From Candidatus Eiseniibacteriota bacterium (GTDB taxonomy: Bacteria > Eisenbacteria > RBG-16-71-46), in NCBI GenBank assembly GCA_044222365.1, contig JBGANH010000001.1:1-42223 (forward strand): DNA of 42,223 nucleotides, given 5' to 3'. Position numbers and translations under genes: made by a program. How positions within the stretch are numbered: the stretch's first letter is position 1; every line of letters starts with the position of its first letter. The notes under the pieces were generated by a model. The model was not told where the DNA came from. It saw only the letters and a list, made by a program, of their open reading frames with translations, and made no database searches. Positions 1-42,223 of this stretch are shown piece by piece.

Positions 1-251
1 CGGGCGCGATCGTCGCGCGCGCGCTGCTCTTCCTTCTCCTTCTGCTGCACGACTTCCTCGCGGGCGGCGGCCTTCTCGGTCGCCATCTCCGCGCGCACCT
101 TGTCGACCATCTCGACCGGCAGGGTGCTCATGTGGTTCTTCACTTCGACGCCGAGCTTGCGGGAGATCTGGATGATCACCTCGCTCGACATGCCGAGGTC
201 CTTGGCGACCTCGTAGATGCGCAGCTTCTTGCCGGCAGGACTATTCGCCAC
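1..251 (-). CDS. infB: Translation initiation factor IF-2, N-terminal fragment (gene runs off the window start)
   Basis: The minus-strand frame reads (V)ANSPAGKKLRIYEVAKDLGMSSEVIIQISRKLGVEVKNHMSTLPVEMVDKVRAEM..., which matches the IF2 N-terminal helix motif. GTG at 251-249 overlaps the nusA stop (TAG 243-241). The order rimP-nusA-infB is canonical. The start codon choice is uncertain. Confidence 0.75.
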   Translation of the reverse strand, partial: MANSPAGKKLRIYEVAKDLGMSSEVIIQISRKLGVEVKNHMSTLPVEMVDKVRAEMATEKAAAREEVVQQKEKEEQRARDDRA

Positions 252-1626
252 GGTCAGCTCCTTCCGCGGCTTCGCGAGATGCGGGCGCCTCGGTGCCGTC
301 GCCCGCCGCGAGTCCGTCCTCGTCGGCGGTCATCTCGGGCGTGAACTCCAGTTCGCCACCCGACGTTTCGGGCGCCACCGGCGGATGCGCGGCGAGGTAC
401 TCCTGCGCGGTCGCCAGCACCTTCTCGGCGGTCTTTTCGCCGATACCCGGGATCTGCACGAGCTGTTCGAGCGGCGTCGCGACCAGTTCCTGCACGGTCT
501 CGATGCCCGCGGAGATGAGCTTCTCGGTCGTGGCTTCGCCGAGTTCGAGCTGCTCCACCTCGATGCGGCTCGCGCGCTCGAGGTCGTGACGCTTCTTTTC
601 CTCGCTCTTCGAGACGAGGTCGATCTTCCAGCCGGTCAGCCGTGCGGCGAGGCGCGCGTTCTGTCCGCCCTTGCCGATCGCGAGCGAGAGCTGGTCGTCG
701 GCCACGATCACGTTCATGCGGCCTTCGGCCTCGTTCACCTTCACGTCCATCACACGGGCCGGCGACAGGGCGCGCGACACGAACACCGCCGGGTCGGCCG
801 ACCACGGCACGATGTCGATGCGTTCGCCGCCGAGCTCGCGCACGATGCTCTGCACGCGCGAGCCCTTCAGGCCCACGCACGAACCGACCGCGTCCACGCG
901 CGGGTCGGTCGAAAACACCGAGATCTTCGAACGGGCGCCGGCCTCGCGCGAGACCGCCTTGACCTCGACGATGCCGTCGGCGATCTCGGGGACCTCGTTC
1001 TCGAACAGTCGCTTGAGGAAGTCGGGATGCGTGCGCGACATGATCACCTGCGGCCCCTTCGCGGACTTGTCCACGTTGAGCACGACGGCGCGCACGTAGT
1101 CGCCCTGACGGTGGTACGAGCGGGGAATCTGCTCGCGCGCCGGCAGCACGCCCTCGGAGAAGTCGAGCTTCACGATCACGTTGCCGCGGTCCACCTGCTG
1201 GACCACGCCGCGCACGAGCGTGCCGATCTTGTCCGAGTACTCCTTGAACACGCGGTCACGCTCCGCCTCGCGCACGCGCTGGATCAGCACCTGCTTCGCG
1301 GTCTGGATCGCGTTACGGCCGAATTCGTTGATCGGCAGCGGAATGCGGATCACGTCGCCGACGGCCGCGTCGCTCTTGTGCGCGCGCGCCTTCTCGACGG
1401 TCCACTGGAAGGCGGGATCCTCGACCGTGTCCACCACCGTCATGCGCAGCGCGCACTCGAGCTGGCCGCTCTTGTCGTTGAAGCGCACCTCGACGTCCGC
1501 CGTGAGGCCGTGCTTCTTGCGCACGGCGCTCGCCAGGCCCGTCTCGAGCGTCTCGATGAGCATCGAGCGGTCCACGCTCTTCTCGCGCGTGATCTGGCTC
1601 AGCGCATCCAGGATTTCGTTGTTCAT
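241..1626 (-). CDS. nusA: Transcription termination/antitermination factor NusA
   Basis: ORF 241..2007(-) trimmed to the ATG at 1626 (MNNEILDALSQITREK...). S1 and KH motifs are present: GTLVRGVVQQVDRGNVIVKL, VGLKGSRVQSIVRELGGERIDIV, LAIGKGGQNARLAARLTGWKIDL. The start overlaps the rimP stop by 4 nt. Confidence 0.95.
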   Translation of the reverse strand: MNNEILDALSQITREKSVDRSMLIETLETGLASAVRKKHGLTADVEVRFNDKSGQLECALRMTVVDTVEDPAFQWTVEKARAHKSDAAVGDVIRIPLPINEFGRNAIQTAKQVLIQRVREAERDRVFKEYSDKIGTLVRGVVQQVDRGNVIVKLDFSEGVLPAREQIPRSYHRQGDYVRAVVLNVDKSAKGPQVIMSRTHPDFLKRLFENEVPEIADGIVEVKAVSREAGARSKISVFSTDPRVDAVGSCVGLKGSRVQSIVRELGGERIDIVPWSADPAVFVSRALSPARVMDVKVNEAEGRMNVIVADDQLSLAIGKGGQNARLAARLTGWKIDLVSKSEEKKRHDLERASRIEVEQLELGEATTEKLISAGIETVQELVATPLEQLVQIPGIGEKTAEKVLATAQEYLAAHPPVAPETSGGELEFTPEMTADEDGLAAGDGTEAPASREAAEGADRGE

Positions 1627-2156
1627 CGAGCCCCTCCCCGCGGCTTCGGCTTGGACTTCGGCTTCGCCGCCGTGCGGCCCGTGGTATTCCGCAGGCCTTC
1701 CCACGGATCCACCACCAGGCGGGCCGACTTCACGTCGGTCCACTCGAACCCGTGTTCTTCGTTGTCTTCGGTGCGAACGCCCACGCGGTCGTCGCCCAGC
1801 GCGAGGAGCACACCCTCCCAGCGCCGGCGCCCTTCCCGTGGTTCGTGCGTGGTCAGCGCCACGCGCTGACCGGCGAAACGCTGGACGTGCTCGAGCGTCC
1901 GGATGGGACGGTCGAGACCGGGCGAACTCACCTCGAGGTGATAGCTCCCCGGAATCGTCTGGTTCATGTCCAGGCAGTCCGACAACCGGCGGCTGAATCG
2001 GGCGCAATCGCCCACGCTCACCCCACCCGGCTTGTCGAGGAACACGCGAATGATGCGATGACGGCCTGCGGACGCCATCTCGACGTCCACGAGCTCGTAC
2101 CCGTCCTCTTCAGCCAGTGGGAATGCCAGCTGGCGAACCTCTTCACGCACTTCCAC
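1623..2156 (-). CDS. rimP: Ribosome maturation factor RimP
   Basis: GTG at 2156 has GGGAG about 5 nt upstream. The sequence VEVREEVRQLAFPLAEEDGYELVDVE...HLEVSSPGLDRPI is typical of RimP, and the gene sits directly upstream of nusA. Confidence 0.85.
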   Translation of the reverse strand: MEVREEVRQLAFPLAEEDGYELVDVEMASAGRHRIIRVFLDKPGGVSVGDCARFSRRLSDCLDMNQTIPGSYHLEVSSPGLDRPIRTLEHVQRFAGQRVALTTHEPREGRRRWEGVLLALGDDRVGVRTEDNEEHGFEWTDVKSARLVVDPWEGLRNTTGRTAAKPKSKPKPRGGAR

Positions 2157-2175
2157 TATGGCTCCCGCGTAAGAC

Positions 2176-2207
2176 AAAAAAGGGAGTGGTCGCACCTGCC
2201 CCACTCC
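2176..2207 (-). terminator. Rho-independent terminator downstream of the sprA / M28 gene pair
   Basis: On the minus strand, GGAGTGG-(11 nt)-CCACTCC is followed directly by CTTTTTTGTC. On the plus strand the stem arms are at 2183-2189 and 2201-2207, and the A-run is at 2176-2181. Confidence 0.55.
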
Positions 2208-2283
2208 TGAGCCGCAAACTACTCGATGGCACAGGCGTTGGGCAAGTCGGCCCCCCGGGGGAGCTTCGCGTCGTGAGGGCGGG

Positions 2284-3201
2284 TCAGGGCCGGGCGAGCA
2301 CGCTCCGGTAAGCGATCCACTCGACCACGCGGGCCACCTCGGCGAGGCTTTCGGCGCTGACCTGGTCGGGTGTGTCCCGGTGGGTGTGCCAGGCGGGGTA
2401 GTCGAAGTCGATGAGGTCCACGGTCGGCAGGCCGGCATCCAGCAGGGGCACGTGGTCGTCGATGATGGACCACTTCACCTCGTCCCGGAACGACCGGGCC
2501 CCGGTCGCGCGGGCCGCCTCGGCCACCAGGGCGGTCAGGTTGGACGCCCGTTCGGCCGAGTTCTTCTCGTGGAAGACCTGCAGGTCCCGGTCCCCCACCA
2601 TGTCGAGCAGGAAGCCGGCGACGGGCCGTCCCGGCGAGCCGGGCGCCGGGAGGCGCAGGGCGTAGCCGCGCGAGCCGAGGCAGAACTCCTCGGGGCGGTC
2701 GTTCGTGCCGAGGTCCTCGCCGTCGAAGAAGACGAGGTCCACCCCGACCGGGGGCGGCGAGAGCTTGAAGCGCTCGGCCAGTTCGAGCAGCACCGCCACT
2801 CCGGACGCACCGTCGTTCGCGCCCGGCACGGGCTGGTCGTGGAACGCGGGGTCGGGATCGCGGTCGCACCACGGCCGCGAGTCGTAATGCGCGCAGAAGA
2901 CGATGCGCCGTCCCGTCGCGGGCCCGAAGCGCGCGATCACGTTCGTGAGCGCGACCGCTTCGCCCGACGCGGAGTCGGTGAACGCCTGGCGCTCGACACG
3001 TCCGCCCAGGCGCGTCGCCTCGGCGACGATCCATTCCAGCGTCTTCGCGTGCGCCTCGGTGCCGACGACGCGCGGCCCGAACGCGCACTGCGTCTTCACG
3101 CGCTCGTACGCGCGAGCGCCGTTCACGGTGGAGGTGCCGGCGCACGACGAGGGCAGCGCGAGGCCGGCGAGCAGGGCGAGGGCGAGCAGGTGGCGGGTCA
3201 T
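2284..3201 (-). CDS. M28-family metallopeptidase-fold protein, glutaminyl-peptide cyclotransferase (animal-type QC)-like, secreted or lipoprotein
   Basis: ATG at 3201 (MTRHLLALALLAGLALPSSCAG..., a signal peptide with a possible lipobox Cys). The motif series is FGPRVVGTEAH, CAHYDSR, GANDGASGVAVLLELA, LVFFDGEDLG, LLDMVG, IIDDHVPLLDAGLPTVDLID, WHTHRDT. It aligns block for block with QC/M28 proteins as I remember them. The start overlaps the sprA stop by 1 nt (TGATG). Confidence 0.8.
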   Translation of the reverse strand: MTRHLLALALLAGLALPSSCAGTSTVNGARAYERVKTQCAFGPRVVGTEAHAKTLEWIVAEATRLGGRVERQAFTDSASGEAVALTNVIARFGPATGRRIVFCAHYDSRPWCDRDPDPAFHDQPVPGANDGASGVAVLLELAERFKLSPPPVGVDLVFFDGEDLGTNDRPEEFCLGSRGYALRLPAPGSPGRPVAGFLLDMVGDRDLQVFHEKNSAERASNLTALVAEAARATGARSFRDEVKWSIIDDHVPLLDAGLPTVDLIDFDYPAWHTHRDTPDQVSAESLAEVARVVEWIAYRSVLARP

Positions 3202-6200
3202 CAGAAGGAGAACTGCGCGCGGACTTCGACGCGGACGCTGCGCCGCACGATGCCGCTCGCCTTGTTCTTGTTGTGGTTGAAGCCCAGCACGGCGCTGCCC
3301 GTGACGTTCGAGCTGAAGCCGTACGAGCCGGTGGTGGTGACGGACAACCGGGTCTCGTCGCGCAGCTGACCGGCGCCGACGCCGTTCGCGTAGCGCGTCT
3401 CGCCCTTCGTGTGCGAGTAGATCGTCGCGAGCTGCATGCTGACGTTGCTGCGCACGGTGCTCGTCTTGCCGAGGAACGTGACCTTCTGGCCCTGCGAGTA
3501 CGAACGGCTCAGGGTGAAGTTCACGTCGGAGTTGCTCTCGATCTGGCTCGACGTGCCGAACTGGTGCACGAGACGTTCGGTGCTGCGGTGGTTCACGCCG
3601 AGGTCGGCCTGGATGCCGTTCTTGAAGCTGCCGCGCATCGAGAGCAGCGGATGGAAGTCGCTCGTGCGCGACTCGCCGGTGAGCGAGTCGCGTCGCACCT
3701 GGTAGTCGTGCGTCTTCGACACGCTCCACGCGGTGCGGAGCGACGGGTTCTGCAGGAACTTCGTGAGCTTGATCGCGTTCGCGACGCGGCCGTAGTCCAC
3801 TTCGACGTCCGGGAAGCGGCGGTCGGACGTGCGCGAGAGCACGCCGTTGTTCTCGCCGGTGCGGTCGCCGTAGCTGAAGCGCAGCATGAGCTGGCTGCCG
3901 AACACGACCGGGATGCGCGTGCGAGCGTTCGTGCGCCAGTCGAGCCCCGTCTGCGAGTTGTTGCCCGCGGCCGCGCTCACGCCGCCCGTCGAATCCGCGA
4001 GGCCCGGATCCTCCGCGAGGCCGACGAGGTACAGCAGGCTCGGGTTGCCGCGCAGCCGCGAGTAGCTGCTCGAACGCGAGAGCTGGAAGTCGGTCTGCAC
4101 GTTGCCCACGCGCGAGAACACGTCGCGCCAGCCGATCGAGGGCCCCTTCGGCTTCGCGGCGGGCTTCGTCGAGTCGGGCTTCGCCGGGACGGCCGCGGCC
4201 ATCGGACGGCGGTTGAGCAGTCCGTCGAACGGCAGGTCCCAGTTCATCTGCAGGTTCTGGCCGTTGTTGACCGCGCGCACCGAGAGGTTCGGCGACGTGA
4301 TGTCGTTCATCTGGCCGAAGTTCGAGCCCCAGTTGAAGCTCGGGCGCAGCCACGCGCCGCGCTGCAGGGTGTAGCGCGTGCTGAAGTTCTGGCGCCACGA
4401 GGTGAGGCGGCCGAAGTTCACGAAGCCGACGTGATCGAGCGGCACGTTGTCCAGGCTCAGCGCGCGCGTGCCGTCGATGTGGTGCGACAGCGCGTCGATC
4501 GGGCGCGAGTCCGCTCCGAACCCGAGCGTCGCCTGCCGGCCCTTGAGGTCACTGCTCGCGATCAGTTCGCCGGAGCCGTCCGTCGCGCGCGTGAACGACT
4601 TGCTCTCCGTCGCGTTGACCTGGTAGTTCCAGTAGACGCGCTCGGGCAGCGGGTAGAACTTCGTCTTCGCGAGCGGCAGCCCGATCCCGACGAGCGCGCG
4701 CGGCGCCACGCTCCAGTTCACGCCGGCGTTGGTTGCGGCGCTGCTCGACACGGCACTCGGGGTGCGCGAGTCGGTCTCGGAGCGGCTGATGTTCGCGGTC
4801 AGGCCCGCGACCGTGTACTTGAGCAGCGGATGCGTGCGCTCACCCCACGCGCGCGAGTACGTCGTCGAGATGCTGCGCGTCTCGGAGCGGGTCTCGCTCG
4901 CCTCCTGCTGCGCGCCCGTGCGCACGACGTCGTCGCCGGCGGTGAAGCGCGGCTTGGACGAGTTGCGGTTCCACGCGAGCGACACCGGCAGCGTGACGCC
5001 CGTGCCCTCGAAGAAGCGGTGCAGGTCGAACTGCGACGTCGCCTGCACCTGCGTGTTGCGGCTGCCGGTGCCGCGCGATTCGCCGACCGAGAGGAAGTTC
5101 TCGTCGCGCGAGTTCCACGCGAGGTTGTACGTGAACAGGTTCGCCATGCGGCCGTTGACGAGCACGCGATTCGCGTAGCCGACGTCCTTCTTCACGTCGG
5201 TCGCGCGGATCTCGTCGAACCAGAGCTGGCCGCTCGGGTACTCGCGTCCGCCCGGCGGGTTCGCGTTGATGACGCCGAACGAGACGCGCCGGAGCCGCGT
5301 GAACGAGGGCCGCCCGATGATGATCACCGAATCCCCGGCGGCGCCGAACGCGACGCGGATCGGCTCGGCCGTCAGGCCCGGGCGCGAGAGCTTGAAGTTC
5401 GAGATCTCCTCGAGCAGCACGCGGCTCTCCTGCCAGTCGATCGTGCGCGGCGCCGAGGGACTCGGCATGCGGCGCTTGATCTCGTAGTAGTTCTGTCCGC
5501 GCTCGTCCGAGGAGAAGCGCACGAAGTAGAAGAGCGTCGAGTCCACGCCCGCGTCGTAGCCGGCGACCTCGAAGCTCGACGCGTACCAGCGCAGCGCGCC
5601 GTAGCGCGTGTAGTTCTCCTCGAGCGAGAACGCGCGGTACGCCTCGAGCGTGTCGGCGCCGAGGTTCGTGAACTCGAGCGCGATGGACTGTTCGCGGCGC
5701 GTCTGCGCCTGGTTGCCGTTGCGCGTCTCGCCCGGGTCGAACGGCGGCACGTAGATGTCGGCGTTGTCGAGCGAGTTGACCGAGTTCAGCGTCATGGTCG
5801 TGTGGCGCTGGCGCTGCTCCTCGGAGAGCTCCACCGCGAGCCAGCGGTTGCCCACGATCTCGAGGCCGCCGAGCAGCAGCAGCGGACGCTGCACGTTCGC
5901 GGTCTTCGGCTCGGCCTCCTCGAGCCCTTCGATCCACACGCGCACGTGCCGCGCCATCGTCAGGTCGGGCGCGCCGAACTGGACGCGCAGGCTGTCGGTG
6001 ATCGGGATGCGGTAGCGGCGCCAGCCGTTGTCGTCGGCCACGGAGGCCTGCCCCGCGAAGTCGCGGTACACGTCGGTCACGAGATAGCGGCGGCTCGAGT
6101 CGGCCAGCGGGATCGTGTACTCGAAGTAGTGCTCCTCCCGGTCGAGGTTGTCGTTGCCGTTCAGGTCCTCGGTGTCGGGATACGGCGCGAGGCGGAAGTT

Positions 6201-9200
6201 GTCCTCGGTGCCGTTCGTGAACTGGAACTTGCGCGGGTCGATGTCTTCCTTGTCGTTGTCGGGATCGCGGTAGTTGTCACCTTCGGGATCGGTCTCGCGC
6301 GCCGTGATGAGGTCGGCGATCGGCGTCTGCTCGCTCGCGCCGCGAACGCCGTCCACGCCCGTGTCCTCGTCCTTCGCCGGCGGCACCGTGAGCTGACCGT
6401 CGCGCGGCGCGGTGTCCTCAGTGTTGAGGAAGCCGTCGGGAAGGCGGTTCGGAGCGCGCATCTGGTCCTCGCTCACCACGCCGAGATCCACGTGCAGCAT
6501 CACGCGGTTGTCGTTCGCGCGCACGAGGTCGTGCGGGATCGCGGGGTCGTGCCGGTCGCGGAAGTCGTTCACCCAGACTTCGATGAACTGCGCGCGCGAA
6601 AGGTCGATGCCCTGCGGATCGAGCACGTACGTGAGGCCGGTCCACAGCGAATCGCGCAGCCCGGGATCGTCCCGCATTTCCTGCGGCACCTGCGGCACGG
6701 ACAGCGCGAGCGCCTGGCGCGGATTCTTCGCGCCCTGCGCGTCCTCGAGCGTCGGCTTGAGGTCGCGCTCGTGCACGTAGTTCGGCGGCATGTACCAGCG
6801 CACTTCGGCGTTGCGCTGACCGGGCAGGTCGAGGAAGTCGTCCACGACGAGCGCACGGCGGTCGGCGTCGAGCGTGCGCGCGCGCGAGGGCGGGCTCATG
6901 GCGTGCCAGCGGTCGGCGGTCATGGACAGCGACACGGCGTCGCGCACGCCTTCCATGTCGTCCACGAACACTTCGTTGCGCGTGTTCGGGTTGGGGAACG
7001 ACGCGCCGACCTCGGCCTGGATCCCGAACTCGGACGGCGTGCTCGTGCGCACGCCCGGCAGCGCGTCCACCATGCGCGTGAGGAACGAAGGGCGGAAGCG
7101 CCACTCCGAGTTGAGGTCGGTGATGAGCGTGCGGGAGGGTTCTTCCCCGAGGCGCGGCCGGAGGTCCTGCGCGCCCTTGCTCTCGTACAGGAAGGCGCCG
7201 CCGAGCGAGCGGTCGCGGCCCTCGAGCCGGAACGCCGAGCCGATGAGCGTCTTGCCCGCCTGCTGGAACAGCGGCGCGTACGAGTAGTCGATGCTCAGCT
7301 GGTCGGTCGGCCCGAGACCGCGCACGAGCGTGATCTGCCCGGTGTCGTAGTCGATGCGGTAGTCGCGGTCGCGCGTCCAGCGCTCGCCGTTCACCGTCAC
7401 GACTTCCGAGCCTTCGAGCAGGCTGCCGCGATTGAGGCTGATGTTCCCGCCCGAGCGCTGCGCGGCGTAGTCGAACACGAGGTAGTAGCGCGCGTCGGCG
7501 ACCGGGTCGAGCTTGTACTTGTCGTAGATCCCGGAGTTCGGCGCGAGGCTCGAGCCCGCGGCGCCCGTGAGGTTCGCGCGCCGGTTGATGTTGTCGGGCA
7601 GGTTCATGAGCTCGTCGAACCAGCGGCCGGTGCCGCCGTTCACGCGCGGCGCGAACGGATGCGGATCGGGCAGCCACAGCACGCCGTTCGCATAGTCCAC
7701 GTAGGCGCGCGCGCCGGAGGTGCGGCCGGTGCCGTCCACGCGTTCGTCGTGCCCCTTGACCGGCGTCGAGTTCGACTCGTCCCAGCTGTCGAGTCCGAGC
7801 ACTTCGATGTAGTTCACGCGGGCTCCGCCCGGGCCGTCGGCGTACTGCACCGGCGGTTCGTCGCGGCCTCGCTTGATCGTCAGCGTGAACGACTTCGGGT
7901 CGATGCCGTAGCCGCCGATGGCGTAGAAGTTCTTCATCTCGAGTTCGCGCACGACGTCGAAGGCCTTCGTCGTGTCGAACGCCGAGGTGTTCAGCTCGCT
8001 CGAGTTCGCGGCGGCCAGCAGTTCGCGCGGCGGGCGCAGCATCTTGAGCAGCGTGTACGCCGAGTCCGCTCCGGCCGACGCGTCGAGCTTCTGGCCGCCC
8101 ACGAGGAGCGTCGATCCGCCCGTGCCCGCGGCGGGCACGGCGGTGTAGGTCGCCGCGAGGCACATGTTGCTGTTCACGGGCATCGGCTGCTTGAGCCGGA
8201 TGATCTTGAACGCGAGCCCGTCCGCGAAGGCGTAATAGTCGGGCAGGATCTCGTAATCCACGAGCGGCGTGAGACGGTCGAAGTTGCCGCGGTAGCCCGC
8301 CGTGTCGGACGGCGTGCCCGCGAGCGTGCCGGCCATCATCTGGCCGGTCGGGTCCACCATGGCCTTGCCGCGGAGCGGGGTGTAGTCGTTGCTGTTGATG
8401 CGGTCGTCGCGGAAGATCGTGATGCTCGCGTCGTCGATGCGCCACGCGCCGTACTGCGGGTCGTAGAGCAGGAAGTACTGGCCCTTGATCCAGTCCACGT
8501 CCGCCACGGTCGGGTTGCTGCGCGTGGAGCCTCCGGAGTACGAGGCGCGCTCGGAACGCCCCTCCTGCTTCGAGGCGAGCGCGGTGAAGTCGAGCGGGCC
8601 GAAGCGCGTCGCCACCTTGACGCCGAAGAGGCCCTCGTTGCGGCCCGAGTACGACACGTACTGCGTGCCGGGCAGCGCGAGGCTCGTGTTGCCGAGATCG
8701 AGCGCCTGCACGAGGTCGTCCTCGTCGCCGCGGTAGTTGATGGCGATGCGGTTGGCGAGCGGGATCTGGTTGGCCGAGTTCTGCAGCAGGTTCACCTTCA
8801 CCCGGTCGGAGAGCTGGCCCTCGAGCCGGATGTCGAGGTCCTGCTGCATGTCGAGCGAGGGGAACAGCGACTTCTTCTGCCCGAGGATCGTGGTCTGCTG
8901 GTTCGTCCAGTTGCTCTGGCCGGAGAGCCGGATGCTCTCGGAGCCGGACACGTTCAGCGCCGGGCCGCCGGGGCCGAGGATGCTCGTCGCGAAACTCGGC
9001 AGCTGCACGGGCAGCGCGAGCTGGAGTCCCTGCCGGGTCGCCGGAGCGTTGCCGGCCCCGAGCGAGTTCAGGTCGCGCCGCGAGCGTTCCTGCCAGCGCT
9101 GGAGGAACGTCTGGTTCATGTTCGTGGCGGCGAACTGGTTCAGGGACGCGCGATACGGCGCCCCGAGCCGGATGTCCCCCACCTCGACCGCGACCGACCA

Positions 9201-9488
9201 GCCACCCGAGTCGGGCTCGATGCGCGTGCGCACCTTGCGGGGGTCGTACGACGGCGACAGCTTGATGCCGGTCGCCCCCATGCCGAACTTCGGGAGCCCC
9301 CGCTGGACGAAGTTCCGCTCCAGCGCGAGGCGCGTGGAGGGCTTCCAGGCCGGCGGCAGGCTGTCGAGCACGACCGGCTTGGGCTTGTGGCGCCCGAGAC
9401 CCTTCAAACCGGGCAGCGCATTCAAGCCGGGGATCCCGGAGATCCCCATCAGGAACGCGAGCACCGGTACGGCGAGCACATTGAGCAT
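3201..9488 (-). CDS. sprA: SprA/Sov-like type IX secretion system outer-membrane translocon (giant beta-barrel protein, 2095 aa)
   Basis: A true ATG at 9488 is followed by a hydrophobic N-terminus (MLNVLAVPVLAFLMGISG). A family-typical block is present: DLVQALDLGNTSLALPGTQYVSYSGRNEGLFGVKVATRFGPLDFTALASKQEGRSE. The composition is Ser/Thr/Asn/Gly/aromatic-rich and beta-strand-like throughout. The C-terminus ends ...RVEVRAQFSF with a terminal Phe, an outer-membrane signature. The size matches SprA. The family call is from memory and was not searched. Confidence 0.8.
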   Translation of the reverse strand: MLNVLAVPVLAFLMGISGIPGLNALPGLKGLGRHKPKPVVLDSLPPAWKPSTRLALERNFVQRGLPKFGMGATGIKLSPSYDPRKVRTRIEPDSGGWSVAVEVGDIRLGAPYRASLNQFAATNMNQTFLQRWQERSRRDLNSLGAGNAPATRQGLQLALPVQLPSFATSILGPGGPALNVSGSESIRLSGQSNWTNQQTTILGQKKSLFPSLDMQQDLDIRLEGQLSDRVKVNLLQNSANQIPLANRIAINYRGDEDDLVQALDLGNTSLALPGTQYVSYSGRNEGLFGVKVATRFGPLDFTALASKQEGRSERASYSGGSTRSNPTVADVDWIKGQYFLLYDPQYGAWRIDDASITIFRDDRINSNDYTPLRGKAMVDPTGQMMAGTLAGTPSDTAGYRGNFDRLTPLVDYEILPDYYAFADGLAFKIIRLKQPMPVNSNMCLAATYTAVPAAGTGGSTLLVGGQKLDASAGADSAYTLLKMLRPPRELLAAANSSELNTSAFDTTKAFDVVRELEMKNFYAIGGYGIDPKSFTLTIKRGRDEPPVQYADGPGGARVNYIEVLGLDSWDESNSTPVKGHDERVDGTGRTSGARAYVDYANGVLWLPDPHPFAPRVNGGTGRWFDELMNLPDNINRRANLTGAAGSSLAPNSGIYDKYKLDPVADARYYLVFDYAAQRSGGNISLNRGSLLEGSEVVTVNGERWTRDRDYRIDYDTGQITLVRGLGPTDQLSIDYSYAPLFQQAGKTLIGSAFRLEGRDRSLGGAFLYESKGAQDLRPRLGEEPSRTLITDLNSEWRFRPSFLTRMVDALPGVRTSTPSEFGIQAEVGASFPNPNTRNEVFVDDMEGVRDAVSLSMTADRWHAMSPPSRARTLDADRRALVVDDFLDLPGQRNAEVRWYMPPNYVHERDLKPTLEDAQGAKNPRQALALSVPQVPQEMRDDPGLRDSLWTGLTYVLDPQGIDLSRAQFIEVWVNDFRDRHDPAIPHDLVRANDNRVMLHVDLGVVSEDQMRAPNRLPDGFLNTEDTAPRDGQLTVPPAKDEDTGVDGVRGASEQTPIADLITARETDPEGDNYRDPDNDKEDIDPRKFQFTNGTEDNFRLAPYPDTEDLNGNDNLDREEHYFEYTIPLADSSRRYLVTDVYRDFAGQASVADDNGWRRYRIPITDSLRVQFGAPDLTMARHVRVWIEGLEEAEPKTANVQRPLLLLGGLEIVGNRWLAVELSEEQRQRHTTMTLNSVNSLDNADIYVPPFDPGETRNGNQAQTRREQSIALEFTNLGADTLEAYRAFSLEENYTRYGALRWYASSFEVAGYDAGVDSTLFYFVRFSSDERGQNYYEIKRRMPSPSAPRTIDWQESRVLLEEISNFKLSRPGLTAEPIRVAFGAAGDSVIIIGRPSFTRLRRVSFGVINANPPGGREYPSGQLWFDEIRATDVKKDVGYANRVLVNGRMANLFTYNLAWNSRDENFLSVGESRGTGSRNTQVQATSQFDLHRFFEGTGVTLPVSLAWNRNSSKPRFTAGDDVVRTGAQQEASETRSETRSISTTYSRAWGERTHPLLKYTVAGLTANISRSETDSRTPSAVSSSAATNAGVNWSVAPRALVGIGLPLAKTKFYPLPERVYWNYQVNATESKSFTRATDGSGELIASSDLKGRQATLGFGADSRPIDALSHHIDGTRALSLDNVPLDHVGFVNFGRLTSWRQNFSTRYTLQRGAWLRPSFNWGSNFGQMNDITSPNLSVRAVNNGQNLQMNWDLPFDGLLNRRPMAAAVPAKPDSTKPAAKPKGPSIGWRDVFSRVGNVQTDFQLSRSSSYSRLRGNPSLLYLVGLAEDPGLADSTGGVSAAAGNNSQTGLDWRTNARTRIPVVFGSQLMLRFSYGDRTGENNGVLSRTSDRRFPDVEVDYGRVANAIKLTKFLQNPSLRTAWSVSKTHDYQVRRDSLTGESRTSDFHPLLSMRGSFKNGIQADLGVNHRSTERLVHQFGTSSQIESNSDVNFTLSRSYSQGQKVTFLGKTSTVRSNVSMQLATIYSHTKGETRYANGVGAGQLRDETRLSVTTTGSYGFSSNVTGSAVLGFNHNKNKASGIVRRSVRVEVRAQFSF

Positions 9489-9637
9489 GGTCGGGTCGGG
9501 AGCGCTGCGGGAGAGGGGTGCAACGGGAGCAGGGACCGTATCAGCCGGTTCCCGCGGCGGTCAAAGCCTTTGCCCTTCCCGCGTTGTGGCTCGTTTCGAG
9601 GTGCCCCTCCCCGGCTCTTGGGTTAGATTGCGCCACC

Positions 9638-11059
9638 GTGCGCATTCTCTCGTGGTACATCCTCCGGCAGCATCTGGTTCCGTTTCTCCTCGGCCTGGGC
9701 GTCGTCACGTTCCTTTTCCAGATGGACGCCCTGTTCCAGTACCTCGATCTCGTGCTCAACCGCGGGGTCCCGGTCTGGGCGGTCGTCCAGATGTTCGTCC
9801 TGTCGCTCGGCTTCGTGGCGGTGCTGTCCGTGCCGTGCGCGGTGCTGGTGGCCGAACTCATGGTGTTCGGCCGCCTGAGCCAGGACAACGAGATCACCGC
9901 CCTCCGGGCGAGCGGCGTGCACCTCTTCCGGGCGATCATCCCCTCGCTCCTCGCCTCCGTCGTGCTCGCGATCGGCCTGACGCTGTTCAACAACCACGTC
10001 TATCCGGAGGTGAACCACGCCTTCGCGAACCTGCTCGTGGACATCCAGCGCATGCGCCCGACCGTCCGGCTGCAGGAAGGCGTGTTCATCACCGACCTGC
10101 CGGGCTACAACCTGCTCGTGCAGTCGGTGAACAGCCGCACGAGCGAAATGCGCGGCGTGACGATCTACCAGCTCAACAACGGCGCCACGCCGACCACGAT
10201 CCTCGCGAAGACCGGCAAGCTCAGCTACACGCCCGACGGACGCACCGCGGTGCTCGAACTGCGCGACGGCGAGATCCACGAGATCCCGGCGAGCGCCGAG
10301 GGGCCGCGCATGTACCACAAGCTGCGCTTCGAGAAGCACAAGATCTTCATCCAGGACGCGGGCGGCATGCTCGACCGCACGGTGCGCAACTCGCGCAGCG
10401 ATCGCGAGAAGAGCGCGCGAGTGCTGCTCGACGAGCGCAAGCAGATCGAGGACCAGTACGACCGTTCGCTGCTCGTGCGGCGCGAGCGATTCCAGGCCCT
10501 CGGCGTGAGCGCACGCGATCTCGAGGCGCTGGCGCCGGAACGTGCGCCGCTCGCACGGCGCCCCGGACTCTGGTGGACCGCGCTCACGCACAAGGGCTGG
10601 GCGCTCGCCCCCGTCGCGAAGAAGGTGCCCGCCCTCGCGATGGACGTGGACCTCTGGAAGCTCGAGAGCGAGTCGCTCCGCAAGCGCATCGCGGCGCTTT
10701 CGGTCGAAGTGCACAAGAAGTTCGCGCTTCCGGCCGCGTGCGTCGTGTTCGTGCTCATCGGCGCGCCGATCGGCATGCGCGTGAAGCGCGCCGGCCCGGC
10801 CGTGGCGTTCCTGTCGATCGGGTTCTTCCTCCTCTACTACGTCTGCCTCGTGGGCGGCGAGGAACTGGCCGACCGCCTGCTGCTGCCCGCGTGGCTCGCG
10901 ATCTGGCTCGCGAACATCCTGCTCGGGCTGCTCGGGATCGACCTCACGGCCCGCGCCTGCGACGTGCGGCTGCCGTGGCACCGCCGCCACGAGCACGCGC
11001 GCATCCCGGCCGGCGCCGATCCGAGTGGACGGCGCCCCGCGACGGGAGCGACGACGTGA
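9638..11059 (+). CDS. lptF: LptF/LptG-family (YjgP/YjgQ) permease, LptF-like
   Basis: GTG at 9638 is in frame with ORF 9518..11059. The sequence reads VRILSWYILRQHLVPFLLGLGVVTFLF...FGRLSQDNEITALRASGVHLFRAIIPSLLASVVLAIGLTLFNNHVYPE. A central periplasmic domain and three C-terminal TM segments are present (ALPAACVVFVLIGAPIG...). Confidence 0.8.
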   Translation: MRILSWYILRQHLVPFLLGLGVVTFLFQMDALFQYLDLVLNRGVPVWAVVQMFVLSLGFVAVLSVPCAVLVAELMVFGRLSQDNEITALRASGVHLFRAIIPSLLASVVLAIGLTLFNNHVYPEVNHAFANLLVDIQRMRPTVRLQEGVFITDLPGYNLLVQSVNSRTSEMRGVTIYQLNNGATPTTILAKTGKLSYTPDGRTAVLELRDGEIHEIPASAEGPRMYHKLRFEKHKIFIQDAGGMLDRTVRNSRSDREKSARVLLDERKQIEDQYDRSLLVRRERFQALGVSARDLEALAPERAPLARRPGLWWTALTHKGWALAPVAKKVPALAMDVDLWKLESESLRKRIAALSVEVHKKFALPAACVVFVLIGAPIGMRVKRAGPAVAFLSIGFFLLYYVCLVGGEELADRLLLPAWLAIWLANILLGLLGIDLTARACDVRLPWHRRHEHARIPAGADPSGRRPATGATT

Positions 11060-12057
11060 GGATCCTCGACCGCTACCTGCTGCGGGAGTTCACGACCTAC
11101 CTCGCGCTCGGGCTGGCCGGCTTCATCGTGATCTACGCCGTGGTGGACATCATCGAGAAGCTCGGCAGCTTCCTCGACCACCGCGCGTCCTTCGCGTTGA
11201 TCGGGACCTACTACCTGAACCTCGTGCCGAAGATCCTCGTGCAGATGATGCCCGTGGCGCTGCTGCTCGCGACGTTCCTCGCGCTCGGGCAGCTCAACAA
11301 GTTCGGCGAACTCACCGCGCTGCTGAGCGAGTTCGTGGTGCCCAAGTCGGCGCGCGAGTGCAACGACATCCTCAACCGGCGCATCCAGCAGATGTCGAAC
11401 ATGCGCGGCATCGAGCGCACGGACCTCACCTACCTCGGCCAGGGTGGACGCATCTGGTACATGCGGCTGTACATCGTGCCGGAGCGGCGCATGCACGAGG
11501 TGTCGCTGCAGGAGTTCACGCGAGGACAGCTCGTGCGCCGCATCGACGCGTCCGAGGCGACGTGGGACGGCCAGCGCTGGGTGTTCGTCTCGGGCGTCAA
11601 GCGCACGTTCGACGCGCAGGGCCACGAGGTCGCCGAGACCTTCCCGCGCCTCGCGGTGGGCGGGCTGGCCGAGCGCCCCGAGGACTTCTCGCGCGACGAC
11701 ATCCGCCCCGAGGAGATGAACTACTTCGAGCTGTCCGCGTACATCACGCGGCTGCGCTCGAGCGGCGCACGCGTGGCGAACTACCTCGTGGACCTGCACA
11801 TGAAGCTGGCGTTCCCGGTCATCTGCGTGGTCGTGGTGCTCATCGGCGGCGCGCTCGCGACGCGCATGCGCATGCAGAGCGCGGCGCTCGGCTTCGGGCT
11901 CTCGATCGCGATCGCGATCCTCTACTACGCGGTCATGCGTGCGGGCCAGGCGCTCGGGCACAACGGTGCCATGCCGCCCTACCTCGCGGCGTGGATGGGC
12001 GACATGATCTTCGGCGCGATCGGGCTCGTCATGCTGCGCGAGGCGCAGAAGGCGTAG
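11056..12057 (+). CDS. lptG: LptF/LptG-family permease, LptG-like, apparently lacking TM3
   Basis: GTG at 11056 overlaps the lptF stop (GTGA). The sequence reads VRILDRYLLREFTTYLALGLAGFIVIYAVVDIIEKL...KLAFPVICVVVVLIGGALATR...PPYLAAWMGDMIFGAIGLVML. Only the last 333 codons of ORF 8737..12057 look genuine. Confidence 0.8.
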   Translation: MRILDRYLLREFTTYLALGLAGFIVIYAVVDIIEKLGSFLDHRASFALIGTYYLNLVPKILVQMMPVALLLATFLALGQLNKFGELTALLSEFVVPKSARECNDILNRRIQQMSNMRGIERTDLTYLGQGGRIWYMRLYIVPERRMHEVSLQEFTRGQLVRRIDASEATWDGQRWVFVSGVKRTFDAQGHEVAETFPRLAVGGLAERPEDFSRDDIRPEEMNYFELSAYITRLRSSGARVANYLVDLHMKLAFPVICVVVVLIGGALATRMRMQSAALGFGLSIAIAILYYAVMRAGQALGHNGAMPPYLAAWMGDMIFGAIGLVMLREAQKA

Positions 12058-12106
12058 CGAGCGGCGCGGCACGCGGTGGGGCGCGACGCCGGAAGCGCCG
12101 GACTCC

Positions 12107-12796
12107 CTACAAGCGGAAGGCGAGCTCCACGGCGTCGAGCGTGGCGCAGAACGCGACGTCGCGCGCGAACTCGGGGCCCAGCGCGCTCAGGTACCGCGCG
12201 TGCGAGGCGCCCTCGACGCGCGCACGCGCTTCGGTCGCGTCCGCGGGCGCGAGGCGCGTGACCAGCTTTGCGGCGCCGCCTTCGAGCGCGGCGCCCTCCC
12301 GCGCGAGCGCGGCGCACAACCAGCCGGCGCACGCGGCGTCCTCGAGCGCGAAGCGCCCGAGTTTGCCCGCGCACACGACGTGCAGCCGCTCCGCGCCTCG
12401 CACCGCGCGCAGCAGCGCCGAGGCGTTCACGAACGCGCCGAGCCAGCGCGCGTCGCACCGCTCGAGCGCGAGCAGCGCGCGCGAACCGTTCGTCGAGGCG
12501 AACGCGAGCGTCCGCCCCTCGACGACCTCGCGCCCGAACTCGAAGGGCGAGTTGCCGCGATCGAATCCCGCGACGATGCGGCCCTCGCGCTCGCCGCACA
12601 CCAGCGCGCGCGGATCGCGCTCGCGATGGCGCAGCGCCTCGGCGGTGTCGCCGTAGGGCACGACGCCGGCGGCGCCGTTCGCCAGCGCGACGGTGAGCGT
12701 GGTCGTCGCGCGCAGCACGTCCACCGCGACCCCGGTCCAGCCGGGTCCGCCCGCGGCGCCGGGCGCCGGAGGCGTCAGCGACACGCGGACGATCAT
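12107..12796 (-). CDS. comB: 2-phosphosulfolactate phosphatase (ComB) family protein
   Basis: ATG at 12796. The sequence VDVLRATTTLTVALANGA...LVCGEREGRIVAGFDRGNSPFEF...FASTNGSRAL matches the ComB family pattern. Confidence 0.75.
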   Translation of the reverse strand: MIVRVSLTPPAPGAAGGPGWTGVAVDVLRATTTLTVALANGAAGVVPYGDTAEALRHRERDPRALVCGEREGRIVAGFDRGNSPFEFGREVVEGRTLAFASTNGSRALLALERCDARWLGAFVNASALLRAVRGAERLHVVCAGKLGRFALEDAACAGWLCAALAREGAALEGGAAKLVTRLAPADATEARARVEGASHARYLSALGPEFARDVAFCATLDAVELAFRL

Positions 12797-12811
12797 CGTG
12801 CGACCGGCGCT

Positions 12812-14185
12812 CTAGCCGCGCGCCGCGGCGGCTTCGGCTTCGCGCTCCTTGAACAGCTCTTCCACGAAGCGCGTGTCGATGTTGCCCGCGCGGAAGCGCG
12901 GATGACGCAGCGCGATCTTGTGGAACGGGATGGTCGTCTTGATGCCTTCGACCACCATCTCGTCGAGCGCGATCTCGGCGCGGCGGATCGCTTCGGCGCG
13001 GTCCTTCCCGTACGCGATGAGCTTGCCGATCATCGAATCGTAGAACGGCGGGATGGCGTAGCCGCCGTACACGTGGCTGTCCACGCGGATGCCGGGGCCG
13101 CCCGGCTTGTGCCAGTACGTCACCACACCGGGGCTCGGGCGGAAGCCGTGCTCGAAGTCCTCGGCGTTGATGCGGCACTCGATCGCGTGCCCTTCCCAGC
13201 GCACGTCCTCCTGCCGGAACGACATCTTCTCGCCCGCGGCGACGCGCAGCTGCTCCTTCACGAGGTCGATGCCCGTCACTTCCTCGGTCACCGGGTGCTC
13301 GACCTGGATGCGCGTGTTCATCTCCATGAAGTAGAACTTGCCGTCGGCGTCGTAGAGGAACTCCATCGTGCCGGCGTTGCGGTAGCCGATGCTCGCGGCG
13401 CCGCGCGCGGCGAGCGCGCCGATCTCGACGCGCTGCTCCGGCGTGAGGATCGAGCTGGGCGCCTCCTCGATCAGCTTCTGGTGGTTGCGCTGCACGGAGC
13501 ACTCGCGCTCGCCGAGGTGCACGACGTTGCCCTCGCCGTCGCCGAACAGCTGGAACTCGATGTGGCGCGGTTGCACGATGTACTTCTCGACGTAGACCGC
13601 GCTGTTGTTGAACGCGGCCCCGGCCTCCGCCTGCGCGATGCCGAAGCCCGCGCGCAGCTGGCGTTCGTCCCACGCGATGCGCATGCCGCGGCCGCCGCCG
13701 CCGGCGCTCGCCTTCACGATCACGGGGAAGCCGATCGACTTCGCGATCGCGACGGCCTCCTCGATGTCCTCGATGATGCCGTCGGAGCCGGGCACCATGG
13801 GCAGGCCCGCGGCCTTCATCGTGCGCTTGGCCTCGGCCTTGTCGCCCATGCGCCGGATCATCTCCGGCGTCGGACCGATGAACGTGAAGCCGCTGGCGCC
13901 GCACACTTCGGCGAAGTGCGCGTTCTCGGACAGGAAGCCGTACCCCGGATGGATGGCCTCGGCGCCCGTCACTTCGGCGGCCGAGATCACACGGGCGATG
14001 TAGTTGTACGACTGCGCCGGCGCGGGCGGCCCGATGCAGACGGACTCGTCCGCGAGGCGCACGTGCATGCTGTCGCGGTCGGCCGTGCTGAAGACGGCGA
14101 CCGTGGCGATGTCGAGTTCCTTGCAGGCGCGGATCACGCGGAGCGCGATCTCGCCGCGATTGGCGATCAGGATCTTTCGGAACAT
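12812..14185 (-). CDS. accC: Acetyl-CoA carboxylase, biotin carboxylase subunit
   Basis: [53 protein letters not shown]...[17 protein letters not shown]...[15 protein letters not shown]. Unmistakable AccC. Confidence 0.97.
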
Positions 14186-14213
14186 GGGCGGCGGAAGGGG
14201 TCCGGCTCGGTTC

Positions 14214-15386
14214 CTACTCCTTGGTCATCCAGTCGGGACGGGAAGCGCCGCCGGTGGCCTGCGCGTCGCTCCTGTCGTTCGACGCGGCGTCGACCGGCTG
14301 CCACATGCGGTCGCTCGTCGCCGAGATGCCCTTGAGCTTGAGTCCGAGTTCGTTCGGGTTGTTGCAGTTCCGGAGCGCTTCTTCCTCGGTGATGAGCCCC
14401 TCGCGCAGCAGCGCCAGCACGGACTGGTCGAACGTCTGCATGCCGTACTGCGTGACGCCCTCCGCCACCACGGTGTGGATGAGCGGGATCTTCTCGGGGT
14501 TGAGGATGTACTCGCGGATGGTCGGAGTGCTCACCATGACTTCGCACGCAGGCACGCGGCCCGCGCCGTCGCGCCTCGGGATGAGGCGCTGCGAGATCAC
14601 GGCACGCAGGTTCGCCGCCAGCGACATGCGGATTTCGTCGTGCTGGTGCGGCGGGTAGAACGAGATGATGCGCTGCAGGCTCTGCACCACGTCCGTGGTG
14701 TGGAGCGTGGACATCACGAGATGCCCGGTGTCCGCCGCCATGAGCGCCGTGCTCATGGTCTCGAGGCTGCGGATTTCGCCGACGAGGATGATGTCGGGAT
14801 CCTGGCGCAGCACGTAGCGCAGGCCGTCGTGGAACGACTGCGTGTCGAGACCGACCTCGCGCTGGTGGATGAACGACAGCCGGTCGCGGTGGAGGAACTC
14901 GATCGGGTCCTCGACCGTGATCACGTTGCGCGTCGTCGTGCGGTTGATCTGGTCGATCATCGCCGCGAGCGTCGTGGACTTGCCCGAGCCGGTGCGGCCC
15001 GTGACCAGCACGAGTCCGCGGGGCGAGAACGCGAGGTCGCGCACGACCGGCGGCAGGCCGAGATCGTCGAGCGTCGGCACCTCGACGGGCACGTGACGGA
15101 GCGCCATGGCGGGTGTGCCGCGCTGCATGAAGACGTTGGCGCGGAATCGCGCGAGGCCGGCGACGCCGAAGGCGAAGTCGATCTCGCTGTGCGACGAGAA
15201 GTACACGCGCTGCTCCTCGTTGAGGAGCTGGTTCGCGACTTCGCGCAGGTCCTGCGCGCTGGGCGCGGGTTCGTCGAGCGTGTAGAGCACGCCGTCCACG
15301 CGCACGACGGGAGGAGTGCCGGCCTTCAGGTGCAGGTCGCTCGCCCGAGCCGCGATCATCTTCTCGAGCACGCCACGGATGTTCAT
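14214..15386 (-). CDS. pilT: PilT/PilU-family type IV pilus retraction ATPase
   Basis: [18 protein letters not shown], Walker [29 protein letters not shown], Walker B / Asp box [14 protein letters not shown], His box [11 protein letters not shown]. There is a ~45-aa C-terminal extension relative to typical PilT. Confidence 0.9.
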
Positions 15387-15438
15387 GCCGCCCCCATCAG
15401 GTGCGGCGCCGCGAAACGGCGCCGTCGATGCCGGCTCG

Positions 15439-15999
15439 TCAGGCCGGTTCCACCAGGAAGAGCTTCTGACCGAACTCCACGGGCTGTGCGTTCTCGACCA
15501 GGATCTGGACCACGCGCCCCTTGAACTCGGACTCGATCTCGTTCATGAGCTTCATGGCTTCGATGATGCAGACGGTCTGGCCGAGGTCGACGCTGTCCCC
15601 GTTCTCGACGAACGGATCGGCGTCGGGTGCGGGCGAACGGTAGAAGGTTCCCACCATCGGCGACGTGATGGCCTTGAGCTTGTCGTTCGCGGCGGGCGCC
15701 GGCGCGGCGGCGGCCGGAGCCGCGGCCGGTGCCGCTTCCGCGGCACGGACGGGAGCCGGAGCGCTCACCGCGTAGGTGGCGGCCGGTGCATGACCGGTCG
15801 CCGAGATCCGCACCGAACGGCCGCCCGAGGTCAACTCGAGCTCGCCGATGCCGGTGCGCTGGACCAGCTTGATGAGCTGACGGAGCTCACCCATCTCGAA
15901 GCCGGCAACCGACGCACCAGCAGGCTTATCGGCCTTCTCCATGGCGGGCTTCACGCCCTTGCCGCGCGCGGACGCGCTCTTCTTCCTAGGACTGGCCAT
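15439..15999 (-). CDS. accB: Acetyl-CoA carboxylase biotin carboxyl carrier protein (BCCP)
   Basis: The biotinyl domain is [48 protein letters not shown], containing the AMKLM biotinylation motif, preceded by an Ala/Pro linker. The start is ambiguous. ATG at 15999 overlaps the aroQ stop by 14 nt. ATG at 15942 (MEKADKP...) is the alternative. Confidence 0.9.
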
Positions 16000-16432
16000 G
16001 GGACAGGTGCTGGTGGAGGGCGCGAAGACCCAGGAGATAGCTGTCCACACCGAATCCCTGCACCGTCCCGAGCGCGACGCCCGAGATGAGGGAGGTGTGG
16101 CGGAACTCTTCCCGCGTGAGCGGATTGGACACGTGCACCTCGACGGTCGGTAGGCCGGCTCCCCGAACCGCGTCGCGGAGTGCGACGCTCGTGTGGGTGA
16201 GACCGCCCGGATTGATCACGACACCGTGGAAGCGGCCGCGCGCTTGATACAGCGCGTCGATCAGCAGCCCCTCGTGATTGCTGTGGAAGAACTCGACTTC
16301 GGAACCGAGCTCGCGGGCGAGCGCCGTGAGGCGCGTTTCGACGTCCGCCAGCGTGACACGGCCATACACCTCGGGCTCGCGGGTGCCGAGTGCGTGCAGG
16401 TTGGGTCCGTGAAGGATCAGGATGCGGGGCAT
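15986..16432 (-). CDS. aroQ: Type II 3-dehydroquinate dehydratase
   Basis: ATG at 16432. [24 protein letters not shown]...[12 protein letters not shown]...[17 protein letters not shown]...VEVHVSNP. Confidence 0.93.
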
Positions 16433-16454
16433 CGTGGCAGTCACCGGACGGGCG

Positions 16455-17561
16455 TCAACCGCGCGCGCCGGCGTGCAGCAACGCGGCACGCACGAGCGAG
16501 TGATCAATGGCGCGCGGCACGCTAGCAACTCCGATTTGGGGCGTCAACACCCAGCGGGTCTTGCCGTTCGCGCTCTTCTTGTCGTTCGTCATCGCGGCCA
16601 GAAGCGCACGCAGCGGCAGGCGCGGCATGGTCACCGGCAGCCCCAGGTGGTCGAGCGCCGCCTCGAGCCGCGTGCGCGACTCGGCCGAAAGTCCGGCCGC
16701 CCGCTGGCTCAGTTCGGCCGCGGCTCGCATGCCGATCGCGACCGCCTCGCCGTGCAGCAGGCCGCGGTAGCCGAGCGCCGCTTCGATCGCGTGCCCGAGC
16801 GTGTGCCCGAAGTTGAGCGCCGTGCGCCCACCCCCTTCGCGCTCGCGCTCGTCCGCCATCACCACCGCCGCCTTCACCCGGATCGCCCGCTCGACCGCAC
16901 CGGCGAGCGCCCCGCCCTCGCCGTCGGCGAGCGCGTCGAGGTTGCGCTCGACCCACGCGAACAGCTTCGCGTCCACGGCGAAACCCTTCTTCACGACCTC
17001 GGCCAGGCCGGCACGTACGTGACGCGCGCTCAAGGTCGCGAGCGTCGCCGGATCCACGAGCACGCCCGCGGGCTGGTGGAACGCGCCGACGAGGTTCTTG
17101 CCCGCGGGCACGTCGATCGCGGTCTTGCCGCCGATGCTGCTGTCCACCTGTGCGAGCACGGTGGTCGGCACGCACACCCAGGCGACGCCGCGCAGCCAGG
17201 TGGCCGCGGCGAAGCCCGCGAGATCGCCGACCACGCCACCGCCCAGCGCGACGACCGCGTCGGCGCGAGAGAGCGGCACGGAGGCGAACGCGTTCCACAG
17301 ACGTGCGAGCTGCGTGGCGCTCTTGGCGCGCTCGCCCGCGCTCACGCGCACCACGGCCGCGCCGATGCCGGCGGCGCGCAGCGAGCGCACGGCCGCGCGT
17401 TCGTAGAGCGGGCCGACGTTCGTGTCCGTGACGACCACGGCGCGCGAGGCGCCCGTCGTCGCGGCGGTGAACGTCCCGAGCGAGGCCAACGCGCCCGCGC
17501 CGATACGCACACGCGAACGGACGGGAGTGCCGGGATAGCGGAGTACGAGGTCGCTCTTCAC
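16455..17561 (-). CDS. aroB: 3-dehydroquinate synthase
   Basis: ALGGGVVGDLAGFAAATWLRGVAWVCVPTTVLAQVDSSIGGKTAID...KNLVGAFHQP...LNFGHTLGHAIE...HGEAVAIGM. The start is uncertain. GTG at 17561 is preferred, and the ATG at 17591 is also in frame. Confidence 0.9.
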   Translation of the reverse strand: MKSDLVLRYPGTPVRSRVRIGAGALASLGTFTAATTGASRAVVVTDTNVGPLYERAAVRSLRAAGIGAAVVRVSAGERAKSATQLARLWNAFASVPLSRADAVVALGGGVVGDLAGFAAATWLRGVAWVCVPTTVLAQVDSSIGGKTAIDVPAGKNLVGAFHQPAGVLVDPATLATLSARHVRAGLAEVVKKGFAVDAKLFAWVERNLDALADGEGGALAGAVERAIRVKAAVVMADEREREGGGRTALNFGHTLGHAIEAALGYRGLLHGEAVAIGMRAAAELSQRAAGLSAESRTRLEAALDHLGLPVTMPRLPLRALLAAMTNDKKSANGKTRWVLTPQIGVASVPRAIDHSLVRAALLHAGARG

Positions 17562-17619
17562 GCGGCGCACCCTACACCAGCGGGCAGGCACGCGCTCATG
17601 CGCGCGTGGGCTCCGCGCT

Positions 17620-18909
17620 TCAGCGGACGGAGTCCTGCGTGCCGCGCAGGCGGTCGAGTTCGCGGTTCAACCGGCGGATTTCGTCCTCGATGCCCTTGAT
17701 GCGCGTCGTACCCGCGCCCGCGGCCCCGGCGGCGACCGGCGTGTCGTCCCCTTCGACGCGCATCCACGAAGGAATCGTCTCGCGCGATTCGCCGATGGCG
17801 ACGCGCCCCGTGCGCTGCATGTCGTTCCGCGCCCAGACGAGCGTCACCACGGTGCCGGGAGGAGTGGCGGCGACCCAGCGCGCGAGCTGCTCGGGATACT
17901 CCACACGCTCTCCGTCGTAGGCGACGATGAGATCACCCTTGCGCAGCCCGGCCTTCTCGGCCGGACCACCGGGCTGCGTCGCCTCGACGATCGCGCCGAT
18001 GGGGATGCGGACCCCGGGCTCCGACTCGCTCTCGACGAAGGCGCCGCGCGTGGACACGCCGAAGTAGCCGAGGTGCACGCGTCCTTCCGCCTTCAGGCTG
18101 CGGTGCACGGGCACGATGTCCTCGGACGGGATGACGAAGCTCATGCCGCTCGGCCGCCGTTCGCTGTCCGCGCCGCGGCGACCGGGCGCCTCGGGCGCGC
18201 CGAGTTCACCCTGCACGAGGCCGACGAGTTCGCCGCGCGTGTTGAGCGCCGCGCCGCCGCTGTTGCCGGGGAACACTTCGTTCGTGAGCTGCAGCAGGCT
18301 CGTGCGCGGCTCGCGGTAGCGCGACGAGACGTGCCCGACCGACTGGGTCGGCTGCGCGCGATACGAACTGCCGAGCGTGACCACCCAGTCGCCGAGCTGC
18401 GGCGGCCGGCTGGCGAAGCGCACCGGCGACAGCTGCAACCGCGGCGCGCGCAGCAGCGCGATGTTGCGGATCGGGTCCATGCCCGCGACCACGGCCTCGA
18501 CCTGCAGGCCGTTGTCGGTGATCACGAAGACCTTGTTCGAGCCGAGCACGACGCTGGCGGTGGTGAGGATCTCGTCGGTTCCGACCGCGACGCCCGAGCC
18601 CATGCGGCTGTGCGTGCGGCGCGAAGGCGCCTGCCCCGCGGTGCGCGAACGGGTGGTGACCGTGCGCTGCGCGACCACCGTGAGCATCGAGGGACGCGCG
18701 CGCTTCACGAGCGCGTCCACGTCCACCTCGACCGCGGTCACCGCGCCCTGCGCGCGCGCCTCGCGCGGCAGCGGGCCCAGGGCGCCGACGGCGCCGAACG
18801 CACACAGCGCCGCGACGAGCACGATGCCGAACACACCGAAGCGCGGGCGGCCCGTCGTGCGGTCCGTCCGCGCCTCGGCGCGGTGTGGCTGGAAGAAATG
18901 TGGAAGCAT
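17620..18909 (-). CDS. Membrane-anchored HtrA/DegP-like trypsin-fold protein with PDZ domain and C-terminal coiled coil; catalytic His and Asp substituted
   Basis: ATG at 18909 (MLPHFFQ...). The TM anchor is FGVFGIVLVAALCAFGAVGAL. The trypsin-fold blocks are GSGVAVGTDEILTTASVV, DPIRNIALLRAP and FPGNSGGAALNTRGELVGLV. The PDZ-like block is GAIVEATQPGGPAEKAGLRKGDLIVAYDG. The tail is IKGIEDEIRRLNRELDRLRG. Confidence 0.8.
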   Translation of the reverse strand: MLPHFFQPHRAEARTDRTTGRPRFGVFGIVLVAALCAFGAVGALGPLPREARAQGAVTAVEVDVDALVKRARPSMLTVVAQRTVTTRSRTAGQAPSRRTHSRMGSGVAVGTDEILTTASVVLGSNKVFVITDNGLQVEAVVAGMDPIRNIALLRAPRLQLSPVRFASRPPQLGDWVVTLGSSYRAQPTQSVGHVSSRYREPRTSLLQLTNEVFPGNSGGAALNTRGELVGLVQGELGAPEAPGRRGADSERRPSGMSFVIPSEDIVPVHRSLKAEGRVHLGYFGVSTRGAFVESESEPGVRIPIGAIVEATQPGGPAEKAGLRKGDLIVAYDGERVEYPEQLARWVAATPPGTVVTLVWARNDMQRTGRVAIGESRETIPSWMRVEGDDTPVAAGAAGAGTTRIKGIEDEIRRLNRELDRLRGTQDSVR

Positions 18910-18919
18910 GTCCGTCGGG

Positions 18920-19531
18920 CTAGAACGTGATGACGGCTTGTTCGCCCTGGACTCCCTCCGGCAGGTTCGACACCGCCACGGCACGGCCACGGCGCACCTG
19001 CACCGGGTCGAGCACGAAGTCGATGTCCTCGCTGTGATCGAACAGGTTGTCGGCGACGGTCGTACCGGCACCCGCGGCGGGAGCGGTCGCGGCGGTCTCC
19101 GGCGTCACCGGAGCCGTGGCGGCGTTCGGCACCGCGGCCACGAGCCGGGGCGCGGCGACCGTGCCCGGACGCTGCGCGAGCAGCGGCGAGCCCGGCATGC
19201 GGGTCACGTACGGCAGCAGCGCCAGGACGGCGAGCAGCACGGCGGCCGCGGCGGCGACCGGCGCCCAGCGCGGAGTCTCGCGCACGAAGATGCGGTCGGG
19301 CTCGGGTGCACGGCGCCTGGCCTCGGCCAGCGCTCGCTCGGCGAGATCCGGTGCGGCCTCGGCGCGCGGCAGCTCCTGCACCATCTCGAGCGCGCGCGAG
19401 TACGTCTCGTACTCGGAGCGGCAGGCGGCGCAGTCGCGGAAATGGCCTTCCAGCCAATCGCGCTCGGCACGGGTGATTTCGTCGTCCCAGAAAGCCCCGA
19501 AAAGGTCGTGGGCCCGGGTGCAGTGGCTCAT
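18920..19531 (-). CDS. Anti-sigma factor (zf-HC2 type), single-pass membrane protein
   Basis: ATG at 19531 overlaps the sigma gene stop (ATGA). The HxxxCxxC motif is present in LEGHFRDCAACRSEY. The TM segment is WAPVAAAAAVLLAVLALLPYV. It lies directly downstream of the ECF sigma gene. Confidence 0.75.
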   Translation of the reverse strand: MSHCTRAHDLFGAFWDDEITRAERDWLEGHFRDCAACRSEYETYSRALEMVQELPRAEAAPDLAERALAEARRRAPEPDRIFVRETPRWAPVAAAAAVLLAVLALLPYVTRMPGSPLLAQRPGTVAAPRLVAAVPNAATAPVTPETAATAPAAGAGTTVADNLFDHSEDIDFVLDPVQVRRGRAVAVSNLPEGVQGEQAVITF

Positions 19532-20163
19532 CGGGATTCCTGCTTTCGAAGTAGCGGTTGGAGCTTGCGCTTCAGCATGCCGCGCGCGCGATTGATGCGT
19601 GACCGCACCGTCCCGCCCGGTATGCCGAGCACTTCGGCGATCTCCTCGTAGGGCAACCCCTCGATGTCGCGAAGCACCAGTGCGAGCCGGTACTTCTCCG
19701 GCACCGTTGCGATGGCCTTGCCGACCTCCTCACGAAGCTGCTCGCGCTCGAGCCCGAGCTCGTGATTCTCGGTCGGATCGGCCAGCTGGGGAGCGCTGTC
19801 CTGCAGCACCTCGGTCAGCGCATCCAGCGAGAACCAGTTCCTGCGGCGTACCCGGCGGCGGATCTCGTTCTTCGCGAGGTTCGCCGCGATCGTGAACAGC
19901 CAGGTCGAGAACTTGGAACCGCGGCGGTAGTTCCGGCGGTGGACGAACACGCGCACGAACACTTCCTGCGCGAGATCGTCCGCACCGTTGCGGTCGTTCA
20001 GCACCCGGCTGATGAGGTTGGTCACACGGCCCTGGAACCGCCGGACGAGTTCGGGGAATGCCCGCTCGTCGTCCTCGGCCACCCGGGCCATGAGGTCTTC
20101 GTCGGACAAGCTCACGACCTGGGGTAGCGGCGGTTGATCAGGGGCCAAGTGGTTCCTCACCAA
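19528..20163 (-). CDS. ECF (sigma-70 family, group 4) RNA polymerase sigma factor
   Basis: Region 2 is AFPELVRRFQGRVTNLISRVLNDRNGADDLAQEVFVRVF...FSTWLFTIAANLAKNEIRR. Region 4 is LALVLRDIEGLPYEEIAEVLGIPGGTVRSRINRARGMLK. The first in-frame starts are TTG at 20163 and GTG at 20160, so the exact start is uncertain. Confidence 0.9.
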   Translation of the reverse strand: MVRNHLAPDQPPLPQVVSLSDEDLMARVAEDDERAFPELVRRFQGRVTNLISRVLNDRNGADDLAQEVFVRVFVHRRNYRRGSKFSTWLFTIAANLAKNEIRRRVRRRNWFSLDALTEVLQDSAPQLADPTENHELGLEREQLREEVGKAIATVPEKYRLALVLRDIEGLPYEEIAEVLGIPGGTVRSRINRARGMLKRKLQPLLRKQESR

Positions 20164-20232
20164 CGCGACATACCCCGGAGGGGGGCGCGGGTTCCCAAAC
20201 TCCTCGGCCCGGCCGGCGGCCGTTCACGGGAC

Positions 20233-21006
20233 TCAACGCAACGCCTCCAACTTGCTGCGCACCCGAGGGTTGGCGTCGGCCGCGAGGCTCGCTTTGTACT
20301 GCTTCCGGGCGGGTTCGACCAGCTTGAGGGCGGCGTAGACGTCCCCGAGGTGCTCGCGCACGACCGGGTCCCCGCCGGTCAGTTCGACGGCGCGCTCGAG
20401 CGCCACGCGGGCCTCTTCGAGCCGGCCCCGGCGGAAGAGCACCCAGCCCCAGGAGTCGAGGTAGGCGCCATTCTCCGGGTCCTGGGACAGCGCGCGGCGG
20501 ACGAGACGCTCGGCCTCGTCGAGTTCGCGTTCGTGATCGGCCAGCAGGTAGCCGAGGAAGTTGAGCGCCGGCGGCGCATCGGGCACCAGTGCGAGGGCGT
20601 CGCGACCGGCCTGGATCGCCGCGTCCACCTCACCCGCCTGTTCGAGACAGACTCCGAGGTCGAGCAACAGCGCGGGGTCGTCGCCGTGCGAGGCACGCAG
20701 CGCCCGCCACTCGGCCGCCGCTTCGGCGAACTTCTTCCGGTCCTGGAGAATGCGTGCGAGCAGCCGCCGCGGTTCGGCCGAATCCGGAGCCGCCGCGCTC
20801 TCGCGGCGCGAAATCGCGGCGGCGGAGTCGAGTTGCCCGGCCATCGCGAACGCCCTCGCGACGATGAGCCGCGTGCGCTGGGTGGACTCGCGGCTCGCCG
20901 TCCAGCGCCGCGCCAGATCGACGGCCTCCTTGCCGTGCTTCGCGCCGGCGAGCGTCGTGACGCTGCGCATCACGAGCCCCGGATCGGCGGGATCGAGCGC
21001 GCGCAT
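20233..21006 (-). CDS. TPR-repeat protein, C-terminal ORF fragment (frame stays open upstream of the ATG)
   Basis: TPR-like helical repeats are present (ALNFLGYLLADHERELDEAERLVRRALSQDPENGAYLDSWGWVLFRRGRLEEARVALERAVEL). The same frame reads on upstream as ...EKPPAPRDADALQTEAELAFELNRADEGRRALERM, which continues the repeats of the upstream ORF. Confidence 0.7.
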   Translation of the reverse strand: MRALDPADPGLVMRSVTTLAGAKHGKEAVDLARRWTASRESTQRTRLIVARAFAMAGQLDSAAAISRRESAAAPDSAEPRRLLARILQDRKKFAEAAAEWRALRASHGDDPALLLDLGVCLEQAGEVDAAIQAGRDALALVPDAPPALNFLGYLLADHERELDEAERLVRRALSQDPENGAYLDSWGWVLFRRGRLEEARVALERAVELTGGDPVVREHLGDVYAALKLVEPARKQYKASLAADANPRVRSKLEALR

Positions 21007-21041
21007 GCGTTCGAGGGCACGCCGTCCCTCGTCGGCGCGGT

Positions 21042-21938
21042 TCAGTTCGAACGCGAGTTCGGCCTCCGTCTGCAGGGCGTCGGCATCGCGAGGCGCAGGC
21101 GGTTTCTCGCGCGCGCCTCGCGATAGGCCTCGGCGGGACGATGCGCGCGGTCGAGCAGCACGACGAGCCGCCGGCGCGTGCCCTGGTCGTTGTCGTGCAC
21201 GCCGAGATGGTGCTGGTAGGCCGCGATGGCGCTCTCGAGGTCGCCGAGGTTCTCGCGCACGAACCCGCGCAGGAAGAGCGAGCCGGGACGCGCGGGATTG
21301 AGCTCCGTCGCGATCTCGAGCGCGGAGTCCGCTTCGGCGAATCGTCCCGAGCGCGCGAAGTAGGTCGCCAGCTGGAACCAGCTCTCGCCGTCCTCGCCGT
21401 CGAGCTGCGTCGCCCGCGCCCAGGCCGCCTGCGCGACCTCGGGCTGGTCCGCGGCGTCCGCGGCGCGCGCGAGCGTGCGCTGGTAGTCGGCGTCGAGCGA
21501 ATCGAGCCGTGCCGCGGTCCGCAGCGCCGCGACGGCGTCCGCCGGCTTCTCGAGATTGAACAGCGCCGCGCCGGCGAGCCAGTGCGCGCGGGCATTGGTC
21601 GAATCCACGGTCGTGGCGCGGCGGGCGAGCTCGAGGGCGCGAGAGGGATTCCCGGCGCGGCTCGCGGCTTCCGACAATCGCAACAGGACGCCGACGGCAT
21701 TGGGATCGAGCGTGAGCGCGCGCGTCAGCTCCGCGACCGCGCCCTCGGCGTCCCCCGCCTCCTCGAGCCAGCGGCCCTGCAGGTAGTGGCGGGACGCTTC
21801 CTCGGAAGGAGAACCGGCGCGCGCCGAATCGGCGGAACGTGAGCGAAAGCGGGTGGGCGCGTCGGCGCCGTGGGCGGCGGGCGTGAGCGCGAGCGTCAGG
21901 ACGAGCAGCGAGGCGATCGAAACCAGTGGTCGGCGCAT
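21042..21938 (-). CDS. TPR-repeat protein, N-terminal ORF fragment with signal peptide
   Basis: ATG at 21938. The signal peptide is MRRPLVSIASLLVLTLALTPAAHG. TPR-like repeats follow (RHYLQGRWLEEAGDAEGAVAELTRALTLDPN...). The last ~20 codons (RNRLRLAMPTPCRRRPNSRSN) look out of frame. Confidence 0.7.
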   Translation of the reverse strand: MRRPLVSIASLLVLTLALTPAAHGADAPTRFRSRSADSARAGSPSEEASRHYLQGRWLEEAGDAEGAVAELTRALTLDPNAVGVLLRLSEAASRAGNPSRALELARRATTVDSTNARAHWLAGAALFNLEKPADAVAALRTAARLDSLDADYQRTLARAADAADQPEVAQAAWARATQLDGEDGESWFQLATYFARSGRFAEADSALEIATELNPARPGSLFLRGFVRENLGDLESAIAAYQHHLGVHDNDQGTRRRLVVLLDRAHRPAEAYREARARNRLRLAMPTPCRRRPNSRSN

Positions 21939-22112
21939 GTGCGGTCGAGCCTAGCCCGGACGCTTCCCGGTGCGCGAGCCGAAATTGCCGAATGCAGGTG
22001 AAGCATGCGCCAACCTTTCGCGGCGCGTCGTCGGAATACTGGCCTGCATCGCCCCGCGCGTGGTACTTCTCGCGTCGGCCCGAAGCACCGGATCCCGGTT
22101 CAAGGTGGGTTC

Positions 22113-23513
22113 ATGCAAGAGGAAACCAGAGTCCTCGTCGTCGACGACCACGGTCCCGCGCGACACACCATCGCGAACCTCGTGCGCCGTCACGGTCACT
22201 CCGCGGTCGAGTGCGACAACGTCGAAGACGCCTTCCGTGCATTCGACGCCGACCGCTTCGACGTCGTGCTCTCCGACGTGAAGATGGGCGTGCTCGGCGG
22301 ATTCGACCTGCTGCGCGGCATTCGCAAGCGCGCGCCGCACGTGCCCGTCGTGCTCATCACGGGACAGGCGAGCGTCAGCGACGCCATGGACGCGATGGAC
22401 GCCGGCGCCTTCGACTACCTGAGCAAGCCGGTCGAGTACGTTCCGCTCGGGCAGCTGCTGCGCCGCGCGATCGAGCATCACCGCATGATGCTCCGCGAGG
22501 ACGAGCTCGACGCGATGAACGAAGCTCCGCCACCCGAACTGCCGAGCATCATCGGCAAGTCGCGCGTCATGCTGGCCGCATTCAAGCGCGTGGCGAAGGC
22601 CGCGCGCGGCGATGCGAACGTGCTGATCCTGGGCGAGAACGGTACCGGCAAGGAGATGGTCGCGCGCGCGCTCCACCGCAACAGTGACCGCGCGGACAAA
22701 CCCTTCGTCGCGGTCAACGTTCCCGCGATCGCCGCGGGCGTGGCGGAGAGCGAACTCTTCGGTCACCGTCGCGGCGCGTTCACCGACGCTCGCGAGAGCC
22801 GCACCGGTCTCTTCGAGCAGGCCCATGGTGGCACGCTCTTCCTCGACGAAATCGGTGACCTCGACCTGGGCCTGCAGGTGAAGCTCCTGCGCGCGATCCA
22901 GGAACGCACGATCAAGCCGGTCGGCGGCAACGAGGAGATCGAGGTGGACATCCGCCTCGTCTCGGCGACGAACCGGGACCTCCTGCGCCGCATGCACGAG
23001 GGCCGGTTCCGCGAAGACCTCTACTACCGCATCAACGTGGTCTCCATCTCGCTTCCGCCGCTTCGCGAACGCGTCGAGGACATTCCCCAGCTCGCCTCGT
23101 ACTTCCTCGCGCGCTACGGGGCCAAGTCCGGGCGCCGCATTCCCCGTCTCACCCCGGAAGCACTGCAATGCCTGGAGCGCTATCGCTGGCCGGGGAACGT
23201 GCGCGAACTCGAGAACGTCATGCAGCGGTCGGTGCAGTTCTGCACCGACGGTCTGGTCACCCCGGACCTGCTCATGCTCGGCGAAGACGAGTCGATCATC
23301 CGCACGCTCGACGAGGGCGCGGATGAACTCGGCGTCCGGAGCGCCCTCGCGATCGGGCATCCGACGTTCATGCCGCTCCGCGACCGGATGGAGCAGTACA
23401 TGGACGAGGTGATCGAGGCGACGGGTGGCAACCTCACGCAAGCGGCGAAAATCTTGGGTGTCGCCCGGCGGACACTCCAGAGATTGTCCGCCCGCCGAAA
23501 GCACCTCGCCTGA
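22113..23513 (+). CDS. Sigma-54-dependent response regulator (NtrC family: receiver, AAA+ and Fis-type HTH domains)
   Basis: ATG at 22113 with AAGGTGGG upstream. The receiver domain has VLVVDDH...DVVLSDVKM. The AAA+ domain has VLILGENGTGKEMVARALH, ESELFGHRRGAFTDA, GGTLFLDEIG, RLVSATNRDL and FREDLYYRINV. The C-terminal HTH is GGNLTQAAKILGVARRTLQR. Confidence 0.93.
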   Translation: MQEETRVLVVDDHGPARHTIANLVRRHGHSAVECDNVEDAFRAFDADRFDVVLSDVKMGVLGGFDLLRGIRKRAPHVPVVLITGQASVSDAMDAMDAGAFDYLSKPVEYVPLGQLLRRAIEHHRMMLREDELDAMNEAPPPELPSIIGKSRVMLAAFKRVAKAARGDANVLILGENGTGKEMVARALHRNSDRADKPFVAVNVPAIAAGVAESELFGHRRGAFTDARESRTGLFEQAHGGTLFLDEIGDLDLGLQVKLLRAIQERTIKPVGGNEEIEVDIRLVSATNRDLLRRMHEGRFREDLYYRINVVSISLPPLRERVEDIPQLASYFLARYGAKSGRRIPRLTPEALQCLERYRWPGNVRELENVMQRSVQFCTDGLVTPDLLMLGEDESIIRTLDEGADELGVRSALAIGHPTFMPLRDRMEQYMDEVIEATGGNLTQAAKILGVARRTLQRLSARRKHLA

Positions 23514-23733
23514 GAGCGCGACTTTTTGTCGCGAGGCGCGCCAGTTTGACCACAGGACCGTTTCTCGTTGGTCGTGTGTGAGTTCTGGCGGTTTCGGCCG
23601 CGCGAGTGTGACAATGTGTCGCAGCACGTGAGTGCCGAACCACCACCACCATCTGGCTCGCGATACCATTATGGACAGCTAACTCGTTGCGAAACAAAAG
23701 CGAAGTGGCTGAAACCAAGAAACACCCGACGCT

Positions 23734-23749
23734 TGGCACCGATAGTGCA
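23734..23749 (+). promoter_or_regulatory. Candidate sigma-54 (-24/-12) promoter
   Basis: TGGCAC-CGATA-GTGCA has the GG (23735-36) and GC (23747-48) spaced exactly as in the consensus TGGCAC-N5-TTGCW. It lies about 220 bp downstream of the sigma-54 activator gene stop. Confidence 0.5.
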
Positions 23750-23759
23750 AAGCGAGATG

Positions 23760-24020
23760 GTCGAGTGGCGAAGCGCGAGAGCGCGGAGCCCGGGAGAGCG
23801 CAGTGGTTCTCCGAGACAGATTCGCGCCGAATCCGGCGCACCCATCTGTCGCCACTATGTGAAAGGGCACGGAAATTCCGAGGGGCCTGTCCTGATCGTA
23901 TGTGGCGGCAGTCTTGAGGCGGGGAGCGCAAGCTCCTCGCCTCGCTGTTTCCCCTGGGAAGCCTCCCCCCCGCTCCCCCAACGAACGCGGCCCCCGGGAC
24001 TCCCCGGGGGCCGCTTCGTA
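23760..24020 (+). ncRNA. Candidate sigma-54-dependent small RNA (~250 nt, family unknown)
   Basis: The transcript is bounded by the -24/-12 element and a 12-bp terminator hairpin. Hairpin 1 is GCGC-GAGA-GCGC at 23773-84. Hairpin 2 spans 23815-23850, with outer stem GACAGAT/ATCTGTC and inner stem GCGCCG-AATC-CGGCGC. Hairpin 3 is a 12-bp stem with a GCAA loop at 23916-23943. A C-rich tract GCCTCCCCCCGCTCCCCCA lies at 23961-23979. No convincing ORF is present, and GC is lower than in the flanking genes. Confidence 0.4.
23987..24014. terminator. Strong GC hairpin, likely a bidirectional terminator shared by rnc (minus) and the candidate sRNA (plus)
   Basis: GCGGCCCCCGGG-ACTC-CCCGGGGGCCGC forms a perfect 12-bp stem. 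The plus-strand tail is TTCGTA and the minus-strand tail is GTTCGTTG, both weak U tracts. The hairpin sits 25 nt beyond the rnc stop. Confidence 0.55.
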
Positions 24021-24038
24021 CCACGAACGTGAGCGCGC

Positions 24039-26006
24039 TCAGCGCTTGCGTCCCCGGCGTCCGAAGTTCGTGCGCCTCGGAGCGGGTTCTGCGCCTTTGC
24101 GCTGGCCGAAGTTCGCCATCGCGCGTTCCATCTCTTCGATGCGCGAGTCAACCTCGTCCTCGTCGTCACTCTCCGTCGCCGGCGGCGGGACGACTTCCAC
24201 GATCGGCGCGAGGTCGTCCTCCTCCTGCATGTCGAACGGATCGACGAGCAGTTCCTCGTGCGGCGACGCCAACTCCGGCTCGACGATCGCCCGAGCGGGT
24301 GCAGGCGCCGGTGAGGCTTCGGTCGGAGACACGACGGCCGCCGATTCGGTCGTCACGGGAGGCACGTTCGCCGAGGGCGCGGCGGGGGCCGCCCCGCGCA
24401 CGACCTTGCGCGTCGTGCGTCCCCACGCCATCGCCGCAGGTGCGGCGGGTGCGGTCGGCGCAGCCGAAGTCACCGAGGCGGTCGGCGCCGGAGCGGTCGA
24501 GGACGCGACGGTGGGCAGCGGAGCCGGCGCGGTCGGGATGAACGCATCCTCGCGTTCGTCCTCGTCGTCGAACTCGTCGTCGCCGTCCTCGTCCTCGTCG
24601 TCGTCCAGTTCCTCGTCGTCCTCGGCCGAGTCGTCCTCGTCGAGATCGTCGACTTCGTCGACCTCGTCCTCGTCCTCGGAGCCCGGCTCCGAGCCACCGT
24701 CGAGTTCGACCTCGTCGTAGTCGTCGTCGTCGAACGGCTCGACGTCGTCGGTCGCGGAGACCGGCTCATGCGACGCCAGTTCGAGCAGCCGTTCCGGCTG
24801 CTCGGGAGCGGCCTGCTCGCTGACGACGTCGAGATCCACCGCGTCGGCGCCTTCCTGCGGCGCGGCGACGGCACCCTCGCGGCGGCCACGGCCGCCCCTG
24901 CGCCCACGGCGGCGACGGCGTCCCTCACCCGAATCGTCCGGGTCTTCGGACTCGTCACGCGGCCGTGCCACCGGCGCACGTTCACGCGTCGGCTCGGGCG
25001 TTTCCTCGCGGGCGCCTCCCCGCACCTTCTCGACCCGCTCGAGCGCGTCTCGCGCCGCGGCCTGTTCGGCTTCCTTCTTGTTGTGGCCGCGCCCTTCGCC
25101 CAGCGTGCGGCGCCCGACCATGACCTCCACCATGAAGTGCTTGGAGTGGTCCGGCCCGTTCTCGCTGCGGATGCGGTACACGGGATGCGTGCGGTAGGTG
25201 CTCTGCACGTACTCCTGCAGGTGGCTCTTGTAGTTCGTGTGGCGCTTGTCCGCCACGATCGAGTCCGACTCCGCGAGCAGGTGCTTGTGGATGTACTCGC
25301 GCGCCACCTCGAAACCCTGGTCGAGGTACACGGCGCCGAGCACGGACTCGAAGGCGTCCGCGAGGATCGACAGCCGCTGGCGGCCGCCCGACTCCACTTC
25401 GGAGTGGCTCATGAGCACGTAACGCCCGAGCCCCATGCGCAGCGCGCGCCGGGACAGGATGGCCTTCGAGACCAGCAACGATTTGGTCTTCGTGAGCTGG
25501 CCTTCGTGCTCGTCGGGGTGACGGCGGTACAGGTACTCGCTCGTCACGAGCCCGAGCACCGAGTCACCGAGGAACTCGAGCCGTTCGTTCGACTCGCGCG
25601 GCCCCTGGCCGGTCACGCTCAGGTACGAGCGGTGGGTGAGCGCGAGCTTCAACAGTCCGGGGTCACGGAACGTGATGCCGAACTGCTTCTGGAACTCCTC
25701 GAGGACGCGCTTCTCCTGCTGGTCCAGCGACGCCGAACCACGGCGCGGACGCTTTTCCTCTTCCTTGCGTCCGAACCCGAACAGGGACTTGAGCCAGCCG
25801 AGAAAGCCGTTCGACTGGGCGGGAGCCGGCGTGCCCTCACGCTTGCCACGGCGCCGTCCCCGGCCTCCGCGGCGGCGTGCGCGCGCCTTTACGCGATAGC
25901 CTTCATCGCCAGTGTCACGTTGTGCCCGCCGAACCCGAACGAGTTCGACAGGGCGGCCTTCACCTTCACGGTTCGGGCCTGATTCGGGATGAAATCGAGG
26001 TCGCAT
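24039..26006 (-). CDS. rnc: Ribonuclease III with a basic N-terminal extension and a 327-aa low-complexity C-terminal tail
   Basis: LEEFQKQFGITFRDPGLLKLALTHRSY...NERLEFLGDSVLGLV...RQRLSILADAFESVLGAVYLD form the catalytic domain. NYKSHLQEYVQ...HSKHFMVEVMVGRRTLGEGRGHNKKEAEQAAARDAL forms the dsRBD. The only canonical in-frame start upstream of the catalytic domain is the ATG at 26006, which lies 118 nt inside fabF. The real start is therefore uncertain. Confidence 0.85.
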   Translation of the reverse strand: MRPRFHPESGPNREGEGRPVELVRVRRAQRDTGDEGYRVKARARRRGGRGRRRGKREGTPAPAQSNGFLGWLKSLFGFGRKEEEKRPRRGSASLDQQEKRVLEEFQKQFGITFRDPGLLKLALTHRSYLSVTGQGPRESNERLEFLGDSVLGLVTSEYLYRRHPDEHEGQLTKTKSLLVSKAILSRRALRMGLGRYVLMSHSEVESGGRQRLSILADAFESVLGAVYLDQGFEVAREYIHKHLLAESDSIVADKRHTNYKSHLQEYVQSTYRTHPVYRIRSENGPDHSKHFMVEVMVGRRTLGEGRGHNKKEAEQAAARDALERVEKVRGGAREETPEPTRERAPVARPRDESEDPDDSGEGRRRRRGRRGGRGRREGAVAAPQEGADAVDLDVVSEQAAPEQPERLLELASHEPVSATDDVEPFDDDDYDEVELDGGSEPGSEDEDEVDEVDDLDEDDSAEDDEELDDDEDEDGDDEFDDEDEREDAFIPTAPAPLPTVASSTAPAPTASVTSAAPTAPAAPAAMAWGRTTRKVVRGAAPAAPSANVPPVTTESAAVVSPTEASPAPAPARAIVEPELASPHEELLVDPFDMQEEDDLAPIVEVVPPPATESDDEDEVDSRIEEMERAMANFGQRKGAEPAPRRTNFGRRGRKR

Positions 26007-27136
26007 GCCTCATCCGGTGTGTCGAGGTTGATCGTCGGGGGGACGACGCCTCGCGCGAGCACCAGCGCGGTCACGACCGCTTCGAGTCCGCCGGCGGCAC
26101 CGAGCAGGTGGCCGGTCATGGACTTCGTCGAACCCATCATCAGGCGGCGAGCATGTTCCCCGAACACCGTCTTCACGGCCGTCACTTCGATGGGATCGCC
26201 CGCGGGCGTCGAAGTGCCGTGAGAGTTGATGTACATGACCTCGTCCGGTGCCATCCCGGCGTCCTGCAGCGCGCGCTTCATCGCGCGCGCGGCGCCGTCA
26301 CCATCCAGGCAGGGAGAAGTCATGTGGAACGCGTCGCCCGAGGCTCCATAGCCCACGAGTTCGCAGATTGCGGTCGCACCACGGCGCCGGGCGTGCTCTT
26401 CGGTTTCGAGCACGAGCAGTCCGGCACCTTCGCCGATGACGAAGCCGTCGCGGTCCTTGTCGAACGGACGGCTGGCGCGTTGCGGGTCGTCGTTACGCGT
26501 GGAGAGGGCGCGCATGTTGCCGAAGCCCGCGACCGCCATGGGCGTGATCGTGGCTTCGGAACCTCCGGCAATGATGACGTCGGCGTCCCCGGCACGAAGC
26601 AGTCGGAACGCTTCGCCGATGGCGTGCGCCCCGGAGGCGCACGCGGACACGGTGCTGAAGTTCGGACCTTTGAATCCGAACTGGATCGACACCTGGCCTG
26701 CGGCCATGTCCGAGATCATCATCGGAATGAAGAACGGGCTGACGCGGCCGGGGCCCTTCTCGACCAGCGCGGAATGCTGGGTCTCGAAGGTCTCCATGCC
26801 GCCGATGCCTGACCCGATGATCACGCCGACGCGGTTGCAGTCGAGGCGCTCGGGGTCCAGGCCGGCATTGCGGACGGCTTCGTGGCTGGCGACGACCGCG
26901 TACTGGACGAAGCGGTCCATGCGCCTCGCCTCCTTGCGGTCGATGATGCCCTCGAAACTGAAATCCTTCACCTCACAGGCGAATTTCGTTTCGTAGTTCG
27001 AGGTGTCGAAGCGCGTGATCGGTGCCGCTCCGGACTTGCCCGCCACCAGGCTGTTCCAGGTTGCCTCCACGTCATTGCCGACCGGCGACAGTACCCCTGC
27101 GCCCGTCACGAAAATGCGTGGCCCGTTTCCACTCAT
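25889..27136 (-). CDS. fabF: 3-oxoacyl-ACP synthase II (KAS II)
   Basis: IFVTGAGVLSPVGN...FSTVSACASGAHAIGEA (active-site Cys)...INSHGTSTPAGD...KSMTGHLLGAAG...SNSFGFGGHNVTL. Confidence 0.97.
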   Translation of the reverse strand: MSGNGPRIFVTGAGVLSPVGNDVEATWNSLVAGKSGAAPITRFDTSNYETKFACEVKDFSFEGIIDRKEARRMDRFVQYAVVASHEAVRNAGLDPERLDCNRVGVIIGSGIGGMETFETQHSALVEKGPGRVSPFFIPMMISDMAAGQVSIQFGFKGPNFSTVSACASGAHAIGEAFRLLRAGDADVIIAGGSEATITPMAVAGFGNMRALSTRNDDPQRASRPFDKDRDGFVIGEGAGLLVLETEEHARRRGATAICELVGYGASGDAFHMTSPCLDGDGAARAMKRALQDAGMAPDEVMYINSHGTSTPAGDPIEVTAVKTVFGEHARRLMMGSTKSMTGHLLGAAGGLEAVVTALVLARGVVPPTINLDTPDEACDLDFIPNQARTVKVKAALSNSFGFGGHNVTLAMKAIA

Positions 27137-27252
27137 GATTGCACGGTCTCCCTACGCTGTTCCGGGCCCGCCCGCCGACCCGCGCCGCACCGCCCCGACA
27201 CTGGGCTGAACGGCGCGGGTCCGGTCCGGACCCGGAGTCCTGTCACGAACGC

Positions 27253-27495
27253 CTAGGCGTTCGCGTGCTCCTGGAGGTACTTGAGGGCGTCACCGACCGT
27301 CTTCAGCTTGTCGGCGTCCTCGTCGGGGATGTCGAGGCCGAACTCCTCCTCGAGCGCCATCACCAGCTCGACGATGTCGAGCGAGTCGGCGCCGAGATCC
27401 TCGATGAACTTCGCCTCGGGCGTCAGGTTCTTGACGTCCACCTCGAGTTCCTTGGCGATGATCTCCTTGACCTTGTCTTCGTTGAACGCTGCCAT
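27253..27495 (-). CDS. acpP: Acyl carrier protein
   Basis: 80 aa, with [24 protein letters not shown] containing the DSLD phosphopantetheine-attachment Ser. GGGAGGTGA lies upstream of the ATG. Confidence 0.97.
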
Positions 27496-27546
27496 GTTTT
27501 CACCTCCCGTTGCGTTGAGGGTCCTGCTTCTCGATCAGCTGCGCTT

Positions 27547-28329
27547 CTATTCCATCACCATGCCGCCGTCCACCGTCCAGGTCTGGCCGGTGACGTAGGC
27601 CGCGCGCGGCGACACGAGGAACGCCACGACTTCCGCGACGTCCTCCGGCGTGCCGAGACGGCCCAGCGGGATCTTCGAGGACAGCTCCGCGCGCGCCGCT
27701 TCGGGCAGCTGCGCGGTCATGTCCGTCTCGATGAACCCGGGGCAAACCGCGTTCACCGTGACGTTGCGCGAGGCCAGCTCGCGCGCCAGCGACTTGGTCA
27801 GGCCGAGCAGGCCCGCCTTGCTCGCCGAATAGTTCACCTGCCCGGCATTGCCCATGAGGCCGACGACCGAGGAGATGTTCACGATGCGGCCGACACGCGC
27901 CTTCATCATGCTGCGCGCGACCGCGCGGCAGCAACGGAACGCGCCGCCGAGGTTCGTGTTGATCACTTCGTCCCACTGCGCGTCGCTCATGCGCATGAAC
28001 AGCCCGTCGCGCGTGAGCCCCGCATTGTTCACCAGGCCGTCCACGCGCCCGAGCTTTTCGAGCGCCGCGGCGAACGCCGCATCCACGGATTCCGTGCTCG
28101 AGATGTCCGCCGCGAACGCGTGCGCGGTGAGCCCGGCGTCGCGGATGCCCTGCACCGCGGCCTCCGCGCGCTCCTGGTTGCGGTTGAAGATCGCGACCGT
28201 CGCGCCGCCCGCGGCGAGGCGCCGCGCGACCGCCAGCCCGATGCCCGTCGCGCCGCCGGTGACGAACATCACCTGACCCGCGAGGTCCTTCGCGATCGCG
28301 TGTTCCGGCATGGCCTGTGTCCCGCTCAT
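27547..28329 (-). CDS. fabG: 3-oxoacyl-ACP reductase
   Basis: ATG at 28329 overlaps the fabD stop (ATGA). VTGGATGIGLAVARRL...LVNNAGLTRD...NISSVVGLMGNAGQVNYSASKAGLLGLTKSLARELASRNVTVNAVCPGFIETDM. Confidence 0.95.
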   Translation of the reverse strand: MSGTQAMPEHAIAKDLAGQVMFVTGGATGIGLAVARRLAAGGATVAIFNRNQERAEAAVQGIRDAGLTAHAFAADISSTESVDAAFAAALEKLGRVDGLVNNAGLTRDGLFMRMSDAQWDEVINTNLGGAFRCCRAVARSMMKARVGRIVNISSVVGLMGNAGQVNYSASKAGLLGLTKSLARELASRNVTVNAVCPGFIETDMTAQLPEAARAELSSKIPLGRLGTPEDVAEVVAFLVSPRAAYVTGQTWTVDGGMVME

Positions 28330-29276
28330 GCGTTGCTCCCCGTGGCCGAACCGAGCGCCGTCACCGTGGCCTGGAGGCTCTCCGGATCCTCGACGTTCCA
28401 GCTCGCCGCTTCCTTGTGGATGGTGCGCAGCAGTCCGCGCAGCACCTTGCCCGTTCCGAGTTCGACGAAACCTTCGACGCCCGACTCGATCAGGAGCCGC
28501 ATGGACTCTTCCCAGCGCACCGACGCGAGCAGCTGCTCCTCGAGCGCCGCGCGGATCTCGTCCGCCTTCTGCACCGGACGCGCCCACGCGTTCGACACGA
28601 TCGGGCAGCGCGCGTCCCGGACCGTCACGCCGGCGAGCGCCTCGCGCAGGCCGTCGGCGGCCGAGCCCATCAGCGGCGAGTGGAAGGCGCCGCTCACCTC
28701 GAGCTTGATCGCGCGCTTGGCGCCGCGCGCCTTCGCGGCCTCGCACGCCGCGTCCACGGCGGCGGGTTCGCCGCTGATCACGATCTGTCCCGGCGCGTTC
28801 AGGTTCGCCGCGCGCACGACACCTGCGGACGACGCGTCGGCGCATGCCGCTTCGACGTCCTCGCGCGACAGCCCGAGCACGGCGGCCATGGCGCCCGGGC
28901 GGTCCAGACCGGCCTGGTACATGAGTTCGCCGCGGCGGCTCGTGACGCGCAGCGCATCCTCGAACGACAGCGCGCCGGCCGCGACGCAGGCCGAGTACTC
29001 GCCGAGGCTGTGCCCGGCGACGAACGACGGCACGAGGCCGGCCGCGTCCACCTGCCGCCACGCGGCGACGCTGTGCGTGAGCAGCGCGGGCTGCGTGTGC
29101 ACGCTCTTCTTGAGGTCTTCCGCCGGGCCCTCCCAGCACATCGTGCTGAGCGAGTAACCGAGCACGCGGTCCGCGGTCGCGAACGCGTCGCGCGCGGACT
29201 CGTGCGCGTCGGCGAGCGCCTTGCCCATGCCCACGCTCTGCGCGCCCTGGCCCGGGAACAGGAACGCGAGCTTCAC
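28326..29276 (-). CDS. fabD: Malonyl-CoA:ACP transacylase
   Basis: GTG at 29276 overlaps the fabH stop (GTGA). VKLAFLFPGQGAQSVGMG...VAGHSLGEYSACVAAG (GHSLG nucleophile)...SGAFHSPLM. Confidence 0.95.
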   Translation of the reverse strand: MKLAFLFPGQGAQSVGMGKALADAHESARDAFATADRVLGYSLSTMCWEGPAEDLKKSVHTQPALLTHSVAAWRQVDAAGLVPSFVAGHSLGEYSACVAAGALSFEDALRVTSRRGELMYQAGLDRPGAMAAVLGLSREDVEAACADASSAGVVRAANLNAPGQIVISGEPAAVDAACEAAKARGAKRAIKLEVSGAFHSPLMGSAADGLREALAGVTVRDARCPIVSNAWARPVQKADEIRAALEEQLLASVRWEESMRLLIESGVEGFVELGTGKVLRGLLRTIHKEAASWNVEDPESLQATVTALGSATGSNA

Positions 29277-30334
29277 GCGGCACCTCCCGTGGCGGCGGCC
29301 GCCTCGACGGGCACGTGCGCCGGCACCGGAGCGGTCCACGTCATCGTGCTCGCGCCCCACGTCGCACCGCCGCCGAACGCGGCGAACGCCACGTGGTCGC
29401 CCGGCTTGATCCGGCCGGAACGCACGAGTTCGTCGAGCGCGATCGGGATCGAAGCCGACGAGGTGTTTCCGTAGCGGTCGATGTTCACGTACACGCGGTC
29501 CTCGGGCAGCCCGAGCCGCTCGCGCACGCCCTCGATGATTCGCAGGTTCGCCTGGTGCGGGATGAACATCTGCACGTCGTCGGTGCTCCAGCCGGCGCGC
29601 TCCACGCACTTGCGCGTCGCGTCTTCCATGCTGCGCACCGCGAACGGGAACAGCTTCTTGCCCTGCATGCGGATGAAATGCTCGCGGGCCGCGACGGTGT
29701 GCTCGTTCGCGGGGTTGCGAGAGATGCCGGCGGGCACTTCGAGCACCTCGCCGAGTTCGCCGTCGCTGTGCATGTCCACCGCGTGGATGCCCGTGCCGGG
29801 CTCGCACGCCTGGAAGACCGCCGCGCCAGCGCCGTCGCCGAACAGCACGCACGTGTTGCGATCGGTGTAGTCCACGATGCGCGACAGCGTCTCGACGCCG
29901 ACCACCAGCACCGTGTCGGCCATGCCGCCGCCGATCAGCCCGCGCGCCATGCCCATGCCGTACACGAAGCCCGTGCACGCCGCGAACACGTCGTAGGCCG
30001 CGGCCTTGGTCGCGCCGAGCTTCTTCTGCAGCGTGCAGCCGCACGACGGCAGGATGCGGTCGGGCGTGGTGGTCGCGAGGATGATCTGGTCCACGTCCTT
30101 CGCGTCCACCTTCGCCATCTCGAGCGCGCGCTGGCACGCGATGAGCGCGAGGTCGGACGAAGCCTGCTCCGGCGCGGCCTTGCGGCGCGCACGGATGCCG
30201 GTGCGTTCGACGACCCACTCGTCCGTGGTCTCGACGATCTTGGCGAGGTCGTGGTTCGTGACGATCTCGTCGGGCACGTACATGCCCGTGCCCGTGATGG
30301 TCACGCCCCGAAGGGTTTCAGGACGTAGGGACAT
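29273..30334 (-). CDS. fabH: 3-oxoacyl-ACP synthase III (KAS III)
   Basis: ATG at 30334. ITGTGMYVPDEIVTNHDL...AAYDVFAACTGFVYGM (active-site Cys)...IPHQANLRII...YGNTSSASIPIAL. Confidence 0.95.
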   Translation of the reverse strand: MSLRPETLRGVTITGTGMYVPDEIVTNHDLAKIVETTDEWVVERTGIRARRKAAPEQASSDLALIACQRALEMAKVDAKDVDQIILATTTPDRILPSCGCTLQKKLGATKAAAYDVFAACTGFVYGMGMARGLIGGGMADTVLVVGVETLSRIVDYTDRNTCVLFGDGAGAAVFQACEPGTGIHAVDMHSDGELGEVLEVPAGISRNPANEHTVAAREHFIRMQGKKLFPFAVRSMEDATRKCVERAGWSTDDVQMFIPHQANLRIIEGVRERLGLPEDRVYVNIDRYGNTSSASIPIALDELVRSGRIKPGDHVAFAAFGGGATWGASTMTWTAPVPAHVPVEAAAATGGAA

Positions 30335-31340
30335 GGTCGGAAAGGATCTCCTCGCGGATGGATTCGTTGACCTTCTGGTCCACGAAGTTCGTCATGAGCT
30401 TGATCGCGCTGCGGAACGCGCGCGGACCGCTGGCTCCATGACCGATGAAGCAACCGCCGTTGACGCCCAGGAGCGGCACTCCGCCGAACTCCTGCCAGTC
30501 GAGCTTGCGCCGCATGCGTCCGCGTGCGGGCGCCATGATCATCGCGCCGAGCATCGAGAACACGTCGCGCTTCGCCTCGTTCTTGAGCACGCGGCTCAGG
30601 AACGCCGCGGCACCCTCGGCGGTCTTGAGCAGCACGTTGCCGGTGAAGCCGTCGGTCACGATCACGTCGCAGTGACCGTTGAAGACGTCGCGGCCCTCGA
30701 CGTTGCCGATGAAGTTGAGATGCTGGGCCTGGCGCAGCAGGGGCAGGGTTTCCTGCACGAGCGCGTTGCCCTTGCTGTCCTCTTCGCCGATCGAGAGCAG
30801 GCCGACGCGCGGCTTCTCGACGCCGAGCAGTGTGCGCGCGTAGCACGATCCCATGTGCGCGAACTGCACGAGGTACGACGCCTTCACCTCGGCGTTCGCG
30901 CCCACGTCGAGCACGACCGTACCCGCGTGGTCGTTCGGGATGAACGCCGCGAGCGCCGGCCGCGACACGCCCTCGAGGCGTCCGAGACCCAGCAGAGCCG
31001 TCGCCACCACTGCGCCCGTATTTCCGGCGCTGTAGATGGCGTCGAGCTTGCCTTCCTTGTGCATCTGGGTGAGCACGCCGAGCGAGGTGCCGGCCTTGCG
31101 GGCGGCGGCTGCCGCCTTCGCGCCCATGTCCACCTTCTCGGCGGCATGGACGATCGTGATCGGCAGGTGCTCGGCATGCGCGCGCTGGAGCGATGCGCGA
31201 ATCTCGGACTCGTCTCCGACGAGCGTGAGCTGGAACTTCCCAGCCCACTCGCGAAACGCTTGCGCGGCGCCTTCGGCTACGGGTTGCGGGCCGAAGTCGC
31301 CTCCCATCGCATCAATCCCGATGCGCGGGATGGGTGACAT
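30318..31340 (-). CDS. plsX: Phosphate acyltransferase PlsX
   Basis: ATG at 31340. RIGIDAMGGDFGPQ...SAGNTGAVVA...GLLSIGEEDSKGN...FIGNVEGRD...DVIVTDGFTGNVLLK. The 3' end overlaps the fabH start by 17 nt. Confidence 0.95.
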   Translation of the reverse strand: MSPIPRIGIDAMGGDFGPQPVAEGAAQAFREWAGKFQLTLVGDESEIRASLQRAHAEHLPITIVHAAEKVDMGAKAAAAARKAGTSLGVLTQMHKEGKLDAIYSAGNTGAVVATALLGLGRLEGVSRPALAAFIPNDHAGTVVLDVGANAEVKASYLVQFAHMGSCYARTLLGVEKPRVGLLSIGEEDSKGNALVQETLPLLRQAQHLNFIGNVEGRDVFNGHCDVIVTDGFTGNVLLKTAEGAAAFLSRVLKNEAKRDVFSMLGAMIMAPARGRMRRKLDWQEFGGVPLLGVNGGCFIGHGASGPRAFRSAIKLMTNFVDQKVNESIREEILSDHVPTS

Positions 31341-31358
31341 GATCAGTGCGCCGTGCGC

Positions 31359-31541
31359 CTACTGCTCGCGCGGCGTGACGATCTCTTCGCCCTTGTAGTA
31401 GCCGCAAGCCTTGCAGACACGGTGCGCAAGGCTCGGGGCGCCGCAGTTGCTGCACTTGCTGGTGCCGACCTTCTTGAGCTTCCAGCCGGTGCGGCGCTTC
31501 TTGCCGCGGGTCGACGAATGCCGCCGCTTGGGAACTGCCAT
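31359..31541 (-). CDS. rpmF: 50S ribosomal protein L32
   Basis: ATG at 31541. [17 protein letters not shown]... with a CxxC...CxxC zinc ribbon ([17 protein letters not shown]). The track ORF begins two codons earlier at a GTG. Confidence 0.95.
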
Positions 31542-31583
31542 GTGCACAACCTCCTGCAGCCGGCGCCTGCCGGAAAAGTGACG

Positions 31584-32054
31584 CTACGCCGTGCAGTCGC
31601 ACGGACCGACGTTGAGGTCGGCGCCACACTTCGGGCACAGCCCCGGGCAATCCTCCCGGCAATGGGGAGTGATGGGCAACTCGAGCAACAGCATTTCCCG
31701 CACGGTCTCGCGCAGGTCCAGCCGCCGCCCGTCATGAAACAACATGTAGTCGTCGCGCTCGAGGGCTTCTTCCTCGCGGCGGTCGGACTTGCCCGACTGA
31801 TCCGCGAACAAGCTGAGTTCCACTTCCACGGGGAAATCGAACTCGTTCAGGCAGCGAACGCATTCGAGCCGCGCGGAGGAACCCACCAAGCCGCGCACCG
31901 ACACGCGCGAGCCGGACTTCTCGACCCGGAGAGCGCCGGTGATCCGGCCACGCCACTCCGCCTCGGGAAGTCCGACCTCTTGTGCCGTTGCTTCGACCTC
32001 CACCCGGTTCAGCGTGGGCTTCAGCGTGGCGAGGTCGAGGATGAAATCGGTCAT
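31584..32054 (-). CDS. yceD: YceD/DUF177 family protein (large-subunit rRNA accumulation protein)
   Basis: ATG at 32054 (MTDFILDL...). The Cys motifs are LECVRCLNEF and HCREDCPGLCPKCGADLN. It occupies the canonical position upstream of rpmF-plsX. Confidence 0.85.
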   Translation of the reverse strand: MTDFILDLATLKPTLNRVEVEATAQEVGLPEAEWRGRITGALRVEKSGSRVSVRGLVGSSARLECVRCLNEFDFPVEVELSLFADQSGKSDRREEEALERDDYMLFHDGRRLDLRETVREMLLLELPITPHCREDCPGLCPKCGADLNVGPCDCTA

Positions 32055-32230
32055 GAACGAAAGAGTCGGCCGCCAGGGCCGACCCCCCAAAAGCGCGCGC
32101 AAGCTAGCACAGTCACGAAGCTTCCGTCCAGCCTCGGGCCCGATCGTCCGGCTTGCCGGACGTGGCGGCCCCGAGCGGTGAAACGGGCCGGGACAACTTC
32201 CCAAGCGACTGTGCGAGCAGCACTTGGTGG

Positions 32231-32265
32231 AAAAACGTGGCGGCCGCCCCGAGGGGACGGCCGCC
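32231..32265 (-). terminator. Rho-independent terminator downstream of ndk
   Basis: On the minus strand, GGCGGCCG-TCCCCTCGGGG-CGGCCGCC is followed by ACGTTTTTCC. On the plus strand the hairpin is at 32239-32265 and the A5 run at 32231-32235. It begins 13 nt after the ndk stop. Confidence 0.65.
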
Positions 32266-32277
32266 GTGAATCGGGCT

Positions 32278-32700
32278 TCAGTGCGACAGCGCGGCGACGC
32301 CGAAGAACAGCTTCACCTCGCGCTCGGCGGAGGGCAGGCTGTCCGACGCGTGCACCGAGTTGGCGCCCTTCGACTTGGCGTACAGCTTGCGGACCGTGCC
32401 CTCGGCGGCCTGGGCCGGATCGGTGGCGCCGATGGTCTCGCGGAGGAACGCCACGGCGTTCTCGCGCTCGAGGCAGCACAGCATGACCGGAGCGGAGGTC
32501 ATGAAGTCCACCAGGTCGTTGAAGAACGGCTTGCCGACGTGCTCGGCGTAGAACTCCTGGCACTGCTCGCGGGTCAGGCGGGTGTAGCGCGCCTCGACCA
32601 GGCGGAAGCCCTTGTCCTCGACGTGGGCGATGATCTTGCCGACGAGGTTCCGCTCGGTGGCATCGGGCTTGACGATGAAGAGAGTGCGTTCCAGCGACAC
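32278..32700 (-). CDS. ndk: Nucleoside diphosphate kinase
   Basis: GTG at 32700 with AGGAGG 6-7 nt upstream. ERTLFIVKPDA...GFRLVEAR...FYAEHVGKPFF...TIGATDP...NSVHASDS (catalytic His). Confidence 0.95.
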   Translation of the reverse strand: MSLERTLFIVKPDATERNLVGKIIAHVEDKGFRLVEARYTRLTREQCQEFYAEHVGKPFFNDLVDFMTSAPVMLCCLERENAVAFLRETIGATDPAQAAEGTVRKLYAKSKGANSVHASDSLPSAEREVKLFFGVAALSH

Positions 32701-32783
32701 TTCCTACCTCCTGACAGGGGGGAGGAACGGCCGCTTGGCGCGGCCGTCCCGGCTGCTTGCGTCGAAAACTCGTGGTCCGGGCC

Positions 32784-33854
32784 CTACTTCTTGCGGGCCG
32801 GGGCCTTCTTCCTGGGGGCGGGCTTGGCAGGCTTGGCCGCCTTCTTCGCGGGCTTGGCCGACGGCTTCGCCGGCTTCGCGGGCTTCTTGGCGGGCTTCGC
32901 CGCCGCCTTCTTCGCCGGCTTCGCCGCCTTGGCCGCGCCGTTCTTCTTGCGCGCGCGCCGGCGCTGGAGCAGTTCCGCGATCAGGCCGGGGATCTCGGAC
33001 GGGATGCGCGCCACCGGCACGCCCACCGCCTCGAACGCCGCCATCTTCTCGGCCGCCGTGCCCGTGCCGCCCGAGATGATCGCACCGGCGTGGCCCATGC
33101 GCTTGCCCGGAGGCGCCGTCTGCCCGGCGATGAACGCCACGACCGGCTTGGTCACGTGGCGCTTGATGAACTGGGCGGCCTGCTCCTCGGCGTTGCCGCC
33201 GATCTCGCCCATGAGCACGATGCCCTCGGTCTTCGGATCGGCCTCGAACAGCGCGAGCGCGTCGATGAAGTCCGTGCCGATGATCGGGTCACCGCCGATG
33301 CCGATGCACGTGGTCTGGCCGAGGCCCTTGTCGGTGAGCTGCTTCACCACCTCGTAGGTGAGCGTGCCGCTCTTGCTCACGACGCCGATCGGACCCGGCG
33401 TCACGATGTGGCCCGGCAGGATGCCGACCTTGGCCTGCCCCGGCGTGATGAGACCCGGGCAGTTGGGGCCGATCAGGCGCGGCTTGCCGAGCGGATTGTT
33501 CGCGCCGCGCATCTCGATCACCTTGTGCCACGCGTCCATCGTGTCGTTCACCGGAACGCCTTCGGTGATGCACACGATCAGCTGCACGCCGGCGTCGGCC
33601 GCCTCGTGAATCGCGTCCGCCGCGAACGGCGCGGGCACGTAGATCACGGACGTGTTCGCCTTCGTCTTCTCGACCGCCTCGGCGACCGTGTCGAACACGG
33701 GCACGCCGTGGATCTCGGTGCCGCCCTTGCCGGGCGTCACGCCCGCGACGACCTTCGTGCCGTACGCGATCATCTGCTGCGTGTGGAAGGCGCCGTCGCG
33801 GCCGGTGATGCCCTGCACGACCAGGCGCGTGTTCTTGTCGATCAGGATGCTCAC
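32784..33854 (-). CDS. sucD: Succinyl-CoA synthetase alpha subunit with a Lys/Ala/Pro-repeat C-terminal tail
   Basis: GTG at 33854 overlaps the sucC stop (GTGA). [34 protein letters not shown]...[11 protein letters not shown]...SKSGTLTYE...GIGGDP...[11 protein letters not shown] (phospho-His). A 59-aa tail [27 protein letters not shown]... follows. Confidence 0.95.
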
Positions 33855-34993
33855 GCGTTCACCTCCTGCGCCTTGGCGATCACCATCTGCACCGCTTCGT
33901 CCATGCTCGTCGTGGCGCCGAGGCCGAAGTCCGACAGGATCTGGCGGGCCTTCTCCTCGTTCGTGCCGGTGAGACGGATGACGAGCGGCACGGGCAGCGG
34001 CGATTCCTTGAGCGACGCCACGATGCCGTTGGCGACGTCGTCGCAGCGCGTGATGCCGCCGAAGATGTTGAACAGGATGGCGCGCACGTGGCCGTCGTTC
34101 GTGATGATCTTGAGCGCCGCGGTGACCTTCTCGGGATTCGACGAGCCGCCGATGTCGAGGAAGTTCGCGGGTTCGCCGCCGTAGTGCTTGATCAGGTCCA
34201 TCGTGGCCATCGCGAGGCCGGCGCCGTTCACGACGCAGCCGATGTCGCCGTCGAGCTTCACGTACGACAGGCCCTTCTCGCGCGCGAGCCGCGACCACTG
34301 CGATTCGTCGGCCGGGTCACGCCAGTGCTCGGCCCAGTCGCGGTGACGGAAGTCGGCGTTGTCGTCGAGCACGACCTTGGCGTCGAGCGCGATGACCTTG
34401 CCTTCGGGCGTGACGGCGAGCGGGTTGATCTCGGCGAGCGAGCAGTCCCCGTCCATGAACACGTCGAAGAGCTTCATGAGGATCGTGCCGGCCTGCTGCG
34501 CCTGCTTGAAGTCCGGGAAGACCTTCATCATCAGGGCGCGCGCCGCGTACGGGCGCAGCCCCTCGAGCGGGATGTGCTGCTTGAGGATCTTCTCCGGCGC
34601 CACGCGGGCCACTTCCTCGATGTCCACGCCGCCTTCGGCGGAGAGCATGATGAGCGGCAGCTTCTTCTCGCGGTCCATCACGATCGAGAGGTAGTACTCC
34701 TTGGCGATGTCGGCCGCCTGCGCGACCAGCACCTTGCGCACCGGCAGGCCCTTGATCGTCAGCGCGAGGATGTCGCGCGCCTTCTCGAAGGCCTCGTCGG
34801 GCGTGTGCGCGAGCTTGACGCCACCGGCCTTGCCGCGGCCGCCGACCTGCACCTGCGCCTTGATCACGACCAGGCCGCCGATCTGGGCGGCGATTTCGCG
34901 CGCTTCTTCCGGGGTGCCGGCGACCTGCCCGGGCAGCACCGGCAATCCGTAACGGGCGAAGAGTTCCTTGCCCTGGTATTCGTGCAGATTCAT
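33851..34993 (-). CDS. sucC: Succinyl-CoA synthetase beta subunit
   Basis: ATG at 34993. [19 protein letters not shown]...[19 protein letters not shown]...[14 protein letters not shown]...PANFLDIGG. Confidence 0.97.
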
Positions 34994-35293
34994 GGGGTCT
35001 CCCGTGAACCGAAGCGCCCGAAGACGCCCCGGACGGCCCTCAAGAGGATCATGGACGGGGGGAGTGCAGATGGACGCGGAAAGCTACCGAACGCGTTCCG
35101 GCGTGGCAAGCGCGCGGCGCCGCGTCCCGCCGGCCTCCTCGCGACGGCCGCGGGCGGGCACGGAGCGCGAGTTCGCGCTTCCGGCGCGGGGCGCGGAACG
35201 CGTACGATTTTCCCCGCTCGTCCCCGTGGGCGGGCTCCTGACGATGGTCTCCCGCACCCGCGCACCGCACCCGCAGCCACGGAAGCCCCCCGC

Positions 35294-36113
35294 ATGCCCG
35301 TCCTCCACCCTCCCGCCCCGCGCACGCGCCGCCGGCTCGCCGCCGCCCTCGCCTGCGTGCTGGCGCTGGCGCCGTTCGCCGCGCCGCGCCGGGCCGAGGC
35401 CGGGTGGGGACTGACGGGCATCCCCGCCACGCGCGCCCCCCGGGCGCAGTACCGGCCGGTCGCGGTGAGTGACGGCGCCGGCGGCATGCTGCTCGCCTGG
35501 CTCGACCACCGCTCGGGCTACAACGTGGACGTCTACGCCCAGCGCGTGCTTCCCGTGGGCTCGATCGGCACCAACTGGTCGCCCGACGGCAACGCGCTCA
35601 CGCACGTCACCTGCACGAAGTTCGACCTCGCGTTGGCGAGCGACGGCGCGGGCGGCGCGATCGCCTGGCGTGGACCGACGTGCGCTGCCCCGGCAGCGGC
35701 GTCGCCCCGCGTGTTGCCAGCGCGTGCGAGAGCGAGCGGCGCGCCGGATCCCGCGTGGCCCGTGGACGCACGCGCGCTGTGCAGCGCCACGGCACTCCAG
35801 GACAAGCCCGCGATCGCATCCCGGATGGCGCGGGCGGGGCCTTCGTGACGTGGAACGATCGGCGCTCGGGCTTCGCCGCGCTGTTCGCCACGCCGTGCTC
35901 AGCAGTGGCGCGATCACCCGGCTGGCCGGACAGCGGCCTGCGCCTCTCTCCCCGCTCACGCGCGACACGTGCGCCGCGGCGGCCCGCCGCCGGCGGCGCG
36001 GGCGGCGTGCTCGTCTATAGTTAATTCCCCGGTCCCGCCGCCGACACGATTCACGTGCAGCGCCTGACGGCGCCGGCGCCCCAGCCGCGAGCTGGCCGGA
36101 AAGCGGGGCGATC
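35294..36113 (+). pseudogene. Signal-peptide-bearing 5' region of a repeat protein, disrupted by multiple frame changes and an in-frame TAA
   Basis: ATG at 35294 starts MPVLHPPAPRTRRRLAAALACVLALAPFAAPRRAEA, followed by one intact ~50-aa repeat (SDGAGGMLLAWLDHRSGYNVDVYAQRV...). Later copies of the same motif appear only as pieces scattered over all three frames. Examples are PDGAGGAFVTWNDRRSG in the 35680 frame and AWLAWVDRRGPDADVYATRL in the 36116 frame. Confidence 0.6.
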
Positions 36114-36774
36114 GTGTGCGCGGCGCACGGCCGCCGCGACGGGCTGGTGCTGACGCCTCTCCGTCGAGGCAGGCGTGGCTCGCGTGGGTGGACCGCCGCG
36201 GCCCCGACGCGGACGTGTACGCCACGCGGCTCACCGCCGCAGGGGGCGCGGGCGTCCGGTTGGAGCGCCGACGGCGACGCGGTCGCGGCCGGATCCGGCG
36301 CACAGCTCTCGCCCGCACTGCTCGCGACCGCGGAGGACCGCTGCTTCGTGGCGTGGTCCGACGCTGCCGTCGCCGCGAACGGCGCCGACATCCGGACGCA
36401 GTCGTTGCTCCCGGGAGGTGGCCCCGCGCCGCTCTGGCCCGCGGGCGGCGTGCTCGTGTGCGGCGCACCCGCCGACCAGACCGCGCCGCTGCTCGCCGCG
36501 TCCGGCGCCGACGGCGTGCTCGTGGGCTGGGTGGACGCGCGCGAGCAGGCCGTGAACGCGCACGACCTCTACGTGCAGCGCCTGCTCGCCGACGGCTCGA
36601 TCGCGCCGGGCTGGGCGGCCGACGGTTTCGCGCTCTGCCGCCACGCGTCCGACCAGTCCTCCCCCATGCTCGTCGGCGACGGCGCCGGGGGCGCGCTCGC
36701 GGCGTGGGCGGACACGCGCAACTTGGCGCAGTCGGATGTGGATCTCTACGCGAATCGTGTCGGCGTCGGCGGCC
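35440..36774 (+). repeat. Protein-level tandem repeats (~50 aa per unit), propeller-like
   Basis: The recurring pattern is DG-x-GG-x3-W-x-D-x-R-x(4-5)-D-[VIL]-[YH]-[AV]-[QN]-R-[VL]-x3-G-x5-W-x3-G-x2-[VL]-C-x5-Q-x2-P. Three clean units lie in the intact ORF, for example GADGVLVGWVDAREQAVNAHDLYVQRLLADGSIAPGWAADGFALCRHASDQSSPMLVGDGAGGALAAWADTRNLAQSDVDLYANRV. Confidence 0.6.
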
Positions 36775-38792
36775 CGCTGCCCACGCAGATCCGGAACCTC
36801 GCGGCGCACCACCACGACGGCCAGACGTTCCTCACAGGCACGGCGCCCGCGACCACGGGCTACACGTACCGCTTCTACGTTTCGGACTCCCCCATCACGA
36901 GCACGGCCGACCTCGCGAACGCCACGTTCCTCGGCTCGCCGATGGATTCGAGCTGGTGCGCGCAGCGGCTCTCGCAGTTCATGGGCCAGACCTACGCCTA
37001 CTGCATCGACTCGCTCGCAGCGCCGCTCGATTCGACGCAGGTGCTCTTCGTGGTCACGGCTCCCGCGAATCGCACGGTGTGGTACGCCGCGACCGCGCAG
37101 GCCGCCGACGCCGAGGAGAACGTGACGATCACGCCCGGCGACAACGCGCTCGGCTCGCCGGTGCAGGAGTTCGTGAACCGTCCACGCCCGGTGTTCCAGC
37201 GCGAGCTGCAGGTGCACGCACAGACGACGTGGATGTACACGCTGTGGACCAGCGCCGAGGAGACCGCGCTTTACCCCGCCATGAGCAACCGCACGAGCCT
37301 GGCGTTCGACTGCGCGATCCGCCGCGGCTTCGACGCGCCGGACAGCACCTCGATGCTCGTCCGTCCGGCGACGCGGAACCTGTATTGCCTGAACGTGATC
37401 TGGTACACGCCCGGTTACTGGCTCATGGCGTTCGACGACCTGCTGCCCTCGGTGCAGGGCTCGTTCTACTACGGCTACCACGAGGGCTTCGACCACACGT
37501 TCGCGCACCAGCCGCCTCCGACGGGCGGCGTCATCCACGACTACACGCGGCAGCGGATCGTGTTCATGCTCGGCTGGGCGCGGCGCAACTTCCCGATCGA
37601 CACGACGCGCGTGTACGCATTCGGCTACTCGCTCGCCGGCGCGGCGGCCGCGACGCTGTCGCTCGCCGCCCCCGAATGGATCGCGGGCACGGAGAGCGTC
37701 TCGGGCCACTACGACTTCTCGTTCCGCGACGAGCCCGACCCGAACGCCGCGTTCAACACCGGGCAGTACTACGACCAGCTCATGACCGAGCTGTGGGGGC
37801 CGCTGTCGTCGAACCTGCCGAGCACCGCGGGGCTGCCCATCTACCAGTTGACGGACGCGAGTTTCATGGCCGGCCACCTCGAGCCGGTGGCCGTTCCGCC
37901 GCTCATCAGCATCGACGGCAAGCGCGACGTCCCGCTCGGCTGGGCCGAGAAGGTGCACTTCTACCGCGCCATGCAGCACCACCGTCAGGGCGGCACGTTC
38001 TTCTGGGACATGCACGAGCACAACACCGACCTCTCGAGCATGTACTGGCTGCCGATGCTCGGGCCGTCGTACCTGTGGCGCTGGAGTTCCACGCGCAGCT
38101 TCCCCGCACTCTCGCACTGCAGCGCCGACCACGATCCCGGCGACGGGCACGTGGACTCGGGCGATTCGCTCGGCACGATCAACGGCTTCGTCGAATGGGA
38201 CTCGCTCGTCGTGGACGAGCCCGCCGGCTGGGCGGTCACGTTGCGCCCGCGCGACCTCGTCACGACGCTCGGCCCCATGAACGCGCCCGACTCGTTCACG
38301 GTGGACGTGACCCCGCGCCGGCTTCAGGCGTTCCATGCCGTGCCCGGCCAGTCGTTCCCCTGGCGAGTCCTGCGCACGAGCGACGACGCGATCGTGCAGA
38401 GCGGCGACGTGATCGCGGACTCGCTCGGCCGGCTCACGCTGGAGGCCGTGCGCGTGTACCGCGGCGGCAGCCTCGTCTCCATCGGCGACCTCTCCGTGCT
38501 CGACGTGCCGCCACCGGTCGCCGCGCCGCCCGCGCGGCCCACGCTGGCACTCGGACGCCATCCGCTCCGCGGCGCCGGAGAGGCCTTCGTGTCGTGGCCG
38601 CGTGCCGGGGACGCGCGAGTCGAACTGCTCGACGTGGCCGGTCGGCGCGTGTCCACGCTGCTCCACGGTGCGGTGAGTGCGGGCTCGACCCGCGTCGCGA
38701 TCCCCGCACACCAGCTGCGCGCCGGACTCTACTGGCTGGTCGCGAGCGAGGGCGGCGAGCGCGTTTCGCGACGGCTGGTCGTCCTTCCGTAG
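36114..38792 (+). CDS. Large secreted-type protein: propeller-like repeats, alpha/beta-hydrolase-like central region, and a T9SS/FlgD-Ig-like C-terminal sorting domain
   Basis: The frame is open from 36021, and GTG at 36114 is the first canonical start. The first ~45 codons are probably not genuine in this frame. A candidate nucleophile elbow FGYSLAG lies at 37623-37640, with later PLISIDGKRDVPLGW and FFWDMHEH blocks. The C-terminal ~85 aa are LALGRHPLRGAGEAFVSWPRAGDARVELLDVAGRRVSTLLHGAVSAGSTRVAIPAHQLRAGLYWLVASEGGERVSRRLVVLP, which fits the T9SS type-A CTD pattern. This start has no signal peptide. Confidence 0.7.
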   Translation: MCAAHGRRDGLVLTPLRRGRRGSRGWTAAAPTRTCTPRGSPPQGARASGWSADGDAVAAGSGAQLSPALLATAEDRCFVAWSDAAVAANGADIRTQSLLPGGGPAPLWPAGGVLVCGAPADQTAPLLAASGADGVLVGWVDAREQAVNAHDLYVQRLLADGSIAPGWAADGFALCRHASDQSSPMLVGDGAGGALAAWADTRNLAQSDVDLYANRVGVGGPLPTQIRNLAAHHHDGQTFLTGTAPATTGYTYRFYVSDSPITSTADLANATFLGSPMDSSWCAQRLSQFMGQTYAYCIDSLAAPLDSTQVLFVVTAPANRTVWYAATAQAADAEENVTITPGDNALGSPVQEFVNRPRPVFQRELQVHAQTTWMYTLWTSAEETALYPAMSNRTSLAFDCAIRRGFDAPDSTSMLVRPATRNLYCLNVIWYTPGYWLMAFDDLLPSVQGSFYYGYHEGFDHTFAHQPPPTGGVIHDYTRQRIVFMLGWARRNFPIDTTRVYAFGYSLAGAAAATLSLAAPEWIAGTESVSGHYDFSFRDEPDPNAAFNTGQYYDQLMTELWGPLSSNLPSTAGLPIYQLTDASFMAGHLEPVAVPPLISIDGKRDVPLGWAEKVHFYRAMQHHRQGGTFFWDMHEHNTDLSSMYWLPMLGPSYLWRWSSTRSFPALSHCSADHDPGDGHVDSGDSLGTINGFVEWDSLVVDEPAGWAVTLRPRDLVTTLGPMNAPDSFTVDVTPRRLQAFHAVPGQSFPWRVLRTSDDAIVQSGDVIADSLGRLTLEAVRVYRGGSLVSIGDLSVLDVPPPVAAPPARPTLALGRHPLRGAGEAFVSWPRAGDARVELLDVAGRRVSTLLHGAVSAGSTRVAIPAHQLRAGLYWLVASEGGERVSRRLVVLP

Positions 38793-38989
38793 CGGCCCCC
38801 GGGCCGAGAATCCGCTCTCGAATCTCGTCGCCGCACCGCCGGGTATCCCTGCGGATACTGGTTCGGTGCACGCGCCGAGCGGGACACTGTGCGCCGTGCG
38901 GCTCACCGCACTCGCCACCTCCGGGCGCACGCCTCGTGGTCCCCTCTCTCGCGGGATGAGGCACGCCCGGCACACCGAGGAGCCCCCCC

Positions 38990-39706
38990 ATGAAGCTTCG
39001 CGACTACTTCGGGCTGGCCGTCATCGCCGCCCTGTGTGTTTCCGCCGACGCACGCGCCGAGCGCATCGTTCCCCCCACGCGTCCCGCCGCACCGAAGGTG
39101 ACGCGCCTTCCCGCTTCCACTCGCGCCGCGACGTGCCAGCTCGGCGTCGAGGGTCCGGCCGCGTACGTCGTCTCGTACGTGATCCCGCCCGACGACCAGT
39201 ACTACACGCTCGTCGATCCCACGGAGGAAGGTTGCGAGGCGCAGCACGGCGTCCAGCTGGTCGCCGCTCACATCGGTGTCGACTTCCCGTACGCGTTCGA
39301 GACCCCCGTACGAGTCGGCATCGTGCGCGCCGATCTCACCGACCCCGAGTGCCCGGTGCCGATGCCCGGCCAGTACCTCTGCCCGCCGGTCACGCAGATG
39401 CTCGGTGCTCCGGGGACCGGCGCGTTCGACATCGCGCTTCCGCTCGCGGGCGGCTGCACGCTCGAGGAGAAGGCCTTCCTCGAGATCACGTTCACGGAGT
39501 GGGGCGACTGGTGGGAAGTGCCGTCGCTGCTGCTCGGCGGCGCCTGCGCGCCGTGCACGTCGTACAACTACTACCCGGGTGACGACTACGACCTGTGCAC
39601 CTTCGGGTTCGAAGGCAACCCGATCATGTACGTCGAGGGCTCTCCGCTGAGTGTCGTGCCTGCCGCGCGGGGCACGTGGGGCCGCCTCAAGACGATGTAT
39701 CGCTGA
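38990..39706 (+). CDS. Secreted Cys-rich hypothetical protein (238 aa)
   Basis: ATG at 38990 with GAGGAG 8 nt upstream. The signal peptide is MKLRDYFGLAVIAALCVSADARA. The mature part has 9 Cys. The C-terminus is ...GTWGRLKTMYR. No family was recognised. Confidence 0.75.
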   Translation: MKLRDYFGLAVIAALCVSADARAERIVPPTRPAAPKVTRLPASTRAATCQLGVEGPAAYVVSYVIPPDDQYYTLVDPTEEGCEAQHGVQLVAAHIGVDFPYAFETPVRVGIVRADLTDPECPVPMPGQYLCPPVTQMLGAPGTGAFDIALPLAGGCTLEEKAFLEITFTEWGDWWEVPSLLLGGACAPCTSYNYYPGDDYDLCTFGFEGNPIMYVEGSPLSVVPAARGTWGRLKTMYR

Positions 39707-40051
39707 AAGCTCCCGACATCGGATGGCGGCCGCGCCCCTCGCGGGCACGGCGGCCGTTCGCGTGCGGGGCGGTTCGCGCCCCAAATAGCAGACCGCCGGC
39801 ACGGTCGTCAGCGCTTCCCCCGAAGGCATCTGACTCCCGACCGGCGGCCTTGCGTGCGGCCCGGGAAAGCGGCATCCGCGCTGGACCGGGTCTCCAGCTT
39901 GCGGGGGGCGCGTCACCGCGAACGGCTGGCGGGGCATCCCTTGCACCCGCGACGCTTCCCCTCGACAGGTGAAGCGCAGGCGCGGTGCGAATCCGGCAGG
40001 GTTTTTTCTCGTGCGCGGCCCGAGGCTCCTGCGCACGGCCCGGCCGGGGGC

Positions 40052-40588
40052 TCAGTCCTTCGCCATCTCGCGGCGCAGCCAGGCGCGAGCGAACGCCCAC
40101 TGGCTGCGCACCCAGCGCTCGCTCATGCCCATGGCCTCGGCGATCTCGACCTCGGTGAGTCCGGCGAAGAAGCGCATCTCGACGATGCGCGCCGCCGGCT
40201 CGTCCACTTCGGCGAGCCGGGCCAGCGTGGCGTCGAGCGCGAGCAGGTCCTCGATCCCACCGTCCGAAACCGCGACGGCCTCGTCCACCGTGATGCGCTG
40301 CCAGCCGCCGCCGCGCTTGGCGGCGAGGTGAGCACGCGCATGATCCACGAGCACCTGCCGCATCGCACCCGCGGCGAGCGCGAGGAAGTGCGTGCGATCG
40401 TTCACGTCGAGGCGCGACTGGCGCGAGAGCTTGAGGAACGCCTCGTGCACGAGCGCGGTGGGCTGCAGCGTGTGATCTGGCCGCTCGTGCCGCAGGTAAT
40501 GCGCGGCGAGCGAACGCAGCTCCTCGTACACCTCCGGCAGGAGGTGCGCGACCACACGCCGCGGATCTTTGTCGGGACTCTCGGTCAC
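40052..40588 (-). CDS. ECF-type sigma factor of the kinase-associated subfamily (Sigma70_ECF / TIGR02999-like)
   Basis: GTG at 40588. LLPEVYEELRSLAAHYLRHERPDHTLQPTALVHEAFLKL...RTHFLALAAGAMRQVLVDHARAHLAAKRGGG...IVEMRFFAGLTEVEIAEAMGMSERWVRSQWAFARAWLRREM matches that family's characteristic pattern. Confidence 0.85.
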   Translation of the reverse strand: MTESPDKDPRRVVAHLLPEVYEELRSLAAHYLRHERPDHTLQPTALVHEAFLKLSRQSRLDVNDRTHFLALAAGAMRQVLVDHARAHLAAKRGGGWQRITVDEAVAVSDGGIEDLLALDATLARLAEVDEPAARIVEMRFFAGLTEVEIAEAMGMSERWVRSQWAFARAWLRREMAKD

Positions 40589-40727
40589 GTCGGAGCCGGC
40601 CAGTCGGCGCCACGCCTGCGCGTGGTCGCGGTCGGGGAAGCAGCTCGACGCGGCTCGGGGGTGCCGCAGTCGTGTTCGAACGGAACATTAGGCGAGCGCG
40701 CGGGCGCCCGGCAACGGCCAACTCGCG

Positions 40728-41195
40728 TCAGAACGCCTTGACCGGCGGGGCCTGCTCGGGCCCCACGCGCCCGGTCACGATTTCGGCGACCAGGTAGTTC
40801 TCGCCGTACACCGGCGCGCCGCTCATGCGCCGCAGCATCATGAGCTGCCCGACGTGCGTCAGCGCGTCGGCGATCGGCCCCTGCAGCAGCCGGGTCAGTT
40901 CCGCCTGCACGGGAGCATCCGACGCGAGGTACGCGTCGAGCGCGGCGAGCGCCTCGAAGAAGCGCGCCGCCTCGCCGTCCCACGTCGTGGGCGCGTGGTT
41001 CGGCCACTTTCCTTCGCCCTTGGCGTGCGAGAGCGTCCACACGAGCAGGTCGCCCAGGTGCGCGAGGATCACGAGGGGCGTGTGGCCGCCGCCCGTGTCG
41101 AACGACGCGAAGCCGGACGGCGCGTTGCGGATCGGCTTGCCGCCGCGGTAGGCGAGCACGGCGAGCGAGTGGCGGAGCAGCTCACGATCGGTCAT
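40728..41195 (-). CDS. DinB-superfamily-like protein (four-helix-bundle metal-binding fold), function unknown
   Basis: ATG at 41195. Histidines are spaced as in DinB_2-type proteins (LAHLGD...; ADALTHVGQLMMLRR). The assignment is weak. Confidence 0.5.
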   Translation of the reverse strand: MTDRELLRHSLAVLAYRGGKPIRNAPSGFASFDTGGGHTPLVILAHLGDLLVWTLSHAKGEGKWPNHAPTTWDGEAARFFEALAALDAYLASDAPVQAELTRLLQGPIADALTHVGQLMMLRRMSGAPVYGENYLVAEIVTGRVGPEQAPPVKAF

Positions 41196-41198
41196 GCG

Positions 41199-41693
41199 TC
41201 ACTCCCCGGAATAGCCGCTGCGTCCGGCGCGGATGCGCTCGACGAGCGCGCTCGTGCTGAGTCCCTCGCGCAGCGCGATGCGCTCGACCCGGCCGCCGCG
41301 CGCTTCGACGAACTCGCGCCCGACGATCTGGTCGAGCGCGTAGTCCGCGCCCTTGCACAACACGTCCGGCGCCACCGCCTCGATGAGCCGCTGCGGCGTG
41401 TCGTCGTCGAACACGACCACGAGGTCCACGCACGAGAGCGCGCCGATCAGCGTGGCGCGGTCGTGCTGGTCGAGGATGGGACGCTCGGGGCCCTTCAGGC
41501 GGCGCACCGACGCGTCGCCGTTCACGCCCACGACCAGCCGGTCGCCGAGCGCGCGCGCGTCCTCGAGGTACTCGACGTGCCCGCGGTGCAGCAGGTCGTA
41601 CACGCCGTTCGTGAACACGATCGTGTCGCCGCCCGCGCGCCACAGCTCGAGCTTCGCGCGCGCGTCCGCCGGGAGTTCGAACGGCGCGCTCAC
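41199..41693 (-). CDS. hldC: D-glycero-beta-D-manno-heptose-1-phosphate adenylyltransferase (RfaE domain II as a separate gene)
   Basis: GTG at 41693 overlaps the kinase gene stop (GTGA). The cytidylyltransferase motif is IVFTNGVYDLLHRGHVEYLEDARALGD (HxGH), followed by LVVGVNGDASVRRLKGPERPI. Confidence 0.85.
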   Translation of the reverse strand: MSAPFELPADARAKLELWRAGGDTIVFTNGVYDLLHRGHVEYLEDARALGDRLVVGVNGDASVRRLKGPERPILDQHDRATLIGALSCVDLVVVFDDDTPQRLIEAVAPDVLCKGADYALDQIVGREFVEARGGRVERIALREGLSTSALVERIRAGRSGYSGE

Positions 41694-42223
41694 GACAGCG
41701 CGCTCGCGAGCGAGTCGCGCAGCTGCGCCGCCGAGCAGCTCGCCGTGCCGATCTCGCGGATCACCACGCCGGCGGCGTGATTGGCGAGATAGCACGCTTC
41801 CGGATAGTCCGCGCCCGCCGCGAGCGCGGCCGCGACGACGCTGACGACCGTGTCGCCGGCGCCGGTCACGTCGTACACCTCGCGCGCGACGGTCGGCAGG
41901 TGCGTGTAGCGTCCGGACTTCTCGAACAGGCTCATGCCGTCGGCGCCGCGCGTGACGAGCGCGCACTCGGCGTCGAGGCGCTTCTGCAGGCCCCAGCCCA
42001 CTTCCATCAGGCTCGCCTCGTCCACGACGCGGCGGCCCATGACGTAACCGGCCTCGTGCTGGTTCGGCGTCAGGATGCTCACGCCCTGGTAGGCGTCGAT
42101 GTGGCTTTCCTTCGGGTCCACCGCGATCGGGATGCCCCGTCCGCGCGCGAGCGAGATCGCGCGGTCGAGCACCGCGCGCGTGAGCACGCCCTTGCCGTAG
42201 TCCGAGACGATCAGGCCGTCGCA
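41690..42223 (-). CDS. hldA: D-glycero-beta-D-manno-heptose-7-phosphate kinase (RfaE domain I, PfkB family), C-terminal part; the gene runs off the window end
   Basis: The frame is open to the window edge (CDGLIVSDYGKGVLTRAVLD...). The PfkB motifs are LTPNQHEA and DVTGAGDTVVSVVAAALAAG. Confidence 0.85.
   Translation of the reverse strand, partial: CDGLIVSDYGKGVLTRAVLDRAISLARGRGIPIAVDPKESHIDAYQGVSILTPNQHEAGYVMGRRVVDEASLMEVGWGLQKRLDAECALVTRGADGMSLFEKSGRYTHLPTVAREVYDVTGAGDTVVSVVAAALAAGADYPEACYLANHAAGVVIREIGTASCSAAQLRDSLASALS

Follow-up and report, generated by a model that had tools for sequence, protein, structure and literature searches.

A predicted sigma-54-dependent small RNA gene beside an NtrC-family activator gene in Eisenbacteria

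The stretch of DNA analysed here (the window, 42,223 nt of an Eisenbacteria contig) contains a gap between two convergent genes. The upstream gene, on the plus strand at 22113-23513, encodes an NtrC-family response regulator, that is, an enhancer-binding protein. Its reading frame is open from 22005, and the start used in public gene calls, 22113, yields a product of 466 aa that is 100% identical to a public protein of the same length (P0001). Pfam recognizes Response_reg (REC), Sigma54_activat (227.7 bits), AAA_lid_14 and HTH_8 domains in this activator. The sigma-54 interaction domain is intact, and the contact loop for sigma-54 reads GAFTDA in the translation, versus the canonical GAFTGA, a deviation that counts against the explanation that we favour below. 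Downstream, on the minus strand at 24039-26006, lies rnc, whose translation is an RNase III (Pfam Ribonucleas_3_3, Ribonuclease_3 and dsrm) with a long acidic C-terminal extension. The GC content drops to 0.575-0.615 over 23500-23900, compared with 0.65-0.77 in the flanks. A preliminary description of this DNA had named both flanking genes, noted the lower GC content of the gap and stated that no plus-strand gene follows it. All of this agrees with our analysis, the next gene being rnc on the opposite strand, and every sequence element listed there was recovered either in place or 1-2 bases away. Neither rpoN nor a gene for a partner histidine kinase was found within the 42-kb window, and none of the latter adjoins the activator gene. 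It is the conserved Sigma54_activat domain that suggests that rpoN is present in the genome.

We compared 27 orthologous loci, with activator identities of 45-100%. The first 24 were collected through protein-anchored searches and, independently, by scanning metagenomes for a DNA pattern built from the RNA core only, and three more distant ones (L106-L108) were added later by further protein look-ups. Among the first 24, the RNA directly follows an activator ortholog in all 23 loci whose contig is long enough, and rnc lies downstream and convergent in all 19 for which the contig extends that far; gene order is the same in the three distant loci. The RNA occupies this locus in every relative of the Eisenbacteria lineage that we examined, and its spacing to rnc ranges from 13 to about 200 nt. 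The same synteny surrounds an activator homolog labelled Udaeobacter.

A match to a -24/-12 promoter of the sigma-54 type, TGGCAC-cgata-GTGCA, is found on the plus strand at 23734-23749, with its GG at 23735-36 and its GC at 23747-48, as the preliminary description had read it. By itself this match could be due to chance: a search for TGGCACN5TTGCA that tolerated one mismatch gave a single occurrence in the window, where 0.5 are expected. It becomes significant because it is conserved across loci. Indeed, the family consensus, yTGGCAC-N5-CTGCa, is present in 27 of 27 loci, the three distant ones included, and both dinucleotides and their spacing are kept. For the first 24 loci the match was found in 24, against 0.34 expected from mononucleotide shuffles, and never on the reverse strand, a comparison made with search patterns refined after the data had been seen and on member sequences that are phylogenetically related. 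Over the 27 loci the promoter lies 95-201 nt upstream of the invariant loop described below. No sigma-70-like promoter was found in 23400-24200.

Upstream of the promoter, two palindromes qualify as candidate activator-binding sites. The distal one, CGCGAC-TTTTT-GTCGCG (23517-23533), follows the activator stop codon immediately, and the proximal one, TGTGAC-AATGT-GTCGCA, is at 23607-23623. Both had been proposed as possible activator sites from the window alone, and their recurrence across loci bears this out: the pattern GCGAC-N5-GTCGC with up to one mismatch gave 30 sites, compared with 0.63 expected in mononucleotide shuffles, again with refined patterns and related sequences. These sites cluster at about -216 and -125, and most loci keep two TGCGAC-N5-GTCGCA palindromes at fixed positions from the promoter. 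Relative to the promoter TGGC, the distal palindrome is at about -216 in most loci and the proximal one at about -125 (range -113 to -127) in 15 of 24; L106 and L107 carry more degenerate variants. Palindromes located at least 100 bp upstream, next to a gene for an HTH_8 enhancer-binding protein, are what enhancer sites would be expected to look like. Between the activator sites and the promoter lies a box, TAACTCGTTG (23680-23689; family consensus yAAnnnnTTG), that in a promoter-anchored stack inspected by eye sits about 53-44 nt upstream of TGGC in most loci. We label it IHF-like by reference to the published IHF consensus, WATCAANNNNTTR. Palindromes locked in position, together with such a box, would make sense only with an enhancer-dependent promoter.

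The predicted RNA is transcribed from the plus strand and would span 23760-23952, starting about 12 nt past the GC of the -12 element and ending in the U-tract that follows the terminator. These putative ends give a length of about 190 nt in the window; across loci the RNA would measure about 150-260 nt. The 193-nt sequence folds at -103.9 kcal/mol (z = -5.4 against mononucleotide shuffles). Our covariance model, R1, matches 23812-23957 with 146 bits, and this is its sole copy in the 42-kb window; no copy was found near 77 paralogous activators of other phyla. One match of 24.8 bits, at L048, was rejected as a copy of the RNA, since it is an ordinary terminator placed after a stop codon. The 5' part of the RNA is variable. 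In the window it (23773-23812) comprises two small hairpins, GCGC-GAGA-GCGC (23773-84) and GGAGAGC/GUUCUCC (23793-23812), both limited to close relatives; over the 27 members the 5' domain measures 40-146 nt, and apart from the P1 hairpin no conserved motif or seed was found in it.

Three conserved elements make up the 3' part: a covarying hairpin (P1), a 66-nt core hairpin and a GC-rich terminator. P1, GCGCCG-AAUC-CGGCGC at 23824-23839, shows compensatory change in five of five modelled pairs, with 89.6% of cells paired. It is the inner tier of a two-tier stem in the preliminary description, whose outer tier (GACAGAT at 23815-21 with ATCTGTC at 23844-50) we rejected, as it uses bases of the conserved core helix and is found in close relatives only. 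In the minimum-energy fold GAGACAG pairs instead with the CUGUUUC tail, a pairing that was left out of our model because it too is limited to close relatives.

The core hairpin (23846-23911), the most conserved part of the RNA, had been overlooked. Its basal stem consists of 10 bp, formed by CUGUCGCCAC (23846-55) and GUGGCGGCAG (23902-11). Above it come a bulged U and a stem of 4 bp (UAUG/CGUA), then an internal loop (UGAAA/UGAU) in which tandem G-A pairs are possible, and finally the GGGCA/UGUCC stem with the apical loop. According to RNAalifold and pair counts over the 27 sequences, the core helices are 95-98% paired, with compensatory change in nine pairs, and six divergent members, each folded alone, give the same core fold. 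All 27 members share the apical-loop sequence UCCGAGGGGCC (23877-23887) without a single change, even L106-L108, in which the supporting stem has changed extensively. These 11 nt have remained unchanged while the activator diverged to 45% identity, and we presume that they are the effector site.

Behind the core lies the predicted intrinsic terminator, GAGGCGGGGAGC-GCAA-GCUCCUCGCCUC followed by GCUGUUUCC (23916-23952). Of the 12 bp in its stem at 23916-43, which the GCAA loop caps, 11 are Watson-Crick and one is G-U. Compensatory change affects six of 11 pairs, 99.6% of cells are paired, and 25 of the 26 members with a contig of sufficient length have the terminator and a U-rich run behind it. 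The exception is L092, where an insertion is followed by another hairpin. In the window the U-run is short and fails a simple terminator scan, which counts against the explanation that we favour. As for the transcript of ~250 nt put forward in the preliminary description, a discrete RNA is supported and its length is not: conservation of the RNA extends to the 23916-43 hairpin with GCUGUUU and no further, hence about 190 nt.

Two sequence elements once attributed to the transcript thus fall outside it. A C-rich tract with CCUCC (23960-79), suggested as a pairing seed, lies downstream of the conserved terminator and shows no conservation. A second 12-bp GC hairpin, at 23987-24014, is present in the sequence and is likewise beyond the terminator and unconserved, with equivalents only in five loci with long gaps (L001, L081, L084, L088 and L090). 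It probably terminates rnc transcription or serves as a back-up in both directions.

Taken over the whole model, the model-based alignment of 27 sequences has 96.8% of its cells paired and compensatory change in 20 of 40 pairs, as opposed to 39-48% paired cells in controls with slid partners; a MAFFT alignment gives 97.1% and 11 pairs with compensatory change. The covariation of stems in relatives that the preliminary description had named as a check was therefore found, and it points to selection on RNA pairing and not on DNA. Furthermore, U-G and G-U pairs occur in 18-21 sequences, from which we assign the RNA to the plus strand. The core measures 65, 66 or 68 nt across members, and such one-base insertions and deletions rule out a coding region.

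Together, a promoter and a terminator of its own, a covarying structure and a non-coding sequence are what one would expect of a stand-alone sRNA gene. We consider it probable that the locus is such a gene, non-coding and activated by the product of the response-regulator gene just before it. What the comparison of loci shows is the gene with its strand, fold and type of promoter, the palindromes upstream and the strict linkage to the activator; the precise RNA ends, the dependence on the neighbouring activator and the way in which the RNA acts are inferred. The original proposal, a sigma-54-dependent sRNA gene beside its NtrC-family activator, thereby gains the support of the conserved promoter, the palindromes, the covariation and the lack of a conserved frame. 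The phosphorylated activator would bind the two TGCGAC-N5-GTCGCA palindromes, which are about 90 bp apart (23517-33 and 23607-23), and a bend of the DNA at the IHF-like box (23680-89) would deliver it to the sigma-54 RNA polymerase waiting at 23734-49, where ATP hydrolysis would open the promoter. Transcription would start near 23760 and stop at the GC hairpin and U-run (23916-52), releasing the RNA of about 190 nt. Its 5' third would be free to vary, and the working part would be the rigid 66-nt hairpin (23846-23911) that exhibits the invariant loop AAAUUCCGAGGGG. This loop presumably acts in trans, most likely by pairing with C-rich sites like GGCCCCUCGGA in mRNAs encoded elsewhere. An orphan two-component pathway would hence act post-transcriptionally through this RNA, in the way that LuxO does through Qrr and Nla19 is thought to do through Pxr.

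The loop (AAAUUCCGAGGGGCC) would be the pairing seed. The complement of the loop, with up to two mismatches, was found at five sites in the window, where 7.2 are expected. Pairing of the loop region with the translation starts of nine neighbouring genes reached no significant duplex energy (best fabF, z = -2.3), and a comparison of 26 syntenic loci revealed no complementary site that recurs. That no complementary target was found in the window or in the syntenic neighbourhoods counts against base-pairing with mRNAs, and so does the fact that a G-rich loop cannot block a Shine-Dalgarno sequence in the usual way. Furthermore, the near-total invariance of the 66-nt hairpin would fit recognition by a protein at least as well as base-pairing.

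The same gene under the same regulation could then produce an RNA that binds a protein, as a decoy or adaptor, instead of mRNAs. The invariant loop, the rigid stem and the possible tandem G-A loop would form the docking site, and the partner could even be the convergent RNase III. We regard this as a possible but doubtful reading. It draws on the loop being identical in all 27 members and the hairpin nearly invariant in spite of activators down to 45% identity, on an invariant GGA triplet in the apical region and on the failure to find an mRNA target nearby. With about 25 bp of almost uninterrupted duplex, the hairpin moreover has dimensions that would suit an RNase III substrate, and rnc is always adjacent. 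However, a single GGA is conserved, in contrast to the many of CsrA sponges; rnc and fab are housekeeping genes found together in many bacteria, and no candidate partner co-varies or co-occurs specifically with the RNA. CsrA homologs are encoded by Eisenbacteria, but few of them are predicted to be functional (PMC13443453). Invariant seeds are, besides, also typical of sRNAs that pair with multiple targets. A narrower version seems decidedly improbable: the hairpin would be the dedicated ligand of the atypical convergent RNase III, and the RNA, as decoy or adaptor, would let a two-component signal reprogramme a ribonuclease of global reach. If true, such a mechanism would be novel among sigma-54-controlled sRNAs and peculiar to an uncultured phylum. 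Alternatively, the element might serve rnc in cis, the RNA or a read-through product pairing with the 3' end of the rnc mRNA and creating an RNase III substrate that tunes RNase III levels. The convergent rnc in 19 of 19 loci speaks for it, as does the end of rnc lying 13-20 nt from the RNA terminator in L083, L086 and L087, so close that both transcripts probably share the terminator hairpin; the weak U-run of the window also makes read-through towards rnc plausible. Yet in the window the core hairpin and its loop are 130-190 nt from the rnc stop codon and would be needless for simple antisense overlap, a separate hairpin stands between both genes in several loci (23987-24014 in the window), the G-U pairs indicate selection on the plus-strand fold, and the distance between RNA and rnc is highly variable. 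We therefore consider such a role unlikely.

Two further readings would remove the sRNA gene altogether. The RNA lies on the activator strand and within about 250 nt of the activator stop codon, as would a structured 3' UTR of the activator mRNA; this, or a set of DNA-level elements, could produce the observed conservation if the promoter match were fortuitous or served another purpose. We find this very unlikely, given that the -24/-12 match persists in all 27 loci amid diverging sequence, that the position-locked palindromes and the IHF-like box imply an enhancer-dependent promoter, and that covariation reflects selection on RNA pairing. Still less credible, to the point of being almost negligible, is a small protein encoded by the region. 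In 23 of 24 members the core can be read through without a stop in one plus-strand frame, and likewise in one minus-strand frame, and long GC-rich ORFs overlap the gap. But the differences in core length shift the frame and leave a wholly different peptide downstream, the core AUG is replaced in several members, and substitutions are compensatory in stems and not concentrated at third codon positions. Pfam is blank for the two long overlapping ORFs, and no reading frame is conserved.

With the stand-alone sRNA gene as the preferred explanation, sequence alone would reveal an entire regulatory module at this locus, in which an orphan response regulator acts through its binding sites and a sigma-54 promoter to produce an RNA. 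To our knowledge, Eisenbacteria are known from metagenomes only, and a literature search on the phylum name and sRNA returned no report of a regulatory RNA in them. The module would be an independent example of a sigma-54 activator beside its own sRNA, as in Vibrio, Myxococcus and enterobacteria, and would thereby support the repeated evolution of this activator-sRNA wiring. The seed alignment of our covariance model can be used to annotate the RNA in metagenomes, and a defined loop and a defined promoter are testable in a heterologous host without culturing the organism.

The Rfam scan recommended in the preliminary description matched no family: Rfam 15 at gathering thresholds gave no match over the whole window, and with E values up to 10 only noise, and no relevant match, was obtained for 23400-24200 and for ten other member loci. 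A resemblance to asX1 (RF02235) appeared in L094 only, with 37.4 bits against a threshold of 70 in an alignment to the full model, and was rejected. It comprises an outer GC stem, an inner hairpin with a GGAA...GGGGCC-like stretch and a terminator, but the first inner hairpin of asX1 is unformed. No asX1 match was found in the plus-strand RNA of the window or in 14 other member loci (E up to 10 or up to 0.1), and we take the resemblance to be chance or unproven. In Xanthomonadaceae, asX1 is a 116-nt RNA of unknown function (PMC3300014).

In Myxococcus xanthus, pxr lies directly downstream of nla19, a gene for a sigma-54-dependent response regulator, on the same strand; a predicted sigma-54 promoter and an enhancer site are located in the few hundred bp between them, and the Pxr transcript has several stem-loops, with some stems conserved and others variable (PMC5568312). 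The gene layout, the only level at which we compared the two, is the same here. In contrast, the Myxococcota locus has an NADH dehydrogenase gene downstream where the Eisenbacteria have rnc, Pxr measures 108 nt versus about 190 nt for our RNA, and its developmental role is without an obvious counterpart. In Vibrio, qrr1 adjoins luxO in divergent orientation, and the Qrr RNAs pair with their targets through an invariant region. LuxO is an NtrC-family response regulator that activates the sigma-54 promoter of a small RNA gene, the RNA being its main output (PMC10162802), and the likeness consists of an NtrC-family regulator and the sigma-54 promoter of an adjacent sRNA. Here, unlike qrr1, the RNA is downstream of the activator gene and co-directional with it, the Qrr models of Rfam are unmatched, and what is conserved is the G-rich loop at the tip of a long hairpin and not a single-stranded stretch.

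The closest match in promoter architecture is the GlmY (and GlmZ) system with GlrK/GlrR in Enterobacteriaceae, in which a sigma-54 promoter is preceded by several palindromic sites (TGTC-N10-GACA) more than 100 bp upstream, with IHF sites in between, and the regulator is encoded next to the sRNA, which strictly co-occurs with the two-component system (PMC4152352). The palindrome here is TGCGAC-N5-GTCGCA, and our locus differs in having no adjacent histidine kinase gene, no detected overlapping sigma-70 promoter and no GlmY/GlmZ match in Rfam. GlmY is a protein decoy for RapZ, and CsrB acts likewise on CsrA. The many GGA motifs in hairpin loops that mark sponges of the CsrB/RsmZ type were not found in our RNA, which has one invariant GGA, in the core, and a 5' domain without conserved motif. 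The RNA appears to represent a new family, uncatalogued before, that is organised like Pxr/Nla19 in layout and like Qrr1/LuxO and GlmY/GlrR.

Comparison with relatives shows that the gap between the activator gene and rnc encodes, on comparative grounds, a genuine member of a conserved small RNA family that had not been catalogued before and that is confined, as far as seen, to the Eisenbacteria lineage. The activator gene (plus strand, ORF 22005-23513; public gene calls begin at 22113) carries the Pfam domains REC, Sigma54_activat and HTH_8, and the convergent rnc gene downstream of the gap (minus strand, 24039-26006) encodes RNase III with its dsRNA-binding domain. Both neighbours are thus as the preliminary description had them, as is the lower GC content of the gap, down to 0.575-0.615. 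The nearest named relatives of the window are Candidatus Eisenbacteria metagenome-assembled genomes. Further loci were gathered by scanning the activator protein against a genome collection (L001-L003), by exact look-ups of activator homologs of 85-52% identity (L081-L088 and L106-L108), and by scanning metagenomes with a DNA pattern derived from the RNA core alone, which returned 17 stretches, 12 of them true members and 5 chance matches. The same gene order recurs throughout: HtrA-like protease, anti-sigma factor, ECF sigma factor, TPR protein(s), activator (+), gap, rnc (-), fabF (-) and acpP (-), with 370-555 bp separating activator and rnc. Among the first 24 members, an activator ortholog lies directly 5' of the RNA in all 23 loci with enough contig on that side, and rnc lies 3' of it in all 19 with enough on the other. 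Because the 12 pattern-derived members were recovered without reference to proteins, the way of collecting loci does not account for the linkage of activator and RNA.

In the window the protease, zf-HC2 anti-sigma, ECF sigma and TPR module occupies 17620-21938 (-), and it is divergent from the activator in all relatives. No histidine kinase gene lies near the activator, which makes it an orphan response regulator. The presence of ECF sigma, anti-sigma and HtrA genes on one side and of rnc and fatty-acid synthesis genes on the other hints, by association only, at envelope or lipid homeostasis. One activator homolog known only as a protein (P0103) is labelled Candidatus Udaeobacter (Verrucomicrobiota) and has exactly the gene order of the Eisenbacteria loci; probably the label reflects an error of binning or annotation, and if it does not, the locus reaches beyond the phylum. 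Elsewhere in the window we observed a 2,095-aa ORF with the SprA_N domain of a motility/secretion protein (3201-9488, -) and two long ORFs with high third-position GC and no Pfam match (36114-38792, +, and 35084-36391, -).

Alignment of the RNA resolves four parts, all read from the plus strand: a variable 5' segment, the P1 hairpin (GCGCC/GGCGC, 23824-39), an almost invariant core hairpin (23846-23911 in the window, 65-68 nt among members) and a terminator, composed of a GC-rich hairpin (23916-43) followed by the U-rich run GCUGUUUCC. According to RNAalifold, the base of the core is a 10-bp stem of CUGUCGCCAC with GUGGCGGCAG followed by a bulged U, above which come a 4-bp UAUG/CGUA helix, an internal loop of UGAAA against UGAU that could hold tandem G-A pairs, a GGGCA/UGUCC stem and the apical loop. 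The 5' segment, 40-146 nt long, has no motif common to the family; GCGC-GAGA-GCGC (23773-84) and the next hairpin (23793-23812) fall within it and are matched in close relatives only. All elements of the preliminary description had been placed correctly to within one or two bases (promoter, hairpins, C-rich run and palindromes), including the 12-bp GCAA-loop stem at 23916-43, and the discrete non-coding RNA that it proposed stands; the core hairpin was missing from its list. Of its two-tier stem, the inner tier (GCGCCG-AATC-CGGCGC, 23824-39) is the conserved P1, and the outer one (GACAGAT, 23815-21, with ATCTGTC, 23844-50) would take the AUCUGUC of the conserved core helix. As the conserved part ends at the 23916-43 hairpin, the RNA measures about 190 nt and not about 250; the CCUCC-containing C-rich run (23960-79) and the 12-bp GC hairpin at 23987-24014 are present, lie beyond the terminator and are unconserved. 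With transcript ends that we infer, the predicted RNA (23760-23952) has a folding energy of -103.9 kcal/mol (z = -5.4). In its minimum-energy fold GAGACAG (23813-23819), 5' of P1, pairs with the tail CUGUUUC (23945-23951) and closes the 3' domain; GACAG could instead pair with CUGUC of the core stem, and the element is found in close relatives only (window, L001, L081, L082 and partly L085). The terminator U-run often abuts a C-run (UUUCCCC, UUUUCCCCC or UUUCCGCCC), as at 23944-23960 in the window and in about ten relatives.

Pair counts bear out the predicted fold. In a MAFFT alignment 97.1% of cells were paired, with compensatory change at 11 pairs, and sliding the pairing partners as a control left pairing at only 39-48%. 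A covariance model was built from this alignment and all members were realigned to it, yielding 96.8% paired cells and compensatory change at 20 of 40 pairs over 27 sequences (all 5 of P1, nine in the core, six in the terminator); such an alignment is biased to its own structure, and the MAFFT figures agree with it. Furthermore, six divergent members folded singly take the same shape. The RNA strand is the plus strand, since 18-21 sequences have U-G or G-U pairs that would read as A-C mismatches on the opposite one. The apical loop UCCGAGGGGCC (23877-23887) is identical in all 27 members, even in three more distant loci (L106-L108), where activator identity is just 52-54% and the sequence of the core stem differs extensively (in L106 it is CUGCCGUCGC/GCGACGGCAG). 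A stem that covaries beneath an unchanging loop points to the loop as the contact site for another molecule, presumably in trans.

The putative -24/-12 promoter, TGGCAC-cgata-GTGCA (23734-49, +), occurs once in the window against 0.5 matches expected, which alone is within chance, and hence the case rests on the relatives. Indeed, a relaxed -24/-12 pattern was present in 24 of 24 loci, at most 330 nt upstream of the core (0.34 in shuffles, none on the reverse strand), and again in the three distant loci. Anchored on the promoter, the loci give the consensus yTGGCAC-cga-nn-CTGCa, which precedes the invariant loop by 95-201 nt, in most loci by 116-147 nt. The inverted repeats suggested as activator sites (23517-33 and 23607-23) recur as well: GCGAC-N5-GTCGC with at most 1 mismatch was found at 30 sites in the 300 nt upstream of promoters against 0.63 in shuffles, and these cluster near -216 and near -125 from TGGC. 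Their 17-bp dyad with a 5-bp spacer matches the NtrC-type format. Between palindromes and promoter, most loci show by eye, in the promoter stack, a yAAnnnnTTG box about 53-44 nt upstream of TGGC (TAACTCGTTG, 23680-89), presumably akin to the core of the IHF consensus. As predicted sites, the palindromes, IHF-like box and -24/-12 element are arranged just as in a textbook enhancer-dependent promoter. A search of the gap for a sigma-70-like promoter returned none.

A small protein is an unlikely product: with cores of 65, 66 and 68 nt no reading frame stays in register, and the members do not all keep the AUG inside the core. Rfam 15 gave no match at gathering thresholds, permissive scans gave noise only, and neither sequence nor structure placed the RNA in a catalogued family. 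One member, L094 (2899-3003, -), aligned over the full model of asX1, a Xanthomonadaceae sRNA whose function is not known (PMC3300014), at 37.4 bits (threshold 70), sharing a GC outer stem, a GGAA...GGGGCC stretch and a terminator; the resemblance is unproven, and the window RNA and 14 other member loci scanned gave no asX1 match. Searched with our covariance model, the window has a single copy (146 bits), and the surroundings of 77 paralogous activators of other phyla have none; a 24.8-bit match in L048 proved to be an ordinary terminator.

In the activator and its closer orthologs the sigma-54 contact loop (about aa 256-261 of the 502-aa ORF) reads GAFTDA, not the canonical GAFTGA. Of the 50 best protein clusters, 42 have GAFTDA; GAFTGA is found in 68 of 70 more distant syntenic orthologs, and GSFTSA in three clusters. 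The RNase III ORF has 655 aa (332 to 655 in orthologs); its catalytic and dsRNA-binding domains stop near aa 325, followed by about 330 aa that are acidic, Ala/Pro-rich and probably disordered, with a basic RG-rich tail whose extreme C-terminus (..IEEMERAMANFGQRK..) looks conserved in L001-L003.

Towards rnc, the hairpin at 23987-24014 has counterparts only in long-gap loci (L001, L081, L084, L088 and L090) and, given the U-rich runs that flank it on both strands, probably serves to terminate rnc or as a back-up terminator. It is absent from L083, L086 and L087, where 13-20 nt separate the end of rnc from the RNA terminator, whose hairpin is therefore probably common to both genes; this implies a shared or bidirectional terminator and a possible overlap of both 3' ends in such loci. 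A cis role of the RNA towards rnc is a minor reading. We tentatively favour base-pairing of the loop with C-rich mRNA sites, the mode of the best-studied analogues; against it, a G-rich loop cannot directly mask a Shine-Dalgarno sequence, and no complementary target was found in the window or the syntenic neighbourhoods. Protein binding is a serious rival: the most striking feature of the family, a 66-nt hairpin and loop nearly unchanged despite deep divergence, leaves room for an unusual, protein-directed mechanism.

Whether it pairs or binds protein, the terminated, structured, non-coding transcript would be driven by a response regulator that acts at two dyad sites, with an IHF-like box and a -24/-12 promoter; as a sigma-54 control region this set is unusually complete. 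That the regulator is the adjacent activator is suggested by its strict linkage to the RNA and by the fixed positions of the sites. We regard this as a solid, annotatable RNA family with a clear experimental path that introduces no new principle. In promoter architecture its closest match is glmY with GlrR, the glmY promoter being a close parallel (PMC4152352). In layout it is Pxr, an sRNA encoded directly 3' of the Nla19 activator gene, with its sigma-54 promoter within the 262-nt spacer (PMC5568312).
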